DNA of 64,000 bases from an uncultured virus (IMG/VR IMGVR_UViG_3300046336_000146) (taxonomy: Duplodnaviria; Heunggongvirae; Uroviricota; Caudoviricetes), in the IMG/VR virus record IMGVR_UViG_3300046336_000146; one strand, written 5' to 3'. Under the pieces are notes generated by a model. The model was not told the origin of the DNA. It worked only from the letters and a program-made list of their open reading frames with translations, and did no database searches. Shown here in pieces: positions 1-64,000 of this stretch. Position numbers and translations under genes: made by a program. Numbering within the stretch: position 1 is the stretch's first letter; each line of letters starts with the position of its first letter.

Positions 1-2009
1 GACGCAATTGTCGGAGCGTATGGCGATGCGCCTGTAATTGTAAGGCTTGTAAATCTCGGTACCGTGTATAATATTCCTGTGCCAGTAGCCACGTTATTAA
101 GTCCTAGTTTAATCCTAACTGTGGTCGCTTGATTAGATGTATTTGTAAAATTAATTGACCATTGTAAGGTCGGACTTGTCATAGCCTGAGTTAGCGTGAT
201 AAGCGCGTTCATCTTAGTAGGCGTGTTGGCTACTAAGTTTTGAACTGTTGAATTTGTGGCTGTAGGTGCATATAGCCCTGTATCACGTTTTACGGGAATT
301 AATTGTCCGTCTAAACCAACGCCTACTAAGTGGTCTGTGAATCCTGCCAAGCTGTTTACAACTGCGCTAGGTGCGTCTAATAGAACACCTGTACTTCCTT
401 TTATGCTAACATGGTCATCATTAGTTTCAATTGCTCCTAAGTTGTTGCCTGAAACGTCTAGGATAGGTAATGAGTTTTCAATTCCTGATTTGTTGACTTT
501 TGTATCTAGTGCTGTTTGTGTAGCTGTTGAAATAGGTTTGTTTACATCAGAAGTGTTGTCTACATTTGACAATCCTACATCAGATTTTGATAAATCAATA
601 TTACCTGTTCCTAAAATAGATTGACCTTCAATAGTTTTTATAGTTGTTCCTGAAACTAATTGACTTTGTTTATTATTAAAAGTATTCCAATCTGTACTAG
701 AAAGTGCCCCTGTAGTAGAAGTGTTGGCTAAACCTAAACTTAACTGTTGAGTAGATAAACTTAAACCATTAGCAGTCCCAAGTGTGACAGCGTTGTGCCT
801 TGCTGCAGTGTTGGCTGCAACATTGGCATTAGCACTTACTCTTGCTTCAGTGTAATAAAGATTTGTATTTTCTGTTACTTGAGAAGTGTTATAATCTCCT
901 AATTGTGCAACTACATTTCCAGTTCTTCCAAAAACTGTTGAAACCGCATCTGTGTTATCTACTTTACTCCAAGAAGTTCCGTCTGAAATAATCCAATCCC
1001 CAGTCTTAAAATCTATTCCAAATCTGTTACCATCTGCTGTACAAATATAGTAATGTCCTTTTGGACTAACTGTTGTGAGGTTTGGTAAGTTAGTAGATGG
1101 ATTCCATAGCCCTTGGTAGTTTACATTACCAATTAAAGAATCATTAATGTGAATTAAAGGTACTTTGTTATTACTATCTAATGGTGTATATCCATTTGCA
1201 ATTCCTTTTTGATTTTTATCTTCTTTATTGTTTAAAGCAGCTTGAGTTGCAGTGCTGATAGGTTTTGCTAAATCTGAGGTATTATCTACATTTGATAAGC
1301 CAACATCAGATTTGTTTAAGTCTATATTACCACTTCCTATTAAAGATTGCCCCTCTATTGTTTTAATATTTGTACCTGAAACAAGATTTGGCTGTTTTGA
1401 ATCCAAAGCTGTTTGTAGTCCAGTAACATCTGCAATAATGTGTGTGTGATTAGATGGGGGAAATGATGTTGGCTTATCTGATAAATCATCATAACTTATT
1501 TGTACATTTCCTACTCCTTCAAGGCTATCTCCATTTATTGTTTTTAGCGGCCTTTTTAGTTTTATAGACGTTGTTGTCTCATCTCCTGTGTTTATGCCAC
1601 TTTGATTATCTAGATTAGTTTTATCTCCACTTTCAAATAAACTTGCCTCAGAAGCTTGAAAAATAGGGTCTACTTCTTCTGTTAAGTACCCTGCATCATT
1701 TATTAAATCTGAAACATTGTCTCCTGGCTGTATTGCAGAATTTATTATTGATAATAATGCAGGAGATACATTGATAGTTTTTGTTGCAAATCCTGTTATA
1801 ACTAAATTACCGTCTGTATTTTTTATATCTTTAATAAAATCTGTTACATCTGGTGAATTGTCTATAGGATAAGGTATTCCATTTTTATCCGTAACATACA
1901 AAGAGAATTTATCCTCGTTTTCCCCTTTAACAACTACTACTCTGCTAGGTTGTAAATTAGAAAGAGTTTTTACAATTTGTATTTTTATAGGGGTTTCTTT
2001 TGTTACCAT
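1..2009 (-). CDS. Tail fibre-like structural protein (runs off the left edge of the window)
   Basis: ATG at 2009 reads MVTKETPIKIQIVKTLSNLQPS...; absent from the ORF track because it has no stop in the window. Two copies of an IKTIEGQS..G.GNIDL.KSDVGLSNVDNTSD..KPISTATQ.AL repeat (~510-660, ~1240-1385), a motif typical of phage tail fibres. Confidence 0.7.
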   Translation of the reverse strand, partial: MVTKETPIKIQIVKTLSNLQPSRVVVVKGENEDKFSLYVTDKNGIPYPIDNSPDVTDFIKDIKNTDGNLVITGFATKTINVSPALLSIINSAIQPGDNVSDLINDAGYLTEEVDPIFQASEASLFESGDKTNLDNQSGINTGDETTTSIKLKRPLKTINGDSLEGVGNVQISYDDLSDKPTSFPPSNHTHIIADVTGLQTALDSKQPNLVSGTNIKTIEGQSLIGSGNIDLNKSDVGLSNVDNTSDLAKPISTATQAALNNKEDKNQKGIANGYTPLDSNNKVPLIHINDSLIGNVNYQGLWNPSTNLPNLTTVSPKGHYYICTADGNRFGIDFKTGDWIISDGTSWSKVDNTDAVSTVFGRTGNVVAQLGDYNTSQVTENTNLYYTEARVSANANVAANTAARHNAVTLGTANGLSLSTQQLSLGLANTSTTGALSSTDWNTFNNKQSQLVSGTTIKTIEGQSILGTGNIDLSKSDVGLSNVDNTSDVNKPISTATQTALDTKVNKSGIENSLPILDVSGNNLGAIETNDDHVSIKGSTGVLLDAPSAVVNSLAGFTDHLVGVGLDGQLIPVKRDTGLYAPTATNSTVQNLVANTPTKMNALITLTQAMTSPTLQWSINFTNTSNQATTVRIKLGLNNVATGTGILYTVPRFTSLTITGASPYAPTIA

Positions 2010-2338
2010 TCTACTTTTTCGTAATTAGCTTCACTATAGTAGTAATTATAAGTATCTCCGTAATTTAATTGAAGAGATTCCAAGTCTACTATTTTTATTT
2101 TATAATTTCCTAAAGCTCCTTTTAATTTTTTGTCAATAAATTTTATAATTTCACAATTTTTGGTAGAGTATACTTCTGATAATAAATATTCGTATATCGC
2201 TACATCTTCATTATAGCCTGCACTTATTGCGAATTTATCTTCTATATAACTCTTAATTACTTGTGTCTCTAAGTTTTTTTTATACTTATTATACAAGTGC
2301 TCCTTATCATATCTTTTTATATTTTGCTGACCAGCCAT
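2003..2338 (-). CDS. Hypothetical protein in virion gene block
   Basis: 111-aa ORF, co-directional and tightly packed with neighbours. Confidence 0.6.
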   Translation of the reverse strand: MAGQQNIKRYDKEHLYNKYKKNLETQVIKSYIEDKFAISAGYNEDVAIYEYLLSEVYSTKNCEIIKFIDKKLKGALGNYKIKIVDLESLQLNYGDTYNYYYSEANYEKVEW

Positions 2339-2350
2339 AATTTAATAATT

Positions 2351-4264
2351 TTAAAAACCTCTATACCCATTAGTTGTTAAATAGATATTTCCCGATGTCA
2401 AAGATGTTGGTATCAAGAAGTTTACTGCCATATTAGGGTTTGTTTTTAAAGGCTCTTCATATGTAGTAACTGTAGGTTGTAAAGCTGTTGTTTGTAAACG
2501 AATTTGGTCTAGTATTCTATACATTGTAGTACCTGTGTATGCTACAGAAGGTACTACGTTAGCTCCTCCAATTGATAGAGAGAAATTGAATGTAGTCGTC
2601 GAACCAACTGCTGTCACATAGTACACGGTATTTGTAGTTACCCCTGTTCCTGCGGCTAATGCTGTGAATACTACTGCGTCCCCAATTTTTAAATCGTGAG
2701 CTACAGAAGTGGTTGTTAATCCTGTTGTAATTGCAATTGAAGATACTGTCAAAGCTCCATCTAAAAGGTACACTGTTCCTGGGGCTCCTAAAGTATCAGA
2801 TTGAACTTTTAGTGATTTTATATAATTTCTAACTAAAGCTGTACCACTTGCTTGTACTAGAGTCTGCGGAGTAGTTGTAGTTGCAACTGTTTGAAATATA
2901 AAATTAAAATCTAATTCTGATGTTGCGTTCTGTTTTACTAGATTTTGATACCCCGTGGTCATTGACATCCAAGAAGTATCTCCAGCTAATAAAGATGTGT
3001 CAATTGTAGCTATTGTGGTAGGTATTATTCTACCTCCAGTAGGGACTGGATTTGCTGTTGTTGGTGCTGAGTGTGCGATATTCCCACCTACAGCTTGTAC
3101 TCCAGCTAGACCTCCATTTACAGTTGTTGTACCACCTACTTGAGCTATATTAACTGACTGATTGGCAGTTAATGCTCCAATAATGTTGGACCCCGAAGGT
3201 AGTGCTGTATCAAGGCCAACTATTGATGTATTTTGATTACCTATTAAGGTTATTACAGCCGTTCCTGTAACAGCAGCTAATGCGGTTATTCTTGCTTTTA
3301 CAAAACCTGCTACTTCAGATTGAAATATAGATTGTGTAGCCGAAGGTATGTTAGCAGACAATGCACCAGTTCCTACATTTAATAAAGGGGTGCCTCCAAT
3401 TGTAATCCAGGTTGTTCCATCTGATGTTCCTTGTAAGGATAAGGCTCCTGTGTAAGTCCCTGTGACTTGAATAGATAGTCCTATTGCTCCACTTAAAGAT
3501 ATTTCAATTGCAGAACCAGCTGTAGCAATACCAGACGGTACTAAGTTTTGAGTTGTTATGTTCCCAGAAGAAGTTACAGTAATTAAATTTGCTGGTATTG
3601 TAGACTGATTAGATGCAATAACTACAGAAGATGATGAGGCCATAGTTTGTTGGCCTAAAGCAGGGTATTTTGAATTTAAAGCTGATAGTGTTGCTTCAGT
3701 AGCCGCTCCACTAGGCAAAGGCAATGAGGCCGCAGATATTGGCTGAGTAACTCCTGAGCCGTCTACTGGAACTCTATTTGAAACTAGTGCTGGAGTTTTT
3801 GCATCAATACTTTGAATTCCTGTAACAGCAGGTCCGTCAGAAGCTAGTGTAACTCTTTGAGTGTTACTATCTACTGCTCCTAAACCTTTAGTAATGTTTT
3901 GAGAAACTGGTACAGCTCCTGAAACTAGTGCTGGAGTTTTTGCATCAATACTAGTTAATTTTGAATTCGTAATTACTTGGTTAGCTGAAGATGCATCTCC
4001 ACCTGAACCTCCTGTAGAAGAAGAGTTGCTTGAAAAAGTATTTTCTACTAAAAATTGTTTTATTTCCGATTCTGTGTAGAAAGAGTTGTCTTCTTTCTTG
4101 GCATCCGTAAAAGCAAAAGAATACAAAAGTTCTCCAGTTAACCTATCATATAATAAAGCATTATCCGATTCTGTATAATTTAAATTTTCACAAGCATTTT
4201 GCTCTTTGTATTTCTGCCACTCAAAGAACAAATAATTGCCTTTTTTGTATATTTTGTATATCAT
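2351..4264 (-). CDS. Virion structural/fibre-like protein (Thr/Ala/Gly/Ser-rich)
   Basis: 637 aa, beta-rich composition, internal SIDAKTPALVS duplication, located in the structural block. Confidence 0.55.
   Translation of the reverse strand: MIYKIYKKGNYLFFEWQKYKEQNACENLNYTESDNALLYDRLTGELLYSFAFTDAKKEDNSFYTESEIKQFLVENTFSSNSSSTGGSGGDASSANQVITNSKLTSIDAKTPALVSGAVPVSQNITKGLGAVDSNTQRVTLASDGPAVTGIQSIDAKTPALVSNRVPVDGSGVTQPISAASLPLPSGAATEATLSALNSKYPALGQQTMASSSSVVIASNQSTIPANLITVTSSGNITTQNLVPSGIATAGSAIEISLSGAIGLSIQVTGTYTGALSLQGTSDGTTWITIGGTPLLNVGTGALSANIPSATQSIFQSEVAGFVKARITALAAVTGTAVITLIGNQNTSIVGLDTALPSGSNIIGALTANQSVNIAQVGGTTTVNGGLAGVQAVGGNIAHSAPTTANPVPTGGRIIPTTIATIDTSLLAGDTSWMSMTTGYQNLVKQNATSELDFNFIFQTVATTTTPQTLVQASGTALVRNYIKSLKVQSDTLGAPGTVYLLDGALTVSSIAITTGLTTTSVAHDLKIGDAVVFTALAAGTGVTTNTVYYVTAVGSTTTFNFSLSIGGANVVPSVAYTGTTMYRILDQIRLQTTALQPTVTTYEEPLKTNPNMAVNFLIPTSLTSGNIYLTTNGYRGF
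3779..3952. repeat. 33-bp intragenic direct repeat (3779-3811 and 3920-3952)
   Basis: tgaaactagtgctggagtttttgcatcaatact occurs twice and encodes SIDAKTPALVS on the minus strand. Confidence 0.9.
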
Positions 4265-4282
4265 TTTTAAATATTTAATTTA

Positions 4283-4822
4283 TTATAAACAATTTTTACA
4301 GTCAACAAATCTTTTTAATATTTTAGAGGCTTCTTGAAAGTATTTATTAGCATCTATAAAATTTCCATCTTCTGCATTAGCTTTTGCTACTTCTAGTGTG
4401 TATTTTATTTTTATCATAGACTTCATAAAATCTAACTGTACCTTATCAGTACCATATAAAATCAAAACTTTTCCGTATTCTACTTCAAATCTGTCTGTTT
4501 TTAGATAGTATTTTGTTTTTTCTATGTTATCAAAACTAGACTTTACTTTTATTGTATAGATTCCGTCAGGTAGGTCTGTGTAGTTCTCCCCTGAACAGTC
4601 TCCTTGTAAACAACTAAGTCCTAAATTATGAGAGTTAAAGACATTCCTCTTATCTTTTACAAAAATAAAATTCTTAGGTGTACTTGAACCCGGGATAGTT
4701 ATTTGGATGTAAGAAGGAAGTTCATTTGCATATACCCAATCTGAATAGTCATCTACAATTAAATTAGTAGGTTCATTTGAATATATATTAAACAATATGT
4801 TTATGTTTCCTATTGTACTCAT
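4283..4822 (-). CDS. Putative virion structural protein
   Basis: 179 aa, position in structural block, LPDGIYTIK motif. Confidence 0.45.
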   Translation of the reverse strand: MSTIGNINILFNIYSNEPTNLIVDDYSDWVYANELPSYIQITIPGSSTPKNFIFVKDKRNVFNSHNLGLSCLQGDCSGENYTDLPDGIYTIKVKSSFDNIEKTKYYLKTDRFEVEYGKVLILYGTDKVQLDFMKSMIKIKYTLEVAKANAEDGNFIDANKYFQEASKILKRFVDCKNCL

Positions 4823-4904
4823 AATATTTTTAAAAATAAGCTTGTAGGTACACTCTTAAATATAAATTTAGTGATGTGTCAACTACAAGCTTTAAATTAA
4901 TTAA

Positions 4905-5162
4905 TTACAAAATAATTCCAGCTGTTGTTAACTTAGAGATTACTTCATTTACTTTAGCTTCAATTGTATCTAATCTTGCCTCAACTGCTGCTCTTTGGGC
5001 CTCCACTGCTGCTCTTGCCGCAGCTAAATCTGCAAAAGAAGCTGATACAGCTGGTAGGTTAGTTGACGCTGGAATTACTACGATAGCGCTTGCTGGACTC
5101 AATGTAGAATTTTTTAAATCTTCTACTTCTTGTCGTAAATTAAACCATATTACTTTTTCCAT
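4905..5162 (-). CDS. Small coiled-coil structural protein (head fibre-like)
   Basis: 85 aa, Ala-rich heptads, C-terminal KVNEVISKLTTAGII. Confidence 0.45.
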   Translation of the reverse strand: MEKVIWFNLRQEVEDLKNSTLSPASAIVVIPASTNLPAVSASFADLAAARAAVEAQRAAVEARLDTIEAKVNEVISKLTTAGIIL

Positions 5163-5186
5163 TACTTATTTATTTATTTAGTTAAT

Positions 5187-5217
5187 AAGAAAGAAGCGGT
5201 CCTTTCGGACCACTCCT
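5187..5217 (-). terminator. Rho-independent terminator
   Basis: Minus strand reads aggagtggtcc-gaaa-ggaccgcttct then a T-rich tail, just after the 649-aa gene. Confidence 0.75.
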
Positions 5218-5239
5218 ATCCACAACAACAAAGAGAAAA

Positions 5240-7189
5240 TTAAAAAATTATATTTACAGCATCTATACCTAACTTACCCGCAAGGTTGTTCAAAACTCCT
5301 TGTAAAGCCTGGTGTTTACCGTACTGTACAATGATTCTAAATTCATGTGTAATATCGCTTCTACCACCTCCCATTTGAGAAAGTCCGCTGTCTTTATATT
5401 TGATTGCGTATTGAACATATTTTTTACCGTACTCCAATAATCTTTCTTGAGACATATTTGCACGAGCAAACAAATTCTTTTTATGAATTGGTTTATTAGC
5501 AAAGTGAATGTTACCCATTCTTTCAGCTCCAAATAAAGCTACTGCATTATTGTTAACATCTTGTGCGTACTGCAATTTTCTTGCACTTGCAAACTCTGTG
5601 TCTGGGTCGTATGGACTTCCATCGTAGTTCAACAATAAACTTCCTTTAGCTCCAAAAGACATAGATTTAACTTTCAAAGATGTTTCTACATAAGGTACAA
5701 AATCTTCTTCGTGAGCTTGAGGGTAAATATAAAAAGGTTTTCCTTTTACAAAAATTCCCATTTTAGCTGCTGGGTCAAACGCTGGAATAGTTTCTTCCCA
5801 AGCGGCTCCTTCAAAAGTATCAGGTGTTTCTGCGTAGAAAGGTTGTAAAAAGATTTCATCACATTCTTCACAAACCATGTTTGTTACTACTGTGGCGGTG
5901 TATGTTCTTTTACATCCTCCTACTCCTGCTCCTGCGGCAATTGTTAAATCAGGGTATGCTTTTTGTAACTCAGATAATCTTGAAGTTCCACATTCAGTGT
6001 CTGGTAACATGATAGTAAAAGTTCTAGTAGAAGATTTACAAATTTCACCTGCTACCCAAGTATAATTTTGAGAACTTGTGGCTTTACAAGCGTCTTCAAC
6101 AGTGCCTAAATCTGTAAATGAAGCTGTAGCTGTTATAGCATCTGTTGCTAAGAAAGTAGCTTTTTCAGCGTTAGTTAAAGCATTATCTAAAACTACAAAG
6201 TAAGTTCCTAAACCTGCGCTTCCTCCTACTCTTGTTGCGGTTGCTGCTAATGCCCCTGGTAATGCTTGAATTTTTGCTACTTGAGTTACTCCGTCATCTT
6301 CAAGAGAGATTGAATACACATAACCTCCTGTTAAAGTAGAATATCCTGCAGGACATGGCCCACAACCTTTATTTACAACACTAGCATTCGATAAAGTCAA
6401 GTCAGGTAATGCTTGAGCAGATAAATGTAAAATGGTGTAAGTTGATTTTCCATCTTCAAATGAAGTTCTTTTTACTACATTCCCTGGGTATTTAGCTTGC
6501 ACAGCGGCCAAGTCGTTTGAACTTCCTTCATCATCTACTACAATTGAACTAAATTTCCAATCTGTTCCTGCAAGAGCTGCGTTTGAACTGTCAATGATTC
6601 CAATTTCTAAGAATTGTGCTAATTCATCAGTTACTGATGCAAACCCTGTAGTGGTAGGAACTTTCTCCTCTTTTAGCTCTTTTACGGCTCTGCGGATAGC
6701 TTCTTGCATAGTCTCTCCTTTTTCTCTGTAAACCTCTTTTGAAATTACAAAATCAGATTTACCAAAGAAAGTAGAAGCTACTTCTCCGTAAATAGAGATG
6801 TCGAAAATTGCAGATTTTCCTTCAGGGATGTATAAAGCTGTTGCATCATTAATACCGTCATATCCTACTTCTAAATGGTCAACTATTAAGTTGGTTTGAG
6901 TTGGGATGTAGGCTTTAATTTCTAGTACGCTATCTAGAGAAAACATTCCTGTTCCTTTAGAAGATACCTCTACAGTTCTTAATCCAGTTGGTGATGTAGT
7001 TTCTCCAACTCTAATTGCAATTCTTTCTTTTTTATTCATTCCTTTGAAGTCAGAAACTACTTCTGCTCCTTTGCCTTTTACGGCCTTATCTTTAACAAAA
7101 GCCAATTGACCTTTAGCTAAATTTCCCGCATATCCTGATGTTAGTATAGATGTTACTACTTGCGGTTTACTAATACTTGAGTGTACCAT
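5240..7189 (-). CDS. Putative auxiliary capsid/structural protein (crAss-like)
   Basis: 649 aa, third gene downstream of the major capsid gene, followed by a terminator. Confidence 0.5.
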   Translation of the reverse strand: MVHSSISKPQVVTSILTSGYAGNLAKGQLAFVKDKAVKGKGAEVVSDFKGMNKKERIAIRVGETTSPTGLRTVEVSSKGTGMFSLDSVLEIKAYIPTQTNLIVDHLEVGYDGINDATALYIPEGKSAIFDISIYGEVASTFFGKSDFVISKEVYREKGETMQEAIRRAVKELKEEKVPTTTGFASVTDELAQFLEIGIIDSSNAALAGTDWKFSSIVVDDEGSSNDLAAVQAKYPGNVVKRTSFEDGKSTYTILHLSAQALPDLTLSNASVVNKGCGPCPAGYSTLTGGYVYSISLEDDGVTQVAKIQALPGALAATATRVGGSAGLGTYFVVLDNALTNAEKATFLATDAITATASFTDLGTVEDACKATSSQNYTWVAGEICKSSTRTFTIMLPDTECGTSRLSELQKAYPDLTIAAGAGVGGCKRTYTATVVTNMVCEECDEIFLQPFYAETPDTFEGAAWEETIPAFDPAAKMGIFVKGKPFYIYPQAHEEDFVPYVETSLKVKSMSFGAKGSLLLNYDGSPYDPDTEFASARKLQYAQDVNNNAVALFGAERMGNIHFANKPIHKKNLFARANMSQERLLEYGKKYVQYAIKYKDSGLSQMGGGRSDITHEFRIIVQYGKHQALQGVLNNLAGKLGIDAVNIIF

Positions 7190-7212
7190 TTTTTAATAGA
7201 TTGATTTTTAAA

Positions 7213-7869
7213 TTATTTTTGTGTTCTTAGTGTGTTCATTTGGTATCTTGGATTACCTTGATTTATGTCAAAGTTTACCACCATTAGAGATATAATATCA
7301 TCTAGAGATTTATCATCCCACTCAATACTTACAGAATCAAAATTTGACTCTGGGTCTTCTGGGTTTACTAATTTAATTTGATTAGGGTATCTGTAGTAAT
7401 TTAAAAGTACTTTTTCTATTTTAAATTCATCTACATAAACAGAAAGGTTGTTGGAATTGATTAAAAAAATAGATTCTCTCCATTCAAAAGAAGGTTTTAA
7501 ATCCTCATTTGTAATAATCTCTGGGAGATTTTCAATAAGAACTTCGTCTATTTTAATTAAATCTTTGCATTTATCTTTTAATGCAATTGCTCTTGCGGAG
7601 GCTAAGTCAAAATAATCTGTAGGTAAATTGAAGTCTATTTTACCGTGTGATATAGCATTGTGTGGTAATAATTCTTTATCTAATACTAAGAATTTTTCAA
7701 TGTATCTTATATCATCTATTCCTCTGTTTTGAAGTTGTAATGAGAGAAATTTATTTTGACTTTCGTTGAAATTGAGGCAAAAGCGGTAGTTGTCTGTAGT
7801 TATGTTGTCGTTAGTCCCGTTTTTTTCTGCTTTTATTAAATACCTGTTTTTTGCCTCTTCAACTGTCAT
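7213..7869 (-). CDS. Putative head-tail ring/adaptor protein
   Basis: 218 aa, FNLPTDYF and LNYYRYP motifs, synteny with crAss-like capsid block. Confidence 0.5.
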   Translation of the reverse strand: MTVEEAKNRYLIKAEKNGTNDNITTDNYRFCLNFNESQNKFLSLQLQNRGIDDIRYIEKFLVLDKELLPHNAISHGKIDFNLPTDYFDLASARAIALKDKCKDLIKIDEVLIENLPEIITNEDLKPSFEWRESIFLINSNNLSVYVDEFKIEKVLLNYYRYPNQIKLVNPEDPESNFDSVSIEWDDKSLDDIISLMVVNFDINQGNPRYQMNTLRTQK

Positions 7870-7871
7870 TT

Positions 7872-8855
7872 CTAAACTTTTTTAACTTTTATATGCTCTG
7901 GTCTTTTTGTTTCCGGATTCTCTTCAAGTAACTCTGAAACAATTTTAAATTGTGCAGAATTTTCTAATAGGCAGAATGCGGCTACTTGTTGTAATGTGGT
8001 TCCTAAGTATACTTCTTGGTCCGCTGTTACAAAACCTCTTTGAGTCTTTTTGATTTTTCTAAGGTTGATTAATCTCTTGATTCCATAGAACCATTCCATC
8101 TTCTCTTTTCCTTTATCAGTTTCGTACTCTTCTAGTGCTAGTAAAAACTGTTCACAGAAAGCAATACCGTCTTTTTTATCGTTGATGATTTGGTAATAAA
8201 TAGAGTCTAAATCTTCGGAATCTACTTTACTTGGATTTTCTTTTCCAATCCATTGTAAAACTAAATCTAATTTATCTCTATCTCCTGCAAGAAGTGTATT
8301 GAATTTTAAGTAAGAATCTTTTCTTAATTTTACAAGCTCTTTAGTTTTATTTTTAACCTTAGAAGGACTTGATAAAATAAATTGGGCGTCTTTTCTTAGT
8401 ACAGGATTTTTTTCGTCTTTCTCACAAGCTAGTCCCATATTTAGAATGTAGAAAAGCTCTAGTAAGTCATTGATGTTTGTAGTGTCAAATTGTTTATTCA
8501 CCCATCCTTTTATTGAATACTCTTCCCAAAAAGTGTTTGCTTCTTCAGGACTTAGTTTTACATTAAATTGTTTTTCGTAAGGAACTTGAATGTGTTTTAC
8601 ATACAACTTAACTAACTCAGACTTTTTTTCAGATGGTACTATTGACAAGCAGGGGCTTTCTTCATAGAAACCTGTATCAAATTGTCTTCTTTGGTCGTGG
8701 AAGTATACTTTTTCCACTGTGTCATTTCCGTCGAAAGGAAATTTTGTCATTCCTTTCATGCCCTCTGGTGCAGATGGGTCAGGTCTGTAATCTAGTGTAT
8801 ATTTTGCACCTAACTCAATAATAGAGTTAGCTACTTGAAATTCTACTTTTGCCAT
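7872..8855 (-). CDS. Conserved capsid-block protein (gene following MCP)
   Basis: 327 aa, immediately downstream of the major capsid gene. Confidence 0.45.
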   Translation of the reverse strand: MAKVEFQVANSIIELGAKYTLDYRPDPSAPEGMKGMTKFPFDGNDTVEKVYFHDQRRQFDTGFYEESPCLSIVPSEKKSELVKLYVKHIQVPYEKQFNVKLSPEEANTFWEEYSIKGWVNKQFDTTNINDLLELFYILNMGLACEKDEKNPVLRKDAQFILSSPSKVKNKTKELVKLRKDSYLKFNTLLAGDRDKLDLVLQWIGKENPSKVDSEDLDSIYYQIINDKKDGIAFCEQFLLALEEYETDKGKEKMEWFYGIKRLINLRKIKKTQRGFVTADQEVYLGTTLQQVAAFCLLENSAQFKIVSELLEENPETKRPEHIKVKKV

Positions 8856-8882
8856 TATGTTTTTCTCTTTTTGTTGTTTTTT

Positions 8883-8909
8883 AAAAACCCTCCCAGTTAA
8901 GGGAGGGGT
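8883..8909 (-). terminator. Rho-independent terminator after the major capsid gene
   Basis: ccctccc-agttaa-gggaggg stem-loop with a T-run on the minus strand. Confidence 0.75.
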
Positions 8910-8925
8910 ATTCTATTTTAACTTA

Positions 8926-10641
8926 TTAACGCATTCCGCCAATTTTGTTTTTCAACTCAATAATAACGAATTTGCTAGGGTCTGGCATCCACATTGCTCC
9001 AAAACCATAGATGAAGAATCCTTCAGCCATTAGTTTAGAAGATGCAATTACATCAGAAGCTTTTTTAGAACTGTATCTACCATTCTCTCTACCCCAAACA
9101 ATTGCATTTCTTTCTGGTCTTACTAAGTAAGTGTTGTGAGCTGCGCTTACCTCTCCACCTACTGCTTTAGTCCCTTCAGGTAATTTAGCGTTAGAAGAGA
9201 AAGATTGGTCTGTTACATCCCAAATATATCCTGAATAAGTAGTGTGGTCTTTTCCGCTTGGGTTGATACCTCTTGTTCTGATATCAGCATCTGCAATATA
9301 ATCCAAAGACCTGTCGATTGTAACTGACAACATACCTACTCCAGGAATCATTGCTGATCTGAATTTAACAGGAGCTACTACTAAAGCATCTAAATTTCCT
9401 GTTACAGGGTGTTGAGCAAAAGGTCTGTCTGAACCTAATATTGGTGCTAAATATTGTAATTGATTTTGTGCGTGTTTAGCAATAATTCTTTCAATGTTGA
9501 AAGTCAATTCTGAACCTGCTTCAATTCTCAAGAAAGTGTCTTCTACAAGAGAGTCATTATATTTGTAAACGTAGTTTCTTACTTGTACCAAGTCAGTCTC
9601 TGTAAGGCCGCCTTTTTTGTTGTACTTGTAACGTTTACCTCTCATCATTTGTTGCCACAAACCTTCGTTAAATTCAATAACTCCTTTAGAGCTAGAAATT
9701 TTAGCAGCTGGCATGAACATCAAAGACTTATTAAATCTGTTATTAAAAGAACGGATAGTAAGAATCTCTAATAAGTCTGCAACAGTAGTGATTGTACCTG
9801 AAGCACCTGAAGCTTGAACTAATGCTAATGGATTATCTTCCATTCCCATTTGACGAACTTCCTCTAAGTATTTTTGAGTATCTGCAGTTGTATATCCACT
9901 GTTCATTTTGTAAGAGTCGGCCTTACCTGTGAACCAGTGTTCAGCACCTTGACCAGAACCTAACTTGAATTCTACTTCCATGTAGTTAGAAGTCTCTGGT
10001 AAGTGAGGGATACCTAATTTTTCAGTGTACTCTGTAATGTAAGAGTTAGACATCACTGTATATGTTACGTCGTTTTTCAAATACTCCGCTAAATATACTT
10101 TATTAATATCTTGCTCAGAACCTAAAAGTTTTGCGAAGTGAACATAACCATATCCAACATATTCTACTTCTACATCATCAATAACTAAATACAACTCAGA
10201 AAGTGGGTCAATAGTTAATACTTGATTAGGAGATAGTTTTTTGTTCAATACAATTTTGAAAGAAGACCCGTCGGCTCCAATGTATCCATCAGGAGATTGG
10301 TCAGAAGTATCTTCAACAGTTCTAAAACAGTTGTCTGTTTCTATTGCCATTTTATACTTAAAAGAACCGTCTTGGCCATTTACATTTAAAACTGCATTTG
10401 ATGTAACAACTCTTCTATATACAGAAGATGCAAAACTCTCTTTTTTCATTACTTGTTTGTCCCAAGCAGTTTGTAACAATAACATGTTACGGTTTGGGTC
10501 CAAGTTTAAAAAAGAACTAAGGGCGATGCTGGAATCAAACGCTCCTTGTTGTGCTGCAATCATGTGCTCCTTTGGGAACGCTGATACAGACATGTCGGTG
10601 ATTGCTGCACCGTTGATAGCTAGATTTTGGTTACTATACAT
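8926..10641 (-). CDS. Major capsid protein (crAss-like)
   Basis: 571 aa, order terminase-portal-acidic scaffold-this gene, GLWQQM motif, followed by a strong terminator. Confidence 0.75.
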   Translation of the reverse strand: MYSNQNLAINGAAITDMSVSAFPKEHMIAAQQGAFDSSIALSSFLNLDPNRNMLLLQTAWDKQVMKKESFASSVYRRVVTSNAVLNVNGQDGSFKYKMAIETDNCFRTVEDTSDQSPDGYIGADGSSFKIVLNKKLSPNQVLTIDPLSELYLVIDDVEVEYVGYGYVHFAKLLGSEQDINKVYLAEYLKNDVTYTVMSNSYITEYTEKLGIPHLPETSNYMEVEFKLGSGQGAEHWFTGKADSYKMNSGYTTADTQKYLEEVRQMGMEDNPLALVQASGASGTITTVADLLEILTIRSFNNRFNKSLMFMPAAKISSSKGVIEFNEGLWQQMMRGKRYKYNKKGGLTETDLVQVRNYVYKYNDSLVEDTFLRIEAGSELTFNIERIIAKHAQNQLQYLAPILGSDRPFAQHPVTGNLDALVVAPVKFRSAMIPGVGMLSVTIDRSLDYIADADIRTRGINPSGKDHTTYSGYIWDVTDQSFSSNAKLPEGTKAVGGEVSAAHNTYLVRPERNAIVWGRENGRYSSKKASDVIASSKLMAEGFFIYGFGAMWMPDPSKFVIIELKNKIGGMR

Positions 10642-10664
10642 TTGTTAATTTGTTTTTTTATTAT

Positions 10665-11789
10665 TTATTTGTTAAACGTGTTTGCTGCTATATCTTCTAA
10701 AGTACTGTTATTAGACTGCTTGTACTCTTTTTTCTTGTTAGTGTTAATAACAATTGAAGATCTAATTATTTCTTTTTTTGCTTCTGTGATTTTTTTGCCA
10801 CTAATCCATTTTTCAAATTCTTGTGGGTTGTTTAGAAGAAAATTTACTTTGGCATATAAATCTGGGTCCTTTTGTTGTGCTTCAAAATATAACTTATCTG
10901 TGTTGGTAATTTTAAGCTCATCTTGTTTTGTTGCATTCTCAACTAATACTTTTTGAATATTGTCTGGAATACCGAAAGATTTATATGTAGAAGCTATTGT
11001 TTTTTTGAAATTTTTATAAGCTTCTCTCTCTTGTTCTAATCTTTGTAATTCGTAGTTCTTACGCTGTTCTATTGCGTTATTATGTAATGTCAAATGTCCG
11101 TCAATAATCGCTGCTGCTTCAGATTCAATTACTCCACTTTCAATAAAGTCTTCAATTTGAGCTTGAACTACTTTTTGTGAAAGACCCCTATTGTATAAAT
11201 CTTGTGCTACAATGTTTACAGCTACTTGTTCTTTCTCAGTATCTTCAACTTCATATCCGTTCAAGATATTTTTTAATTCAGTAAGTTGGTCAATAGCCTG
11301 AACATTCTCTCTTAATATTTCTGTAATATCCCCTCCAGCTTTTCTAATTTCAATAAGCTTTTGAGTTGTTTCATCTAAACCTTCTTTAGAAATATAGTCT
11401 TGCTCTTTAGATTTAGCTTTTTCAGCTTTTATATTTTCTAAGATGGTTTGATAAGTCTCCTTATCCTGAATGTCCATCTCTGACAAAAATACTTCATTGT
11501 CATCTACCGTAATGGATATATCTTCTAAAAATCCATCCTCTATAAGATTTTTGATTTTTTCAGAATATTTTGTAACTGTTTTTGTTTCCTCTACTGATGG
11601 GGGGTTATTCGTTTGTTGACTTTGTTGTAAGTCTTCCACAGTAGGTGTTACTATAGTAGGTTGTGTGATATCCTGAGGTGTTTCTAAAACTGCAATCTCT
11701 TCTTGTTTTTCTCCGAATGTTTTTGATGCTATCTCATCTAAAGAAAGCATTTGGGGTGGTTGTTGTTGTGTTGTCATTTTACTGTGCAA
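10665..11789 (-). CDS. Putative scaffold protein
   Basis: 374 aa, acidic and helical, between portal and MCP. Confidence 0.55.
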   Translation of the reverse strand: MHSKMTTQQQPPQMLSLDEIASKTFGEKQEEIAVLETPQDITQPTIVTPTVEDLQQSQQTNNPPSVEETKTVTKYSEKIKNLIEDGFLEDISITVDDNEVFLSEMDIQDKETYQTILENIKAEKAKSKEQDYISKEGLDETTQKLIEIRKAGGDITEILRENVQAIDQLTELKNILNGYEVEDTEKEQVAVNIVAQDLYNRGLSQKVVQAQIEDFIESGVIESEAAAIIDGHLTLHNNAIEQRKNYELQRLEQEREAYKNFKKTIASTYKSFGIPDNIQKVLVENATKQDELKITNTDKLYFEAQQKDPDLYAKVNFLLNNPQEFEKWISGKKITEAKKEIIRSSIVINTNKKKEYKQSNNSTLEDIAANTFNK

Positions 11790-11887
11790 ATTTAAAGATA
11801 AGGTTTGAATTATAAAAAAAGTGTATCTTAATTGTTAATTTTATTTAAATTTATTATAGTTTACAAATTTTGTAAAAATATTTTTTG

Positions 11888-14698
11888 TTAATTTTTGTTA
11901 CTCAAAGCTATGAACTCATCTGAAGCAATTTTCTTCTCTTTTAACGCTAGTTCTTGCTGCTTCGCTTTTAATTTTTCTTGTTCTAATTTTTCCGTGGTTT
12001 TATCCATATTCATCTTTCTAGCTATTTCTTTCATTCTGTATTCTCCGTCTTGAATAATAGCGGTATTCTTTAACTCTCTGTCATAAATGCTCAAGATATC
12101 TCCTATGTTATCTTCCTTGGTTGATGCAGAGTCCCTTCCTAATGCAGTTAAAAGTTCCGCTTTATAGTTCCACTCTCCTTTTAAATTAGTGAGATTTACT
12201 TCATGATCTCTCTCTGCTTTTTTATCAGTAGCGTTTGCTTCTAAGGCTTTTGTCTGTTGACTATCTTGGAAAGAGCGTTCTTCTTGTTGCATTTTTGTAG
12301 TTCTTGCTCTCATATCTCTTGCAATTTGACGAAGTTTTAAAGAGTAAGGATTAGTTACAATTTCAACAATATCAGAGAAATCTTTTTGTATTGTATTATC
12401 AGACATTAACATATCTTGTAAATAACGCACAATTGGTCGGTCTTTTGCACTAGATGCGGAAGCTACTCCTATTTTTCTAAGTGGGAAGTATTCTCCATCT
12501 TCGGCCATGATATCAATAAAGACATTCATTCCATCAGAATTAGTCATTCTGTTATTAGTTTTACCACTAGATTCTGCAATTTGAGCCACGGCAATATGTA
12601 ACTCATTAGCCATAGATTTAGAAGATATAAAATCATCTAATAGAGAAGTTATAAGGGCACTTGTATATACTGCATTTTGCTTTGCTCCTGTAGCTGTTTC
12701 GAAATTCATAGACTGTCCAAGGAGTTGGCCTGTGACTCCAAGTTGTGAAAAGGCTTGTTGTTTAAAGTATTCAGCCATTTGTTGTCTATACTGAACTTGA
12801 CTTGCAAACACTACCTCATTTCTTTGAAATACATTAGGGTATGCTACATTTCCTTCCATATTAGACCTTGAAAGATTTAAAGGCAAGAACTTGGTAAGTT
12901 TTACTGTGTCTAGCATACTAAACAATGCTTCTTCCGTTTCTTGGTCCTCTTTATATTCTGAAGGAATTGCGTTAACGTCTAAAGAGAAAAATGTCCCTGG
13001 TTCGTCTGCCATCAACTCTGAAATTTGGTTTAGGCATACATTGTATAGCTGTTGGTATGGTAGTGCTTTTATTATAGGAGCTTTTCCAATATATCCTCCA
13101 ACAGGTTTTAAGGTTTGAAAATAATTTGACTTCCCTGTTATTTGATACTCCATAGCTTCTCCTCCAAGTATCATATCTTCTTTCATAGGAAAAGAGCTTC
13201 CGCTTTTTATAAGTACGGCGTAGTATGTTTTCGGTAAATGGTGCCAAGATATTGTACCTACGTACTCTTCAAGATTCTCTTTTCTTAGAGCTTCTTCCAT
13301 TTCACTAAGAGATACATTATTTTTAATTTTAATGTCATTATCTTTAATGAAATCCTCCATCAAGTCTTCTGTAACTTGCTTTAAATCTATTACGCCTAAA
13401 TCATTTTTATAGATTAAAATACCTGTTCTTTCAAATGAGGTCCAATAAACTTCCATTACCTCTATTTGAGAATTTGATACTCTAATGTCATTTCTGTAAT
13501 GTTTTGAAAAATTTCTTCCTAATTCTGCAGTTACTGACCCTGCCCTTGGCATCCAATGTCTTTCTATAGAACCGTCTTCGTGCATTGTTTGGGCTAAAGG
13601 TGCTCCTAAAAAACCTTCCATTTGAAGGTTTGTCTGGTGGTCAAAGTAGTTATGAAAAGGTGCTATATAGTTTGTTGCGAAAGGTCTTCCTGACTCTCCA
13701 CCTAACTTGCTTTCTAGATTAACCCCTTCTTTTTTATAATCTCCCTTATTATCCCAGTAATTTCCTATTAACTCCTGCTGTTTTGTAGTCATAAGATGAC
13801 CATACTTTGAGATTACATCTGTTATTGACATTGCGGTTAATCTTCCTATATACTCACAATGTTGGGGGAATTCTGTATTAGAGTTCTCAGAAAAGAATAC
13901 TTCTTCTGGATTCCAATCTTCAATGTCATAATAGTCATATCCTACTCTGTAGTGTCTAAACCATCTGCCAGTTCTTATGTAATCTGTTAATCTATTCTTA
14001 TCTCTAGTTATTAAATTGAAATGGCTCGGTTTTGCATCTCTAACTAAAACGTGATTGGCCCACTCTGTTGCTATAACTTTAAAGTTTTTAGCTAAGTCTC
14101 CCTCTATATCCTCTTTATTTATTTTTTCAATCTCTGCCTCTATTTGCTGAACATATTGTTGTTGCTCTTCCTCTGATTGAAAATCTCTTTTATCCGGGTC
14201 TAAGCCTGCCTCTATTAAAGTTTTTTTAACTAATAAATCGATGATTTTTTGCATGTTTCCATGCAATCTTTTTGTTTTCTCTTCTATGTACTGGTTTGTA
14301 AAAATCTCATCAGTAGTCTCTGCTTTGTATTGGTCATCCAATTCTCCAAAAACAGACTCTATAGCATGCACCATCATACCTAGAATATCAAAATTCTTAA
14401 GGTGTGTTGGCAGTCCTACATCATTAGTTAATTTTTTTAGCTGTTGCGCTTCATCCCCGTATAAAGACTTCTCTAAATCTACACTTCGAACTACAAAATC
14501 TCCTTCGGTCATTCTTTTTATATCAATAAAAATTAAATTTCTTCTTATTTGATTTAAAGCTTTAGTGTATAAACTGTCTAAGGTGTTTCTTTTCCACCTG
14601 TCTGTTTTTTTTATTTTTTTGGAATCCATTTGGTACGGAAGAGCGTCTCCACTATTTGCGGTTCCTGCTATACCAAGGAAATTATTATATTCAGGCAT
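11888..14698 (-). CDS. Portal protein (crAss-like)
   Basis: 936 aa next to terminase; PYQQLYN motif; long C-terminal coiled coil. Confidence 0.75.
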   Translation of the reverse strand: MPEYNNFLGIAGTANSGDALPYQMDSKKIKKTDRWKRNTLDSLYTKALNQIRRNLIFIDIKRMTEGDFVVRSVDLEKSLYGDEAQQLKKLTNDVGLPTHLKNFDILGMMVHAIESVFGELDDQYKAETTDEIFTNQYIEEKTKRLHGNMQKIIDLLVKKTLIEAGLDPDKRDFQSEEEQQQYVQQIEAEIEKINKEDIEGDLAKNFKVIATEWANHVLVRDAKPSHFNLITRDKNRLTDYIRTGRWFRHYRVGYDYYDIEDWNPEEVFFSENSNTEFPQHCEYIGRLTAMSITDVISKYGHLMTTKQQELIGNYWDNKGDYKKEGVNLESKLGGESGRPFATNYIAPFHNYFDHQTNLQMEGFLGAPLAQTMHEDGSIERHWMPRAGSVTAELGRNFSKHYRNDIRVSNSQIEVMEVYWTSFERTGILIYKNDLGVIDLKQVTEDLMEDFIKDNDIKIKNNVSLSEMEEALRKENLEEYVGTISWHHLPKTYYAVLIKSGSSFPMKEDMILGGEAMEYQITGKSNYFQTLKPVGGYIGKAPIIKALPYQQLYNVCLNQISELMADEPGTFFSLDVNAIPSEYKEDQETEEALFSMLDTVKLTKFLPLNLSRSNMEGNVAYPNVFQRNEVVFASQVQYRQQMAEYFKQQAFSQLGVTGQLLGQSMNFETATGAKQNAVYTSALITSLLDDFISSKSMANELHIAVAQIAESSGKTNNRMTNSDGMNVFIDIMAEDGEYFPLRKIGVASASSAKDRPIVRYLQDMLMSDNTIQKDFSDIVEIVTNPYSLKLRQIARDMRARTTKMQQEERSFQDSQQTKALEANATDKKAERDHEVNLTNLKGEWNYKAELLTALGRDSASTKEDNIGDILSIYDRELKNTAIIQDGEYRMKEIARKMNMDKTTEKLEQEKLKAKQQELALKEKKIASDEFIALSNKN

Positions 14699-14768
14699 TT
14701 TTTGAGATTTAATTTACAAAATTACAACATATTAAATGTTTTTGCAAAAAGTGTATATTGGGTGTAAA

Positions 14769-17411
14769 CTATCTTCTTCTCAGTGAGAAAGTGTTTGTTC
14801 TTCTGTTTTTATTAAAATGATTAACTTTTCTCTGTTCTTTAAAAGTAGGTTTGTCATCATAGTCCTCTGTTTTTTTAAACATAGTTGGTTTCCACATATT
14901 AGAGACTCTTAAATAATGTGCATAGCCATAACATCCCATTGCTGAAGTTATTCGGTCAACGTTTAAGTTTTCATTCCACATTATAATTTCATCTAATAGC
15001 CCTATATCATCTATAAGTTGTACCCCTTTTAGATACCTAATAGACCCGTCTTCTTGCTCTATTTCAAACACTTGGTTACACTCCTCTACAAATAAATCAA
15101 AAAGAAATTTTTTAGATGTTTGAGGGTTCCAACCTGTCTTTCTTTTACCATTGTTTGGTATATTAAAACTTGCTGTAAAATCTAAACCTGGGGCCAAATA
15201 TTTTTCAGATAGTTGTCTCTTGTCTAGAAAAGTTTTAATTTCATAGTTAAAATTCTCACCAAAAGATGTTTGTGTTAAGTTATAGGCTTCCATTAATAAA
15301 AGCCATTTTTCCCAAACTTCTGTGTGGCGCTCTGGTCTGAAGGATAAACTAGCTACAATCTTATTTGAAAACGGGTCTCCTACAATCTCATTTTTCCTAA
15401 CATAGAATGTGGCTAAGGAAGCAGTATCTGAATCATCACTGGCATAATCATCAAAACCTCCTGTATACATACCAAATTTTGGTTTTTCTTTCGGTAGGTC
15501 CTCTAGTATTAAAAATGGTGCATCTATTGTACCACCTTTATGAGGAAATACTGCTAATTGTTTTCTAGAAGGTATTTGTACAATCTTACCTTCTGAATCT
15601 CTAACAAGTTCAAACCTTCTATCCCAAAGACCTGTTTCTAGTAAGTATTCTTTGTGTAATTTAGCCTCTTCTACTGGAAACCTGTTTTGTTTTCCAGACA
15701 TGAAAATTTCAGAAGGTTTTATTGGTATATACACAATTTCCTTCATGTGAGCTATTTTATTACTCTCTACTTTTTTTCTATTATTACTAATTCTTTCTAG
15801 CGCCTTACCCCAATCTGTTACTCTTAACTTTACACAGCTTAGTTTTTCTGATTTTATTCCTACATAGTCTGCAAGATTACTTTCTATTTTTGGCATGTCA
15901 ACACACATTTGCCCTGGGATAAATGTCCCAAAAGGTCTGAGCTTATCTTCCTGCCAAGTAATATGTTCAGGAGCTACCCCTCTCTCTAACAACTCCCAAT
16001 TCATAGATAAAACATCATTTCCTTCGGGGTCCGATAATACAGTATTACCATCTGCTGATAGGGCTTCATCTCCACCAGTTCCTGTGAGAAGTCCTACTGT
16101 TCTTATAGCTCCATCTTTACCTTTTAATGCGGGTTTTAGTCCTTGTAGAACGTTTATAAATTTACTTTTCAGTGCCTCATCATATAAAAATTCATCAATA
16201 GTATACCCAGCCAATACCTCCACGTTGTTACCTGAATCGGTGTTTACCACATGTACAGTTGATAATAAAATTGTTTTATTAGCTTTTGTTTTTAAACCGA
16301 TTTCAATCTTATCTTTCCAATCATTAGCTACATTAAATACTACAAATGCATCTGTTTTGTTTTGAATATCAATTTTGAAATTCTTAGTTATCTGATTTAA
16401 ATCTCTTGTTGATCCTCCAGCACATAATATCTCTCTCTTACCAACTAATACAGCATGTCCAATTTTAGAACTCTCAAGAGTTGTTTTAGCAATACGTCGC
16501 GAAGCTGCCACAAACATAAACATTTTTTTATCTTTTTTGGCGTTTTCATAGTTTTCGAATAGAATAATCTCAGAATCCCTTAAAGGTGGATTCATTATAA
16601 CATCTGTTGATTCTTCTATACCACTATACTTATTAACTACTGTTGTAGGTATAGGAGTCATAAAAAAATTCATGTGGTAATACATCCAACCTGATATGTA
16701 GTATCCGTCTACTATAATTCCGTTTTTAATTTTTTTCAGCTCTTTCCAATAATAATCAAATGTTTTCGGGTTCTGTTGCCAAAAATGCTTACTCTTATCC
16801 CACACAGGTGGATTCTTAGTGTATATATGAAAATTGTCTCCTGGCTCTTCGTCAAGATTAAGATTCATTTTATTAATCTTATCTTGCACTTCAGGGTACA
16901 ATCTTGTAATAACATCAAACATTGCCAAAGGAGCTTTTGTATTGTTTAAAAACTCTATTCCTTCTGTTTGGTCTTCGTCGTCTTGGATGTTAAGTGCTGT
17001 TATTTGATCGTCTATTGAAGATACCTCATTATATAAATGTTGGTGAAAGGCTACTTCATGTGCTCTTAAATCTGTTGTTTCTATCTCTTCTAGTTTAGAA
17101 GAATATGTGTAATCTTCTGCCCTTTCTATATGTACATCTATAACAGCTAAAGCGTCTTTTATAAATGTTTTTGCTATTTTTAGTTTATAGTCGTTTCCTG
17201 ATTTTTGTACAAATCTTTTTAGGCGGCCTATCATAGTTTTAACTAGGCTGTTTTGTATATCAAATTCCGCTTTTCTTATTTCTACATAAGTCTTAGGTTT
17301 ACCCTCTCCGTCCCATTTTAACTCTCTCCAGTCATTTTCTAAAATATACTTTTTAAACTTTAGAAAATGAGGACGATTTTTCTTAATTGTATTTTTAATA
17401 TATTCGCTCAT
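14769..17411 (-). CDS. terL: Terminase large subunit with N-terminal extension
   Basis: ASRRIAKT Walker A-like, FLYDEA Walker B, TGTGG coupling motif, GGFDDY nuclease motif, NVDR near the C-terminus. Confidence 0.8.
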   Translation of the reverse strand: MSEYIKNTIKKNRPHFLKFKKYILENDWRELKWDGEGKPKTYVEIRKAEFDIQNSLVKTMIGRLKRFVQKSGNDYKLKIAKTFIKDALAVIDVHIERAEDYTYSSKLEEIETTDLRAHEVAFHQHLYNEVSSIDDQITALNIQDDEDQTEGIEFLNNTKAPLAMFDVITRLYPEVQDKINKMNLNLDEEPGDNFHIYTKNPPVWDKSKHFWQQNPKTFDYYWKELKKIKNGIIVDGYYISGWMYYHMNFFMTPIPTTVVNKYSGIEESTDVIMNPPLRDSEIILFENYENAKKDKKMFMFVAASRRIAKTTLESSKIGHAVLVGKREILCAGGSTRDLNQITKNFKIDIQNKTDAFVVFNVANDWKDKIEIGLKTKANKTILLSTVHVVNTDSGNNVEVLAGYTIDEFLYDEALKSKFINVLQGLKPALKGKDGAIRTVGLLTGTGGDEALSADGNTVLSDPEGNDVLSMNWELLERGVAPEHITWQEDKLRPFGTFIPGQMCVDMPKIESNLADYVGIKSEKLSCVKLRVTDWGKALERISNNRKKVESNKIAHMKEIVYIPIKPSEIFMSGKQNRFPVEEAKLHKEYLLETGLWDRRFELVRDSEGKIVQIPSRKQLAVFPHKGGTIDAPFLILEDLPKEKPKFGMYTGGFDDYASDDSDTASLATFYVRKNEIVGDPFSNKIVASLSFRPERHTEVWEKWLLLMEAYNLTQTSFGENFNYEIKTFLDKRQLSEKYLAPGLDFTASFNIPNNGKRKTGWNPQTSKKFLFDLFVEECNQVFEIEQEDGSIRYLKGVQLIDDIGLLDEIIMWNENLNVDRITSAMGCYGYAHYLRVSNMWKPTMFKKTEDYDDKPTFKEQRKVNHFNKNRRTNTFSLRRR

Positions 17412-18573
17412 CTCCTAAATTTATTATTTCTTGTGTGGGTAAAGTTATTTTATAACATTCTGTGTATCCTGCAAACCATATTTCAGGTTTATGTCTATAA
17501 GATTTATACTTTCTGTGCAGTTCATTTTCCAAATCATAAATATATCCTGCTTCTCCATAGTGTAGGTGTACTACTTTAAACCCGTAAGGTAAGTTCCCCT
17601 TAGTGAATCTTTTATTTAATTCTAAAAAAGTTTTTCCTATTTTAAAAAACTGTTCTCTTTCTATATCACACTTTATTAAGTATACACAAGCTGTTCTTCC
17701 GTTGGCTTTTTTTATATATCCACTCTTAGTATATCCACAAGAACCCTGTCTGCCTATTAAACTTTTACTAATATTTTCAGATAAACACTTTCTACAACAG
17801 CCTCCAAAAATATGATTCACTGGGTATTGGTCAAAATAAACATCGTGTACATTGCATTTTATTGTAACTTTTTCTTTACATGACTTATAAACAGTGTACG
17901 TATAGTCACACTTATCACCATGGACCTCTTTTGCTTGTTTTATAAAATCTTCAGTTGTTTTTGATCTAACTCTCCTATAATTTATAGCGCTGCATTTTGG
18001 ACAATCTACTCCATTAAAATGATTCCTCATGGAAACTGTAAAAACTCCGTGTTCTTTACAAACTACATCTATATTTCCTCTCGAATTTCCTACTATTGTG
18101 TTATCGTAGTTGTTTTTATCTCCGTATAACTTGTAAACTTCCTCTAAAAACATTTCTTTATCTGTGGACCTTGTTTTCTTTTCCCTTTTTACTAGATAGA
18201 CTTTTTTGTTTAATAAACTAATAGGAGTCACTTTAAGGATACCTCTTTCTTTGCAAACTATAGATACTGGAGTTCTTTTATTAATATATTCAACTAAACT
18301 GAGGTCATATTTATCTCCATATATTTCTTGCACTTCTTCTATAAACTGTTCCTTACTCTTTCTAGCTTTTTTTATTTGGTCTTCTCTACCGCATTTAGGA
18401 CAATTTGCTCTGTAATGTATTTTTGGAGTTTGTAGAAATGGTCCGTGTTTTTCACATGAAATTTCTACTTCCGTTGTACTGTTAAAATATTCTACTTTTG
18501 AATAATCATATCTATTGCCATGGACTAACATAGCTTTTTCAATAAATTCTTCTGTTGTTGGCTTCTTTGACAT
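17395..18573 (-). CDS. Putative homing endonuclease (repeated CxxH..CxxC modules plus GIY-YIG-like C-terminus)
   Basis: Repeated YDYSKVEY..CEKHG..CPKC units; VYLIK..FKIGKT..GYTEC. Confidence 0.7.
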   Translation of the reverse strand: MSKKPTTEEFIEKAMLVHGNRYDYSKVEYFNSTTEVEISCEKHGPFLQTPKIHYRANCPKCGREDQIKKARKSKEQFIEEVQEIYGDKYDLSLVEYINKRTPVSIVCKERGILKVTPISLLNKKVYLVKREKKTRSTDKEMFLEEVYKLYGDKNNYDNTIVGNSRGNIDVVCKEHGVFTVSMRNHFNGVDCPKCSAINYRRVRSKTTEDFIKQAKEVHGDKCDYTYTVYKSCKEKVTIKCNVHDVYFDQYPVNHIFGGCCRKCLSENISKSLIGRQGSCGYTKSGYIKKANGRTACVYLIKCDIEREQFFKIGKTFLELNKRFTKGNLPYGFKVVHLHYGEAGYIYDLENELHRKYKSYRHKPEIWFAGYTECYKITLPTQEIINLGDERIY

Positions 18574-18655
18574 ATATAAACATTAAAGCCCCTTACATTT
18601 AGTAAAGAGCTGTTCTTTAGACTGTATCGCGTCTTCAATTTTTGCATCCATTTAA

Positions 18656-19075
18656 CTATAATGGTTCGTTTACTTTACTCAATAGCATACTTCCTTTAAT
18701 ATAATCCTCTTTGTATGTATTGTATGCTTTTTCATCTAAAATTTTTTTATCTTGACCCAATATGGCAAAATTACATTTAACATCAAAACCTTCTACTAAA
18801 TCTAAAATCTCTTTAGGTACTTCTACTAAATCTTTTACCAAGTTTAATTCATGAAACAGCTTAGTTCTGTGGATTAATAAATCTTTAAATAACAACTCTT
18901 TCTCTGCAAATACATCAAAATAGTAAGAATATAAATCTTCTCCAGAAAGAGATAGACTTTTGTTTGCTACTTCATCTCTTTTAGCGTCCATTTTTTTTAC
19001 CTCTTCTTCAAAAAAACTTTTGTATGTAAGATATTCTTTTGCAGTTTGTTCTATTTTTGATTGTAATGGATTCAT
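18656..19075 (-). CDS. Hypothetical protein
   Basis: 139-aa ORF in operon. Confidence 0.55.
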   Translation of the reverse strand: MNPLQSKIEQTAKEYLTYKSFFEEEVKKMDAKRDEVANKSLSLSGEDLYSYYFDVFAEKELLFKDLLIHRTKLFHELNLVKDLVEVPKEILDLVEGFDVKCNFAILGQDKKILDEKAYNTYKEDYIKGSMLLSKVNEPL

Positions 19076-19077
19076 AA

Positions 19078-20664
19078 TTAAAGTTCTATTGATTGAGGGA
19101 AGGTTACGATAGTCCCTATATTAAACATTTGTATAGCGCGTTCTGTTGAAGACTCTAATGCTATCCTAATTGATTTTTTTGAGTCAATTACACCATCCTC
19201 AATAAGATTTGAAATTTCATCGGTAGAGGCATTATAACCCCACCCATAACTATCTCTTGCTGATTTTAAGTAATCTTTTCTTAAAAAATGCCACCACTCT
19301 GTTTTTGTTTTTCTATTAGCATTTTCAAGAATTTTTATAAAAGGTTGATTTATTATTTTCTTAACTAGATTGTATCCCCTTTGAATCTCTCTTGTTTCTT
19401 GTACAGTGTTCATAGTATTAGAGATATGGACTAGGGTAGCTCCTCCGCCTACGATATAACCTTCTGCTTTTGAAGACTTTACAGAAGCAATTGCGTCTTC
19501 TACTCTGTCAAACTCCTCTTTTATTTGAGAAGAGTTCAGTCCACCTACTTCAATAATTACAACTTTTCCTTTTAGTCGTTTTACTCTTCTCTCGTCTTTT
19601 TTATCTACCAACTCTAATGTAGAGACTAAATCTGCAACGGCTTGAGGTGCTTCAAAAACTGAAATAGTGGTTGAACTTGATGTAGCTACAAGCTTATCTG
19701 CTAAACCTAATATAAACTCAGGCTTTTCATCTCTTGGGTTATAAACTTTAGCCCCTGTCAACAAAGCAATGTCATTTAATAAAGTCTCACTCTCATATTC
19801 ATCATAACCATTAACTGCTACAACACAGATATTACAACCTATGTTTTTTAACTTTAACATCTCTTCATTCATATCTGAGTTAGGTCTTTCTAAGAATAAA
19901 ACTAGTGGTGTTTTTCTATCTACTTTTTGATAGAAGTTTTTTATAGCCTGTACTAACTTCATATCCACTTCCCAGGTAGCTGAACAAAGTATAGATACGT
20001 TCTCAGAATCATAACTTGCTTTACTTTCTTTATTTATAAAAAAAGCTGTTGTGTATCCATGGCTGTCTAAATACATACCGTTCTGTTCTGTGAAAATAGT
20101 TTTAGGGTTGTTTGGATTTTTTACTACCTCCACTGTACCTTCTTCACCTGCTGAGTTAAAGGCTTCATATATCACCTTAGATAGTGATATGTCATTATTC
20201 ACAGAGGTCCTAATAATTAGTTCTAGTCCCTCATTTGTTATAGGTGATGATAACTCTTCTAATTTATTTTTAACTTCCTCTAAGCCTATTTTTATACCCT
20301 TTTCAACTTTCTTATTAAAGTGTTTTCTATTTAAGTTTCTGATATAGCCTTGCATAAAACATGCAGTTGTTGTTGTACTATCACCTGATTTTTGTAAAGT
20401 TACCGCAGCTCCTGCAATAGCTTGTAATACACCGAAGTTTTCTACTTTATTTGCTTTTCTAATATGTTGCATTACAGTTACCCCGTCTTTTGTAGGTTCT
20501 GGAGGTAAATTAGTATTCGTATTTTCCGTTAACGCTAATTTACCTTCCGCTCCTAAAGTTGTTACTACAACATCACACGCTTCTAAAAAACCTTTATCTA
20601 ACCTCTTTGTATCGTTTATAAAAATATTTTGTTTATTGTTTTTATTTAAAAATGGATTTATCAT
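19078..20664 (-). CDS. groEL: Phage chaperonin GroEL-like
   Basis: TLGAEG, PTKDGVTV, GDSTTT, RVEDAI, GYIVGGGA and GVIDS motifs; 528 aa. Confidence 0.9.
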   Translation of the reverse strand: MINPFLNKNNKQNIFINDTKRLDKGFLEACDVVVTTLGAEGKLALTENTNTNLPPEPTKDGVTVMQHIRKANKVENFGVLQAIAGAAVTLQKSGDSTTTTACFMQGYIRNLNRKHFNKKVEKGIKIGLEEVKNKLEELSSPITNEGLELIIRTSVNNDISLSKVIYEAFNSAGEEGTVEVVKNPNNPKTIFTEQNGMYLDSHGYTTAFFINKESKASYDSENVSILCSATWEVDMKLVQAIKNFYQKVDRKTPLVLFLERPNSDMNEEMLKLKNIGCNICVVAVNGYDEYESETLLNDIALLTGAKVYNPRDEKPEFILGLADKLVATSSSTTISVFEAPQAVADLVSTLELVDKKDERRVKRLKGKVVIIEVGGLNSSQIKEEFDRVEDAIASVKSSKAEGYIVGGGATLVHISNTMNTVQETREIQRGYNLVKKIINQPFIKILENANRKTKTEWWHFLRKDYLKSARDSYGWGYNASTDEISNLIEDGVIDSKKSIRIALESSTERAIQMFNIGTIVTFPQSIEL

Positions 20665-20667
20665 TTT

Positions 20668-20913
20668 TTATTTTTGTTTTAAAAATTCTTTTTTGAAGTC
20701 TTCATCTGGAAGTTCGTCTTTATAATAATCTTTTGTGTTAATTAAAAGCATTAAAGTGTTATAAAGCTCTTCGTCTGACATCTCTATAAATCTTTTTTTA
20801 ACTGTTTTTTCAATTTGGGCCAACTTTTGTCCAAACGTGAATTCATCTTGTATACTTAAATATTTTGGTAAGTTTAAATATATTTGTCCACTATACTCTA
20901 CTTTTACAGACAT
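20668..20913 (-). CDS. Hypothetical protein
   Basis: 81-aa ORF in operon. Confidence 0.5.
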   Translation of the reverse strand: MSVKVEYSGQIYLNLPKYLSIQDEFTFGQKLAQIEKTVKKRFIEMSDEELYNTLMLLINTKDYYKDELPDEDFKKEFLKQK

Positions 20914-21209
20914 GTCCCTTTTATTTTTATGTTAAAACTTACTCCGTCAGCACTACAAGTCATAGTTTTAGAAAAACTACTTACACAATCATTATACTTA
21001 ACCCTGACTTTTGCAGAAGTAGTTGTTAATACCTCTTTCTCCACTACTGTGCATCCACAAGTTGGTTTGACATTTAGAGTAGAGGAGTTTTTTAAATCTT
21101 CAAACGTTAAGTTTGTAGTGGTGTCATCTCCCTTTTTTATCATACCAAGATTTAAAATGTAGCTCTCTCCTTCCTGGTATATCATGTATTTATCTGTTGT
21201 TATTTTCAT
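20904..21209 (-). CDS. DUF1573-like Ig-fold protein
   Basis: VKPTCGCTV and FSKTMT resemble the DUF1573 signature. Confidence 0.5.
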   Translation of the reverse strand: MKITTDKYMIYQEGESYILNLGMIKKGDDTTTNLTFEDLKNSSTLNVKPTCGCTVVEKEVLTTTSAKVRVKYNDCVSSFSKTMTCSADGVSFNIKIKGTCL

Positions 21210-21215
21210 GCTATG

Positions 21216-21599
21216 TTACTTATTTAAATAATTTTGTCTTGTGTTTATACTTATTCTATTTTCTCTAACTCTTAAAGTTGTGCCTTCTTCTTTTGTTTCA
21301 ACTAAAGGTATTTCCCACATATTTTTAGGACATACCTCTTCTTCTTCTGAAGTCTTAAAATAAATAGAACAAGCTTGGCAAGCTGTGCAATTTCCTAAAA
21401 CGTCAATATCTGACTTATTCATAAGGTATGAATATAAAGAGGAGAGAGTTGCCAAAAAAAACTTGTACCAGCTAAGGGCACTTCCATTAAGGGTGTTGTG
21501 TTTACAACTCAAGCAAGTCTCTCTCCTCTTTAATATCCAATCTTTCTCTTCTGTTGTTTTTACTCTGGATAGGAGTATTGTTTTTATTTTATTTATCAT
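21216..21599 (-). CDS. Cys-rich hypothetical protein
   Basis: RETCLSC, CTACQAC, CPKNMW. Confidence 0.55.
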   Translation of the reverse strand: MINKIKTILLSRVKTTEEKDWILKRRETCLSCKHNTLNGSALSWYKFFLATLSSLYSYLMNKSDIDVLGNCTACQACSIYFKTSEEEEVCPKNMWEIPLVETKEEGTTLRVRENRISINTRQNYLNK

Positions 21600-21967
21600 T
21601 TCAATGTGTAATGGTCGCCAGTTCTCATATATAAATCTAGCTGTTTTTTTGCTTTTGAGAACTTTAGAGTGTTTTTTCCTTTTAACAAATCTTCAACATA
21701 TAAATTTTTTTTCATAAATCGGACAAAATTCTTGACATAGTAGCCTTTTTCATCATCGTTTTGTTTCTCTAAAATATTAAGTAAATACTTCATAAAAACA
21801 TTGTATAAATCTTGAAGAGCTTCTTCAGAATGTCCACTTTTTTCTGAAAACTTTTTTATTAAATCTTTTTCAGTGAAATAATCTAAATCATCTTTTTTTA
21901 CATAAGTATTTCTCTCTATTTGGAAATAACCTTCCTTTGATTTATTTCTCCAACTTAACCCTCCCAT
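21596..21967 (-). CDS. HU/IHF-like DNA-binding protein (divergent)
   Basis: LIKKFSEKSGHSEEALQDLYNVF..YVKNFVRF resembles the HU helix-turn-helix plus beta strand. Confidence 0.4.
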   Translation of the reverse strand: MGGLSWRNKSKEGYFQIERNTYVKKDDLDYFTEKDLIKKFSEKSGHSEEALQDLYNVFMKYLLNILEKQNDDEKGYYVKNFVRFMKKNLYVEDLLKGKNTLKFSKAKKQLDLYMRTGDHYTLK

Positions 21968-21969
21968 GA

Positions 21970-22317
21970 TTAATCAGAATCATATTGTAAAATTATATAC
22001 TTATCCTTTTTACCTTCAACTATATCTCTTACATTTTTAAAGTATTCGTGAACCTCTTTTCCTGTTTTATACTCCTTCTTTTTTAGAATACCTTTTCGAG
22101 TTAGTCTATCTAAAACTTGAAAGTAACTCTCTTTACTAGCTTTATAATTTACAATGAAAGACATTTTACTGTCATACCCTACCTCCCCAGCATGCACTAT
22201 CTCACAAAGTACATCTAACTCTCTGGGGGTTATATCTTCAAAATAGAAGATACATAGGGTATGAACTAACTGACGAACAGCTTTCATTTTATTTTTACTA
22301 GTATAGAAACTTAACAT
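21970..22317 (-). CDS. Possible winged-helix DNA-binding protein
   Basis: ITPRELDVL..QVLDRLTRKGIL. Confidence 0.4.
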   Translation of the reverse strand: MLSFYTSKNKMKAVRQLVHTLCIFYFEDITPRELDVLCEIVHAGEVGYDSKMSFIVNYKASKESYFQVLDRLTRKGILKKKEYKTGKEVHEYFKNVRDIVEGKKDKYIILQYDSD

Positions 22318-22571
22318 ATGGACCCTTTTACAGTTGTTTCATTTACTAAATAGAGTCTGTCGTACATCACTCCATCAATGATTAATTCATTTACGTAGTT
22401 GGATTCCACTAACACTTTTGAACCTTTAAAATAAAGACTGTTCATGTGTGTGTTGACTACTTCAAAAGTGTGATATCCTTTATCTCCTTTACTAAAAGAC
22501 TCTTTACTTTTAATTAATAAAAGTGGTGTTTGTAATTTTATTTTCTCTATTTCTTGTTCTTGTAGTTCCAT
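22311..22571 (-). CDS. GroES-like co-chaperonin (divergent)
   Basis: 86 aa; C-terminal ELIIDGVMYDRLYLVNETTVKG resembles the Cpn10 EVKIDGEEYLIL.E.DILA pattern; groEL lies about 1.6 kb downstream. Confidence 0.4.
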   Translation of the reverse strand: MELQEQEIEKIKLQTPLLLIKSKESFSKGDKGYHTFEVVNTHMNSLYFKGSKVLVESNYVNELIIDGVMYDRLYLVNETTVKGSIC

Positions 22572-22954
22572 GCGATACTTCTGCTTATTATTTTATCTTT
22601 ATCTTTTAACTTATCTCTAAATCCATCTTTGTTTTCCCTTATATCTTTCTGCAGATGATAAATTATCTTCCTAACTTGTTTTGGGAAATAACCATATATT
22701 TTAATTAATCCTACGTATTCAAATAAAGCATTCTCTTCGTCTTTTTTATAGTAGGCGAATATAACAAGCCTATTAAATTTTTTATCGTTTATAACGGCTA
22801 ATTTTACTCTGTCATATTGTAAAAAAAGAAAAATCTTAGCTCTTATTCTCCTTCTAAAAACATCCGCGCCATATTTCATTAAGATAAAAAGAAACCTAAA
22901 ATAAGAATCTGAAAAATATGTACCTTCTTTTGCCAAAACAAACATTTTATGCAA
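22547..22954 (-). CDS. Hypothetical protein, first gene of the minus-strand block
   Basis: ORF directly downstream of the leftward promoter; true start probably slightly internal. Confidence 0.5.
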   Translation of the reverse strand: MHKMFVLAKEGTYFSDSYFRFLFILMKYGADVFRRRIRAKIFLFLQYDRVKLAVINDKKFNRLVIFAYYKKDEENALFEYVGLIKIYGYFPKQVRKIIYHLQKDIRENKDGFRDKLKDKDKIISRSIAWNYKNKK

Positions 22955-22982
22955 ATATAGGAATTTACATAATATAATGCAA
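22952..22982 (-). promoter_or_regulatory. Bacteroidota sigma-type promoter TTGCA-N18-TATATTTG (leftward)
   Basis: Matches the -7 TAnnTTTG consensus with the upstream TTG element. Confidence 0.7.
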
Positions 22983-23076
22983 GCTATTTAACAAAACATT
23001 AACTATAATTTACAGTGGGTATATACTTTTTGGAAAATGTTTTTTATCTATGTATTTTTGCTGAAAGTAATTAGCA

Positions 23077-23337
23077 ATGCAAAAATTAGGATTATCTGAA
23101 TTTAAAGAAGTGTTTTATGACAACCTTGACACGTTAATAACTACAAGTCAGGTGCACGTAAGAGACTATGAAGATTTTTATGAAGAGGTTATTTTCAGAT
23201 GCTTTGATGTGTATCAAAGAGAGAGTAGCAGTTATGAGATTAGAGACATCGTAAAGCTGTTTCATATTTTTCTGTTCGCGATGTTTAAATATAAACCTAG
23301 TGTTGATAGAAATGAAGATGAAATTCTGATAAATTAA
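23077..23337 (+). CDS. Hypothetical protein
   Basis: 86-aa ORF, first on the plus strand. Confidence 0.5.
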   Translation: MQKLGLSEFKEVFYDNLDTLITTSQVHVRDYEDFYEEVIFRCFDVYQRESSSYEIRDIVKLFHIFLFAMFKYKPSVDRNEDEILIN

Positions 23338-23395
23338 ATTCTAAAAAAATACCATTATCTATTTAATCTATCTCTATTCTAAATCATCCAATACT

Positions 23396-23476
23396 ATCCT
23401 AAATATACACTAACCCCTATTATGTGGCTCACTTTTGAGAAAACTCCCTTAGAATCAGTACCTTACACTTTCAAAA
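23396..23476. repeat. 81-bp perfect direct repeat, intergenic copy
   Basis: Identical to 24168-24248, which lies inside the 447-aa gene. Confidence 0.95.
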
Positions 23477-23860
23477 AAGCTATTATAATCTTTCCCCCTT
23501 TCTGAAATAAATAAAAAAGAAAGCATATAGCACACAGTGGGGGAAATGGTAAAGCGGACAAAAAAGAAAATAAAAAGCTTTCAAGAAGGTTAGTAAAAAA
23601 TGTCCACTTTTTAAACTGAAATTAGTGCTTAGTTAATTTTTTAGTTTAAAATTAATTTTATATCTTTGTCTACACAAAAATTGTGACAGACTTGGTTGAG
23701 ATAAGTTCTCTAAAACACATTACATATCGGAGTTTAAAAGTAGTCGTGGAAACCTATAGATAAACTAAAAAATATATTCAAAAGTAATTTCGCTTTAGAT
23801 TTAATAAACCCTGTTTCCACTTTAAGGTTTTATTATTTTTAAAGCGATTTTTATTTTTAT

Positions 23861-25204
23861 ATGACAAATACTGTAAACACTTTTGTTACTCTTCCTCCTT
23901 CTATGGTAAAAGATTTTGAAAAAATAAATTTTACAAAGGCTGAAAGAAATCACGCTTTAAAATTTATAGACAATCTAATGAAAAGGTCATTTAGAGAATA
24001 TGGAATGATTGATGGTTTTGTGGAAACTCCTAAAAACTATTTTAGAAAAGCATTTAATTCTCATTATCTTGTTTGGTTAGATAAATTACTTTCTCAAAAT
24101 ATCATTCTTTCTAATCAATCCTATTCTAATTCTATTTCTAATCCATATTCCAAATCCTATTCTATCAATCCTAAATATACACTAACCCCTATTATGTGGC
24201 TCACTTTTGAGAAAACTCCCTTAGAATCAGTACCTTACACTTTCAAAATTGATAAATATGAAGATGAGGAAAAACTTAATTTTTCTAGAGTTGTAGAAGA
24301 CTTATCTGCTATAAAAACAGACAGAAAAGTTTTAATGAGTTTAGCGGCTATAGAAGTAGAAAAAATAAAAATAGAGGATTTTAAAATAAATGAAAATGTC
24401 AATAGGGATAGTTTTAATGTATCATTTGGAGGAGATAAAAAATATTGGATGTCAAAAGAAAAAGCTATTCAAAAAAGCATAGAGTTAGATAAAACATTGA
24501 TTCAAGATGATAACAAGTTTTATGTTATTGATGAGTACGAATTTATACTTAGAAAAAAGTCTTCAGTTTTACAATCATATCAAGATGCTATTAATAAAAT
24601 AGCGAACAAAAAGTTTTATGGTAAAAGAAATAGCACGAATAATAGGTTAGATACAAACTTAACAAATATGGCTAAAGTTTTGACCAATGAAGTTTGTCTA
24701 AAAAACAACCTAGTTCAATTTGATTTATGTAACTCTCAATTTGCTATATTATCTGATTTATTAGAAGGAACACTAAAAACAGAAGACTTCATTCAATTTA
24801 AAACACATTCCTACAACGGAAGTTTATATGAATATGTCATGAAACAATTAAATCTAGAAAGTAGATTAGATGCTAAAAAAATGATGTTTGAATTAATGTT
24901 TTCAAAGGAAGGCTATCAAAGTAATCTGAAATCAAAGCTAAAACAGATATTTCCCTCGGTAGTACAGACTGTAGACGACTATAAAAAAGAGAACAGGTAT
25001 AACAACTTTTCAATAATGTTACAAAAAAGAGAATCTGAAATATTTATAGACGGTCTATGGAAACAAATAAAGAATAAGAAAATATTTTGTACCCCAAAAC
25101 ACGATTGCCTTATAGTTAGAGAAAAAGACGCAGACAAAGTAGAAGAAATAATAAAAAAATATTTTGAAAAAATTAAATTCAAAGGTAAAATAATTAAAGA
25201 ATAA
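23861..25204 (+). CDS. Putative replication protein with family-A polymerase-like palm motifs
   Basis: FDLCNSQ (motif A-like), AKKMMFELMF (B-like), LQKRES and PKHDCLIV (C-like); contains the second 81-bp repeat copy. Confidence 0.5.
   Translation: MTNTVNTFVTLPPSMVKDFEKINFTKAERNHALKFIDNLMKRSFREYGMIDGFVETPKNYFRKAFNSHYLVWLDKLLSQNIILSNQSYSNSISNPYSKSYSINPKYTLTPIMWLTFEKTPLESVPYTFKIDKYEDEEKLNFSRVVEDLSAIKTDRKVLMSLAAIEVEKIKIEDFKINENVNRDSFNVSFGGDKKYWMSKEKAIQKSIELDKTLIQDDNKFYVIDEYEFILRKKSSVLQSYQDAINKIANKKFYGKRNSTNNRLDTNLTNMAKVLTNEVCLKNNLVQFDLCNSQFAILSDLLEGTLKTEDFIQFKTHSYNGSLYEYVMKQLNLESRLDAKKMMFELMFSKEGYQSNLKSKLKQIFPSVVQTVDDYKKENRYNNFSIMLQKRESEIFIDGLWKQIKNKKIFCTPKHDCLIVREKDADKVEEIIKKYFEKIKFKGKIIKE
24168..24248. 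repeat. 81-bp perfect direct repeat, intragenic copy
   Basis: Identical to 23396-23476. Confidence 0.95.
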
Positions 25205-25205
25205 T

Positions 25206-25236
25206 TTGCATAAGTGAATTTAAAACACTATCTTTG
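25206..25236 (+). promoter_or_regulatory. Promoter TTGCA-N18-TATCTTTG
   Basis: Bacteroidota consensus, same spacing as the other copies. Confidence 0.7.
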
Positions 25237-25442
25237 TGGCATATAGATAATTAACATGGTAGAAAAAATATACCCTTTATATTACAAAGGAAAGTTTTGG
25301 GAAGAAGTAGAGGTTAATGACGTTTTTAGAGCTTTTTATCACACAAAAGCATCTCTAGACCATCAAACATCTGTTTACGTCTCAGAAGGGCTTAGAATAA
25401 CTCCAGAAGGTGATTGGGTTGAATAATTAAAATTATAAAATT

Positions 25443-25685
25443 ATGAGCAATGATTGTTTTGAAGGAATAAATCAAGATAGGAAATTAAAAAAAGAAAAGA
25501 GGCGTATAAAAAACAGAAGTATTTTTGATAAATACGAGTTTAAAATAATTAAAGAAGTTAATAATATTGTAACTTTTATGCATGATAATAGTGTGTTCTT
25601 CTTTACCGAAGCAACTGCAACAGTCAGAGAACAAGGTAGTAAAATAAAAATACCACTAAAAAATTTTTTGAAAGGAGAATATTAA
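25443..25685 (+). CDS. Hypothetical protein
   Basis: 80-aa ORF. Confidence 0.45.
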   Translation: MSNDCFEGINQDRKLKKEKRRIKNRSIFDKYEFKIIKEVNNIVTFMHDNSVFFFTEATATVREQGSKIKIPLKNFLKGEY

Positions 25686-25867
25686 AGATTTCGCAAAAAC
25701 AACTTAAAGATTAAAAATGGGAAGGTTAGCAGAATATTTTCAATACTTAGAAACACCTACTGATAAACTAGCAGATTTTAAAGCCAAAAGTTGTTGGATT
25801 TCTATAAAAGAAGAGGATAAAAGACTTAGAAAGAGCCTTAAACTTTATAATAAACAGAATAAATAAA

Positions 25868-27373
25868 ATGAGCTATAAATTAAGAGACTACCAAGAAAAA
25901 TCTGTAGAAAAAGGTTTAGAAATATTAAACTCCAAGAAACCTAGGAAAGGCCTTTTAGTACTTCCTACAGGAGCTGGAAAGAGTTTAATAGTAGCAGAAT
26001 TAGCAAGAACTTTTGATAAGCCTCTAATTTGTTTACAGCCTTCTCTAGAACTTTTACAGCAGAATTTTCAAAAACTGATTGATTCAGGAGGAGAGGCTAC
26101 AATATATTCTGCTAGTATGAACGAGAGAAATTTAAGTCATCTTACTTTTGCTACCATAGGTACGCTAATAAAAGCCAAAAAAGAACTGAAAGAAATGGGA
26201 GTCAGGCATATTGTAGTAGATGAAGCTCATTTAAAGTCGAAATCAGGCTCTCAGTTGCACGATTTAGTAAAAGAGGTAGGTATTACTCACATAGTTGGTT
26301 TAACAGCTTCTCCTGTCTATTTAGAGGGTGGCATGGAAGGAAGTGAAGTTAAGATGATGACACGTGTTAGGGGAGGAATGTTTAAGAATATAGACTACGT
26401 CCATCAGATACAGGATATGGTGAAGCAGAAATTTTGGGCAGAACTAGTTTATAAAGTTGTAGAGCAAAATGAAGCACTGTTGACCGTTAATAGTTCAGGA
26501 TCCGACTTTACTCAACAAAGTTTGGTTAGTTTCTATGAGGGTAATAGAATAAAGGACCAAATAGTAGAAGAAGTTGCTTTATTGAGAGAAGAGGGTAGAA
26601 AGTCTATATTAGTTTTTGTACCAACTATTGAAGAAGCCGAGAAAGTTGCAAATAGAATAGAAGACAGTCGTTTTATTCATAGTAAAATGAATGCGACCGA
26701 CAGAGATGAAGTAGTAACAGACTTTAAAAACTTAAAAATACCTGTAGTTATAAATGTATCTGTATTATCTACTGGGTTTGACCATCCACAACTAGATGGG
26801 ATAGTTTTAGCTAGATCTACTATGTCAATAGCTTTATTTTACCAAATGCTTGGAAGGGCCTGCAGAATACACCCAAATAAAAAAGATGCAAAAATAGTAG
26901 ACCTCTCAAACAGCTACAACAGGTTTGGAAAATTAGAAGATTTAAATTTTACAAATTTAGAGGGGTGGGGCTGGGGTATGTTTTCTAACGAAGTGCTACT
27001 TACGAATTTCCCGCTAAAAGCAAAAAATAGACCCACAAAGGAAAGTTTATTAGCTAAATTAAATTGGGAGAAAAGTAAAAAAGAGCAAAGTACCTCAGAA
27101 GAAATTAAATTTTATTTTGGTAAGTATAAAAATAAAAGCGTGATTGAGGTAATGAAAGAAAATAAGTCTTATCTTACATGGCTTTTAGACCAAAAAGATT
27201 TTAATTGGTATGGAGACAACGGAAAAAGATTGAAGGAATCTATACAGCGACATTTAGGAGTTTTTGTAGAAATCACTGTCAAAGATATCTTAGATTTTAA
27301 CCCTAAAAATTCCGCTATAAATAGTTATACAAACTCAATAAAAACAATAGCTGATTTAAGAAACGCCTTTTAA
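25868..27373 (+). CDS. Superfamily 2 helicase (RadD/UvsW-like)
   Basis: LRDYQ, PTGAGKS, DEAH, TAS, TGFD and QMLGRACR motifs. Confidence 0.9.
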   Translation: MSYKLRDYQEKSVEKGLEILNSKKPRKGLLVLPTGAGKSLIVAELARTFDKPLICLQPSLELLQQNFQKLIDSGGEATIYSASMNERNLSHLTFATIGTLIKAKKELKEMGVRHIVVDEAHLKSKSGSQLHDLVKEVGITHIVGLTASPVYLEGGMEGSEVKMMTRVRGGMFKNIDYVHQIQDMVKQKFWAELVYKVVEQNEALLTVNSSGSDFTQQSLVSFYEGNRIKDQIVEEVALLREEGRKSILVFVPTIEEAEKVANRIEDSRFIHSKMNATDRDEVVTDFKNLKIPVVINVSVLSTGFDHPQLDGIVLARSTMSIALFYQMLGRACRIHPNKKDAKIVDLSNSYNRFGKLEDLNFTNLEGWGWGMFSNEVLLTNFPLKAKNRPTKESLLAKLNWEKSKKEQSTSEEIKFYFGKYKNKSVIEVMKENKSYLTWLLDQKDFNWYGDNGKRLKESIQRHLGVFVEITVKDILDFNPKNSAINSYTNSIKTIADLRNAF

Positions 27374-27405
27374 TATCGTAAATCGCAATATAAAATATCA
27401 AAACT

Positions 27406-27606
27406 ATGGAAAAGATTAAAGACTTAATTTCGGCACAAAAAATTAGAACAGGGGAAGTCATAGACATGATAAACACTCTTCAAAAAATACAGAAGCAAAA
27501 ACTACAAAAAGATGACAGGGATTCTTTAGAAGTAACGTTAAGAGATTTAGATAATGAACTAACTTTAAGAACAAGTTTCATATCTGATTTGGAAGATTTA
27601 TTATAA
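27406..27606 (+). CDS. Hypothetical coiled-coil protein
   Basis: 66-aa ORF. Confidence 0.5.
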   Translation: MEKIKDLISAQKIRTGEVIDMINTLQKIQKQKLQKDDRDSLEVTLRDLDNELTLRTSFISDLEDLL

Positions 27607-27611
27607 AAAAC

Positions 27612-27642
27612 TTGCACAATTAAAAATAAAGCCGTACATTTG
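27612..27642 (+). promoter_or_regulatory. Promoter TTGCA-N18-TACATTTG
   Basis: Consensus match. Confidence 0.7.
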
Positions 27643-27680
27643 ACAAATGAAAAATTACTCGAAAAAAGGTTTAGAAAAAC

Positions 27681-28832
27681 GTGAATAAAAAATGGTACGG
27701 AGTAGGTTCTTCAAAATCACATGAAGATTTCATGGAACAATTGTATGAAAACAATTTAGGTTATAGAAAAGGACTGTTTGAAGTAGTTGGAAAATATAGA
27801 GGAGGAAAGAGTAAAGTCATATTAAAAGACAAATATGGTTACTGCTCTATATGCGCTTATGATTTGACATCAGGAAAAGTTCAAAAAACAACTATAAAAT
27901 CTGCGATATTTAAAACTCAGTACTTAAAAGAATACTTACGACAAAACAATAAAAACTTCTATAATGGCTATTTTAGAATTATATCTGAATATGATACAGC
28001 AAAGAGCGATATTTTAGCTATAGATTCATTAGGAAATATTCATAAAATTAAACCTTCATCCTTACTTAATGGTTGTAATTTATCTATAAAGTCTGCTATT
28101 GATAGAGAGGATTTTTTATTTAGAAAAATATGTAGTAGAAATAAGTATTTTAAATCAGGTGAAATTAAGTATATATCTAGTTTTGTAAAAAATCAAAGTT
28201 GTTTTATAAAAGTCTCTGATGAATTTGGAGAATATATAATGGACATATCAGTAGCTTATGTAGGTTCAAGACCAACAATAGAAATAGCAGTAAACAAAAA
28301 TGAAAATTTAATAAATAGGTTAAAACAAAACGGAGGTGATTATGACTACTCTAATGTCATTTATACTAAAATGGATGATAAGGTAAATATCATATGTAAA
28401 AAACATGGGATGTTTCAACAACGTTCTTCAAATCACATAAGAGGAGAAGGATGTCCTAAATGTGGCACTCAATCTATGTTAGAGATTAATTCTATATCAC
28501 CTACAGGTTGGACATACACTAATTGGATAAATGCAGGAATGAGGAGTAAAAAATTCGACTCTTTTAAAGTTTACATAGTTAAAATGGAATCGTTAGACGG
28601 TAAAGAGGAGTTTTATAAAATAGGTAAAACTTTTCTAACTATTAGAAATAGGTTCAAAGATATTAAAACTTATAAAGTAAGCGAAATATTAAAGATATTT
28701 GAAAGCAAAGACGGTAGATTCATAACAGAAAAAGAAACAGAACTGTTAAGAATAAATAAAAAGTTTAAGTATAGACCTAAAAATAATTTTGGAGGTTATA
28801 TGGAATGTTTTAGTAAAGTAATATATGATTAA
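27681..28832 (+). CDS. Putative homing endonuclease (Zn-ribbon plus GIY-YIG-like)
   Basis: YDYSNVIY..CKKHG..GCPKC; VYIVK..YKIGKT..GGYMECF; same family as 17395-18573. Confidence 0.65.
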   Translation: MNKKWYGVGSSKSHEDFMEQLYENNLGYRKGLFEVVGKYRGGKSKVILKDKYGYCSICAYDLTSGKVQKTTIKSAIFKTQYLKEYLRQNNKNFYNGYFRIISEYDTAKSDILAIDSLGNIHKIKPSSLLNGCNLSIKSAIDREDFLFRKICSRNKYFKSGEIKYISSFVKNQSCFIKVSDEFGEYIMDISVAYVGSRPTIEIAVNKNENLINRLKQNGGDYDYSNVIYTKMDDKVNIICKKHGMFQQRSSNHIRGEGCPKCGTQSMLEINSISPTGWTYTNWINAGMRSKKFDSFKVYIVKMESLDGKEEFYKIGKTFLTIRNRFKDIKTYKVSEILKIFESKDGRFITEKETELLRINKKFKYRPKNNFGGYMECFSKVIYD

Positions 28833-29310
28833 AACTAATAAATGTAAGGAGTGCAATAGACCGTCTTTTAGTAAAGGTTATTGTAAAATACATCAACCTA
28901 AAAAAAGCATAAAGTTAAGTAGAGATAGTACTAAGTTAAAAAAGGAAGAAAGGCAAGAAAAAAGAAGCGTATATTTTGATTATCACTTAGAAAGATGTGA
29001 ACGATCAGAAGAATCTTTTAAACAAATATTAAATCCAACAAGAGCTAATATTTGCCACTTAATAGATAAAAGTAGACACAAAAGTTTAGAAGATAATTTA
29101 GAAAATTACATATACTTAACTTTTACTGAGCACGAAAGGTTTGACCAATTACTTTTTTCACATAGATTTAAAGATTTAGAAAAAGAATTTAAAAATAGTT
29201 GGGAAATAGCTTGCATAAGATATAAAAATTTATTACCTTTGTGTGAAGAAACAACTCTTTTTACAAGAGAATTAATAAAATATTTAGATGGAAGAGAAAT
29301 TAAAAGTTAG
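28825..29310 (+). CDS. Zn-finger/HNH-like protein
   Basis: CKEC..CKIH; NICHLI..EHERFD. Confidence 0.4.
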   Translation: MIKTNKCKECNRPSFSKGYCKIHQPKKSIKLSRDSTKLKKEERQEKRSVYFDYHLERCERSEESFKQILNPTRANICHLIDKSRHKSLEDNLENYIYLTFTEHERFDQLLFSHRFKDLEKEFKNSWEIACIRYKNLLPLCEETTLFTRELIKYLDGREIKS

Positions 29311-29773
29311 CGACTTAATAAACTTGTCACAAGAAGACTATGTTAATACAAATACAATTTTAAATAATTTACTAAATCTGTCAAAAGATTATCATATGAT
29401 GGTCGATTTGTATGACCCTAACCAACTGGAAATAATTAAAAGAAAGTTTGACAGTGAAATGCAACATTTATCTCCTTACTATGCAAAAATTAAAAAATTT
29501 AAAGGGGGGCAGCATGTATACTTAGACGAAGTTAGAAAAAAAATAAAAGGCGAAGCATTGCAATTACTTTTAGAAGATGGTTATAAAGTTACCTCTGCTG
29601 AAACGTTAGTTTATAAAACAGATTATTACGTTAAAAGAATTAATCTTATGGAGAATATAAAAGAATTTATGATAAAAACCGAACTTTTATATGAACGTTT
29701 TGAGGCTACATTTAATGCAATAATTCAAAGTTACAGTACAGCGAGAAAAGAATTCGATAATAATAAAAGATAA
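29288..29773 (+). CDS. Helical protein, possible UvsY-like recombination mediator
   Basis: 161-aa coiled coil directly upstream of recA; function inferred from position only. Confidence 0.3.
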   Translation: MEEKLKVSDLINLSQEDYVNTNTILNNLLNLSKDYHMMVDLYDPNQLEIIKRKFDSEMQHLSPYYAKIKKFKGGQHVYLDEVRKKIKGEALQLLLEDGYKVTSAETLVYKTDYYVKRINLMENIKEFMIKTELLYERFEATFNAIIQSYSTARKEFDNNKR

Positions 29774-29775
29774 AA

Positions 29776-30813
29776 ATGGCAAAAGAAACAACAGAAAAAA
29801 GTAAGCAAACTTTAGAACAATTAGTAGCGGAATTAAATAAAGAATTAAAATTAGATTCGGTTCAAGTTATAGGAAGTTCGAAATCATTATCTATTCCGCG
29901 GTTAAGTACAGGTAGTTTAACTTATGATATTTGTACAGGCGGTGGTTGGGCAGTTGGTAGACATAATCACATTAGCGGAGTACCTTCAAGCGGAAAAAGT
30001 ACAGTATCTTTACTTACAATAAAAGAATACCAAGACTCAGGAGATGATAGAGCAACATTATTAGTAGATTCAGAATATGCGTTTGATAAAAATTACGCTA
30101 TAAAATTAGGAGTTGATTTAAGTAAAGTTATTATAATACAGCCTGATGACTTATCTCAAGGTCATGATGTTTTAATGGGACTTCTTACAAGAAATGCGAT
30201 TGGACTTTTTATTGTAGACTCCATTGCGGCATTATTACCTAAATCTGTTATTGAAAATGAAGCCGACGCATCTAATATTGGAAAACATGCTCAAGCTATT
30301 GGAAATATGTTTAAAATATCAAATAGTTATGTAGGTAAACAACAAGTTACAGCTCTGTGGATTAATCAAATTAGAGATCAAATAGGCGGCTATGGTGGAG
30401 GTACTACAATTCCAGGTGGGAAAGCACAAGGCTTTTATGCATCTATTATGATTGATGTTTTTAGAGGGAGTAAAGTAGACAACGGAGACGGTACTTTTAC
30501 AAATCGTGGTAAAATCAGAGTTACTAAAAATAAAACAGCTCCTCCTTATTCTGAGGGCGAGTATACTATGGAGCACGGTTCAGGTATCAATGTCTCAGAA
30601 GAAGTTTTAGACTGGGGGAATAAGTGTAGTGTTTTGTATAAAAAAGGACATTCATATTATTATGACGAAACCTTCGAAAATAACCCCGAAAAAAACAAAG
30701 ACCATATATTTTTAGGAAAAAGTAAAGGTGACTCAAAACATTTTTTAGACGATAATCTAGAACTTAGAAAAATTCTTTATGATAAAATTTTAGAAACGTA
30801 TTTAAACAAATAA
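29776..30813 (+). CDS. recA: RecA/UvsX-like recombinase
   Basis: STGSL, GVPSSGKST, DSEYAFD, IVDSIAAL, INQIR, PGGKA and KNKTAPP motifs. Confidence 0.95.
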   Translation: MAKETTEKSKQTLEQLVAELNKELKLDSVQVIGSSKSLSIPRLSTGSLTYDICTGGGWAVGRHNHISGVPSSGKSTVSLLTIKEYQDSGDDRATLLVDSEYAFDKNYAIKLGVDLSKVIIIQPDDLSQGHDVLMGLLTRNAIGLFIVDSIAALLPKSVIENEADASNIGKHAQAIGNMFKISNSYVGKQQVTALWINQIRDQIGGYGGGTTIPGGKAQGFYASIMIDVFRGSKVDNGDGTFTNRGKIRVTKNKTAPPYSEGEYTMEHGSGINVSEEVLDWGNKCSVLYKKGHSYYYDETFENNPEKNKDHIFLGKSKGDSKHFLDDNLELRKILYDKILETYLNK

Positions 30814-30978
30814 ATAGACATGAAAAATTCAACCACAACCTTATTATTACTAACTTTTACTTTACTTTTAAATTTGTTTTTTAACACCCCTGTTGATTTT
30901 TTAGCTATTTGTATATATTCTTCGACTGCATTAATATTAATGCAGCTAGAAGGGAAAGATAAAAAATAATTACAAGGA

Positions 30979-31311
30979 ATGAAGTACATACATAAAAGAG
31001 ATTTACACATTAGAGGTTTTAAGGGGGTGCAATTAAGTAAGACGATAGTTGCACCTGTCTTTTTAAATAGAGAAAAAGATTGGACTATAATTATAACAGA
31101 GTTTAACATACATTTAGAGAACAACAGTTTTTTTAATATAAAAAACAATCTTCTTGATATTTTATATGAAATCCATACAAAATACAAAGAAGGTACTCTA
31201 GAAAAAGATGTAGCAGAAGTGTATAAACAGTATGTAGAAAGAATTAAACCTTTAACAAAAAAAGAAGAAATAGAAATCTTACGAAAGCAAAGAAATGACA
31301 AAAATTCATAG
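30979..31311 (+). CDS. Hypothetical protein
   Basis: 110-aa ORF. Confidence 0.5.
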   Translation: MKYIHKRDLHIRGFKGVQLSKTIVAPVFLNREKDWTIIITEFNIHLENNSFFNIKNNLLDILYEIHTKYKEGTLEKDVAEVYKQYVERIKPLTKKEEIEILRKQRNDKNS

Positions 31312-31480
31312 AAATATTTTTTTAATTACCTTATATTTAATTATATCCTACTTAATCGGTTATTTTTTAATAAATGAGCACTGGTTTGTAGATATGCTTT
31401 TAGGTTTAGCTCTAACTGTTTTTTTAAGTTACATTATCTCCTTTATTTATTTAGTTATCAAAATATTAAAAATTTTATAA
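31295..31480 (+). CDS. Small two-TM membrane protein
   Basis: Two hydrophobic segments. Confidence 0.45.
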   Translation: MTKIHRNIFLITLYLIISYLIGYFLINEHWFVDMLLGLALTVFLSYIISFIYLVIKILKIL

Positions 31481-31482
31481 TT

Positions 31483-31902
31483 ATGCCACCAAAGAAAAAT
31501 AAAGAAATTATAAAAAAAGCAGTTTGGACTTTAAATGGTAAAGAAGATTTTGAAGTACCAGAGACGGCTTATGGATTCACATACAGAATAGATGTTATTG
31601 GGACCCCTTTCTATTATTACGGACAGAAGAAATTGACCTCTACAAGAGGCCGAGGAAAAAAGGCTGTAACAAAAGAATCTGCCTGGAGAAATTATGAGGG
31701 TAGCTCACTTGAATTAAAAACTCTTATAAAATCGGGCAAAAAAATAAAAAAACAGATTCTTGATTTTGCATACAGTAAAAGTGAATTAACACTATTAGAG
31801 ACAAAACAAATAATCTGTAATAACTGCTTAGAGGACCCAAACAGTCTAAACAGGTGGGTGTACTGCAGAGTGTATCAGAAAAATATAGTTAAAAATAATT
31901 AA
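31483..31902 (+). CDS. GIY-YIG endonuclease (T4 EndoII-like)
   Basis: YGFTYRI..YYYGQKK..WRNYEGSS..LETKQI. Confidence 0.65.
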   Translation: MPPKKNKEIIKKAVWTLNGKEDFEVPETAYGFTYRIDVIGTPFYYYGQKKLTSTRGRGKKAVTKESAWRNYEGSSLELKTLIKSGKKIKKQILDFAYSKSELTLLETKQIICNNCLEDPNSLNRWVYCRVYQKNIVKNN

Positions 31903-31989
31903 AAAACATTTAATATAAATTATAAAATACTTGCACATCTAAAAAAGTTTTTGTAAATTGCATAAAAATATAAAGTATAAAACAAAAAT

Positions 31990-32754
31990 ATGTCAGCACA
32001 AAAAAGAACTCCAGTAAAAAGAGAGCCTAAAAAAGAGAAGGTGGTAGAGCATACATTAACATCTTCTAAAAACATTAAAGAGAAAATTGAACTAAAATCT
32101 CATCAAAAACCAGTTGCTAATTTTTTAAGATCTAATGATATATCCATAGTGTTAGCTAAGGCGGGGTGTTCAAAAGATTTTGTTCAAATGTATAGAGCTA
32201 TCGAAGGTTTAAAGAATAAGGAGTTTGAAAGAATAGTTATTACCAAACCAATAGTAGAGTTAGGTAAATCAGTTGGATTTTTACCCGGCTTAGATGAGAA
32301 ATTTGATCCTTATTTGAGAAGTTTCTACGATGCTATAGATAAAATAGTTGGTAAAGAACATTCTAATACTATTAAAGCTAAAGTTAGTTTTGAACACATT
32401 GGATTTCAAAGAGGGAATACTTTTCCAGAACATAGTGTTATTATCTTAAGTGAGGCACAAAATATGACAGCTCATGAAGCAATTAGTTATGTAACTCGTT
32501 TACCTGAGTCTTCTAAGCTTTTTGTGAACGCGGATGCGATTCAATCAGATTTAGGTATGAAGTCAGGCCTTAATGATTTTTTAGAGAGCATGAGTGGTGT
32601 TGAAGGAGTAGGTATTGCTATATTAGATGATAAAGTTCACCAAATGCGTAGAAAGATAATTAATGATATAACAGACAACTACTTAAAAATATTAAAAAGA
32701 CAAGGTAAGTTCTTTGAACTAGATAGAAGCAGATTTGAGTATACAGAACTTTAA
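31990..32754 (+). CDS. phoH: PhoH-like protein
   Basis: IVITKPIVE, GFLPG, FDPY, RGNTF, SEAQN, TRL and QSD motifs; P-loop degenerate. Confidence 0.85.
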   Translation: MSAQKRTPVKREPKKEKVVEHTLTSSKNIKEKIELKSHQKPVANFLRSNDISIVLAKAGCSKDFVQMYRAIEGLKNKEFERIVITKPIVELGKSVGFLPGLDEKFDPYLRSFYDAIDKIVGKEHSNTIKAKVSFEHIGFQRGNTFPEHSVIILSEAQNMTAHEAISYVTRLPESSKLFVNADAIQSDLGMKSGLNDFLESMSGVEGVGIAILDDKVHQMRRKIINDITDNYLKILKRQGKFFELDRSRFEYTEL

Positions 32755-32775
32755 AATCAAATTCTCATAAAAAAC

Positions 32776-32806
32776 TTGCACAATTAAAAAATAATTAATA
32801 TATTTG
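32776..32806 (+). promoter_or_regulatory. Promoter TTGCA-N18-TATATTTG
   Basis: Consensus match. Confidence 0.7.
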
Positions 32807-33112
32807 TAAAATAAAAAATATAAAAATGGAAACACTAGTAACACACGAAATTGGCCGAAAGTCTGATGGGACCAAGATAGTTAGAAATTTCTTTTTCAAT
32901 AAAGATACTACCAACTACTTAGTAAAAGCACAGTCTTATTTCACAAAAGACCAAAAGAAAAAGGCTAAATTAAAAGCAAAGCATGGATACTAAGCTTTAC
33001 GAGTACGGCCTTATGGTATTTAACAATGAGGCCGAAAAGTTTGAAAGATGGTTAGAGTCAAAAAAGGAATTGACAGATAAACAGATAAAACAAGAATTAG
33101 ATAAAATAGAGT

Positions 33113-33649
33113 ATGGGATATTCAACTAGTAGAGAATTAAATGAATTTATAAAAATGTTGGTAGATGCGGATTCAAGTATTGTAACTACAGGTGAGAGAA
33201 TCAAGAATTGTCCAAAAAGAGGTTTTCAATGTTACTGTGATGGAAGTTGTGCTACTAAAAACACGTTTCCAGCAGAGGGAGCTGTTAAGCGCAGAGATGA
33301 TTTATTAAAAGGCGGTTTTAATATTGTAGATAGTCCTAAAGAACCTGTTAAAGAGGCTTATAAGGAGACAGAAGGAAAACTTTTTTATGAATTAGATTGG
33401 GGCTTTATTACGCAGATGGCTGAAAGAATGGCATCTAATAAAAAAGAAGGTAAGTACGAATTATTCAATTGGAAAAAGCCAATGACTATAGAAGGTATAG
33501 AGCACTTAAAGCAGGCCACTCTAAGACACTTGTTGGAAATATTGCAAGGGAGATATGAAGACGATGGCAGAGAGTTTGGACACCTAGAGTCCCTGGCGGA
33601 TAACGTTATGATGATTAATTACCAACTAAAAAATAATAAAAACAAATAA
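33113..33649 (+). CDS. dATP/dGTP diphosphohydrolase-like (DUF5664) domain protein
   Basis: KYELFNWKK..LRHL..E.GHL pattern in the C-terminal half. Confidence 0.55.
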   Translation: MGYSTSRELNEFIKMLVDADSSIVTTGERIKNCPKRGFQCYCDGSCATKNTFPAEGAVKRRDDLLKGGFNIVDSPKEPVKEAYKETEGKLFYELDWGFITQMAERMASNKKEGKYELFNWKKPMTIEGIEHLKQATLRHLLEILQGRYEDDGREFGHLESLADNVMMINYQLKNNKNK

Positions 33650-33651
33650 AT

Positions 33652-34002
33652 ATGATATTAAGACTGACTCAAAGAATTACAGTGCCTAACAAAGAAACTC
33701 AAGAAAAAATAGATACTGTTGCTTTTGCTGAAGAAGAAGACGGGTTAACTAGAGAACAGTGTGAATCATTAGGTATTCCTTTTATTAAAAGAACATCTTT
33801 AAAGATAGATGAAGACGGCTTTGCTTTTATTAGTAAAAAAGATTTAGAAGACGTGTTTCTACCTTTAATTGTAAAAGAGGAAGAGATATCTTGGGCCTCT
33901 GATGATAGAGATTTTGGAGCCACGATTTATACAAAAAATGGAGATACATTTCAAGTAAAAGAAACTGTTGATGAAATCATGCATCAAATCTACCATAAGT
34001 AA
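33652..34002 (+). CDS. Hypothetical protein
   Basis: 116 aa; ends 12 bp before the first attC-like site. Confidence 0.55.
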   Translation: MILRLTQRITVPNKETQEKIDTVAFAEEEDGLTREQCESLGIPFIKRTSLKIDEDGFAFISKKDLEDVFLPLIVKEEEISWASDDRDFGATIYTKNGDTFQVKETVDEIMHQIYHK

Positions 34003-34014
34003 AAATAGTATTAA

Positions 34015-34141
34015 CAACACACGCTACAACGGATTTGGGCAATTGGCTTAATGGAAAGTTGGTTTTGTATTTGGGATGATTTGGCAAATCCGAAAATAGG
34101 GCTTAATTTAGTCCCAAACCCGCTGTAGCGCGGGAACGTTA
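34015..34141 (+). repeat. attC-like hairpin site 1 (array 1)
   Basis: CAAC-aca-cgctacaacggatttggg...cccaaacccgctgtagcg-cgggaac-GTTA, 127 bp. Confidence 0.85.
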
Positions 34142-34189
34142 CAGGATATTGTACCAAAACTGTACGTTGAAAAAGAACTCAACAGAAAA

Positions 34190-34765
34190 ATGGAATACGT
34201 AATTATAGCAGTTTTATTAATTGTCTTATTTTTAGTAACTTTGCGGAAAGAAGAAATAACTAAAACAAAAGTTGTTTACATATCAAAACAAGATAATAAC
34301 AATACTATGTCTTATAGTCCAACAACAATAGCGAACTACTTCATACAAGAAAAAGCCAAATTTGGCAAGTTGACTTCAATGAAGTTGATAAAATTAGTTT
34401 ATATTTCTTATGCTTGGTATATTACCTTGAAAGGGAAAGAAAACCCCCTAACAAATGAAAAAGCCCAAGCTTGGAAATATGGACCAGTTTTTCCATCATT
34501 GTATAAAGTAATAAAGAGTGAGGGAACAGTTGAAGTTGAAAAGCCATTGCCCAATAATAGAGAGGAAGTTATTACGAGAGAAGATGCTAACTTTTTAGAT
34601 AAGATGTGGGATTTGTATGGTAAATATAACGGCGTTGAGTTGAGTGCTATGACACATGCTGAGAAAACCCCTTGGAGAGAGGTTTACTGTAGAAATTGTA
34701 ATTCAGAAATACCAGATGATTTGATAATTAGCCACTATACACCAAAACTAAAATCCGCTTCGTAA
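34190..34765 (+). CDS. Panacea (DUF4065/SocA-like) antitoxin; alternative start at 34307
   Basis: IANYFI..LTSMKLIKLVY..AWKYGPV..LSAMTH..TPW motifs. Confidence 0.85.
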   Translation: MEYVIIAVLLIVLFLVTLRKEEITKTKVVYISKQDNNNTMSYSPTTIANYFIQEKAKFGKLTSMKLIKLVYISYAWYITLKGKENPLTNEKAQAWKYGPVFPSLYKVIKSEGTVEVEKPLPNNREEVITREDANFLDKMWDLYGKYNGVELSAMTHAEKTPWREVYCRNCNSEIPDDLIISHYTPKLKSAS

Positions 34766-34769
34766 TTGA

Positions 34770-35135
34770 TTGATTGATTTAAATAGACTCCCAAACACCA
34801 TTCCTGATAATTTTAGAGACGCAGATATTGATGAAGCAGTTTCCGATATTACGTCGTGGAATAAAGATATTTCTCCCGAAGAAGAAAGGTACAGAGAAAA
34901 TACAGTTTTAAGAGATAATTTAGCAAAGGTTTTTACTATTGTAATAATATTTTGGTTAGTCTCTGTTATTCTAATCCTCGTTGGAAATGACTTAAAATAT
35001 AATTTAAGTGACACTGTTTTGGTAACTCTTTTAACCACTACAACAATACAAGTTTTAGGGTTAGTTTATATTATATTAAAAGACTTATTCCCAGGCGGAA
35101 AAGAGAATCCAAAAAACAACAGCACCGCACAATAA
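34770..35135 (+). CDS. Two-TM membrane protein, candidate cognate toxin
   Basis: Immediately downstream of the Panacea gene within the same cassette; two hydrophobic helices. Confidence 0.55.
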   Translation: MIDLNRLPNTIPDNFRDADIDEAVSDITSWNKDISPEEERYRENTVLRDNLAKVFTIVIIFWLVSVILILVGNDLKYNLSDTVLVTLLTTTTIQVLGLVYIILKDLFPGGKENPKNNSTAQ

Positions 35136-35145
35136 CAACATCCTG

Positions 35146-35272
35146 TAACACACGCTACAAGCAATTGCCACAATAGGCTTTCAGAAAAATTGTCTTGTAC
35201 TTGTAAAAATTAGTAATAAACAGAAATATTAATCCGCCTTAATTGGCAACCGCGTGTAGCGCGGGAACGTTG
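35146..35272 (+). repeat. attC-like hairpin site 2 (array 1)
   Basis: TAAC-aca-cgctacaagcaattgcca...tggcaaccgcgtgtagcg-cgggaac-GTTG, 127 bp. Confidence 0.85.
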
Positions 35273-35342
35273 TACCTCATTGTAACAAAACCGCAGAAGC
35301 GAAGACCAAAGAGAATGCAACGTTACTAACAAAATAACAGAA

Positions 35343-35534
35343 ATGAGTTTAAAAGAAAAATTCCAAGCAGTATTTACTTGGAAACTAAAAAAGCCGACAT
35401 TTGAAGTTGGTAAGAGCACAACACCAAAAGAGAAGCTTCAACAGGTTCAGGAATTATGTTTGCAACAAAAAAGAATTTTTAAGGAAGCATTAAGTGGACA
35501 AACATTTTACTATTCTCACTTAAAAACTTTGTAA
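35343..35534 (+). CDS. Cassette ORF, possibly truncated
   Basis: 63 aa; overlaps the convergent minus-strand ORF. Confidence 0.35.
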   Translation: MSLKEKFQAVFTWKLKKPTFEVGKSTTPKEKLQQVQELCLQQKRIFKEALSGQTFYYSHLKTL

Positions 35535-35994
35535 TATAATATTCATAATCTTTCTCGTGAAAGAAATATGAACTTTGATTAAAATTATTTTGGCTTGAAT
35601 CTAAATCCATTCTTGCCTTTAACTCTAAAATTAAACTATGTTTGGAATCTATATTGCGGGTATTTTCTGTGTACTTGTCTTCCATTATACTGGAGCGTCT
35701 CTCGAAATCCCTTTTCACAGAAGTGAATGTCAAAAATGCAGTCAAACCAAGTGCTGTTGTAAAAACAATAAGAATTAAATTTGTGTCACTCTCTTGTTGT
35801 CTGATATACATTTCTTCTTTAAACTGACGTTCTTTAACTTGAGCATTTGTCAAGGGCAGATTAGATTTAAGTCTTATGTTTGCTTCTTTTAGGGTCTCAT
35901 ACTTATATTCAAGATTACTGACTCTGTAATACATAAAAATTATTAATAAAGAAAAAATTATTGTAAGTGAAACGGGGTAGAAGTTGTTTTTCAT
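35479..35994 (-). CDS. Cassette membrane protein (likely start at 35994, MKNNFYPV)
   Basis: Two TM segments; the longer ORF-track start lies at the edge of the repeat. Confidence 0.5.
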   Translation of the reverse strand: MKNNFYPVSLTIIFSLLIIFMYYRVSNLEYKYETLKEANIRLKSNLPLTNAQVKERQFKEEMYIRQQESDTNLILIVFTTALGLTAFLTFTSVKRDFERRSSIMEDKYTENTRNIDSKHSLILELKARMDLDSSQNNFNQSSYFFHEKDYEYYITKFLSENSKMFVHLMLP

Positions 35995-36079
35995 AAAGTA
36001 AAAATTAAAAACCAAAAGTAATAAAAATAAAGTTAAATTAGCGATGGAAAAGCGTAGCCGAAAAGAAAAGCCGAACCAC

Positions 36080-36205
36080 CAACACACGCTACAAGCAAGT
36101 TGGGCAAAGGTGTTGAATTAAAAAACGGTTTTGTACTTTCCGAAAAAAGTAACAACAGAAAATAAATAATTATTAACCCAACCTGCGTGTAGCGCGGGAA
36201 CGTTA
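36080..36205 (+). repeat. attC-like hairpin site 3 (array 1)
   Basis: CAAC-aca-cgctacaagcaagttggg...cccaacctgcgtgtagcg-cgggaac-GTTA, 126 bp. Confidence 0.85.
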
Positions 36206-36259
36206 TATGATAGCTTAACTAAAGAAAGAGCTAAAGTAGAAGCGAGAAAATATATAACA

Positions 36260-36562
36260 ATGGAGTATAATATACCCGAATGGGAAAGAAAAGCTTACGA
36301 AGAAAAAGCAGAAAAATTTGAAAAAGACCAAAGTATTACCTTTACAATAAGTAAAGATAAAAATGGTATTGACAGACCAACAGAGGAGGAGAGAAAAACA
36401 ATAATCGACAAATTAGAGCCTATAAGACAAAAAGCCGAAAATGAAATAGCAGAAATATTAAATAAAATTACCAAGGAACATTCTATTTATATTTGGACTA
36501 ACTGTAAAGAAAAAATAGAATTAACTTTTATCTATCCGAGTTCTAATTTAGTTTATAATTGA
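36260..36562 (+). CDS. Cassette hypothetical protein
   Basis: 100 aa between sites 3 and 4. Confidence 0.6.
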   Translation: MEYNIPEWERKAYEEKAEKFEKDQSITFTISKDKNGIDRPTEEERKTIIDKLEPIRQKAENEIAEILNKITKEHSIYIWTNCKEKIELTFIYPSSNLVYN

Positions 36563-36565
36563 AAG

Positions 36566-36802
36566 TTATTTAAAGATTTCATTCATAAGACTTAATCTAT
36601 ATTCTTCGGGTTTAAACTTACCGTCTAGAGCATAATCTTTGGCATTTTCATTATACAGTTTATATCTATTATTTAACAAGTCGTTATTAAATTCGTTTAG
36701 ATATTTTTGTGTTTCAGGTACAACCTTTTTAACAAATCTAACACCATCTCTAATAGTGTATAACTCTTCATTAACAATTAAAAGTGCATCTTCATAAGTC
36801 AT
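36566..36802 (-). CDS. Cassette hypothetical protein (likely start 36802, MTYEDALL)
   Basis: Convergent with 36260-36562, stop codons 3 bp apart. Confidence 0.5.
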   Translation of the reverse strand: MTYEDALLIVNEELYTIRDGVRFVKKVVPETQKYLNEFNNDLLNNRYKLYNENAKDYALDGKFKPEEYRLSLMNEIFK

Positions 36803-36902
36803 AATTAAAGTTTTAAAGTGAGAACCAAAAGTAAGAAATAAATTTATAAATTGCGATGGAAAAGTAAAATGTGTAAAAACAGAAGCATAAAAAGCCATCA
36901 TA

Positions 36903-37027
36903 TAACACACGCTACAAGCAAGTTGTGGCAAAGAGCTAAAATAAAAACGGTCTTGTACTTGCCGAAAAAAGTAACAACAGAAAATAAATAATTATTAACC
37001 CAACCTGCGTGTAGCGCGGGAACGTTG
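36903..37027 (+). repeat. attC-like hairpin site 4 (array 1)
   Basis: Near-copy of site 3 (last ~60 bp identical), 125 bp. Confidence 0.85.
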
Positions 37028-37065
37028 GTGGTCAGCTTAAAACCAAAGAGAACGCTGAAAAACCA

Positions 37066-37368
37066 ATGTTTAGAAATAAAATTAAACAGAAAATGAACCC
37101 TTGGAAAACAAACACACCAATACCAACAGAAGAAGAATTAAAAATTAGAGACAATGCAATACTGTCATTGAGAGAAGAAAAAGTAGTATATGAAGCATTG
37201 AAAATAATACAAGATTACCTTAAAGAGAAAGGAATGTCTAATGCTTACTTAGACCTCCAAATATTCCCAGAATTTTGCAAAGACACTTATAGAATTGGAG
37301 AAAGGATAGTTGGCGGAAATAAAGGGCATATCTTCGGAGTAGCTGTTGATTTACATTATCAAAAATAA
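37066..37368 (+). CDS. Cassette-derived hypothetical protein
   Basis: 100 aa after site 4. Confidence 0.55.
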   Translation: MFRNKIKQKMNPWKTNTPIPTEEELKIRDNAILSLREEKVVYEALKIIQDYLKEKGMSNAYLDLQIFPEFCKDTYRIGERIVGGNKGHIFGVAVDLHYQK

Positions 37369-37382
37369 AAATAGACTTTTAC

Positions 37383-37413
37383 TTGCACAATAAAAAATTT
37401 ATCCGTATATTTG
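37383..37413 (+). promoter_or_regulatory. Promoter TTGCA-N18-TATATTTG
   Basis: Consensus match. Confidence 0.7.
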
Positions 37414-37442
37414 TAGAAGAAAAATAAAAACAATATTTAAAA

Positions 37443-37766
37443 ATGGAAACAAGCATTGAAGAAAAAATTTTAAGGTTTGCGGAACTCAGTAGAGAGTTTT
37501 CAGAAAAACCAGAAGAGCTGGATAACTATCCTGAGAACTCTACATTTCAACTTACAACAGGGACAGCAAACAACTCGTACATTCAAATTGGATATTCTTG
37601 CCCTACTGCAGGAACATCCCAATTTGGTACTCCAGAATCCCCTCTAGAAAGATTTAAAAAAGATAAGAAACAGGAAATTAAGAAAGTAGAAAGATGGTTT
37701 GAATTTGTAGAGTTGCGTAATAACATTGAAGACTACTTTAAAGCAAAACATAAATTAAATAAATAA
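37443..37766 (+). CDS. Hypothetical protein
   Basis: 107-aa ORF. Confidence 0.55.
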   Translation: METSIEEKILRFAELSREFSEKPEELDNYPENSTFQLTTGTANNSYIQIGYSCPTAGTSQFGTPESPLERFKKDKKQEIKKVERWFEFVELRNNIEDYFKAKHKLNK

Positions 37767-37777
37767 ATTAAACAAAA

Positions 37778-38461
37778 ATGACTAAAAATTATTTACAACT
37801 AGAATTTAGTACGGGGTTGTTCTTTAAGTACAGTAAAAATGAAGAGCAAGGTTATGAAAAACACGTTTCAACTAAAGGTAATACTTCTTACAGAAAGTAC
37901 TTTAAAGAAGGTGTTACAGGTGTTTTAGAATCAGTTTCAATTTATGAAGGTTCTTTTGGAAATCAGATTTCTATGAATATTAAAAATGGCGATGATGTTT
38001 TTTATGTGCCTGTAGATATTGCAGACCAAAAAGGAAATGTAGACACTTATGCAGAAAGTTTAATTAAATTCTTACCTCAATTAGAAAAAGGAATGAATAT
38101 TTCTGTTAAAGGTTATAACTTTACTCCAGAAGGAGATAAATATTCTAAGATTGGTATTTCTTTTTCAGTTGACGGTGTAAAAATTAAATCTGAAATGACT
38201 AATGCTTATATGAACAAGGACGGTGTTTTAGTAGCAGGAGATATTCCAGCATTAGTTTGGAAAAAAGATGCACTAGGTAAAAACAAACCTTCCGCAGTAT
38301 CTCAGGAAGCTAAGAATGACTATCTTTTAGAAGTATTAAAAATACAAACAGATAGATTAAAATGGGTCAGTGGTTCACCAGAAGCGCCCGCATCTCAACC
38401 ACAAACAGAAGCTCCTAAAACTTCTTCAAAAATAGAAGAAGCATCAGATTTACCTTTTTAA
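37778..38461 (+). CDS. Putative single-stranded DNA-binding protein
   Basis: Beta-rich core, flexible P/Q/S linker, acidic C-terminal tail ending in DLPF. Confidence 0.6.
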   Translation: MTKNYLQLEFSTGLFFKYSKNEEQGYEKHVSTKGNTSYRKYFKEGVTGVLESVSIYEGSFGNQISMNIKNGDDVFYVPVDIADQKGNVDTYAESLIKFLPQLEKGMNISVKGYNFTPEGDKYSKIGISFSVDGVKIKSEMTNAYMNKDGVLVAGDIPALVWKKDALGKNKPSAVSQEAKNDYLLEVLKIQTDRLKWVSGSPEAPASQPQTEAPKTSSKIEEASDLPF

Positions 38462-38484
38462 CATTTAATTAACAAAACACAATA

Positions 38485-39158
38485 ATGGAAAACAAAGAAG
38501 AATTAAATCCCGTGGATATTTTTAAAGAGTACGGGTACAAAGAGGGCCAAGAATTATTAGTCCCAGTAGAATTTATTTATGGAGTATTAAACTTTTGTGG
38601 GACCGTAAAAGCTTCTCAGCCAAAAGTGGGAGTACTGTCTTCCTATCCTAAGGATGTCAGAGAAATTAGAAACAAAGATACTGACGAACTTGAGCGAGTA
38701 GATATTGATTGGGAACTGCATAATGGCAACTCATTCTTCAACACTGCTTTAAACTACAAACCTGATGATTATTTTATTGTAACGGATCTAGAAATGAGAG
38801 CACTACAAATAGAAAACGGTCTTACTCACTGGCACAAAAATAATATTGAACAAGGTATTGCAGTAGCTGTTCCTAAAGAGGTAGGAGATAACTAATGATA
38901 AATCACAATTATTACCTTAACACACTCAAGAAGCTCTTAGGGGCTTCTTTTGTAGGTTGGGTCACGGAAAAAGAAACTAAGTATCTAAAAGTCACCATAA
39001 AAGGGAAATCTTTTCAAATACCTTTTGATGGTGGGGATATTGGACATGAGAGTTATACAAATTTAATAAATTCATTTTTAACATTAGAAAAAGACAATGG
39101 AGGCAAAGAGATTCAAGAGTCTGTACGATTGGATGAAACAGACGGGGGAGCTTCATAA
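38485..39158 (+). other. Two hypothetical ORFs (38485-38895, 38895-39158)
   Basis: Translationally coupled ORFs. Confidence 0.5.
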
Positions 39159-39288
39159 CTTCTTACCACGAGCTAAAGGTGACTGGGATAAAGATAAAGA
39201 TAGGTTCATACAAATACAAGAAGCGATGGAAAAGATGGCAGATGTAGTTAGCATAGAAACAGACTAGATATAAATATAAATTATAGTT

Positions 39289-40002
39289 ATGGAAAATTTG
39301 AAAAAATTTAAAGATGTAATTTTTTTAGCTTTAGCTCTGCTAATATTCATATTTTTATATAATAACACTACAAGAAGATTTGACAGGTTAGAAGGTCAGC
39401 ATGATATTATAGAAAAAGATTATTTAAATAAAAAAGATGGTGTGGCTGTGGCAAACAAGAGATATGTTTTCATTGTAGATTCTATAAAAAAAGAGCTACA
39501 CAAAAAAGATTTAGAAAATAGTCGGCTAAAAGAAAGTAATGAGAAGTTAGAAGAAAAGATAACTGACATTTTAAAGGCTCCAAAAAATCTACCAAAAGAT
39601 TTAGTAGGATTGGTTGCTTTTTACAATCAAAGATATGTTACTACAAAAAATACAGTTGTTGGCGATAAAGTAGGGCTTGAAATAGAAACTGCAGTGGTCG
39701 TGTCTAATGATTTAGTAGAAGGGGACAGATTGGCCGAAGTTTTACCTTTAAAAGATAAACAGTTAAAAAATCTTGATACTACTATAACGAATTTGAACAG
39801 TCAGAAAAAGATGTTGTCCTATACACTATCTCTATCAGAAGAGCAGATAAAGAATTATCAAGACCTTCAAAAATTGGCCGAACAAAACATTATTAATCTA
39901 GAAAAGCAGAATAAAAATTTAAAGATGAAGAATGCTTTAAATAAAATTTTAATACCTGCTGCAGTTGTAGGGGGGGTTTTCATAGGAACAAAAATAAAAT
40001 GA
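39289..40002 (+). CDS. Membrane-anchored coiled-coil protein (spanin-like?)
   Basis: N-terminal TM, long coiled coil, hydrophobic C-terminal segment. Confidence 0.4.
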   Translation: MENLKKFKDVIFLALALLIFIFLYNNTTRRFDRLEGQHDIIEKDYLNKKDGVAVANKRYVFIVDSIKKELHKKDLENSRLKESNEKLEEKITDILKAPKNLPKDLVGLVAFYNQRYVTTKNTVVGDKVGLEIETAVVVSNDLVEGDRLAEVLPLKDKQLKNLDTTITNLNSQKKMLSYTLSLSEEQIKNYQDLQKLAEQNIINLEKQNKNLKMKNALNKILIPAAVVGGVFIGTKIK

Positions 40003-40382
40003 TAAACAGAAAAAGAATAAAGATACCTATTTACGAACAAAGCTTATTGGTTGTAGTGTCAGATAATTTTAAGTCAGTTGAAAAGGAATTTAACTTAGCA
40101 GATACTTCTAACTACAACGGAGTTTGTTTTGAAAATGAAAGGGGTATTGTTATACTAATAGCTCCTGATTCAGATTTAAGTGTCATAGCCCACGAATCAG
40201 TTCATGCTGCAGGTATTTTGTTTGATATTGTGGGAGCCACTGTAGATGTTAAGAATGATGAACCTTTTGCCTACTTAGTAGGTTGGATTGTAGAACAAGT
40301 TTTAAAAGTAAAAGATAAATATAAACAAGATGGACCTAAGACAAGAATATATAAAAATGAGGAACACTCAAAAGCTAAATAA
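39999..40382 (+). CDS. HExxH metallopeptidase-like protein
   Basis: IAHESVHAA..DEPFAYL. Confidence 0.55.
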   Translation: MINRKRIKIPIYEQSLLVVVSDNFKSVEKEFNLADTSNYNGVCFENERGIVILIAPDSDLSVIAHESVHAAGILFDIVGATVDVKNDEPFAYLVGWIVEQVLKVKDKYKQDGPKTRIYKNEEHSKAK

Positions 40383-42470
40383 CAGTTGGCTTTGGGCTTA
40401 CTATAAAAGTAAAGGAGGCCTATTACAGGATAAGGAGGAATTCCTAAATAATTTCTACTTTATCCAGGAGCCTATTATGTTTGGTGGAGAGTTGGTAGGT
40501 TATCAAAGAACTCATAGAGACCTTAGAAACTTCTTTGAAGATATGGATGTTACTTTTGTTATAACTTCTCTTTGGGGTAAAGATGATAATTTTATAAAAG
40601 TAGTAAATTAATATAAATAATACATATATATGAAAAAAAATATTCAAACTTCAGTACAGTTCTGTCTTGGAGATGTACAGTTGAACTTATCTGTAACAGA
40701 TGATTTAAAAAAGCATGAGGGAGGTTTAAGAAATTACGGATATATTGAAATTAATGATGGGAGGACTATAGGGGCCGAATCAGTTTTTTTTGATGGCATA
40801 GATTTCTTTTTAAGATGCAATAAAAAAGTTTTTAAGAAAAAGTGTAAGAAGGAGTTACTAGTAGCTCAGTATGATTGGAAAGAGATTTATAAGATTATTA
40901 AAATTCTTTTAAAGCGCGCCAAAAAACTAAAAATAATAGAATAATGAACTTCTACTACGACCCAATACTAGGATTACAATATAACTTGTTACCAGGATTT
41001 TTTACTATAAATATAGATGTTTTTCAAAAACTAGACGCTGAGTACTTGATAAAGTTTATTGAAGAAACAGGTGTATTTCCTACAGAATCCTTTCCTGGTA
41101 AAGGCGTTGAATATATTTTTGAAATAACGAATTACAGACTATAAATTATGACAGCAGAAAAATACGCATTGGAGAACATGCAAGGGTGTGATTTACAAGA
41201 AATAGAAACTGCCTTAATAGGTTTTGCAGAAATGAAATGTAAAGAGCTTCTTGAAATTGTGGCGAAAAAAGCCAAAATAAGAGACGAAGATAATGACACA
41301 TATTACCAACCTCATATTTTTTATTGTAATGGGGATAGGTATAAAACTTGGGTAGATAAAGACAGCGTCTTAAACGCCGTGGATTTAAAAGAGTTTGTAA
41401 AATGAGATTTAGCGAAGCAGTAGAAAACAAAGTATTAAAAAGTCGTATAGTAGACCTTCTAGAATATACTTATGGATGGGAAGAGTTTAATCCCGTAATT
41501 CCTTCAGGAGCAGATACAGAAATAAAGTCTATAATTAAAGATGTTTTTAAACTACTCGAACAGGTAGATGAGAAAATGCAAGAATTAGGTAAGATAAATA
41601 AAGACAGTTTTGAATATTAGAAATGACAATAACTGAAAAAAGAATAGTAACACAATATTGGCATGAAGATAGTTATACCAAAAGAGGTTGGGATTCTCAT
41701 GGTTGGCGGTTTTTAGACGATGTAGGCTCTAGAGCTGAGGATTATGGATGGACTATAGTTGAGCACTTAGAATTAGATAAGTTTGGAAATCCTATTTTAG
41801 GAGTCGCGGAAAAAGAATTTATAAAAAATTAAAAATAAACACAATAATTAAAAATGACACTAGAACAACTATCTCACAACACATTCTACAAAATGGAAAA
41901 CTACAGTCAACTAACAATTGATTTAGTAGACGAAACAGAGCAGTTAATAACCTACGACGCAACAGTAGAAGAATACCTAGCCCTACATTATAACATACAG
42001 AACATCCTAGAAGTAATAGACAAAAGCCTGGTATTCGACTTAGAAGCTCTTCGTGCCCTAAAGAAAATAATAGAAGAAGAGATTAAAATCGCCGCAGAAG
42101 AATAAAAATAATTATAAATAAATACAACTATAAACAAATAAACACAAAAATTATGTACACACTAAGAAAGATTGTAAATGAAGTACAATCAAACACAAAT
42201 TTAGGTAACAGTTACCAACTAGTAGGGAGGGAACTAAATTACGATGAGTTTTCAAAAGCTTTTAGAGTATTTTTTGACTACCACCATGTAGCTGATTTAG
42301 AAACAGAGTCTGACAGTCATACAAGAAATTGTTACGCTTTCATAATATATAATGAGGGAAGTAGTTTATTACCCCTCTATAAAAATCAGTATAATTATGT
42401 AATGACTGAAAAAGGCACAACTTTTAGTAATTTAACTTATAAGGATAAAACTGGTATAGTTATAGACTAA
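40330..42470 (+). other. Cluster of small hypothetical ORFs (40330-40611, 40630-40944, 40944-41144, 41148-41405, 41402-41620, 41623-41832, 41854-42105, 42153-42470)
   Basis: Co-directional, overlapping or abutting ORFs with A-rich leaders. Confidence 0.55.
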
Positions 42471-42503
42471 CCTGACAATTAATATAAGTATGAATATAAA
42501 TAC

Positions 42504-42532
42504 GACCTCCTTAAATGGGGGTTTTGTTTTTT
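42504..42532 (+). terminator. Rho-independent terminator ending the plus-strand middle block
   Basis: gacctcc-ttaaatg-ggggtt followed by a T-run. Confidence 0.7.
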
Positions 42533-43272
42533 ATAGATTATGGCACACTTTAAATTCTACATTGAACAGCATACTCTAGAATTTACATCTTACGGTATAT
42601 CCTGGGGAAATTACATCTTACGGATCACTCTGTGGGTAGACTATAGGGAAAAGACCAGGGTCTTTCGTGAGAAACCCCCCACAAGCCCCCTATTTCCTTA
42701 GTCCAAAAAATCCTACAAAAATACTTTTCTAATTTTTCAAAACTTTTTGTAGTTTTATTCCTACCTTTGTTAGTGATCCAGTTTGCACTTATTTTAACAA
42801 ATTTATTCTTACATTCCTACATTATATTGATTTGTCGTTCTTTTCTTACTTTATTATCTTTATTTAGAATAAATATAAATTAAATCGGCTTTTTAAAAAT
42901 TTAACTAAAATAATTTGCATGATCAAAATATTAATTTTAAGGCACGAAAACGAATTTTTAATACTAGAGTACATTTATATATAAAATCTTTTACTATATC
43001 GCTTTATTTACGTTTTTAGGGTATTCTATTTTAGTAATAGGAACGCGCACGCACGTATACGAAAAAAATATTTAATATACAATAGAAAAAAAATTATTTT
43101 ATACTTTTTTATTTAAAACTTAATGCTATCTTTGTAGTGTTGAAAGAGTGAAGGAATACAAAAAATAAGAGTATAAAAATTTAACATTTTTTATTTGCGT
43201 ATTAAAAAATAAAATCCTTACTTTGCATCATCAGAATATAAAAATTGTAAACTAATTCTAAAATATTGTATT

Positions 43273-43701
43273 ATGAAAACAAGTGTAAAAAATTCAGTAG
43301 TAAAAAGCGAAGCGGTAAAAGTAGCAACGGCTACAAAGATAGCTACAAAAGCAAAAGTAAATACTAAAACGGTAGCAAGCAAGAAAGATTTACCTTTGAC
43401 AAAAGTTATAAGTAAAACCGATATTAAAAATAGTAGTCACAAAGTGTTAATGCAGGCTAACAAGGCATTTAAAGACAATAATTTATCTTTGTCGGGTGCA
43501 ATTAAAAACTATAAAAAGTTTGCTATTGAAAGCGGTTTAATGGATGATTTTGTTAATAGCGAATTAATAGAAAATTGTTTAACGTTTGATAACATTTTAG
43601 CGAACGTAAATACAAAATGTGTTGAAACAAAACGTTTTTCTTTGTGGTTTATAGGTTTGGCTGTAAACAAACAACTAAAAAAGCAAGGGGTTAAATTGTA
43701 A
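43273..43701 (+). CDS. Basic Lys/Ala-rich protein
   Basis: 142 aa, isolated in the non-coding region, preceded by a promoter-like TTGCG..TACTTTGC (43195-43226). Confidence 0.6.
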   Translation: MKTSVKNSVVKSEAVKVATATKIATKAKVNTKTVASKKDLPLTKVISKTDIKNSSHKVLMQANKAFKDNNLSLSGAIKNYKKFAIESGLMDDFVNSELIENCLTFDNILANVNTKCVETKRFSLWFIGLAVNKQLKKQGVKL

Positions 43702-43709
43702 TCCCTTAT

Positions 43710-44330
43710 AACTAGTGCAAAGATTAACTTTGCATACCTTTGTAAAATTGCAATACCGTGACGAGGTGCGAAGGCTTTAAACTAAATTTGCAATAAATAG
43801 TAATATATTGTTATTACTTTGGTTAATAGTACGTTATAACTTTATTTTAAGTTAGTATTATTAACTCGTTATTTGACTTAATGTATTTTATAGTAAGGTA
43901 GGAAGACAAGTCTTTGCCCTTGTGAGTTTACAGTTTTGACGCTTTTTTGCGCCGTTAAAAAACTATAAACGTAGAAACGATATACTATAAAAATACTGAT
44001 GATAATCTTAATTAGTGGATAGGATATAACTATACATTTAAGGATGCGTTTTGACCAAGCCAAAAAAATAGTAATAGTAAAGCGTTACGGCTTGCAGTAT
44101 CTATGTATAGGACTATTATAACTTTTCAGTACGTGTACTGTTTCAAGTTAGTCACTAATTAAGTCGCGCCAAAGCGGGCGCGTTTAATACGTGTTTATAT
44201 AAAACAACTATATAGACTAGTTTGTCTGTTAACCTTTGGGCGAAACTCCCTTAAATAACAGTCTGTTTGCCGTTGGAAAGCTAATGACTTGCATTGTGTA
44301 TCGAGTACACAAACGGCGCGAATAAAAATT
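43710..44330 (+). ncRNA. Candidate structured non-coding RNA/DNA element
   Basis: No credible ORF; successive stem-loops at 43716-43734, 43822-43865, 44158-44188, 44193-44217 and 44226-44261. Confidence 0.3.
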
Positions 44331-44683
44331 AAAAACAGAATAAAAATGGAATACATATTTATAACTAGCATAACATCCTTAATAGGACATGCATACTATA
44401 CAAAGGATAAAGATAAGTTTAACAATACAGACAAAATAATCTTATGGATACTTTGTACTGTATTAGTAAGTAGTGCATTAATAACCCTATTCGATATAAA
44501 ATAAAAATTAAAATCTTATGAAAAATAGTGTATTCATTGTAGCAATTCTAATAGGCTACGTAGTTATGTGCTACGGCATAGTGTTTAAACAAGTAATCTT
44601 GTTTGGGGTAGGGGAACTCTTTATATTGGTAGTATTCGGTTTATATGCGATTTTAAATCGCTGTAACAAAGAGTAAAACCCAG

Positions 44684-44780
44684 TTTATTGCATTATTCTT
44701 AGTTTTCTTTTATTTTCCCCTAGAGCCGATACAAACGATTCGCAATGAAAAGGGTATTTTAATAAGAATAATGCAATAAA
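44684..44780. repeat. 18-bp perfect inverted repeat with 61-bp spacer
   Basis: tttattgcattattctta (44684-44701) and taagaataatgcaataaa (44763-44780). Confidence 0.85.
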
Positions 44781-44841
44781 TGTATGAAGGTGAGTTGTGT
44801 GGAACAAGTAGCGTGGAACGTTTGTTGTATGTTGTGTTGAT

Positions 44842-44857
44842 TGTTCCACGTGAAACA
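44842..44857. promoter_or_regulatory. parS site (chromosomal ParB consensus)
   Basis: TGTTCCACGTGAAACA matches TGTTNCACGTGAAACA; half-sites GTGGAAC at 44799 and 44813. Confidence 0.75.
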
Positions 44858-45178
44858 ATTGTAAGGGGGATTTAAAAAAGTCAATGTTTACGGGGGTCTA
44901 TAAGGGTAGACACCCCCCACCCACTTATACTACCAACTATCAAAACTAATTTTTCACACCTCTAAAACCTTATATAATCCCCAAAATTCCTAATTTTTTA
45001 CTAATTTGTGACCAACATATCACAGCTATAAACTATTGTTAAAGAAAAAACATAAACTTATAAATTATAAACTATATTATTATGATACTATCCTTTAAAT
45101 TTTCGAGACTACATAAATTAGAGTTAATCACTATATTCTTATTTGTTGTTAGTGTGTTAAGTGTAATGCATATATTAG

Positions 45179-48100
45179 GTGCTGATTTTAGTTAAAAAAT
45201 ATTATATTATTATGAAAAAAGATTTATTAGTGGAGGTATTAAACAGTTTTAATCCTACTATGGTTGAATGTATCTTAGATACTTATCATTTCTCTTTACA
45301 GTGTCAATCTTTACTGTTATTGTTTGAAGAGTATTTAGAATCTCTTATGGATAGTAGACAATATGATTTGGCTGTTGAAACTATTTCTAAAGTCTTTGAT
45401 TTTAGTTTTGTGGCGGCGTTTTTAAAGAACGACTACCATTTTCAAGACGATACGGACACTAGAGACATTTATACTATCACTTTAAAACGTGGTAGCCGTT
45501 CATACAGTTTTAAGTATGGGCAAAGTATCGTAAACAGTTCTCACTACTTAGATAATAAATCTAAGCTTGAATTTACTTTAAATGGTAAGGGTATAGGTAA
45601 TACATACTCTATTGGTAAAGCTTATTTAGAACGTAATGTAGGCAAAGGTAGTTTTTATCTTTATTCTCTTATAGCGGGCAAAAAACCTAGTCTGTATAAT
45701 GTACTTACTTGCTTGCAAAAGTATGAGGTAGGCACCTTTGAAGACTTCTGTAGTGAATTTGGTTATGATACAGACTCACGCCGAGCAAAGAAAACTTACA
45801 AGGCAGTAAGTAAAGAATATCAAAGTATGTGCGGATTATTCAGTAATGAAGAGTTAGCGTGTATAAGTATAATTCAGTAAAAATAAAAGCCTACTATAAA
45901 CGAGAGTATAGTAACGCATAAGTTATGAATATAAAAGATTATATCAGTAAAGTAAAGCTAACATATAATAATAAAAGCTATGTAGCTGAAGTCTTAGTAA
46001 GACGAAAAGTAATAGTGTTTAATGTAGATGATATGAATCTAATAAAGGCTATTCAAAACAGACAACAAAAAGTAGGTTTAACTGAGCGTACAGCATATAG
46101 TATTATATTTGAGCGCGCCAAAAAATTATATAACCAACAAAACACAAAGTTATGAAAGCAAAAATTAATACCAATTTATTTCCTATTATAGACGTAGGAA
46201 TGTATGATAGTGTTTTAAGTCCCGACAGTATGTTTTGTAATATACTGTACGATATGGAAGAGTTGAATGTAGACCCTAAATACTTTTGGGACAACTTCTC
46301 TATGCAAGACTATGTTAAGGAAGTAGAACGCCAAGCACAAGTCTTTTTTAAAGGTGAAGTGTATGAAGTGGAAGGTATGAAGTTTAAGATAGAAGCGGGC
46401 GAAATTTACAGTCCTAAATACTATAACTTTGCAACAGATGAGATTGATTTAACCGTAGAGTTTAATAAAAGACACGTCTTAAAGTTTGCCAAGGATAACC
46501 AAGAGGGTTTTAATATCTATCTTAAAGAGCATTACTCTAGTTATGACGGTTTTATTTCTCACACGGCTAATAACTATCCCGAATGGTTAGAAGACTTTAA
46601 AAACAATAACAGTCAAGCTATTGGGGCAGTATTAACTTATATCTTTACAGTAGCGGACGAACTAGACGACATAAGAGAAGACTTTTATGAGCAATGTCAA
46701 TCAAACATATACTCTTCTGAGTTTTGTGATTGGTCGGCTTATGATGAGGAAGTAAAGGTAATAGAAGAGTATGTACAAGAAAATTATCTTACAATCGATG
46801 TAGATGCTTTTTATATTGATTACGAGTTTGAGCATATAGATAATGTAAGAGAAAAAGTTTTGGAAGTGTATAATAGTATCACTAATCAGTCTGGTAATTT
46901 GTTCAACTAAAAAATAAAACTATGTTACAGTATATCTTAAGAGAAAGAGTGTTAACCGATGATGTGTTAACACTAGCCGAATCAGGAAAGGTTTTTAAAG
47001 GTGGCTATATTGGGTATGTAGAATATCACACTTTTAGAAATGCTTGGAGTGATGATAAACACGTTAAAAGATTTAGAACGGAAACATCTTTACGTAAATA
47101 TTTAGATAAAAATTATACTATAGAAGAGGTGCAAGATTTAGATTTTTATGGCAGTTGTTTAGAACCTATTAATTAAGTAACATGGAAACAATTCAAGACT
47201 ACTTACAAGACAATGAAAGGGTAGAGATATATAATTCACACTATATATTCTACAATATGGATACAAATCAAGAAGCACATTTTGACACACTGACCGAGTT
47301 AGTAACATTCTTAAAAAACAAATAAAAGAAATCACCATGAAACTAAAACATATTATTGAAGCTATCCATGAGATGGACAGTTCAGAGTTAATCGACTTGA
47401 ACAACATTTATTGTCAAGAGAATAATATAGAAGGAGAAGTTTGGCACAACGACGAAGAATTCTTTGAAGTATTCTTTAGCAACACTAAGCCGTTAGACTT
47501 ACTAAGAAGCGCTCATTGCGGGGAATATACTCCAAATGACAACTACGTAAAGTTTAACGGTTATGGTAACTTAGAATCATTTGACTACTTTGAAGTTAAA
47601 GATTTAGAAGACTTTCCCGAAGTGATTGCCGAGCATATCAAAGAAAATCCAAGAGATTACGAACATTTATTTAACTTTTAATCTTATGGAAAAAAGAAAC
47701 GCAAGTGTAGGTATGGTGTATTTGTACACCATACTTATCTTCTCAATAGTGTACTATATAATTTGGAACCTTTAGTAGTTTAGTTATGAAAATATACACA
47801 CCCGTAAAATTAGACTTGATACGTCTAACAATAAAAGACGAAAAAGAAACAAAGTATCTTAACTTAATAGATACTACTCACGAAGAGGCTATTAAGTTTT
47901 GTATTAATACTTTTAGTAGTAATATGTTTAAGTCAAATGAAAATAAAGTAACTATAGACTTAAGGCGTTGTATTGGTTCAGAGAACTTAAAATCACAACG
48001 AGTTACTTTGTTTGGAACTACAGCCGACAACGTGGTAAAAAAACTAGAAAAAATAATAGGATATTAAAAAGTATTTTGTATATTTGTTCAATAATAAATA

Positions 48101-51100
48101 ACATTTAAAACTCATTGCCATGCTTAATAAAATCAACACAAAGATAGTTGACTTAGTAAAAGAACTAGAAGCTATATCAGAGAACGGTTTAGATTTCGAA
48201 ACAAGAAATGGTTATATTGTAGCCAACATTAAATGCTACGAATGGATTGACCAAACCGACGTCCTTAAAATTTGCAAAGATAATAATTACTCTGAAAAGG
48301 TAACTAAAAAAATCTTAAGGGAGTTCAACCAAGACCGCTTATCTAACATACAAAATCACCTCAATGAAATGGAGGTATCTTACTTAAAAGATAAGTATGA
48401 AGCTAATGTTGACATTTCTGATATAGACGATGTTATTAAGGTACATCGCTTGGTGCATAACTATGGGTACTCAAAAGAAGTGGCTATTGAAAGAAACCCC
48501 AATATAAAGTTCTATATCGGTTCCTATTGGGATAGTGCGGTTGAATACCCTTCTATTGAAGCGTTCCAAGATTTTATTAAGCAGAAAAGTCCTTACGATT
48601 GGGAAGAGTTCTACAAACGAAAAAACATAGAGTTTAAATGTTATCAGTTAGGCAGAAGTGGAGGTTGGTTTTCTATATGCCACGAAGACTCTATTGAAAC
48701 AGATATTTTAGCAAATTACTTTGGGTACAGTTTTTCCGATGATTTAGTAGGCGCTGAAAATGATAAAGATTTCAATGAGGCAATCAATATGTACCTAGAA
48801 AAAGAGACTAAGAACGACCTTATTAGAAACTTAAAGAGGCACAAAAAAGACTTTGAAACAACTGTAAGCAACATTCAAAGTATTATTGATGAGATAGAAG
48901 GTGGTAAAAAATACTACAAAGAAAACCTTCTTAACCAACTATGGGAAGAGATACAGTATTTTGTACACACAAATTTAAAGGATACTAACGTAACTATTAG
49001 AATTGATGGAGACAAGGTAAGAACTTCTTTAGGTGTGTCTGTACACTTAGAAGATCTCAAGGCAGCCTTTAAACTGTTATTACCTAAGGTTGAAGCGTTG
49101 AGTAAAGGTGGCAGACGATTTAAGAGTAGATTATACAGAAGTAATTTATAAAGACGAATCATACTTATGCATGCCTTAAAACTAGCAGACTATCCAATAA
49201 TAAAACTTTGGAGAAGAGAAACCATAATTGATTGGTTAGCATGGAACGACAGAAACGGCGTTTACACAGACAAAGATTGTAAAGCTGAAGGTATGAAGCC
49301 TCTTTCAAAAAAGGAGGCTCTACAAACGATAAAACAAATACTTGAAGACAATGAGTAATAGTATAAAAGATAAGAGAGTTTTTAAGATAGCTTTATTCAA
49401 TGGTTGTCCAATTTGGGGCAGACTTAAGTTTAAAGACAATAAAGGGTACTTAAAATATTATGATACTTACGGAGAAATTACGGTTGATTTAGATAATTAT
49501 AATAAGTTGATTATTGAATCTATTATTAATCAAGCGGAGGTTATTTGTTTAATGAAACATTCTACTTTGTGGAGTTTTTAAAGATAAAATATAATGAAAA
49601 CACCTATTGATAAATTAAGAATTATAGTTAATTGGGCGAATTACCAAAACGAAGGTTTTAATGATAGATTTAAAAGTATTTCAGATATTGAAAAGGCTTA
49701 TGACTATTGTGTAGAAAACGACATTGAATTTTTAGACGAGTTACAACATTATTTAGATAAAGAAGAACGTTTGAAAATAGTTAATGATTTGAAAGGTATT
49801 TTAGATTATCCTATTTTTTAGGCGCGGAAAATAGATTTATAAAACATTAAAGTGAAAATATTATGAAATCAATAAGAAATGCACAAAACGAATTAAACAA
49901 CCTTAAAAACGATGTTATAGGATTGTTTAAAATGAAAAATTCAAATGTTTTTGAATTGGTTGTCAATTGTCAAGAAACTAACCAAACAATCGATGTTATT
50001 AGAATAACACAATTTGCAGTAATTCAGATAGAATATAATTTACCTACTCACTTCGGGAGATTGCATTTGTTTCCAAAAAATAAAAATATGAATCAAATGT
50101 TAGATGACCCTTTTGAGTGGCAAGCATTTATTAATCAATTTAATTAGATAGAGTTATGAAAACACAAGTATTAAAACAGTTTAAAGAAAGAGTACGTAAT
50201 CTTAATAAAGTACTATCTAAAATTATAGTAGTTTGGGACAATCCTCAGTATGAAGTTATTAGTGTACTGTTACAAAATCTAGGTTTTGATAGTACAGAAT
50301 GTGTAGGTTATTCTAATAAAAAAGATGTTGAAAGATGCGAGGACATTATAAAAGCATTAAGAGAAATAAAAGATTTTGACGGACACCATTTAATTAAATG
50401 GATTTTTACTGAAGTTGATAGCTATTATACGGCTTATTCTTTTGAAGATTAATTTTTCGCGGAAAATAAAACTTAAAACATAACACTATGAATTTTTTAA
50501 CAGACAATAAAAGACTTTTAAAAGAAGAAAATACAAGTAAGTATTTAGATAGATTAAGACAACAGTATGAATCAATTAGTAAGAAACAGACTGTAGACAG
50601 TTGGAGTACCAATATAATGCACTATACTGCTATGCGTTTATTCTGTTTAGATTGTGAATTAGTTTCTCTTGTTGATATTGAGTCAATGGAATATGAAGTT
50701 AATAGTGAATTAAATCAGTCTTTTTAATTCTTTTTGCGCCGAAAATAAACTTAAAACAAAACGATTATGAATTTATTAGTATTTAGTTTAGAACGAAATT
50801 TTTGTGACACTATAAAATTAGTAGCAAACAACGAAGTAGATTTAGAAAAGCATCTACTTGATTTAGGATTTACAAATATTGAATTTTCAGATTTAAGAAC
50901 CGATTATGGAACTTGTAGTTTGAAAGACCAATACGGAAGAGAAACTGCAAAATGTTTTTATGTAACTAAAATTTAAAATCATGACAGTACACGAATTAAA
51001 CCAAGACCAACTAGAGCAATTAAAATTTGCTTATTTGTATGACGAATCAAATGATTATGAAAGTCATTTAGACATACCGAATGAAGTTGTCTTCAAGTAT

Positions 51101-54100
51101 TATGCAGATGTTTATTTTATAGATGAGGATTTTAGTTAAGTAGGACATTGTAAAGTATTAAAAACAAAACAGTTATGAAAACATTTGAAGATTATCAAGA
51201 TGAGATGAATCCTTGTTATAAAAATAACGAAGCTTTTAAAAGTAAAAGTGGCGAAGTCTGTTACATACCTGAAAATGCAGAGTCTTTAGAAGAAGCATTT
51301 ACTTATTCAGATTTAAAAAATGAAGTCGTATGTTGGTTGCAAAATAACCAGAATTATTTAACAGAACACGAAACAACCTTGGAAGACATTTTAATTAATA
51401 TGTTTGTGTCTTTATCTTGGGAATTTCCAAGTACATTTTTAGACAGCTTAGATTATTGAAATTAAACATTACAACTATGAGAACAATAGAAATAGAAGAG
51501 GCTAAAACGACCCACGAAAAATTAAGAGATATTTTAATTAAATATGGTTCAGAAGAGTATGGAGATTGTATTGTAGACGAAATAAGTTGGTTATTCAACT
51601 ACCCTACAACAATAGATATTAACCCTGAAGGGGAGTTTGTAAATGATGGCAATGATTATCAATTATTTGATTATGTATTTCACTCTTTCAATACAGAGGA
51701 GGGACTTACAAGCATTGAAGTAAGAAATTTTGAAGGCACTTTAATTGGAGAAATTGCTTGGCTTGAAATTCCTGATGAAAATGAAGATGTTTACACTATT
51801 ATAAATTTTGAGAAGGCTTTAAAAGATTGGTTAAAAGAAAACGAATTTTAATAATACATAGTTTTAAATTAGACAATATGAAATTCAAAAAGAAAAATGT
51901 CAAACTTTTCGTTTTAGTTGCAACAATTGGATTATTTATTCTTACTTTTGTAGCGGCAGTGTATATTTTTGGAGATATATCTCAAGAAATAAAGAACGAA
52001 CCTTTTGAATATCCAAAGGAGAATCCAATGGAACCTAAACCTTTAGTAAAATAAAAATTATTATGGAAAAATATATTCTAAGTTTCTTAGTAGAAACAGA
52101 ATCGGACACAGATTACAGAACAATTGCTATTTTTGACGATTTAAAAACGGCAACAAAAGAGTTTAAAAAAGAAGTTAAAGTTTCACCAAGATATCGTCAA
52201 TCAGACGAAAATGATTTTAGAGAATATCTAAATGAGTCAGTTATTTTAGAGTTATATGAAGGTGATGATATTGATAACTTAGACCACGAAGAGACCTTAA
52301 TGCAAGAAGTGATATATTCCGAGGGTGTTATTGATAGAATGAATTGGAAAGGTAACTACCCAGTGAATTTCTACTCAAGAGCTACTTTTAATGGCAAGGA
52401 GTTAATGCACGAAATGTACTTTCAAGGAAAGAAAGAAATGTGGGGTAAAAAGCATAAAGTACCTCACAGCAAATTACAAGATTGGTATTATAGATAAGAT
52501 AAACTTTTTTAAAATTAAATTAAAATGGAAAATATAGAACAATTAATAATAGACCAAGCAAATTATCTTTGTAGTAGAGCTTTTATGGATTCCCCTGACT
52601 ACGATAAAGAAAATCCTTTTACAACTTTAGAAGAAGCACTAACGGTCATTATATGGGACATTTTACAATTAGAGTGTGATAGTTCAGAAGTATATGATTT
52701 TATAGCAAGTAAATTAAAGTAGAAGATGGAAACAAAAATAAAAATTGGCAAAGTAACCGATAATAGTTATTTGACCGAAAATCATTTAGACGAAACAGAA
52801 ATAAAAGCCGTAATCTTTATTGAGAATGATTACTGGATTTTCATAACAGACAATCCAAAAGGTATATTTCGTTTTGATGACGGGTATAATACCAATTATA
52901 CAAATGATTACCAAGACGCAATGTTAATGTTGCATCAATTCCAATTAGAAAATTTTAATATTTAATATAAAAAGTCATGAGTAAACAAGAAGAAATTGCA
53001 AAAGCAAAAGAAGTATTAAGAAAACACGGTTATTACACAGATAACCTGTGGAACATAGAAGATGTTCAAACTAATTATGTTTGTTCTGATGAGGAAGCTT
53101 ATGAAATATTAGACGAAGCGTTAAATAATGAAGCTACAATGGAACAGATTTGGCTTGTTATCAATATGTGTGCAGAAGAAGCGGAATTAACAGAAACTGC
53201 AGAACATTAAAAAGTAAGCAATTATGGAGAGTATTGAAATTTTAGGAAAATTTAACCAAAGATTTGATGAAACTATTGTGGAAGACACTTTGACTCAAAT
53301 AGATAATTTAATTGAAGATACTATGACACCACAACCACTACCAAGTGAAAATACAATGATAGCACAACCTTTAGTAAAATAATTATGAAAACACATAAAT
53401 AATTTTGTGTTTAGTTTTTATCTACGCCTAAAAAATAGTACAACAATATTAAAAAATAAACAATATGTTAGGATTTTTAGAAAGCCCAAAAAATAAAAAA
53501 CAGAGTTTTATAGAGTATTCAATTATTACAGATAATGATGAATTACATACAGAAAACCTTAGTGAAGCACAAGACTATTTTGACAGTTTAAGTAAAAATG
53601 AAAAGAAAAGTTGTCAGTATTTTAGTAAAAGATATATTAGAATAGACGGAGAATGGCTGGAAGACGAAGTAATAATTTTAAAATAATAAAACTATGAAAA
53701 CACAAATTACAGATTTAGATTTTTATCAGCAGGACACTATTCTATAGTATACAGAAGTCCAATAACAGGCAAAGAGTGGTCTAAGCTTGTTACAGATATG
53801 CCAATTGTAGACGAGTTTAAAGGAACAGAAACACAAGACCATACACAAGTTAGATTGAATTGGTTAAAACGCCACGTAAAAAACTAAAAGATATGAAAAA
53901 GTCAGACCTAAAAAAGTTAGTAAAGCACGCTTACGATATGAAGGCAAAAACAGATAACACAGAAGTTATTTTTCAAGTTTATTGCCAAAGCTTGTATATA
54001 TTAGATACCGAAGAAGATAATGTTATAGTAACTACCGACACAGAAAAAGAAGCTACTGAGTTAATCGAAGGTATGAAGCAAGAAGGCTGTAACGATTTAT

Positions 54101-54466
54101 ATTACAAACCTATTCTAATTGATGCAGATAGTGGCGTTAGGGTAACAAGACAAAACTTTAAGTATTATGATTTAGAGTCTGAATTTGTAAAAGAATTACG
54201 CAAAACATTAGAAGAGTATAACACCTTTACTCACGGAAATTAAAAATATAAAAGGTTATGGTATGGCAATAAAATTTCAAAGAGCTTTAATTCCAATTAG
54301 TTATTGGAGAGCAGTAAATAATCCATTATCAATTAGGATAAGAGTTGGAAAACCTTATTACGACAGTTATAAGTATTTCTTATGGTCTTGGGCAGAGTTT
54401 TCAAAAGCAAAAACAAAGCGCAGAAAAGCAAATAAATTGGCGCGAATAAAAATTAAAAATAAATAG
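45179..54466 (+). other. Dense array of about 30 small hypothetical early-type ORFs
   Basis: All plus strand, 60-343 aa, often acidic, TTATG/CTATG starts; no recognisable families. Confidence 0.6.
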
Positions 54467-54468
54467 TT

Positions 54469-54903
54469 ATGACAAGAGTCAGTTCAGGAATATCAGGTAA
54501 GCGTTTGAGTGATGTCCACCTAAGAAAAGAAAGAATAGAGATACTTAGAATACCAAACGCTGTAAAAAATAACAAGGTTGTATTAAAAGATATTCCAAAT
54601 GAGTTTAAATTAGGTCAGAATCACGTGCGTTTTTATTATTCTCGTCTTAAATATATCCACCGTAGATATAATGAACTAACAGATGAATGTATTAAAAGAG
54701 GATTTAATGTAACAGATTACTCAGACGCATTTAAAGATCTTCCTGAGCATCTTTATAATGATTGGGATGACAATATACCAAAAGTAAAAGAAATTGTTTC
54801 AGAACGCATTACAGAGCGTCTGTTAGGAATGAAACCAAAAGATTTAAAGTACTACGGTAAACAAAAAACAGCAGAAGAATTAATTGAAATATTAAATATT
54901 TAG
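54469..54903 (+). CDS. denV: Pyrimidine-dimer DNA glycosylase / T4 endonuclease V
   Basis: MTRV..LSDVHL..E..EILRI..FKLGQNHVRFYY..L..ECIKRGFN. Confidence 0.85.
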   Translation: MTRVSSGISGKRLSDVHLRKERIEILRIPNAVKNNKVVLKDIPNEFKLGQNHVRFYYSRLKYIHRRYNELTDECIKRGFNVTDYSDAFKDLPEHLYNDWDDNIPKVKEIVSERITERLLGMKPKDLKYYGKQKTAEELIEILNI

Positions 54904-54906
54904 TTT

Positions 54907-57681
54907 ATGGATAAAATAATAGAGCTTAAACAAAAATATTTATATACAGAAGCAACAGCAGAAGAAATTTTAAGAGAGATTTTTGAAATATACGCACCCA
55001 GCGAACGTTTCCTCAACAACTTTGATCTAGAAATAAAGTATAAAGGTTACGGAATACATAACCTTTATCAAAGAGGGATTTATATTTCCGAAGGAGAGTA
55101 CTCTGACTGTTTAGAAGAAGCTTATGAAATAACTAAAAAATTAGGGTAGTTATGAAAAAATACAGATACAATATTTCAACAAATACAATTTGGACTTCAT
55201 TCGATTACGGAGAAGTTGAAGCAGAAAATTTGGAAGAAGCAAGAGAAAAAGCAATCGAGAAACTAAAATACGATGTTAAAAAATGCAATGACGCTTTTAA
55301 GTATTGCGACATCACTCAGGGCTTCGAAATAGAAATGGACTACAAACAAGTAGAGGTTGAATTAATAAAAGAATAAAAACTTATGAAAAAAGTATTAATC
55401 ATTTTATGTGTGTTATTATTTATATCTTGTGATAAGTACAGAAAAGATGTAATTGTAGGTAAGTATATTCAAGGAGATACTTACTACTCTTTAAGAATTT
55501 TTGAAAAGTTTACATTTTTTAATAACGGCGCGATAAAAATTTACACACTCGAAGGAGAACAGATTACTGAAAAGAATATTGACAGTATAAATGTAGAAGC
55601 AGATAATTTTATAAAACTATTAAATAAAAAAGTAAATTAAACAACTATGAAATATCACGTGCTATTAGGAGATTTTGGTTTTGTAGGTGAAGATGCTTAC
55701 ATTTATTTAATAGACGAAATTGCGGAAGTAGAAGAAAATGAGTTAGATAAATTCTGCGAAGATTCTTTAGATATATATGAAGGATATTTAATTCCTGAGA
55801 AGTTTAATGGAAAAATTTTAATGTAACAAACAAAATGGATAAACAATTATTACTTGAGAAAGTAAAAGAAAAGAAGTATTCACACGAACAGTTATTAGGT
55901 TGGGTGGGTGCCCTTCCAGGGAGTCTTAATTTCAGGAAACCTTCTGTTCACAAAGTAGGAGATGTTTTTATGCATAGTGTCTTTAAACATCCCTATATTT
56001 TATTAAAAAAAGGTAAAGAGGGTTGGATTTGTGGATTGTTTACGTCAGAAGAAAATTGTCCTGAAATATTAGAAGCTTGTCAGTCTAGATTTTTTAATGG
56101 TAATTATATAACAAAAGCTTTATTCAGTACCTCAGAAATAACAGGCACTTTTCTAGGAGTATATGACAACAACACGCACTTAAGAGAGTGTTACAAAAAT
56201 ATTAAAACCGCATTAAATTTAAAATGATAAAAATAGTCAACTCAAATACCAAAGAATTTTTTAATAAATCTTCAATAAGAGAAGTTGTAAGAGAATGGTT
56301 CGAAGAAATTAGAGCCAAGAATAAAAGTATTACCAAACAAGATGTGGAAGAAAACATAGAACTTCTTCAACAATGCTACATGAAATCATTACACAGATTT
56401 GTGAATGATAGTAGAATTATGTATACCTCTTCTGTTTATTACAAAAAGTTTTTAAACGGAGAAAGGGATAAAGAGTATATTGACATACTTAAGGCCAATG
56501 TTAAAAGATTATTTTTAGAGACTTGTTTAGATAAAAATTTCAGATTAGACTTAAGATATGCTAATTACTTATGCCTAGAGACTGTTGAAGGCCTGTTTTA
56601 CGAAGGGGAAGTGTACAAACATCTTAACAACGTACATTTTTTCCTAAACAGAAGTTTGTATGGGACTAGAGAAGAGGATGTGGAATTACATTTAGTTCCA
56701 GACCAAGGTAAAAATCATTATACAATTAGCGCAGAATTAAAACACAAATTTAAAAAAGTTTAAAAAGATTTAAAAAATGAAATTATTTAATATAGAATTA
56801 AAGTTAACAGAGCAAGAGGAAAAGTTAGAAGGTATTGTAGTTAAACTTTTAAATGCTTCGGCCACCACAAAAAATTTAAAAGTACTCTCAACAGATACAA
56901 TTTGTCTACTAAAGAATGAGGAAAAACATTTCACAGTTCTAGTGGATAGTGTTGGGATTGCAATACAAAATACTACCTACAGTACAAGATACAGACTTAG
57001 AGATAAATTTCTTTCTCATTTGAAGGATATGATAATAGAGAAGGTAAATGAAGAAACAGATAAGTATATAGCTGAGATATATAGTAAAGAAACAAACTTA
57101 CTAGACAACATAAACAAAATTTTATAAATTTAAATTACCATGGGTAGAGAAGTAGCAGTAGTAACAGGGTACATAATGTACAACGATTTACTAGAGGACG
57201 CAATAGGAGTAAACGATAGCTTTAATTCTAAAATTGATTTAGCTATTGAATTAGCTGAAAAGTTTGTTGAAAAATATCCCGAAGATTATAACTGGGAAGA
57301 ATCAGAACTAGATTTTGAAGAGACAGTAGAAGAATTTTTAAAACCTTATCTGTTATGCTTTTAAAAGAGACGACTAAACTAGCTTTAAAATTTGTAGAAA
57401 ATAATTTTGACAATATTAATTTAGAAGCAGTAGGGAGTATAACTTCTAAAGAGCAAATTTTAAAAGAAATAAGGGAAGACTACAGCACCGCCTGTTGGAT
57501 CTTAACAGAAGTTATGAGTTGGGGTACAAAAGACGGGAAAGATTATATTGTTGAGTATATAGTTGATAATGAAGAAGATATTTTTGTTATAAAACTTGAT
57601 GATAAGTATTTTAAAATAAATTATGAAACTCACTGTTTAGATGAGTGTGAACCAAAATATAAAACAATAGTTTATTTTTAG
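54907..57681 (+). other. Cluster of small hypothetical ORFs, including a lipoprotein-like ORF at 55383-55640
   Basis: Co-directional ORFs; MKKVLIILCVLLFISC lipobox-like signal. Confidence 0.55.
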
Positions 57682-57814
57682 TTATGAGTAAAGAAACAAT
57701 AAAAAAATGGTGGGACAGTTTATATCCTTCAACACAAATAATTTTGATGGACAGGCACCAAACAGATAATATAGAGACAATCTACAACAAAGAGTTTAAA
57801 TTCAAAAAATAAAA

Positions 57815-58099
57815 ATGTATAAGCTACCAGTTGATTACAGAAAGTTGCATTACACTGAAAGAAAAAATGTCAGATTACAATACATAGAAGAACAAAAAGG
57901 ATTGTGTTATTATTGTGGGTGTAATCTAAAAGAGGAAGCACCAAAACATATTAAGGATAAAAAAATTAATTGGAAGTTATTTCCTGAAAACTTTTTACAG
58001 TATCCAATTCATTTACAGCATAACCATAATACTGGAATGACTGAAGGCGCAGTTCACAACTATTGTAATGCGGTTATGTGGCAATACGATGGTCGTTAG
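57815..58099 (+). CDS. HNH / endonuclease VII-like protein; terminal cassette remnant
   Basis: CYYC..HLQHNH..GAVHNYCN; stop codon abuts the first attC-like site. Confidence 0.6.
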   Translation: MYKLPVDYRKLHYTERKNVRLQYIEEQKGLCYYCGCNLKEEAPKHIKDKKINWKLFPENFLQYPIHLQHNHNTGMTEGAVHNYCNAVMWQYDGR

Positions 58100-58108
58100 T
58101 CTTGCTAC

Positions 58109-58236
58109 TAACGTTCCTCTAGTGCAGCTCGCTAGGGAGAAGCAAGCCGTTTGACTTCGGATACAAAACAATTATAACAAGTACAAACTGATTTATAAAT
58201 TGAGCCAAATCTAGCAATAGCATATATGCGCTGTTA
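58109..58236 (-). repeat. attC-like site A (array 2, degenerate stem)
   Basis: Plus strand TAACgtt...gctag...ctagc...ctGTTA, 128 bp. Confidence 0.7.
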
Positions 58237-58270
58237 GGGCAAGTACGGAATTTTAATAACTGAATATCTT

Positions 58271-58655
58271 ATGGAAAGAACTGAAGTCTTAGAAAAATTA
58301 AAAGAAGAATATAGAAAATTATCAAAAATATCAGACCAACAGTTTGAGGAAAGGTTCTCAACTTCTAAAAATGAACAAAGATGGTATGATGATTTATATA
58401 AAGACTACCATACTATAAAAATAAGGATAGATTTGTTATTAGAATTATTAACATAATAATTGAGATATGAGTAATACAATTAAAACACAAAATTATGGGA
58501 CTATTGAAATAATCACGATAGACCCGCACACAGGAGAAGGGACTAATGATTTAAGATTAGAAATTGATTCAAAATACTGTTCTGCTTGGATTCATTTGCA
58601 AGAAGATGAAGTTATGAAATTACGAGATGAGCTTAACGAATGGCTCGACTTATGA
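58271..58655 (+). other. Two-gene cassette (58271-58456, 58467-58655)
   Basis: Bounded by gttagggcaagtac / gtatttgccctaac. Confidence 0.7.
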
Positions 58656-58677
58656 AAAATAATAGTAGTATTTGCCC

Positions 58678-58805
58678 TAACGCCCTATGGCTATAAGCAG
58701 TTGCCAATAAAACTGCCTAAACTTCAAATTAATAAAGAATGAAAACAAGTACAAAACGGTCTTTAAATTTAAGACAAAAGTGGCAATTGCTTATAACCAC
58801 TGTTA
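58678..58805 (-). repeat. attC-like site B
   Basis: TAAC..ggctataagcagttgcca...tggcaattgcttataacc..GTTA, 128 bp. Confidence 0.85.
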
Positions 58806-59122
58806 TGAGTAGTGCGGTGTTGTTAAAAGCAAATCACATTTTATTTTGGTGGTATTATAAACGAGTTCCTAAATTCTTTCATAAATGGACTATTTTAAAA
58901 AGTATCACACTACTTAAACAAAATTACGAACACGCAGAATTTAGGTATGAAGGATTAAATGAAGTTGTTAGAAACGCTTCAAAAAGAGAAAGAGAAATGA
59001 CTACTGAAATTTCTAATTTAAGACTAAAATTAATGGGAGTTTCGCAAGATGTTATTGACCCTTTAAATGAAATTTTTGGAACGAATTTAAAAGGAAAATC
59101 GACTTTTGAACGAGATAATTAG
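58739..59122 (+). CDS. Cassette hypothetical protein starting inside site B
   Basis: 127 aa; cassette ends gttatgagtagtgc / gcattactcataac. Confidence 0.55.
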   Translation: MKTSTKRSLNLRQKWQLLITTVMSSAVLLKANHILFWWYYKRVPKFFHKWTILKSITLLKQNYEHAEFRYEGLNEVVRNASKREREMTTEISNLRLKLMGVSQDVIDPLNEIFGTNLKGKSTFERDN

Positions 59123-59131
59123 CATTACTCA

Positions 59132-59260
59132 TAACGTTAAGGCATATACGCAGTTACGGATTAAGTAAATCCTAATCATCTAATTAAACAACAATAAAAC
59201 CAAGTACACACAAATATTATAAATCAAGACTATTGCCGTAATTGCTTATATGCAGTGTTA
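59132..59260 (-). repeat. attC-like site C
   Basis: TAAC..gcatatacgcagttacgg...ccgtaattgcttatatgc..GTTA, 129 bp. Confidence 0.85.
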
Positions 59261-59284
59261 GCAGTAGTTATTTTAAACACAATT

Positions 59285-59560
59285 ATGAAAAGAACACAAG
59301 TAAAAAAAGCAACCGTACACGTATTTGATATGGAGGAACTAGCGTGTAAAATAATGGGAATTGATTATGATGAAATTAATGCAGATACAGAAGTCATAGA
59401 AGAAGAATTATATAATCAATTTGAAATAGATTTAGAGAATTTTAGTGAAATAGTAAACAGATTACTTCCGCTTATTGATATTGGAGAAAGTCCGTTAACA
59501 AAACAGAAATTTAAAGGTTTTTCAACTGGTCAAATGTGGTTAGCGAAGATTCCTGTATAA
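59285..59560 (+). CDS. Cassette hypothetical protein (ATG at 59285)
   Basis: Cassette ends gttagcagtagttat / ataattactgctaac. Confidence 0.65.
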   Translation: MKRTQVKKATVHVFDMEELACKIMGIDYDEINADTEVIEEELYNQFEIDLENFSEIVNRLLPLIDIGESPLTKQKFKGFSTGQMWLAKIPV

Positions 59561-59567
59561 TTACTGC

Positions 59568-59693
59568 TAACGTTGAGCATAACTCTAGTTACGGACTAAA
59601 CAAGCCGAAACATTCAGATTAAAAACCGTATCACTGATACAAAAACATTTATAAATTCAAGACCGAAACCGTAATTAGTGTTATGCATTGTTA
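59568..59693 (-). repeat. attC-like site D
   Basis: TAAC..gcataactctagttacgg...ccgtaattagtgttatgc..GTTA, 126 bp. Confidence 0.85.
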
Positions 59694-59721
59694 GGGTTAG
59701 GTTTTTTTTAAACTCAAGATT

Positions 59722-60099
59722 ATGAAAGGTTCAGAAAAAGCACATTTATTTAAAACAGGACAATATGGAAGATTGTATATTACAAGTAGTTCCCACGCAA
59801 GAGGAAACACATTAAGAATACAAGTGCTTCCCGAAGGAGAAATAGCAATTCCAAATGGAAGTGGAAATACTTGCTTAAACAAAGATGCAGTAATTGTTTA
59901 TGATGTTGTATCAGGACAAAGAGGATGGACAGAAGCTTACGGATGGTTGCACGAAGGAAAATGGCAAGATGATTTTAGAAAACTTGTTATAGATGCTGAA
60001 AAAAAGATTGAATATTTAAGAAAACAATCAGAAAAATCGAAAGTAGAAAAACAAAAACAGGAAGAAGAAAAATTGTCTAAATTATTAAGCGACTATTAG
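59722..60099 (+). CDS. Cassette hypothetical protein
   Basis: 125 aa; cassette ends gttagggttaggttt / aaacttaaccctaac. Confidence 0.65.
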   Translation: MKGSEKAHLFKTGQYGRLYITSSSHARGNTLRIQVLPEGEIAIPNGSGNTCLNKDAVIVYDVVSGQRGWTEAYGWLHEGKWQDDFRKLVIDAEKKIEYLRKQSEKSKVEKQKQEEEKLSKLLSDY

Positions 60100-60127
60100 T
60101 ATGCGGTATGTTTGGCAAACTTAACCC

Positions 60128-60217
60128 TAACGTTTTGCGTATATACGAGGTACGCCAAACGATAAATTTCAAATTATAAACAAATGCTTCTAGGCGTATC
60201 TTGTATATACGCTGTTA
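60128..60217 (-). repeat. attC-like site E
   Basis: TAAC..gcgtatatacgaggtacgcc...ggcgtatcttgtatatacgc.GTTA, 90 bp. Confidence 0.85.
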
Positions 60218-60312
60218 GCAGTAGTACGGTTTTAAACCACAAATGCTCAATCGGAGAACTGAACCTTTTTCTTTTCTTTTTTGAGCGATGGCAAAAATAT
60301 TAAAATAAAATT

Positions 60313-61086
60313 ATGACAATAGATTTAAGATACGGTGATACAATAGAACAAATGAAATTGATACCTGATAAAAGTATTGATGCTATTATTTGTGATTTAC
60401 CTTATGGTACAACTGCTTGTAAATGGGACACGATAATACCATTTACTAACCTTTGGGAACAATACGAAAGAATAATTAAAGATAACGGAGCAATAGTATT
60501 AACCGCTTCACAACCATTTACAAGTGCTTTGGTTATGAGCAACCCTAAATTATTTAAGTATGAATGGATATGGGAGAAAAATGTTGCAAGTAATTTTATG
60601 CAGTATAAATTTATGGTTGCAAAAAAACACGAAAACGTATTGATATTTGCAAAAGGTAAAACAAAATATAATCCAATTATGGAAGATAAATCAGAACTAT
60701 CTATACAGCGAATGAAATATAAGTTTAAAGATAGAAAGCAATCAGAACACTATAAAACGGATATTTCAGAAGACAGGTCAGATAGGCAAGAAAAAATGTA
60801 CCCAACAAGTGTAAAGAAGTTTAACAGAGAAGTTGGATTACATCCCACGCAAAAGCCAATATCAATGATGGAATATTTTGTGTTGACTTATACTGATGAA
60901 AACGATACAATACTTGACAATACTTTTGGAAGTTGTACTACGGGAATAGCTTGTATAAATACTAATAGGAACTTTATCGGTATTGAGAATAATATGGATT
61001 ATTTTAATATTTCTTTAAAGAGGGTGGAAGAAAAAAGAAAAGAAAAAGAATTTAACGTAGTAACTTCATTCGGAGATGGAATGTAG
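60313..61086 (+). CDS. DNA N6-adenine/N4-cytosine methyltransferase (beta class), cassette-borne
   Basis: DLPYG, HPTQKP, LDNTFGSCTTG; cassette ends gttagcagtagtac / gtattactgctaac. Confidence 0.9.
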   Translation: MTIDLRYGDTIEQMKLIPDKSIDAIICDLPYGTTACKWDTIIPFTNLWEQYERIIKDNGAIVLTASQPFTSALVMSNPKLFKYEWIWEKNVASNFMQYKFMVAKKHENVLIFAKGKTKYNPIMEDKSELSIQRMKYKFKDRKQSEHYKTDISEDRSDRQEKMYPTSVKKFNREVGLHPTQKPISMMEYFVLTYTDENDTILDNTFGSCTTGIACINTNRNFIGIENNMDYFNISLKRVEEKRKEKEFNVVTSFGDGM

Positions 61087-61149
61087 TATTACTGCTAACT
61101 ACTATATGTATTACATGCATTAAAACCTTAATAAAATAAATACTTTACA
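61086..61149 (-). other. attI-like site
   Basis: Last cassette end (TAAC at 61096-61099) is not followed by a hairpin but by the 50-bp leader of the integrase. Confidence 0.55.
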
Positions 61150-61977
61150 ATGAAAACTTCTGAACACAAGGGTAACTTCATTCAGGAAATGAAAAGAAGA
61201 GGTTACAGAGAAAATAGTATAAAAAACTATAGTAGTTGCATAGATGTATTTTTATCAACTATTAAAAAAGATCATCCTAAAAATATCAATGAACAAGATA
61301 TAAAACATTTTTTAGGTAATTGTATAAGAGCTAATACTCAGAGAAATTATCAATCGGCTATAAAACTGTTTTACGAAATATGTTTTAATCAAAAACAAAA
61401 GTTTAAGAATATCCCATATACAAAAAAAGAGAAAAAACTTCCTATTATTTTATCAGTGGACGAAATTCAAAAAATGTTTGATGTTTGTGAGAATAAAAAG
61501 CATAAATTAATTTTGGCTCTGTTGTACTCTTGTTCTTTAAGAGTTTCAGAAGTTATAGATTTAAAGTGGGAAAATATTGATAGGAGTAGAAGAGTGATTT
61601 ATATTTTAGATGCTAAGGGAGGTAAAAATAGACAAGTTGGATTGAACGATACGCTGATAAAGTTAATGGAAGAGTATTACAGAGCCTATAAAACTAGAAT
61701 TTTTATTTTTGGAGGGCAATTTTCTGAACAATATTCGTCAAGAAGTGTGTTGCAAGTGGTAAAGCAACTTTCAATAAAAGCGGGGATTGACAAAAGAACC
61801 TATACTCACTTAATAAGACACTGTTCTGCAAGTCATATGGTAGAGAATGGAATCGATATCAATTTAATCCAACGGATTTTGGGGCATCAAAATGTTAAAA
61901 CTACGTTAATTTACACTCATATTTCACACAATATAATAAGTAAAGTACAGTCACCTTTAGAAAAGATATCAATTTAA
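61150..61977 (+). CDS. Tyrosine recombinase, integron-integrase-like
   Basis: N-terminal SAM-like domain (RRGYRENSIKNY); catalytic R (LRVSE), K (KGGK), HLIRH, LGH and Y (TLIY). Confidence 0.9.
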   Translation: MKTSEHKGNFIQEMKRRGYRENSIKNYSSCIDVFLSTIKKDHPKNINEQDIKHFLGNCIRANTQRNYQSAIKLFYEICFNQKQKFKNIPYTKKEKKLPIILSVDEIQKMFDVCENKKHKLILALLYSCSLRVSEVIDLKWENIDRSRRVIYILDAKGGKNRQVGLNDTLIKLMEEYYRAYKTRIFIFGGQFSEQYSSRSVLQVVKQLSIKAGIDKRTYTHLIRHCSASHMVENGIDINLIQRILGHQNVKTTLIYTHISHNIISKVQSPLEKISI

Positions 61978-61995
61978 TTTTTTTTACAGAAACCT

Positions 61996-62026
61996 TTGCC
62001 TATTTAAAATTAATATTATACATTTG
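61996..62026 (+). promoter_or_regulatory. Promoter TTGCC-N18-TACATTTG
   Basis: Consensus match. Confidence 0.65.
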
Positions 62027-62040
62027 TAAAAAAATAAATC

Positions 62041-62178
62041 ATGAAAGCATATAAGTTAATAAGAAAATTAAAAGATGGTACATTGTCCCCTCTGTTTATA
62101 AACAAGAAAAGTAGAATACTTTTTGATGTTTGGCTAGAGGCCGAGGCTCATCCAACACAAGGATTGGAAAAGATATGA
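62041..62178 (+). CDS. 45-aa ORF, possibly a truncated gene
   Basis: MKAYKLIRKLKDGTLSPLFINKK..HPTQG then an early stop; good promoter and leader upstream. Confidence 0.35.
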   Translation: MKAYKLIRKLKDGTLSPLFINKKSRILFDVWLEAEAHPTQGLEKI

Positions 62179-62406
62179 GAATAAGAGTAAAATCAAAAGA
62201 CAGTATTTTTTATTTATACCTTTCTAGTTTCGATGCAAAAGATTTAAAAATAGGAGATAGCATAAAATAAACAATAAAATGCGCGTAATATACATAGAAG
62301 AAACAGTAAGACTTTTAAGTGAGCAAGGGGCTCAAGTAAAAATAAAGTCGGGGAGTAGTCAAGCAAACAGAAGAAGGGATTAATTATTTAAAGATAGAAG
62401 AATAAT

Positions 62407-62437
62407 TTGCACATATAATATATTAGTTGTATATTTG
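62407..62437 (+). promoter_or_regulatory. Promoter TTGCA-N18-TATATTTG driving the DGR locus
   Basis: Consensus match. Confidence 0.7.
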
Positions 62438-62463
62438 TCAAAGAAAATTAAAATAATAAACAT

Positions 62464-62925
62464 ATGAAAACAATAATTCAAATTAACGGTAAAGATGTAG
62501 AAATTACACTTACTAAAGAACAAGTAGTGCAGATAAACAAACAAAAAGAATTAGATGCTTCAACTTGCACGTTACAAGACTGTATTGATTACTTAGGAGA
62601 AAATGACCAAGAAGTTATTAATTTAAGACAATTAGAAAAAGTAAGTATCTCTGATTATGTTTTAGCTAATCAACAAGCTGTTTGTATCATTAAAGCATTA
62701 AATGGGGATTGGACTCCTAATTGGAACAACTCAAATGAATATAAATATTTTATTTGGTGGAATATGCAAAACAAAGATTTCTCGTACTACGACTTCGACC
62801 ACCATTGGTTTTCTTGCTCGCTTGTTTCCGCACGCCTCTGTCTAAAAAACTCAAGATTATGCCAAGACATTGGTAAAAATAAAGAATTTGTGAAAATTTT
62901 CACAAAATTTATGCTTATAGGTTAA
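62464..62925 (+). CDS. DGR target protein
   Basis: 153 aa containing the variable repeat (SYYDFDHHWFSCSLVSARLC). Confidence 0.85.
   Translation: MKTIIQINGKDVEITLTKEQVVQINKQKELDASTCTLQDCIDYLGENDQEVINLRQLEKVSISDYVLANQQAVCIIKALNGDWTPNWNNSNEYKYFIWWNMQNKDFSYYDFDHHWFSCSLVSARLCLKNSRLCQDIGKNKEFVKIFTKFMLIG
62781..62841 (+). repeat. DGR variable repeat (VR)
   Basis: Aligns to the TR with 15 A-to-N changes, 1 G-to-C change and a 3-nt insertion. Confidence 0.9.
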
Positions 62926-62944
62926 TATGTTGAATGTTTTACCC

Positions 62945-63002
62945 CTCGTACAACAACTACAACAATTGGAATTCTAACTCGAATATTTCCACACACCAGT
63001 GT
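62945..63002 (+). repeat. DGR template repeat (TR)
   Basis: ctcgtacaacaactacaacaattggaattctaactcgaatatttccacacaccagtgt, AAC/AAT-rich and intergenic. Confidence 0.9.
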
Positions 63003-63111
63003 TCAACAAAATTAAAAAGTATTAACCTTACCAACAGGGTAAAAAACAAATAAAAGCCTCAAAAGGTTGTTAGTAAATAAAATGAAAGCAACCTTCTTTG
63101 AACAGAGAAAG

Positions 63112-64000
63112 ATGAAAAGAATAGGAAACATATTTGATAAAGTAGTCAGCTTAGAGAATTTAAAAATCGCCGATAAAAAAGCTAAAAGAGGAAAAGCAAA
63201 TCAAAAAGAAATAAGAGAGTATTTTAAAAACAGAGAGGCTAATTTAGAAACACTTCATAACAGTTTAATTAATGGAGAATTTAAAACGTCCAACTATTCT
63301 GTTTTTAAAGTATATGAGCCAAAAGAAAGAATAATATCAAAACTACCTTTCTTCCCCGACAGAATAATTCAATGGGGTCTTTATTTACAGTTAGAAAATA
63401 TATTTACATCTACATTTACTGTGGACACTTATAGTGCAATAAAAGGAAGAGGTATTCATAAATTATCAAATAATTTAATTAAGTCTTTAAAAGATTTAAA
63501 TAAAACAACGTATTGTTTAAAGTTAGATATAAAACAATTTTATCCATCTATAGACAATAGTATCCTAAAAAACAAGATAAGGCGTAAAATAAAATGTAAA
63601 AAGACACTATATTTATTAGATAATATTATAGATTCCGCAAAAGGCTTACCTCTTGGTAATTTATTAAGTCAGCTGTTTGCTAATGTTTATCTTAATGAGT
63701 TAGACCATTACATAAAACAAGATTTAAAAGCAAAGTATTATTTTAGGTATTGTGATGACATTTGTATTTTATCAAATAATAAACAGGAGTTACATAGTAC
63801 ATTACATATTTTAAAGAGTAAATTAGCAGATATAAAATTAGAAGTTAAGGGTAACTATCAGATTTTTCCTGTAGAAAAAAGAGGAATTGATATTGTAGGG
63901 TACAAACATTTCCATACACATAAATTGTTAAGAAAATCAATTAAAAAGAATTATATTAAAAACAAGAATAAAAAGACACATTATTCGTGGTTAAAACATT
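63112..64000 (+). CDS. DGR reverse transcriptase (runs off the right edge)
   Basis: MKRIGNIF..EPKERII..PDRIIQ..GRGIH..LDIKQFYPSI..GLPLGNLLSQ..YFRYCDD (YCDD at 63748-63759). Confidence 0.95.
   Translation, partial: MKRIGNIFDKVVSLENLKIADKKAKRGKANQKEIREYFKNREANLETLHNSLINGEFKTSNYSVFKVYEPKERIISKLPFFPDRIIQWGLYLQLENIFTSTFTVDTYSAIKGRGIHKLSNNLIKSLKDLNKTTYCLKLDIKQFYPSIDNSILKNKIRRKIKCKKTLYLLDNIIDSAKGLPLGNLLSQLFANVYLNELDHYIKQDLKAKYYFRYCDDICILSNNKQELHSTLHILKSKLADIKLEVKGNYQIFPVEKRGIDIVGYKHFHTHKLLRKSIKKNYIKNKNKKTHYSWLKH

What the first reader, a model, noticed from the sequence alone, without database searches (positions are those of the whole stretch)
57815..61977. Phage-borne integron-like system: tyrosine recombinase, attI-like site and a five-site cassette array
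Seen: five 90-129 bp imperfect hairpins (58109, 58678, 59132, 59568, 60128), each starting TAAC and ending GTTA, separate one- or two-gene units. The array ends at a bare TAAC (61096) 50 bp before a tyrosine recombinase with an intact R-K-HxxR-H-Y set. Established: integrons place intI next to attI, pointing away from an array of cassettes delimited by AAC...GTT attC hairpins. Inference: this phage carries its own cassette capture/shuffling platform using a Bacteroidota-type attC family. I know of no characterised example in a lytic-type phage.
Basis: partly seen in the sequence, partly recalled or inferred. Interest (0 to 1): 0.95.

Follow-up and report, generated by a model that had tools for sequence, protein, structure and literature searches.

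The report
Integron-like gene-cassette platform in a phage
This large freshwater phage carries rows of small swappable genes, each bounded by a folding DNA hairpin, ending at a fixed docking site beside the phage's own small recombinase: the layout of a bacterial integron, but run by a simpler enzyme and with the genes facing the other way.

Summary
Five hairpin sites and a bare TAAC lie where stated, 50 nt before a 275-aa tyrosine recombinase. A covariance model finds exactly nine sites in the window: these five plus four inverted ones at 34-37 kb.

Each gene unit is flanked by a 14-15 bp inverted repeat specific to that unit, running across the AAC/GTT cores, which is the integron-cassette signature. 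It is exact in 28 of 41 neighbouring site pairs from 25 sources, against 21 of 3803 control pairs.

- All 12 viral-contig relatives of the recombinase have variable sequence up to TAAC and then a conserved TACTATATGTAT-like stretch, about 51 nt before the gene.
- A relative with 81% identical recombinase shares DNA only from that TAAC onward.
- Two cassettes recur in unrelated cultured Flavobacterium phages, with homology ending at GTTAG and CTAAC.
- Metagenome contigs diverge at these same borders.

It is not an integron in the strict sense. The enzyme is Xer-like and lacks the IntI insertion, and the cassette genes point toward the recombinase. Related arrays with a longer homologue occur in Flavobacteriaceae chromosomes.

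Partial prior art exists (phage CALINs, Qi 2023; rAID-1, Ross 2019). This scan has flagged the same kind of system before on other DNA. No recombination has been demonstrated.

The parts
57815..58099 (+). 94-aa endonuclease VII/HNH-like gene at the distal border of array 2; its stop codon overlaps a GTTAG
   Evidence: Pfam Endonuclease_7 1.6e-05; PHROG 14729 5.1e-35. It is context only; membership in the array is not shown.
58095..58112 (+). GTTAGT-cttgct-ACTAAC palindrome forming the distal boundary (a cassette start motif directly followed by a cassette end motif)
   Evidence: Read from the sequence. No longer partner for the left flank of s1 was found elsewhere in the window.
58109..58236 (+). 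site s1: degenerate or hybrid hairpin site (the left arm resembles the array-1 type, the right arm the s3/s5 type)
   Evidence: R1 81.2 bits. DNA fold z -0.33. Alignments.
58233..58681 (+). cassette 1, from GTTAGGGCAAGTAC to GTATTTGCCCTAAC, with two small ORFs (58271-58456 and 58467-58655)
   Evidence: Flank repeat matches 14 of 15 positions, with G/A at position 11. ORFs. No family hit.
58678..58805 (+). site s2
   Evidence: R1 109.5 bits. 19-nt arms 89% complementary (I12). Fold z -2.36.
58802..59135 (+). cassette 2 (GTTATGAG ... CTCATAAC), ORF 58805-59122 (or from the ATG at 58739 inside the loop of s2)
59132..59260 (+). site s3
   Evidence: R1 106.8 bits. 18-nt arms 89% complementary (I25).
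59257..59571 (+). cassette 3 (GTTAGCAG ... CTGCTAAC), ORF 59285-59560; the same cassette occurs in Flavobacterium phage FPSV-F7
   Evidence: blastn 80.9% identity over window 59256-59574 only (H12). In FPSV-F7 it lies between two sites of the same kind. 77% amino-acid identity.
59568..59693 (+). site s4
   Evidence: R1 96.5 bits. 18-nt arms 89% complementary (I24). Metagenome contigs diverge at 59568 and 59694.
59690..60131 (+). cassette 4 (GTTAGGGT ... ACCCTAAC), ORF 59722-60099, 125 aa, no family
60128..60217 (+). site s5 (short loop)
   Evidence: 20-nt arms 90% complementary (I9). Fold z -4.24, 0 of 200 shuffles. A 98% identical copy lies elsewhere in a relative's contig. Contigs diverge at 60128, 60213 and 60229.
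60214..61099 (+). cassette 5 (GTTAGCAGTAGTAC ... GTATTACTGCTAAC): N6/N4 DNA methyltransferase, 60313-61086
   Evidence: Pfam N6_N4_Mtase 1.4e-26. 77.3% nucleotide identity to Flavobacterium phage mymlan6-1 over window 60213-61099 only (H1). Contigs diverge after 61099 in 3 runs.
61096..61149 (+). attI-like end site: cassette-side TAAC, then conserved TACTATATGTATT and an A-rich leader up to the recombinase ATG
   Evidence: The same junction is present in all 12 viral relatives and 2 MAG contigs; it is variable to the left of TAAC and conserved to the right. Homology to the 81%-identity relative starts at 61095. It is the only such site in the window.
61150..61977 (+). 275-aa Xer-like tyrosine recombinase without the IntI insertion
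   Evidence: Pfam Phage_integrase 1.9e-37. NCBIfam XerA_Arch 197.3 bits (cut-off 220) and integrase_gron 165.1 bits (cut-off 265), the latter in two stretches. PDB: XerA 5hxy 1.8e-29 and IntI4 2a3v 5.4e-29, with a 42-residue deficit.
34016..34140 (-). array 1, site A (inverted relative to array 2)
   Evidence: R1 99.3 bits.
34138..35149 (+). array 1 cassette between A and B (GTTACAGGAT ... ATCCTGTAAC): Panacea/SocA-like protein 34190-34765 and a 121-aa membrane protein 34770-35135, reversed relative to the site arrow
   Evidence: The flanks match 10 of 10, then show the A/G difference. Pfam SocA_Panacea 1.8e-17.
35147..35271 (-). array 1, site B
   Evidence: R1 93.8 bits.
36081..36204 (-). array 1, site C; its outer flank ACCACCAAC pairs with the outer flank of D, GTTGGTGGT
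   Evidence: R1 98.2 bits. This reads as one cassette inserted into a single older site.
36202..36906 (-). array 1 cassette between C and D (GTTATATGAT ... ATCATATAAC), ORFs 36566-36901 (-) and 36260-36562 (+)
   Evidence: No family hit.
36904..37026 (-). array 1, site D
   Evidence: R1 82.5 bits.

Best explanation
Window 58.1-62.0 kb is a phage-borne gene-cassette platform that works like an integron but is not one in the strict sense.

Anatomy:
- Each cassette is a compact unit: GTTA, six unit-specific bases, G, a short leader, an ORF, T, the six complementary bases, TAAC.
- Cassettes are separated by 90-130-nt sites. Each site has an AAC-G core, 3-5 unpaired bases, an imperfect stem of about 18-20 bp, an A/T-rich loop with a conserved CAAGTACAAA...TTTATAAAT motif, and a T-GTT core.

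Proposed mechanism:
1. The adjacent 275-aa Xer-like tyrosine recombinase exchanges strands at the AAC/GTT core.
2. An excised cassette closes into a circle, in which its two ends pair and lengthen the site's stem by 14-15 bp.
3. Circles dock at the conserved TAAC|TACTATATGTATT site, about 50 nt upstream of the recombinase gene.
4. Because only 3-4 bases are conserved at the junction, and unit-specific sequence begins immediately beside it, the exchange is most likely a single-strand exchange on a folded strand. It would then be resolved by replication, as in integrons and CTX-phage integration.

Cargo is accessory and anti-defence genes, mainly several classes of DNA methyltransferase, so the platform lets phages swap such genes.

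Shown: the anatomy, structural covariation, the unit-specific flank rule, the conserved junction beside the recombinase, cassette turnover at exact borders, and sharing of cassettes between unrelated phages.

Inferred: that this recombinase is the catalyst, that the substrate is folded single-stranded DNA, the circular intermediate, and the direction of insertion.
For: 1. Flank rule. In the window 7 of 8 neighbouring junctions match (5 of 5 in array 2, 2 of 3 in array 1), with a 14-15 bp match and one fixed G/A difference at position 11. Across 63 sites in 25 sources, 28 of 41 neighbouring pairs match 7 of 7 at the unit-specific positions and 34 of 41 match at least 6 of 7. Controls give 21 of 3803 non-neighbour pairs, and 0 of 62 for the two flanks of one site.

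2. Structure is conserved rather than sequence. 92.9% of cells pair against 65.6% in shuffles; 259 against 81 double changes; 0 of 500 shuffles reach either value; slid controls give 32-49%.

3. Docking site. All 12 of 12 viral-contig relatives (51-81% identical recombinase) and 2 of 2 close MAG contigs have variable sequence up to TAAC, then a TACTATATGTAT-like sequence 51-53 nt (111 nt in some) before the ATG. In 9 of 13 loci the last cassette's end has its 9-10-nt partner upstream.

4. Arrays lie upstream of the recombinase, in the same orientation, in 11 of 15 loci.

5. Turnover. The contig with the 81%-identity recombinase shares DNA with the window only from 61095 onward. Its cassettes are different (PAPS-reductase-like, EF-Tu-like fragment).

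6. Cassette mobility. The methyltransferase unit (60213-61099) and the 59256-59574 unit recur in cultured Flavobacterium phages, with homology ending at the cores.

7. Population level. 12 of the 24 listed loose ends of contigs from 4 metagenome runs fall at 59568, 59694, 60128, 60213, 60229 or 61099.

8. The enzyme has the full catalytic set and is about equally close to XerA and to VchIntIA.
Against: - No experiment shows recombination at these sites, by this enzyme or by any other.
- The enzyme lacks the IntI insertion that binds the flipped-out bases of attC.
- Arrays of the same sites exist in cultured phages without a close homologue. Mymlan6-1 has none at E<=0.001, FPSV-F7 has only a 29%-identical 401-aa integrase, and no cultured phage carries a homologue above 38% identity.
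- L048 and L054 keep the docking sequence without the gene.
- Contigs diverge on both sides of the hairpins, and shared cassettes carry neither neighbouring hairpin. A strict 'gene plus one hairpin' unit is therefore not supported.
- One junction in the window (B to C) breaks the flank rule.
- Single-sequence folding is weak for 3 of 5 sites.
- One covariation measure (number of pairs with a double change: 10, against 10.1 in shuffles) does not discriminate, and the alignment was fitted to the model.
- G.T against A.C counts in the stem (46 against 38 once the fixed pair is excluded) give no clear strand bias.
- IntI1 did not recombine the one site of this family that has been tested (Qi et al. 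2023, section 3.4 and supplement).
Confidence: 0.72

Rival explanations
1. The cassettes are real and move by site-specific exchange at the cores, but another enzyme moves them: a host array-linked recombinase, host Xer, or a co-infecting phage's enzyme. The adjacent 275-aa recombinase would then have a different job, such as prophage integration or resolving genome dimers.
For: Cultured phages carry arrays without a close homologue. Host-family genomes encode a 372-402-aa homologue directly beside arrays of the same sites. L048 and L054 kept the docking sequence but lost the gene.
Against: The recombinase gene sits at a fixed distance from the conserved junction in every relative found by protein search (12 of 12 viral, 2 of 2 MAG). 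The array-proximal half of that junction changes with the last cassette. No other attachment-type site was seen near the gene.
Confidence: 0.15
2. The hairpins are regulatory elements between early genes (promoter/terminator or RNase III processing sites). Gene shuffling would happen by ordinary homologous recombination between them, as proposed for PeSL elements of T4-type phages (recalled).
For: A conserved loop motif sits upstream of most cassette ORFs. Hairpins within one genome are homogenised (FPSV-F7 sites 1 and 2; window sites C and D). s1 looks like a hybrid of two hairpin types. Contigs diverge on both sides of the hairpins.
Against: Homologous exchange inside the hairpins would not create unit-specific inverted repeats across each gene, and would not place breakpoints within 1 nt of the cores. 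No sigma-70-type promoter excess (15 against 18.7 expected) and 0 terminators were found. Array 1 is inverted relative to most of its genes. This reading does not explain the conserved junction beside a recombinase.
Confidence: 0.06
3. The hairpins are miniature inverted-repeat transposable elements that inserted between genes.
For: They have terminal inverted repeats (TAACG ... TGTTA), occur in many copies, lie at intergenic positions, and are found at contig ends in draft bacterial genomes.
Against: There are no target-site duplications. The two flanks of one site never match (0 of 62), whereas the flanks across a gene do. Stem sequences covary instead of being conserved copies. No transposase is linked.
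Confidence: 0.03
4. It is a canonical integron or CALIN fragment captured from a bacterial chromosome and serviced by IntI-type integrases.
For: The AAC/GTT hairpin sites and cassette logic fit. HattCI called one site of this family an attC (Qi et al. 2023).
Against: The recombinase fails the IntI tests. That site did not recombine with IntI1. The platform is conserved across phage contigs with its own junction. Bacteroidetes are reported as nearly free of IntI integrons (Neron et al. 2022, passages).
Confidence: 0.02

Closest known systems
Integrons, especially sedentary chromosomal integrons (IntI, attI, attC-bounded cassettes)
   Same: - Arrays of one- or two-gene cassettes are separated by imperfect hairpin sites with AAC...GTT cores and an unpaired spacer.
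- The start of each cassette is complementary to its own end across the core.
- There is a docking site beside a tyrosine recombinase gene that points away from the array.
- Sites within one genome are homogeneous.
- A toxin-antitoxin-like cassette lies in reverse orientation.
   Different: - The recombinase is 275 aa, Xer-like and without the IntI insertion.
- Cassette genes run toward the recombinase, so a promoter at the docking site cannot serve them.
- Sites are 90-130 nt, with near-invariant AACG/TGTT and a conserved loop motif.
- The pairing between a cassette's ends is 14-15 bp, not 7.
- The platform is carried by a phage.
CALINs (clusters of attC sites lacking an integrase) in virulent phages, Qi et al. 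2023, PMC9892861
   Same: Their P12002L_attC1 (supplementary primer row) is a short site of this same family in Polaribacter phage P12002L (L018 7148-7205). It lies among methyltransferase cassettes.
   Different: They found no cognate recombinase or docking site in such phages, and treated the sites as integron components usable by bacterial IntI. That particular site was the one of six that gave no recombinants with IntI1. Here the array has its own recombinase and junction.
rAID-1 gene clusters of gut Bacteroidales (Ross et al. 2019; preprint 10.1101/471110, passages read)
   Same: A XerD-family tyrosine recombinase lies beside an array of small accessory genes, with repetitive intergenic sequences that the authors call reminiscent of integrons. 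The Flavobacteriaceae arrays found here have the same layout: recombinase first, then co-directional genes.
   Different: Those clusters are bacterial, carry interbacterial immunity genes, and have the recombinase upstream and co-directional. Homology of their recombinase and repeats to these was not tested here. In the phage, the array lies upstream of the recombinase.
Xer recombination, including Xer-dependent integration of folded single-stranded CTX phage DNA (recalled)
   Same: The enzyme's best family and structure matches are XerA and XerD. There is precedent for a Xer-type enzyme acting on a folded single strand, with one strand exchange.
   Different: There is no 28-bp dif-like duplex site. 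The scores are below the XerA, XerC and XerD cut-offs. Here there are many sites in arrays, with cargo.
PeSL regulatory cassettes in T4-type phages (recalled)
   Same: Stem-loop elements lie between small early genes in hyperplastic regions of phage genomes and are linked to modular gene shuffling.
   Different: PeSLs are thought to shuffle by homologous recombination and have no recombinase, no AAC/GTT cores and no unit-specific flank repeats.

Membership tests
Integron (sensu stricto) | Integrase of the IntI type: a tyrosine recombinase with the IntI-specific insertion in the catalytic domain | tested here: not met
   Query residues 176-195 (20 aa) lie opposite VchIntIA 180-241 (62 aa). TIGR02249 scores 165.1 bits against a cut-off of 265, in two stretches; PRK15417 scores 85.7 against 435.
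Integron (sensu stricto) | attC-type sites: an imperfect hairpin with AAC/GTT cores, an unpaired central spacer and a variable loop | tested here: met
   Stems covary and the cores are invariant (AAC 62 of 62, GTT 62 of 62 rows with letters). Flipped-out bases could not be assessed.
Integron (sensu stricto) | Cassette boundary signature: the first bases of a cassette are complementary to the inner end of its own site | tested here: met
   7 of 8 junctions in the window. 28 of 41 exact across 25 sources, against 21 of 3803 controls.
Integron (sensu stricto) | attI beside the integrase gene: a conserved half toward the gene and a variable half toward the first cassette | tested here: met
Integron (sensu stricto) | Cassette genes read away from attI and are expressed from a promoter Pc at the platform | tested here: not met
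   42 of 45 ORFs in phage arrays run toward the docking site and recombinase.
Integron (sensu stricto) | Integrase-dependent excision and insertion through the folded bottom strand | not testable with these tools
   Only indirect evidence: exact breakpoints. IntI1 failed on one site of this family (Qi et al. 2023).
Xer/dif chromosome-dimer resolution (XerA, XerC/D) | Score above the curated family cut-off, and a duplex dif-type site | tested here: not met
   XerA_Arch 197.3 bits against 220; XerD 165.7 against 329.6; XerC 153.2 against 335.15. No dif-like site was looked for beyond the docking site.
rAID-1 (recombinase-associated acquired interbacterial defence) | XerD-like recombinase at least 44% identical to the B. 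fragilis reference, placed 5' of two or more co-directional low-GC genes | tested here: inconclusive
   The reference protein was not available, so identity is untested. The layout is not met in the phage, where the genes lie upstream of the recombinase. It is met in the Flavobacteriaceae loci L091-L093.
PeSL-type regulatory stem-loops | A host-type early promoter plus a stem-loop, with exchange by homology | tested here: not met
   No excess of promoter-like sites (15 against 18.7) and no terminators. Breakpoints are at the cores, not inside the repeats.

The most novel reading that the evidence does not exclude
Bacteroidota and their phages share a second, IntI-independent lineage of integron-type gene capture. 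A compact Xer-like recombinase lacking the insertion thought essential for attC recognition would recombine folded hairpin sites at an AAC/GTT core. Phages would use it to trade anti-defence genes (mainly DNA methyltransferases), while host chromosomes hold long arrays of the same site family. Cassettes could then pass between host and phage arrays during an arms race.
Probability: 0.5. Interest if true: 0.9.

Novelty: new variant of a known kind. Interest (0 to 1): 0.82.

Why it matters
Integron detection tools and the textbook definition both rest on the IntI insertion. On that basis Bacteroidota are regarded as nearly integron-free (Neron et al. 2022, passages), and phage arrays are filed as orphan 'CALINs'.

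If this compact enzyme runs the arrays, three things follow:
- Hairpin-based gene capture evolved, or persists, without that insertion.
- It is common in a major phylum: a site was found in 51 of 121 sampled genomes of the host family.
- Phages own complete platforms for swapping anti-restriction genes.

The question of which protein features are needed to recombine folded DNA then becomes directly testable with a 275-aa enzyme. It would also give a mechanism for the hyperplastic accessory regions of phage genomes.

Tried and rejected
- Rfam search of 57000-62500 at E<=10: only 5 chance-level hits, none to a relevant family.
- Naive pattern TAACG-N60-90-GTTAG: 1 match against 2.97 expected, so the termini alone carry no signal.
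- No whole genome is held for the window.
- Sigma-70 promoter and terminator scan: 15 against 18.7 expected, and 0 terminators. The loop motif is unexplained.
- Exact 16-mer of the docking site in viral contigs: 56 contigs.
  - 13 have the recombinase 51-53 or 111 nt downstream.
  - Three more (L048, L054, L055) have cassette ends.
  - The other 40 show no supporting cassette end. Only three of them (L019, L025, L045) have a site anywhere nearby. I take them as chance matches, without a computed expectation.
- The 11-nt partner of site A's outer flank at 21022 lies inside an ORF with no site nearby; I take it as chance.
- Reverse transcriptase at 63067-end as a possible partner: no homologue in any related locus, and no template/variable repeat pair in the window.
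- No window cassette protein was found in the sampled bacterial array loci (small sample).
- Read laying: some runs have no contig cover over parts of the array (X6 at 58656-59575; X9 at 59760-61047). No contig joins across these parts and no joints were listed, so this is not evidence of cassette absence. One 20-letter insert between 58328 and 61468 in X9 is unexplained.
- Strand bias of wobble pairs gave no clear answer.
- Bacterial integrase loci L094-L096 showed no sites at E<=0.05.
- One Pfam call failed on wrong coordinates and was repeated with the right ORFs.
- Not run: structure prediction, complex prediction and the representative-protein search.

Full report
**1. What is there.**
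The window is part of a large phage genome (31% G+C). It encodes portal, large terminase, virion proteins, a GroEL-like chaperonin, a UvsX-like recombinase, PhoH, a helicase and homing-endonuclease-like genes. No whole genome is held.

Between 58.1 and 61.1 kb, five sites begin with TAAC and end with GTTA: 58109-58236, 58678-58805, 59132-59260, 59568-59693 and 60128-60217. They separate one- or two-gene units, all on the + strand. A bare TAAC at 61096-61099 lies 50 nt before a 275-aa tyrosine recombinase gene (61150-61977) that carries R131, K156/159, H220, R223, H246 and Y255.

A profile and then a covariance model built from the sites find four more, inverted, at 34016-34140, 35147-35271, 36081-36204 and 36904-37026. 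They find nothing else in the 64 kb.

**2. Are the hairpins more than chance?**
The termini alone are not. Single-sequence DNA folding is convincing only for s5 and s2; s1 hardly folds.

The support comes from comparison. The same kind of site occurs in Flavobacterium phages FPSV-F7 and mymlan6-1, in Polaribacter phage P12002L and in many viral contigs. Model R1 finds 63 sites in 25 sources.

On the model-fitted alignment:
- 92.9% of cells pair, against 65.6% in shuffles and 32-49% with slid partners.
- 259 cells changed on both sides, against 81 in shuffles; 0 of 500 shuffles reach either value.
- The count of pairs with any double change (10) does not differ from shuffles.

The cores AAC and GTT are invariant. 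The flanking G and T (AACG...TGTT) form a conserved G.T in 58 of 63 sites. The stem sequences differ freely between sites.

**3. The cassette signature.**
The right flank of each site and the left flank of the next site are inverted repeats of 14-15 bp. Positions 5-10 are specific to the gene unit between them, and position 11 is almost always G on one side and A on the other. An example is GTTAGGGCAAGTAC against GTTAGGGCAAATAC read on the reverse strand.

- This holds for all five units of array 2, including the last, which ends at the bare TAAC. It also holds for two of three units in array 1.
- The outer flanks of sites C and D pair with each other, as expected if one cassette was inserted into a single older site.
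- Across all sources, 28 of 41 neighbouring pairs match 7 of 7 at the unit-specific positions, and 34 of 41 match at least 6 of 7.
- Controls: 21 of 3803 non-neighbouring pairs match 7 of 7, and 0 of 62 for the two flanks of the same site. One truncated row was dropped.
- Several misses are pairs with an undetected site between them (for example L015 6161 to 7758; compare).

This is the pattern produced when a circular cassette carrying one complete hairpin site is opened at the core and inserted. I know of no other process that gives it.

**4. The docking site and the recombinase.**
A protein-pattern scan of viral contigs returned 12 relatives of the recombinase at 51-81% identity.
- In all 12, and in 2 close MAG contigs from the genome collection, the sequence is variable up to TAAC. 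A conserved TACTATATGTAT-like stretch and an A-rich leader follow, and the ATG lies 51-53 nt beyond the TAAC.
- Arrays in the same orientation lie upstream in 11 of the 15 loci. The rest have little upstream sequence or no detectable site.
- In 9 of 13 loci the last cassette's end has its 9-10-nt partner upstream.
- The exact 16-mer of the docking site occurs in 56 viral contigs. Thirteen have the recombinase at the fixed distance. L048 and L054 keep the leader but have lost the gene. Most of the others show nothing else and look like chance.

The enzyme is Xer-like. Its best NCBIfam model is XerA_Arch ('site-specific tyrosine recombinase/integron integrase') at 197 bits, under the cut-off of 220. 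The integron-integrase model gives 165 bits against a cut-off of 265, split in two stretches. Against solved structures it is about equally close to archaeal XerA (1.8e-29) and to VchIntIA (5.4e-29), but it has 20 residues where VchIntIA has 62. The IntI-specific insertion is therefore absent.

The family is large: 1825 proteins at E<=1e-20, about 275 aa each, named XerD where named. No cultured phage in the collection has a homologue above 38% identity.

**5. Cassette turnover.**
- The contig with the 81%-identity recombinase aligns to the window only from 61095, the terminal TAAC, through the recombinase. Its two cassettes are different (PAPS-reductase-like and an EF-Tu-like fragment). A 98% identical copy of hairpin s5 sits 11 kb away in that contig.
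- The methyltransferase unit matches phage mymlan6-1 at 77% over window 60213-61099 only.
- The unit at 59256-59574 matches phage FPSV-F7 at 81%, lying between two sites of that phage.
- Contigs from four freshwater metagenome runs were laid on 57000-62500. Of the 24 loose ends listed, 12 fall at 59568, 59694, 60128, 60213, 60229 or 61099, which are the core borders or the end of the shared 16-nt cassette start. Forty more loose ends were not shown, and these are assembled contigs, not reads.

These breakpoints fall on both sides of the hairpins, and shared cassettes carry neither neighbouring hairpin. Gene units and hairpin bodies are therefore reassorted independently over time. That may be by exchange on either strand, or by additional homologous exchange, of which the hybrid site s1 may be a trace.

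**6. Cargo and orientation.**
Phage cassettes hold:
- DNA methyltransferases of three classes,
- PAPS-reductase-like, radical-SAM, HD-domain and RNA-ligase-like proteins,
- many small proteins of no known family.

Array 1 holds a Panacea/SocA-like protein with a small membrane protein, in reverse orientation.

In phage arrays 42 of 45 ORFs run in the direction of the site arrow (TAACG to TGTTA), toward the docking site and the recombinase. They would therefore need their own promoters. The conserved loop motif lies upstream of each gene, but it is not a sigma-70-type promoter by a simple scan.

**7. The host side.**
Model R1 finds at least one site in 51 of 121 sampled genomes of the family of the Flavobacterium MAG.
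- Six stretches cut out around these matches in six of the genomes hold long arrays, for example 12 sites in 11.8 kb (L089) and 11 in L087. The ORFs there run opposite to the site arrow.
- The cargo is typical accessory genes: GNAT, methyltransferases, a zeta-toxin-like protein, an esterase, a STAND NTPase.
- All 5 array-bearing genomes searched for it encode a 372-402-aa homologue of the recombinase (33-37% identity, with an N-terminal extension and no IntI insertion).
- In 3 of 6 loci examined, that homologue sits directly upstream of a co-directional array.
- Two of four of these homologues pass the NF040815 cut-off.

In both settings the site arrows point toward the recombinase end. The phage version differs in the direction of the recombinase gene and of the cargo.

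**8. Known work.**
- Qi et al. 2023 (outline, abstract, section 3.4 and supplement rows read) reported 'CALINs' in virulent phages. Their P12002L_attC1 is a short site of this family, and it was the one of six sites that gave no recombinants with IntI1.
- Ross et al. 2019 (preprint passages) described rAID-1 clusters in Bacteroidales: a XerD-family recombinase with intergenic repeats 'reminiscent of integrons'.
- Neron et al. 2022 (passages) report only In0 elements and one complete integron in Bacteroidetes.
- Smyshlyaev et al. 2021 (passage) note that the insertion is 'not fully conserved' in their integron-like recombinase subgroup.
- Four further full-text searches found no description of a phage platform with its own recombinase and docking site, and one found none for Flavobacteriaceae chromosomes. 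Supplements of bioRxiv preprints could not be seen.
- The scan itself has flagged the same kind of system on other phage and flavobacterial DNA. Those are unchecked notes, not independent evidence.

**9. Verdict.**
The system fails two defining tests for an integron (IntI insertion, cassette orientation). It is best filed as a new variant: a Xer-like, insertion-less cassette platform of Bacteroidota phages and their hosts. Catalysis by this enzyme, the single-stranded substrate and the circular intermediate remain inferences.

Noticed in passing
window 63067-63999 (runs off the window): Reverse transcriptase gene about 1.1 kb downstream of the recombinase (PHROG 1423 at 2.9e-102; group II intron RT model 99 bits against a cut-off of 300). 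No template/variable repeat pair was found in the window, and no homologue was found beside the recombinase in any related locus.
   Followed up: partly
window 34190-35135: A Panacea/SocA-like antitoxin-domain protein (1.8e-17) followed by a 121-aa protein with hydrophobic stretches. Together they form one cassette of array 1, in reverse orientation to the site arrow. This may be a toxin-antitoxin cassette, as seen in chromosomal integrons.
   Followed up: partly
L085-L093 (Flavobacteriaceae genome stretches): Host-family chromosomes carry long arrays of the same site family (up to 12 sites in 11.8 kb). In three loci these lie beside a 376-402-aa Xer-like recombinase placed upstream of, and co-directional with, the cassettes. 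This phylum is reported as nearly integron-free.
   Followed up: partly
window 58109-58236 (site s1): The left arm resembles the array-1 hairpin type (TAACGTTCC...) and the right arm the s3/s5 type. The arms barely pair. This may be a dead hybrid site made by exchange inside the loops.
   Followed up: no
window 58739-58810: The longest ORF of cassette 2 starts at an ATG inside the loop of site s2 and reads through its right arm. An alternative ATG lies within the GTTATGAG core flank at 58805.
   Followed up: no
L048 and L054 (viral contigs): The docking sequence and about 50 nt of leader are kept after a normal cassette end, but the recombinase gene is missing. These look like platforms that lost their enzyme.
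   Followed up: partly
window 17395-18573 and 27732-28832: Two paralogous HNH/endonuclease-like genes (PHROG 681 and 559). One lies next to the large terminase gene; they are probably homing endonucleases.
   Followed up: no
window loop motif, e.g. 58176-58201, 58744-58769, 59629-59657: A conserved CAAGTACAAA ... TTTATAAAT motif lies in the hairpin loops, in the same orientation relative to the site in both arrays. Its function is unknown; it could be a phage promoter or an accessory-protein binding site.
   Followed up: partly

Follow-up and report, generated by a model that had tools for sequence, protein, structure and literature searches.

A phage-borne, integron-like cassette platform whose site arms carry a fixed G.T/C.A pair that probably marks the folded strand

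The window (the whole 64,000-nucleotide stretch of uncultured viral DNA analyzed here), a contig that looks like a phage of Flavobacteriia type, bears a platform for gene capture that resembles an integron. We put at roughly 0.6 the probability that this is a phage-borne system with a recombinase of the Xer/IntI clade, in which a wobble at position 11 of the cassette ends probably serves as a strand mark on the folded recombination site. Upstream of an attI-like site lies a row of mobile units, each made up of an imperfect-palindrome element of 40-200 nt and the small gene behind it. The features of array 2, which adjoins the recombinase gene, and of array 1, which is oriented opposite to it, are as follows:

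58113..58232, + strand: hairpin element E1, heading unit 1 (120 nt), which begins directly after the flank ...CTAAC
58233..58681, + strand: cassette body 1, two small ORFs; G-arm 58233-58246 (G 58243), A-arm 58668-58681 (T 58671)
58682..58801, + strand: hairpin element E2 (120 nt), inner stem of ~18 bp with G/A asymmetry
58802..59135, + strand: cassette body 2, one ORF; position 11 is G 58812 and T 59125
59136..59256, + strand: hairpin element E3 (121 nt)
59257..59571, + strand: cassette body 3, one ORF; position 11 is G 59267 and T 59561
59572..59689, + strand: hairpin element E4 (118 nt)
59690..60131, + strand: cassette body 4, one ORF; position 11 is G 59700 and T 60121
60132..60213, + strand: hairpin element E5 (82 nt), whose + strand folds a 20-bp inner stem with two G.T pairs
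60214..61099, + strand: cassette body 5, N6/N4 DNA methyltransferase (60313-61086); position 11 is G 60224 and T 61089
61100..61149, + strand: attI-like site, a conserved TAnTATATGTAT motif after the last TAAC, ~50 nt 5' of the recombinase start codon
61150..61977, + strand: tyrosine recombinase of 275 aa, Xer/IntI clade, without the IntI-specific insertion
34019..34137, + strand: array 1, element A
34138..35149, + strand: array 1, cassette body 1, a SocA/Panacea-domain ORF and a 121-aa ORF; position 11 is A 34148 and C 35139
35150..35268, + strand: array 1, element B
35269..36083, + strand: array 1, cassette body 2, whose right end is paired with the sequence from 37024 on (G/A, with a one-base indel)
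36084..36201, + strand: array 1, element C
36202..36906, + strand: array 1, cassette body 3; position 11 is A 36212 and C 36896
36907..37023, + strand: array 1, element D; the partner arm of body 2 comes next, from 37024

Between 58233 and 61099, each of the five units has a left end (GTTA...) that agrees in 13-14/15 positions with the reverse complement of its own right end (...TAAC), and all five mispair at position 11, with G on the left and T on the right of the + strand. The two intact units of array 1 (bodies 1 and 3) repeat the pattern in mirror orientation, with A on the left and C on the right, and the end pair formed by body 2 and the sequence from 37024 onward, an eighth that again shows G/A, is what the insertion of a unit behind element C would leave. 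The first-pass annotation had claimed that cassettes pair their own ends over 14-15 bp and always mismatch at position 11; this is true for 7/7 cassettes of the window, the difference being purine/purine. Its further statement that this pairing exceeds the 7-bp R box of classical attC sites is right as to the length of the arms, but the classical baseline is itself longer than 7 bp (8-11 bp in Vibrio); similarly, the arms are private to their cassettes within the window but not world-wide, 32/204 distinct arms recurring in other contexts, some with different cargo. One pair without a mismatch, matched at 14/14 positions (window 30520/34239), lies in A-rich coding sequence and was treated as chance.

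A larger set, made up of the window and 160 related loci (1.68 Mb), was searched for GTT...AAC pairs seeded on positions 1-10 and 12-14 only, leaving position 11 free to vary. Among 167 distinct and otherwise perfect pairs, position 11 was G/A in 127, A/G in 17, matched in 18 and of another type in 5, such that 144/167 carried one of the two purine differences; the reversed-sequence control gave 16 pairs, of which 14 were matched and 2 other, with 0 G/A and 0 A/G. The 23 remaining pairs of the real set (18 matched, 5 other) are about the chance yield of the control (16). Tabulated across related arrays, as the first-pass annotation had proposed, position 11 is thus not random (144/167 as against 0/16), and the feature is common to loci whose recombinases share 50-85% identity and to cultured phages whose recombinases are 30-35% identical. 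That the mismatch is due to chance, or is a neutral relic of the origin of the repeats without present function, we regard as extremely improbable: nothing beyond the small sample in the window speaks for it, and against it stand 144 pairs versus 0 in the control, together with the retention of the feature over this whole range of recombinases. The pattern has some imperfect members: P12002L has one clean arm pair only (14 bp, G/A at position 11), its second pair having T/A at both 10 and 11, and the last unit of Freya_10 (3794-4097) is without a clean G-arm. Outside the window, matches were limited to the elements, the methyltransferase and the attI/recombinase region; the bodies of cassettes 1 and 2 and of array-1 body 3 had no match in the 160 related loci.

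Pairing by position (n=220) ranges from 0.95 to 1.0 over positions 1-14, except for 0.84 at position 10, and falls to 0.70 at position 15 and ~0.25 further out; the conserved parts of the arm are positions 1-4 and 8-12, about one helical turn apart. At the variable positions the ends covary, with 204/204 distinct arms pairing with their partners at positions 5-10 and 12-14. The elements, 106 of which are distinct, are all bounded by (T)AAC and GTT(A) and have an inner stem with a median of 19 bp around an asymmetric center, the central loop measuring ~5-8 nt on one side versus 1-4 nt on the other (typically about 5 versus 1-3). The inner-arm profile is approximately that of the outer arm shifted by 4 nt, and the order at either junction of an element is A-arm, short spacer, G-arm.

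We interpret the 14-15-bp inverted repeats as the two halves of a predicted outer recombinase-binding arm of an attC-like hairpin site. The G-arm (GTTA nnn GCA G T) lies directly after the element and the A-arm (GTTA nnn GCA A T when reverse-complemented) on the other side of the gene, so placed that the halves could meet solely in a circular unit or in a single-strand fold. Once joined, they would close a two-arm hairpin composed of outer arm, asymmetric central loop, inner stem of ~19 bp and variable loop, in which position 11 would always be G.T on one strand and C.A on its complement, with 3-4 Watson-Crick pairs beyond. Some of the same observations might instead describe ordinary double-stranded core sites, built from A-type and G-type half-sites around a spacer and comparable to the XerC/XerD arms of dif or of pdif flanks; the one-base difference between the half-sites would order strand exchange, with no need of folding. 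The arm-spacer-arm order at both element junctions and an enzyme nearest to the Xer recombinases agree with such sites, but they would leave the covariation of cassette ends and of element halves (204 arms; stems with a median of 19 bp) unexplained, the variable positions show no relation between the two arms of a junction, and the spacers are unequal (~5-8 nt versus 1-4 nt), all of which makes double-stranded recombination improbable. Nor are the elements MITE-like insertions into older palindromes, an idea that we rejected because the paired ends bracket the gene and not the element; the sole element-body-element bracketing is as predicted by unit insertion.

The asymmetry between strands is not confined to position 11. 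Inner stems of the 106 elements contain 268 mismatches, 140 of them G/A and 7 A/G, and a G/A lies 15 nt from GTTA in 79/106 elements and 16 nt from it in 13 more; the asymmetry of the inner stem is thus frequent but not invariant, its place at index 15 being taken by a normal pair in 13/106 elements and by another pair type in 8, with 6 more unaligned. Low in the inner stem, at index 6-7, the G.T strand of about a third of elements also has a C.A (34 C/T mismatches). Relative to the recombinase gene, 109 pairs upstream of it are G-distal/A-proximal and 2 are reversed, both of the latter belonging to the inverted array 1 of the window. When sites were reconstituted and folded with DNA parameters, the G.T strand was the more stable in 101/103 (median -3.8 kcal/mol), and the circular form was more stable than the arrayed form in 103/103 (median -8.7 kcal/mol). 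Conserved single-base bulges were not found in these folds, which instead showed 1x1 mismatches or wobbles and a bulge of ~5 nt.

The position-11 mismatch would best be read as a strand-selection determinant in a folded single strand, a reading that fits the data because position 11 is invariant and 3-4 flanking pairs keep the mismatch inside the helix, because the inner stem has the same polarity and that polarity is fixed relative to both the attI-like site and the recombinase gene, and because the G.T strand has a median stability advantage of 3.8 kcal/mol. The recombinase would use a single folded strand, and most probably it is the G.T strand that the contrast of wobble and mismatch leaves as the sole good substrate. 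In terms of the integron layout, the G.T strand would correspond to the bottom strand, its arm lying 5' of the crossover, and a one-strand substrate would fix the direction of insertion, as extrahelical bases do in classical attC sites. The comparison with extrahelical bases, which had been drawn in the first-pass annotation, is one of function only: the feature here is a wobble or mismatch within the helix, not a bulged base. In the arrayed state, the outer arm pairs solely at TAAC/GTTA, and the folded-strand model leaves the route of excision unexplained.

Alternatively, the same mismatch could be a mark by which each recombinase monomer recognizes the site or is positioned on it, for example as a flipped base, as a kink or as a ruler that lies one helical turn away from the point of cleavage. 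Binding to the folded site, or catalysis there, would depend on this mark, but the strand would be chosen through the asymmetric central loop. The presence of the same feature at the same distance in both arms is consistent with such a mark, as are its position inside the helix (3-4 further pairs), the spacing of the conserved arm positions (1-4 and 8-12, ~one helical turn), the strong asymmetry of the central loop (~5 nt versus 1-3 nt) and the fact that private pairing in a Vibrio control stops at 8-11 bp, where the mark sits here. However, the mark is absent from the inner arm in at least 13/106 elements, and what is G.T on one strand is C.A on the other, such that recognition would itself be strand-specific and overlap with strand selection; we consider a pure recognition mark unlikely.

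In addition, the G.T strand is the sense strand, bearing the longest ORF in 126/144 cassettes as well as the recombinase gene, and selection on RNA folds could therefore produce the same polarity. On this account, the stems would act in transcripts of the G.T strand, where G.U pairs are tolerated or used, for example in processing or stabilizing the transcript through pairing of its 5' and 3' ends, and the polarity of the DNA would simply follow transcription; the arms do lie in the 5' leader and just past the stop codon. Tolerance of wobbles, however, would scatter them rather than fix one position in 144 pairs, and it is the C.A strand that encodes the genes of array-1 body 1, the flanking phage genes and, in 12/144 cassettes, the longest ORF. 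There were 0 intrinsic terminators (or terminator-like sites) and 0 Rfam families in the window, and the unit borders, the attI-like site and the linkage to a recombinase all indicate a DNA site, so we give an RNA function little credence. A scan for sigma-70-like promoters in the window, which is blind to Bacteroidota promoters, returned 15 versus 17.0 +/- 3.9 expected.

Cassettes also occur as discrete units in different genomic contexts. From 32 recurring arms we chose, by eye and for equal length, five shared-cassette comparisons, one of which (Y) was scorable on one side only; in 2 of the other 4, the same cassette was found in different neighbor orders among related contigs, traveling with its left hairpin element. 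In these two informative pairs, the bodies were 100% and 99.9% identical and the left elements 100% and 96.7%, but the right elements only 59% and 50%; the remaining two comparisons (Z and V) were indecisive (66% versus 62%; 62% versus 72%). Isolates of the cultured Polaribacter phage Freya differ from Freya_10 by 902 bp (Freya_8) and 304 bp (Freya_9), exactly one unit in either case, and by a block of ~4.9 kb (Freya_1), all bounded by AAC, with aligning flanks that are 100% identical, and the differences in Freya_9 and Freya_1 abut the attI-like site. Metagenome contigs part from the window exactly at 59568, 59694, 60128, 60213 and 61099, and the copy of E4 in one related contig (85-88% identical) has different flanks on both sides, homology stopping at TAAC and GTTAG. 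Because shuffled cassettes carry their left element and Freya isolates differ by AAC-bordered units, the mobile unit is the hairpin element plus the gene body, with a crossover at TAAC|G, and not the GTTA...TAAC stretch alone. Of the earlier proposal that units were mobilized as circles, the movement of discrete units has held up by comparison of shuffled cassettes and Freya isolates, but not the circular joint: no circular or deletion joints were present in the metagenome contigs of 4/24 runs, contig data being uninformative on circles.

The recombinase is nearest to the Xer recombinases, although its profile scores fall below the equivalog cut-offs (XerA 197 versus 220, XerD 166 versus 330, XerC 153 versus 335), and it is not a XerC, XerD or XerA equivalog acting on one dif site, its gene sitting in a phage beside a cassette array. 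Against the integron-integrase profile TIGR02249 it scores 165 bits, in two stretches, versus a cut-off of 265, and alignment to VchIntIA (2a3v) places query 175-196 opposite chain residues 179-242, so that ~40 residues of the IntI insertion are missing. Among 103 recombinase loci, 66/85 distinct junction rows have the attI-like motif, TAAC followed by 3-4 nt and TATATGTA, ~50 nt before the start codon. Its position beside the recombinase gene, together with the differences of Freya_9 and Freya_1 from Freya_10 at that junction, agrees with a primary (attI) site that takes up cassettes, and a contig of metagenome run X9 passes from 61099 into another element. In the loci examined, the recombinase gene always adjoins the cassette array and follows the cassette genes in the same orientation; in the classical layout, the integrase gene diverges from the array and the cassettes are transcribed away from an attI promoter. 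Recombinase matches in genome bins are on contigs not shown to be chromosomal. Homologues in the Polaribacter phages Leef and Freya were taken as a sign of temperate potential in the part of Bartlau et al. that we draw on, and the enzyme might still have a second role as a lysogeny integrase besides cassette recombination.

The resemblance to classical integrons, as far as these are described in the portions used of PMC8946536 and PMC2727003, extends to a recombinase gene beside a primary site and an array of small, mostly one-gene units, to imperfect unit palindromes with AAC/GTT ends, two paired arms, an unpaired center and a variable loop, and to a crossover at the AAC/GTT triplet, with the outer arm split between the ends of the unit. 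Sites of the attC type are known by an imperfect palindrome with R''/L''/L'/R' boxes and AAC...GTT, and the 106 elements conform to this in their (T)AAC and GTT(A) borders, their inner stems and their asymmetric centers; discrete units with a crossover at a conserved triplet are found in 2/4 shared cassettes and in the 902-bp and 304-bp differences of Freya. Classical cassettes recombine through the folded bottom strand alone, with resolution by replication; for a similar use of one strand here, the evidence is indirect, namely the strand asymmetry of 101/103 sites. The system here differs in that its carrier is a phage, in that the enzyme is below the integron-integrase cut-off and lacks the IntI-specific insertion in the catalytic domain, which a section of PMC8138268 calls essential for integron function, and in that each element stands upstream of its gene, with the genes pointing toward a co-oriented downstream recombinase gene. 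The outer arm, moreover, is 14-15 bp long with a fixed G.T/C.A, as against 8-11 bp without one in the single Vibrio array that served as control, and strand asymmetry comes from wobble and mismatch pairs, whereas in classical sites it comes from bulged (extrahelical) bases in the L box, which direct the choice of strand. This control was a chromosomal-integron fragment in a Vibrio phage record (12/14 cassettes scorable), in which the own-end pairing of 8-11 bp was uninterrupted in 11/12 scorable cassettes; among 14 named genomes searched for a classical integron, none was above the cut-off.

Clusters of attC sites without an integrase (CALINs) have been reported from virulent phages, including Polaribacter phage P12002L (Qi et al., 2023, PMC9892861, in the sections drawn on here). 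The methyltransferase region of P12002L belongs to the array family of the window, whose methyltransferase cassette has ~72% DNA identity to it, and the attC1 primer sequence given in a part of PMC9892861 fits, by eye, an element of this kind in L027; the same parts of that paper list attC1 as the one site of six without verified recombination by IntI1. They differ from the present account in describing no recombinase, attI-like site, extended private arm or fixed mismatch. P12002L has no close homologue of the window recombinase, the best match in the phage collection searched being ~35% identical and in other phages. A published description of this phage cassette system was not found in our literature search.

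Recombination by XerCD on folded single-stranded phage DNA occurs at the attP hairpin of CTX-phi. Gene modules bounded by recombinase arms are also described, in the portion of PMC7399989 used here, for Xer-flanked pdif modules. As in both, a Xer-type enzyme would act on a two-arm hairpin that mimics a core site, and arm-bounded gene modules travel with their arms; unlike both, which use host XerC/XerD and conserved dif-like arms, the present system has one phage-encoded enzyme, cassette-specific arms, and a dedicated attI-like site with its array.

The cargo is led by DNA modification: 23/119 cassette ORFs match a DNA methyltransferase family, and others are Mom, a TET-associated glycosyltransferase, two PAPS-reductase-like proteins, Lar and a Panacea-domain protein. 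Whether phages of Bacteroidota more broadly hold a widespread and undescribed integron-like capture platform, with a compact Xer-like recombinase without the IntI insertion and an obligatory G.T/C.A at position 11 of each arm that takes over from extrahelical bases the coding of strand and direction, is a question on which we are evenly divided. Since the system is present in the cultured phages Leef and Freya, and Freya isolates already differ by single units, the hypothesis is directly testable. If it is true, folded-strand cassette capture would be independent of the IntI insertion, and one wobble pair per arm, a very simple structural mark, could set both strand and direction; the "integrases" that have been read as evidence of lysogeny in lytic phages of flavobacteria would be cassette integrases, and integron finders keyed to IntI would miss such platforms or label them as integrase-less attC clusters. 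The cargo would then be rich in DNA-modification and anti-restriction genes, which suggests a phage-side store of counter-defense genes, mirroring the bacterial integrons that are reported, in the part of that study cited here, to serve as stores of defense genes (10.1101/2024.07.02.601686).

Each of the five gene units in array 2 (58233-61099) starts with GTTA and finishes with TAAC, and its left end, compared with its own right end in reverse complement, agrees at 13-14 of 15 positions. Position 11 is mismatched in all five, with G on the left and T on the right of the plus strand. The two intact units of array 1 are arranged as mirror images (plus-strand bases A and C), and the claim of the first-pass annotation that cassettes pair their own ends around a fixed mismatch at position 11 is borne out in both sets. 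An eighth end pair, with a one-base indel, joins the right end of body 35269-36083 to sequence from 37024 and spans element C, body 3 and element D, which is the pattern that insertion of a unit into an existing site leaves behind. Hereafter, a body is a gene unit GTTA...TAAC, an element the imperfect palindrome between units, and an arm the 14-15-bp end repeat, termed G-arm or A-arm after the base at position 11; the two complementary strands are the G.T and the C.A strand.

Arrays and neighboring features in the window
33113-33649: ORF just before array 1, dATP/dGTP diphosphohydrolase N-terminal domain
34-37 kb: array 1, inverted
36084-36201: element C of array 1
36907-37023: element D of array 1
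57815-58112 region: ORF just before array 2, weak endonuclease VII match
58233-61099: array 2, five gene units
61150-61977, plus strand: recombinase gene
63067-63999: reverse transcriptase gene (RVT_1 match), 1.1 kb downstream of the recombinase gene, running off the window end

Overall, the window resembles an entire tailed-phage genome whose structural module occupies 1-23 kb of the minus strand and whose early genes are encoded on the plus strand. Its reverse transcriptase bears a weak likeness to group II intron RT/maturases, scoring 99 bits where the cut-off is 300, and at the DNA level is 65-68% identical to RT genes of crAss-like phages.

Relatives were gathered via the neighboring recombinase, a 17-base motif of an array-1 element and phage records, with no selection on position 11, and the comparison set, 1.68 Mb in total, comprised the window and 160 further loci. 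Pairs were defined as GTT...AAC ends agreeing at positions 4-10 and 12-14, position 11 being left free. Position 11 was G/A in 127 of the 167 distinct pairs, A/G in 17, matched in 18 and otherwise in 5, whereas reversed sequences yielded 16 pairs (14 matched, 2 other, none G/A or A/G); because the control yields a similar number, the non-purine cases lie at about chance level. Permitting one extra mismatch added 76 purine/purine pairs, against 15 in the control. Across 220 pairs, pairing is 0.95-1.0 over positions 1-14 save for 0.84 at position 10, where the exceptions are all T/A, and drops to 0.70 at position 15 and about 0.25 further out; the loose arm consensus is GTTA nnn G C A [G or A] T. 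The mismatch thus keeps its position in the larger set rather than wandering at random, and the end-repeat observation is real, highly non-random and general.

Identical 14-16-nt arms (window 60214-60229 and 58233-58246, and comparison loci L020, L015 and L086) occur on cassettes of differing length and unrelated contents, and metagenome contigs diverge from the window at 60229, directly after such a shared arm; apparently the arms come from a restricted pool or are exchanged with elements. "Empty" 61-bp units lacking a gene, whose two arms pair over about 17 bp and carry the position-11 G/A, were found in comparison locus L028 (3733-3793) and at the end of the Freya_10 record, just before record position 1. 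The flank of array 2 ends in an 18-nt mini-palindrome, GTTAGT...ACTAAC (58095-58112), resembling an empty pair of arms.

Consecutive units are separated by 106 distinct elements of 40-197 nt (median 117 nt). With the G-bearing arm placed on the right, they carry G(T/G)T directly after the initial TAAC and T before the final GTTA, with an inner stem of median 19 bp and an unpaired center of about 5 bases on the 5' side versus 1-3 on the 3' side. Sites reconstituted in silico by joining a unit right end, an element and a unit left end fold as two-arm hairpins (14-15-bp outer arm, asymmetric center, inner stem, large loop), and no conserved single-base bulge appeared in these folds. Inner-stem mismatches are likewise polar, with 140 of 268 being G/A and 7 A/G, and the inner-arm base profile approximates that of the outer arm shifted by four bases. 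Of the 106 elements, 79 have the inner G/A at a distance of 15 nt from GTTA and another 13 at 16 nt; not every inner arm bears the mark, as 13 elements have an ordinary pair there. Nor is the G.T strand flawless, because 34 C/T mismatches of opposite sign occur at index 6-7, near the base of the inner stem.

That the units are mobile is well supported by sequence comparison, although the mobile unit is an element plus a body and not, as first proposed, the GTTA...TAAC stretch alone. Among 204 distinct arms, 32 occur in more than one neighbor context, and five recurring arms, chosen by eye and of equal length, were compared. In two comparisons the bodies share 100% and 99.9% identity and the left elements 100% and 96.7%, as opposed to 59% and 50% for the right elements, and the switch in flanking sequence falls exactly between TAAC and G (TAAC^G); two others were uninformative and one was scorable on one side only. 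With body and left element conserved and the right element divergent, the mobile unit is therefore element plus body (in G-left orientation), which agrees with arrays carrying an element at their distal end but lacking one next to the recombinase, and the crossover lies at TAAC^G or within it. Among cultured phages, Polaribacter phage Leef_1 and the Freya isolates likewise carry arrays of this kind, immediately upstream of their annotated integrases; these enzymes are 30-35% identical to that of the window, and the arms show the position-11 G/A. Freya_8 equals Freya_10 minus positions 1-902 (one element and one body), with the same final 319 bases; in Freya_9, 304 bp bounded by one AAC and that of the attI-like site are missing; and in Freya_1, where a block of about 4.9 kb is missing, the upstream A-arm is joined straight to that site. 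Contigs from 4 of 24 listed freshwater metagenome runs part from the window exactly at 59568, 59694, 60128, 60213 and 61099, one running from 61099 into another element as expected of an extra unit at the attI-like site; they may come from related phages and not the window phage itself. These contigs contained no circular junction. Danklef phages, from another Polaribacter host, contain about 37% of the Freya_10 array region in three pieces at 97% identity, which may reflect cassette sharing between phage species.

Array 2 closes with TAAC and then TACTATATGTAT, followed 50 nt later by a tyrosine recombinase of 275 aa. TAAC, 3-4 bases and (A/T)TATGT make up this attI-like junction in 66 of 85 distinct rows from 103 loci whose recombinase is at least 50% identical (the other 19 are mostly variants), and homology among relatives begins at its TAAC. 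The recombinase falls below the curated cut-offs for XerA (197 vs 220), XerD and XerC; its integron integrase score, split over two stretches, is 165 against a cut-off of 265. When aligned to the Vibrio integron integrase structure, the window enzyme has 20 residues against 63, and the IntI-specific insertion, called essential for integron function (PMC8138268), is absent. In this, and in having a site without a conserved single-base bulge, the locus differs from a classical integron. A second tyrosine recombinase gene (326 aa) lies at 3460-4440 of comparison locus L085, within the array region upstream of the platform recombinase gene.

Arm polarity relative to the recombinase gene is fixed: the G-arm is distal and the A-arm proximal, upstream of the gene, in 109 of 144 perfect pairs, and the reverse occurs in 2, both in the window's inverted array 1 (4 others lie downstream of or overlap the gene, and 29 are in loci without it). 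Stems acting at the RNA level could yield the same polarity, since 126 of 144 cassettes have their gene on the G.T strand, against 12 with it on the C.A strand and 6 unclear cases. However, wobble tolerance would leave no single fixed position, the array 1 genes and flanking phage genes sit on the C.A strand, and the window showed no terminator-like site or known RNA family. The interpretation in the first-pass annotation is supported in part, and the best reading of the sequence pattern is that the mismatch probably marks a strand, as that annotation had suggested. Folding energies computed with DNA parameters favor the G.T strand over its complement in 101 of 103 reconstituted sites (median difference -3.8 kcal/mol) and the circular over the arrayed form in all 103 (median -8.7). 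The arrayed outer arm pairs only via TAAC/GTTA, so excision would have to rely either on a far weaker site or on the two ends of a unit pairing with each other over a long range. With the recombinase gene drawn pointing away from the array, as in integron maps, the G.T strand is the bottom strand, and its outer arm is 5' of the crossover, as is usual for tyrosine recombinases; by analogy, the G.T strand would be the one cut.

In classical integrons the bottom strand recombines about a thousand-fold better, a choice set mainly by an extrahelical base (PMC8946536, PMC2727003). A pair that forms a wobble on one strand but a mismatch on its complement, present in both arms, could be a simple substitute for that mark. 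Three or four further pairs keep the position-11 pair within the helix, whereas private pairing ends at 8-11 bp in 11 of 12 scored cassettes of a Vibrio integron control, which argues that the position-11 pair itself is used. The pairing does exceed this control, but the classical baseline is itself longer than the commonly cited 7-bp box of the first-pass annotation. The control, a chromosomal-integron fragment in a Vibrio phage record (L169, 28054-41427), reaches 8-11 bp of private pairing, and in 3 of its 12 pairs one mismatch is followed by 2-3 more pairs.

The longest ORFs of the 144 perfect cassettes (at least 60 aa, deduplicated, named phage records excluded) numbered 119, of which 36 had a Pfam match at E <= 1e-4. 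DNA methyltransferases account for 23 of the 36 (13 N6/N4, with two rows overlapping one gene, 5 C5, 3 Dam and 2 MT-A70), among other cargo that includes Mom, a TET-associated glycosyltransferase, two PAPS-reductase-like proteins, Lar and a Panacea-domain protein; the last cassette of the window is an N6/N4 methyltransferase.

Members of this family have been recorded before. Qi et al. (2023; PMC9892861, accessible sections) reported integrase-less attC clusters in virulent phages, Polaribacter phage P12002L among them; the attC region of P12002L belongs to the same family as the window arrays. The attC1 primer given there matches, by eye, a genuine element in comparison locus L027, and attC1 is the sole site of six without verified IntI1 recombination; in contrast to the loci described here, the P12002L account, in those sections, has no cognate recombinase, attI-like site, extended arm or fixed mismatch. 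Bartlau et al. (2021; PMC8776804) took the integrases of Leef and Freya to indicate temperate potential, with cassettes unmentioned in the accessible text. No description of the cassette system was found in the full-text literature, subscription journals being largely outside its coverage. By the integrase criterion the locus is not an integron; it works like one, with a new kind of structural mark in addition.

Follow-up and report, generated by a model that had tools for sequence, protein, structure and literature searches.

The window, that is the whole 64-kb stretch of DNA (64,000 nucleotides) analysed here, belongs to a large phage in which UvsX-like, helicase and GroEL-like genes are present. 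Five hairpin sites at 58109-60217 on its plus strand form an array (array 2) upstream of a gene for an Xer-like tyrosine recombinase of 275 residues (61150..61977); all features of this region given below are likewise on the plus strand. The sites were scored with a covariance model, R1, trained on 38 sites. Away from the recombinase, array 2 is bounded by a distal left arm, TAGTCTTGCTAC followed by TAAC at 58109-58112, which opens with the TAG stop (58097-58099) of an endonuclease VII/HNH-like gene (57815..58099; Pfam PF02945, E 1.6e-5; phrog_14729). A 'mini-hairpin' considered at this position, GTTAGT...ACTAAC at 58095-58112, is better taken as an ordinary left arm of the x' type described below.

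The first site, A (58109..58236; 32.5 bits, E 7e-4; outside the training set), keeps the boxes TAACG...GTTAG and the conserved loop, its 5' arm pairs poorly with a fold z of -0.97, and it is a degenerate and probably old site. Its cargo (58237..58677) comprises two small ORFs, 58271-58456 and 58467-58655, and by eye the cargo ends, GTTA-GGGCAAGTAC and GTATTTGCCC-TAAC, are complementary; the site finder used for end pairing missed site A. Site B (58678..58805; 107 bits), corresponding to inverted repeat I11 and with its boxes at 58678-58681 (TAAC) and 58802-58805 (GTTA), precedes a gene at 58805..59122 that encodes 105 residues from ATG 58805 or 127 residues from 58739, a protein of a conserved family of unknown function with 66 homologs. 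Site C (59132..59260; 100 bits) is followed by a gene for 94 residues (59276..59560; phrog_10957), with no relative of the protein among the viral contigs searched, and site D (59568..59693; 84.6 bits) by a gene for a protein of 125 residues and unknown function (59722..60099), copies of which, at about 90% identity, are ordinary genes without sites in two other loci (L047 and L048). Last comes site E (60128..60217), a short-loop form outside the training set (49.3 bits; fold z -3.66), with a gene for an N6/N4 DNA methyltransferase (60313..61086; Pfam PF01555, E 1.4e-26; phrog_67) that probably serves an anti-restriction role. Between this gene and the recombinase gene lies an attI-like docking site, TAAC/TACTATATGTATT (61096..61112, TAAC at 61096-61099; the slash marks the junction).

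A second array of the same site class, array 1 (34015..37027), has four sites on the minus strand (34015-34141, 35146-35272, 36080-36205 and 36903-37027, all found with R1) and no adjacent recombinase. Its cargo genes, including one for a SocA/Panacea-domain protein (34190-34765), occupy both strands, most being antisense to the hairpin strand.

Hairpin sites and cargo ends

Across the window, R1 recovered nine sites and none further at E<=1, five on the plus strand and four on the minus strand, bearing out the preliminary description in that arrays 1 and 2 have opposite polarity. Beyond the window the model found 60 sites in 33 other sources, every one on the strand of the recombinase or the ORFs; a Flavobacterium MAG outside the training set accounts for five of them, and in recombinase loci every site is upstream of the recombinase. 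Compensatory changes occur in 13 of the 14 stem pairs. Stem cells are paired in 87.6%, as compared to 64.8% in shuffles, with none of 500 shuffles reaching the observed value, and sliding the partners lowers the covariation score of the stems from 0.518 to 0.07-0.13. Imperfect hairpins with conserved inverse cores and covarying stems, as integrons require, are hence present.

Read on the plus strand, a unit proceeds from a G through a 3-7-nt spacer, a covarying stem of 18-20 bp, a loop of 36-76 nt and 1-3 further nucleotides to GTTA, and from there through a terminal stretch of 11 nt (x), one or more genes and a second stretch of 11 nt (x') to a final TAAC. The sites share a conserved loop motif, CAAGTACAAAAC...TTTATAAAT. 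Within a unit x is complementary to x', and pairing of these ends together with GTTA and TAAC would yield an arm of 15 bp in which a G.T wobble is conserved. Comparing x of each site with x' before the following site, at least 7 of 10 positions are paired in 38 of 49 adjacent pairs, against 2.1% of 3537 control pairs and 1 of 58 self pairs. Positions 1-5 are Watson-Crick in 37-38 of 38 distinct cassettes, with all four pair types represented, while position 7 is G.T in 34 of the 38. Moreover, cassette C of the window and its copy in the Flavobacterium phage FPSV-F7 differ by two compensatory double changes in these ends, and the pairing reaches across whole genes.

An excess of G.T over A.C pairs in the hairpin stems, suspected from the window sites as a strand bias, was dropped since the two are equally frequent (22 versus 19). 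The strand asymmetry therefore rests solely on the x/x' wobble; the free energies of plus- and minus-strand folds are nearly alike, and no consistent extrahelical bases were seen. The cargo ends are inverted repeats, as in TIR transposons and MITEs, yet no direct duplication lies beside the units, and the scanned cassette ORFs and their neighbours gave no transposase match.

Docking site and movement of units

The attI-like site at 61096, already recognised in the preliminary description, recurs across related loci; in 11 of 11, TAAC and its conserved right half lie roughly 50 nt ahead of the ATG of the recombinase (L007, being identical to L006, was omitted). To the left of TAAC the sequence is variable, and to the right it follows the pattern TAAC, approximately 5 nt, ATATGTA, without clear inverted arms and with one recombinase gene present. 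In the closest relative, L001, homology to the window starts at 61095, metagenome contigs part ways after 61099, and three further loci (L053, L090 and L091) diverge after TAAC; between loci the upstream arrays share no homology. Although units are inserted here, the docking site carries TAAC without a hairpin; as in integrons, it adjoins the recombinase gene and receives the cassettes.

Homology among relatives likewise breaks off at TAAC. Unit B, the hairpin and gene up to the next TAAC (58678-59135), recurs in three phage contigs (L018, L019 and L020, with 97.6%, 96% and 89% identity) with different neighbours. Phage 6H is without hairpin S3 of FPSV-F7 and the cargo of that hairpin, both breakpoints being within TAACG. 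The Freya phages are cultured Polaribacter phages that differ by whole units. Freya_10 differs from Freya_9 by a 307-nt unit exactly at CAAC/ACCCC beside the integrase (flanks 100% and 99% identical), Freya_6 from Freya_5 by a 472-nt unit exactly at CAAC/ACCCC beside the integrase (flanks 98-99% identical), and in Freya_1 the docking site is empty. Collectively, these genome comparisons show that TAAC/ is the joint between units and that additional units enter at TAAC/TACTATATGTATT, the docking site. The breakpoints of the recent indels share just (T/C)AAC, which is too short for homologous recombination. Contigs of four metagenome runs displayed no joints in the parts of 57600-61400 that they cover, and neither recombination products nor circles nor single-stranded intermediates were observed.

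Older relationships have another pattern, as hairpin core and cargo were parted at the right box GTTA in four comparisons. The methyltransferase cargo is found in L053 with the same ends and a different core (92% identity), and FPSV-F7 carries the cassette C cargo (GTTAG through TAACGTT) at 81% identity between unrelated hairpin cores. Core E is found with other neighbours in L012 (90% identical), and core D alone recurs in other contexts on metagenome contigs. These alignments demonstrate that, over longer times, the right box is where cores and cargoes exchange partners. A deletion that distinguishes phages 2A and 6H went via a 15-nt microhomology inside the cores, not via the box. The earlier proposal that a site travels with the gene to its right consequently holds for the recent events (unit B, Freya and 6H), and re-assortment at the right box speaks against a permanent link.

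The recombinase

The catalytic motifs of the recombinase are intact, and its matches to Pfam PF00589 (Phage_integrase) and PF13495 (SAM_4) correspond to a simple Xer-type enzyme with a core-binding and a catalytic domain only. Among NCBIfam models it scored 197 bits with XerA_Arch, 166 with XerD and 165 with integrase_gron, every score being under the equivalog cut-off: the best model, NF040815 ('site-specific tyrosine recombinase/integron integrase'), gave its 197 bits against a cut-off of 220, and TIGR02249 165 bits in two stretches against 265. The best solved relative is XerA (5HXY), to which the protein aligned end to end. The alignment to VchIntIA (2A3V) was instead split, with residues 176-195 of the query (20 aa) opposite residues 180-241 of IntI4 (62 aa). 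Thus, the IntI-type insertion in the catalytic domain (I2 helix), reported as essential for single-strand recombination by IntI (PMC8138268, PMC7790495), is absent, and we accordingly regard the system as integron-like and not as an integron. The family numbers at least 1810 relatives at E<=1e-30 and 90% clustering, annotated only as XerD. A reverse transcriptase adjoining the recombinase was considered as a part of the system and rejected, since no such match lies near any other recombinase locus. F. psychrophilum phages with the same site class have no recombinase relative at E<=1e-20, and, judging from these genomes, their arrays may be served by an enzyme acting in trans, or another agent may move the units.

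Conceivably, the recombinase acts at TAAC/TACTATATGTATT in lysogeny or in resolving dimers, with genes being shuffled by homologous or illegitimate recombination at the repeats and no site-specific catalysis. The F. psychrophilum phages, with arrays and without this recombinase, fit such a scenario, as do the 2A-6H deletion through microhomology and the re-assortment of cores and cargoes at a conserved right box, and Bartlau et al. (PMC8776804) interpreted the integrase of the Freya phages as pointing to a temperate lifestyle. However, the minimal (T/C)AAC shared by recent breakpoints is hard to reconcile with homologous recombination, three Freya comparisons place insertions exactly at a conserved site beside the recombinase, and the sites are solely upstream of the recombinase and solely on its strand. 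Furthermore, in this large phage with UvsX-like, helicase and GroEL-like genes, no other lysogeny gene was found among 14 large ORFs scanned. We therefore deem this scenario very unlikely and favor site-specific recombination of the units.

Gene polarity and expression

Every non-shadow ORF of at least 60 aa in array 2 is on the plus strand and reads toward the recombinase, as originally described. The only minus-strand ORFs in 58100-61100, 59697-59882 (61 aa) and 60402-60542 (46 aa), both lie within longer plus-strand ORFs. Three stop codons had been placed in the right terminal repeat, and indeed TAG 59120-59122, TAA 59558-59560 and TAG 61084-61086 overlap the 11 pairing nucleotides upstream of TAAC by 2, 3 and 2 nt, respectively. 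The last co-directional ORF ends 0-12 nt before TAAC, or on its TAA, in 34 of 51 distinct units. ORFs are found solely on the hairpin strand in 40 of 49 units. Genes in integrons have their attC behind them and are transcribed from Pc in the direction leaving attI; here, the hairpin precedes the gene and these 40 units face attI. Such an arrangement supports a polarity of the cassette genes, relative to docking site and recombinase, opposite to that of the classical integron.

In array 2 neither a canonical Bacteroidota promoter nor a terminator was found, the scan returning 0 terminator-like sites and 21 promoter-like ones against 25.6 expected, and on the attI side no promoter facing the array was found. 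The cassette genes would most likely owe their transcription either to read-through from upstream on the plus strand, as the preliminary description proposed, or to a loop promoter that escaped recognition, and this is the weakest step of our reading. If each cassette had its own promoter in the hairpin loop, read-through would not be needed. Congruent with this, every gene has the conserved loop motif upstream of it, hairpins move together with the genes that follow them, and TAnnTTTG-type boxes occur in some Freya cargoes. However, array 2 is without the TTG...TAnnTTTG promoter that is clear at 27612, 32776, 37383, 61996 and 62407 in the window, and the loop motif matched no consensus tried, rendering individual promoters rather unlikely.

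The hairpins may also be viewed as RNA-level elements, such as terminators, processing sites or stabilisers, with mobility as a side effect, similar to the promoter-early stem-loop (PeSL) cassettes of T4-type phages. PeSL are promoter-plus-terminator units of hyperplastic regions that are shuffled by homologous recombination, and they resemble the present arrays in that small phage accessory genes lie between repeated stem-loops and are shuffled. An RNA function would agree with the hairpin strand being the sense strand in those 40 of 49 units, with G.T pairs, which are G.U in RNA, and with a loop motif kept across sites. On the other hand, no terminator-like sites and no excess of promoter-like ones are seen, most genes of array 1 are antisense to the hairpin strand, x/x' pairing bridges entire genes, and insertion takes place at a docking site that has TAAC and no hairpin. 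In contrast to PeSL, the terminator and promoter consensus is absent here, the breakpoints map to a core of 4 nt, and the array comes with a recombinase and a docking site. Taken together, an RNA-level role appears exceedingly improbable.

The start of gene B also bears on the relation of site and gene. ORF 58739-59122 does open in the loop of site B and runs through its 3' arm and right box, as noted in the preliminary description, which held that the site supplies the start codon. Translation from the loop ATG, by which the site would encode the first 22 residues, is consistent with the frame being open from 58739, also in L018, L019 and L020, with long N-termini called in 23 of the 66 homologs, and with the GenBank annotation of Freya_10, where Freya10_77 and Freya10_10 have starts inside hairpin loops. 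Nevertheless, 41 of the 66 homologs are of the short form (102-111 aa), and the alignment has near-invariant columns from L29 and invariant ones from N32. In L021, L023 and L024 an in-frame stop lies upstream, and the sole ATG precedes the FWWYY motif by 12-15 codons; the corresponding distance from ATG 58805 in the window is 13 codons (L025 and L028 are outside this comparison). Among the three closest proteins, differences are 3-5 times more frequent within the first 22 residues than in the remainder. The N-terminal extensions are alike because the site DNA is conserved. Based on these alignments, the loop ATG is probably not used, its use being unlikely, and gene B likely starts at ATG 58805, the outcome that the preliminary description itself had set down as contradicting its reading. 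The site nonetheless contributes to the start codon, as ATG 58805 overlaps the right box (GTTATG).

Discussion

We consider it probable that in array 2 a large phage of the Flavobacteriia type stores the cassettes of a site-specific recombination system resembling an integron. Mechanistically, the recombinase would act on the strand reading TAACG...GTTA once this is folded as single-stranded DNA, cleaving at or within AAC/ by analogy to IntI on attC bottom strands, and replication would then resolve the recombination product. More broadly, and tentatively, since we hold this wider proposal at somewhat below even chances, the system could be a widespread phage counterpart of the integron, in which an Xer-like recombinase without the IntI insertion recombines folded single-stranded hairpins, the G.T wobble of the arm formed across the cargo sets the strand, and phages trade anti-defence genes such as those for methyltransferases and Panacea-domain proteins. 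Because the genes face the recombinase, they would in this proposal be expressed from the phage's own transcription, with the recombinase transcriptionally coupled to the array. No published description of such a system was found in our literature searches.

The likeness to integrons encompasses a tyrosine recombinase gene beside a docking site that receives cassettes, small genes between imperfect hairpins conserved in structure and variable in sequence, terminal inverse cores (...AAC and GTT...), and methyltransferases as a frequent cargo. The crossover here, AAC/, is the complement of the integron G/TT (Qi et al. 2023, PMC9892861). In contrast to integrons, however, the recombinase has 20 residues where VchIntIA has 62, the hairpin comes before the gene and the genes read toward attI and the recombinase, whereas integron genes lead away from their Pc promoter, a cassette-specific R arm of 15 bp is built from both cargo ends with a conserved G.T wobble, and the system resides in a Bacteroidota phage. 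Integrons of an 'inverted integrase' type occur in spirochaetes.

Clusters of attC sites without an integrase (CALINs), with hairpin-bounded cassettes that include some DNA methyltransferases, have been described in virulent phages, among them a Polaribacter phage (PMC9892861). The same lack of an adjacent recombinase is seen in array 1 and in the arrays of the F. psychrophilum phages. The 12.4-kb methyltransferase region of P12002L returned 0 R1 matches, and the published Polaribacter CALIN is therefore not established as belonging to this site class. Qi et al. 2023 tie no phage recombinase or docking site to such arrays, and they tested the sites with the bacterial IntI1 (PMC9892861).

With IMEX of the CTXphi type and with pdif modules, the system shares a recombinase of the simple Xer type that has no arm-binding domain. 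In CTXphi the substrate is a single-stranded DNA hairpin and only one strand is exchanged. The pdif modules of Acinetobacter plasmids hold genes between inverted Xer sites (PMC7399989). Unlike these, the present system has one phage-encoded recombinase and not the host XerC and XerD, a 28-bp dif-like site is not evident, and many-unit arrays are found at a dedicated docking site. Archaeal XerA and integron integrases are related through the best model, NF040815, and the best solved relative, 5HXY; nevertheless, the score here is under the family cut-off, and the phage cassette-array context is unlike chromosome dimer resolution.

As the cultured Freya phages differ by whole cassettes at the docking site, they open the system to direct bench experiments. 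If our reading is true, integron-type gene capture would be bound neither to the IntI lineage nor to bacteria, and the need for the IntI insertion in hairpin recombination would be challenged. The reversed gene polarity would then represent a different solution to cassette expression, and a family of 275-residue recombinases with at least 1810 members (90% clustering) would run cassette platforms in Bacteroidota phages.

Hairpin sites and their setting

The window belongs to a large Flavobacteriia-type tailed phage with Bacteroidota-style TTG...TAnnTTTG promoters; its genes include those for terminase and portal protein, a GroEL-like chaperonin, a helicase and a UvsX-like recombinase. The phage-encoded chaperonin (19078-20664) matches phrog_5725 (E 3.7e-70), and two related HNH/endonuclease genes (17395-18573 and 27681-28832; phrog_681 and phrog_559), one adjoining the terminase gene and the other among the replication genes, may be homing endonucleases. 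Array 2 is bounded by a tyrosine recombinase gene (275 aa; 61150-61977) and, on the side away from it, by an endonuclease VII-like gene (57815-58099), and comprises five sites of a single class with one or two small plus-strand genes behind each. Two genes downstream of the recombinase lies a reverse transcriptase gene (63067-63999) that extends past the window end. It matches Pfam RVT_1; among NCBIfam models the group II intron RT scores highest (99.5 bits against a cut-off of 300), with Drt3a next. None of the other recombinase loci examined showed an RT close to the recombinase.

On the plus strand the site order is TAAC, G, a 3-7 nt spacer, an 18-20 bp stem, a loop, the return stem, 1-3 nt and GTTA, the right box. 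The A+T-rich loop (36-76 nt) holds a conserved CAAGTACAAAAC...TTTATAAAT motif. Common to both arrays and many related sites, with TTTATAAAT 8-10 nt after CAAGTACAAAAC (e.g. 58176-58205, 58745-58775 and 59199-59230), it may bind an accessory protein or act as a promoter. A covariance model built on 38 sites, excluding the first and last plus-strand sites, has just nine hits at E<=1 across the 64-kb window: A to E of array 2 on the plus strand (58109-58236, 58678-58805, 59132-59260, 59568-59693 and 60128-60217) and four of array 1 on the minus strand (34015-34141, 35146-35272, 36080-36205 and 36903-37027). The arrays are hence opposite in orientation, as the preliminary description had it.

In a plain MAFFT alignment, 13 of the 14 predicted stem pairs stay paired via changes on both sides. 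Boxes included, 87.6% of cells are paired against 64.8% in column shuffles, none of 500 reaching the observed value, and the covariation score is 0.518 versus 0.07-0.13 with partners slid by 1-3 columns. Judged by this covariation, the sites are structures, beyond mere repeats. The model gave 60 matches in 33 further sources, all on the same strand as the recombinase or the anchoring ORF and, in recombinase loci, upstream of the recombinase only; five fell in a Flavobacterium MAG outside model training.

Array 1 (34015-37027) consists of four near-identical minus-strand hairpin cores without a nearby recombinase. Among its cargo are a SocA/Panacea-domain protein (34190-34765) and two convergent gene pairs. 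The left flank of one site is complementary to the right flank two sites on, as if a unit had inserted into a site having self-pairing flanks.

Docking site, cargo ends and crossover

The docking TAAC is at 61096-61099, directly followed by TACTATATGTATT. A TAAC with this conserved right half occurs about 50 nt before the recombinase ATG in 11 of 11 related viral-contig loci (L007, identical to L006, excluded; L005 included though nearly identical to L003), and the sequence to its left is different in every one. Homology to the closest relative, contig L001, runs from 61095 onward; between the loci compared, the arrays that precede the recombinases have no homology.

The first 10 nt beyond the GTTA of a site (x) are reverse-complementary to the last 10 nt ahead of the TAAC that follows, be it that of the next site or of the docking site (x'). 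Adjacent x/x' pairs match at 7 or more positions in 38 of 49 cases and at nine in 28 of 49, versus 2.1% of 3537 cross-record pairs and one of 58 pairs across one single site with at least 7 matches. Across 38 distinct cassettes, Watson-Crick pairs occupy positions 1-5 in 37-38, and all four pair types occur there; at position 7, 34 have G in x facing T in x', and pairing stops past position 11. Cassette C of the window and its copy in Flavobacterium phage FPSV-F7 (81% identity) are separated by two double changes, each of which keeps x and x' complementary. Because x and x' are complementary, a unit that has been circularised, or the array as a long single strand, could fold a 15-bp arm (GTTA/TAAC plus 11) beside the hairpin. 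The fixed G.T (C.A on the other strand) would mark the TAACG...GTTA strand as the folding strand; a strand bias within the hairpin stems was not confirmed (G.T 22 versus A.C 19).

The cultured Polaribacter Freya phages, with a recombinase 31% identical to that of the window, have the same architecture. The docking site is empty in Freya_1 (TTTACAAC↓ACCCCTATAAC) and holds 4.9 kb of units in Freya_10. Freya_10 and Freya_9 differ by one 307-nt unit (flanks 100% and 99% identical), and Freya_6 and Freya_5 by one of 472 nt (flanks 98-99%). Both units start with G and the hairpin, finish with x'-(T/C)AAC and directly adjoin the docking site, boundaries that place the crossover, on sequence comparison, within AAC↓. 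The integron crossover G↓TT, as given in PMC9892861, is its counterpart on the other strand.

Gene polarity, start codons and expression

The usual unit runs hairpin, gene, TAAC, reading toward the docking site and recombinase. ORFs lie on the hairpin strand only in 40 of 49 units, on the opposite strand only in two, on both in four and on neither in three; all array 2 units have the usual polarity, array 1 with genes on both strands being the exception. In a classical integron the attC comes after its gene, which is read in the direction away from attI. The order found here is the opposite, and the first reading of the cassette genes as antisense to the recombination polarity was therefore correct; by these counts the reversal is a family trait, no local oddity. 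The same holds for the stop codons described within the right terminal repeat, as 34 of 51 distinct units have a stop 0-12 nt before TAAC or use its TAA, and the position 12-13 nt upstream of TAAC is often taken by a fixed TAG or TAA.

From ATG 58739 in the site B loop, the start proposed originally, the gene B reading frame is open. Homologs measure 102-111 aa in 41 of 66 cases, alignment columns are near-invariant from L29 and invariant from N32, and in the three closest proteins the rate of change in residues 1-22 is 3-5 times that of the remainder. Homologs in three contigs (L021, L023 and L024) have an upstream in-frame stop and a sole ATG 12-15 codons before an FWWYY motif, and ATG 58805 of the window is 13 codons before that motif. 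The N-terminal extension thus looks like translated site DNA, arguing against the loop start. ATG 58805 shares sequence with the right box (GTTATG); the site therefore still supplies a start codon, though another one. Starts fall within 8 nt of the right box in 5 of 49 units; two Freya_10 genes have loop starts in their GenBank annotation, so loop starts in general are not dismissible.

Clear TTG...TAnnTTTG promoters occur elsewhere in the window (27612, 32776, 37383, 61996 and 62407), none in array 2, and a sigma-70 and terminator scan gave no terminator and no promoter excess. With no consensus promoter or terminator recognised in it, array 2 may plausibly be expressed by read-through from the upstream plus-strand block, as first suggested, with a promoter within the conserved loop driving the cassettes as a live alternative.

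The recombinase and comparison with integrons

The recombinase has SAM-like and catalytic domains. Its top model is archaeal XerA/integron-integrase (197 bits, under the cut-off of 220), followed by XerD (166) and, in two stretches, integron integrase (165). Its alignment with XerA (5HXY) runs over the full length. Against VchIntIA (2A3V) the C-terminal SPL tail aligns, and 20 residues stand opposite IntI's 62, so the IntI insertion, described as essential to integron function in PMC8138268 and PMC7790495, is absent. The family numbers 1810 clusters at E<=1e-30; the best 120 of these span 242-279 aa, all but one 275-279 aa, and automatic annotation names them only 'XerD'. As sampled here, this is a large and uniform family.

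In its workings the system resembles an integron, yet two defining features set it apart: it lacks the IntI insertion, and its gene polarity is reversed. The closest publication, Qi et al. 2023 (PMC9892861), reports integrase-less attC clusters in phages, one a Polaribacter phage, and its available text names no phage recombinase or docking site; the methyltransferase region of that phage has no match to our site model. In the available text of Bartlau et al. 2021 on the Freya phages (PMC8776804), cassette, hairpin, variable region and indel have no occurrences. No description of this system was found in the literature searched.

Movement of cassettes

In recent events, as far as aligned copies tell, the hairpin moves with the gene on its right. 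The stretch 58678-59135, from the site B TAAC through hairpin and gene B to the site C TAAC, recurs in three other phage contigs (97.6%, 96% and 89% identity) with unrelated neighbours on both sides, and exactly hairpin S3 and its cargo are missing from Flavobacterium phage 6H relative to FPSV-F7, the breakpoints having only TAACG in common. The earlier proposal that the site travels with the gene to its right holds for these events and for Freya, but not as a permanent bond, older comparisons indicating that the link is impermanent. The methyltransferase cargo in contig L053 (92% identity) has the same x and x' behind a different hairpin, cassette C cargo in FPSV-F7 is flanked by unrelated hairpins, and hairpin E in contig L012 and hairpin D in metagenome contigs have other cargo on either side. 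Phages 2A and 6H differ by one deletion through 15-nt microhomology inside two hairpins. Phage 6H (L015 4887-5277) also holds a second hairpin S2 with cargo, 2.4 kb from the first copy and 100% identical to the FPSV-F7 copy, minus the first ~10 nt (TAACG and the next bases).

The cassette D gene is an ordinary gene without sites in contigs L047 and L048, where the copies (1140-1215 in each, ~90% identical) follow TAnnTTTG-type promoter boxes and have neither a hairpin nor x/x' ends. Homology runs from 1-3 nt before the ATG to within ~10 nt of the stop, a hint at how cassettes may be recruited. The Polaribacter phages Danklef_1-5, of a different species and host strain from Freya, have 38% of the Freya_10 array in common, in three pieces at 97.3% identity, a pattern that fits cassette exchange between phage species.
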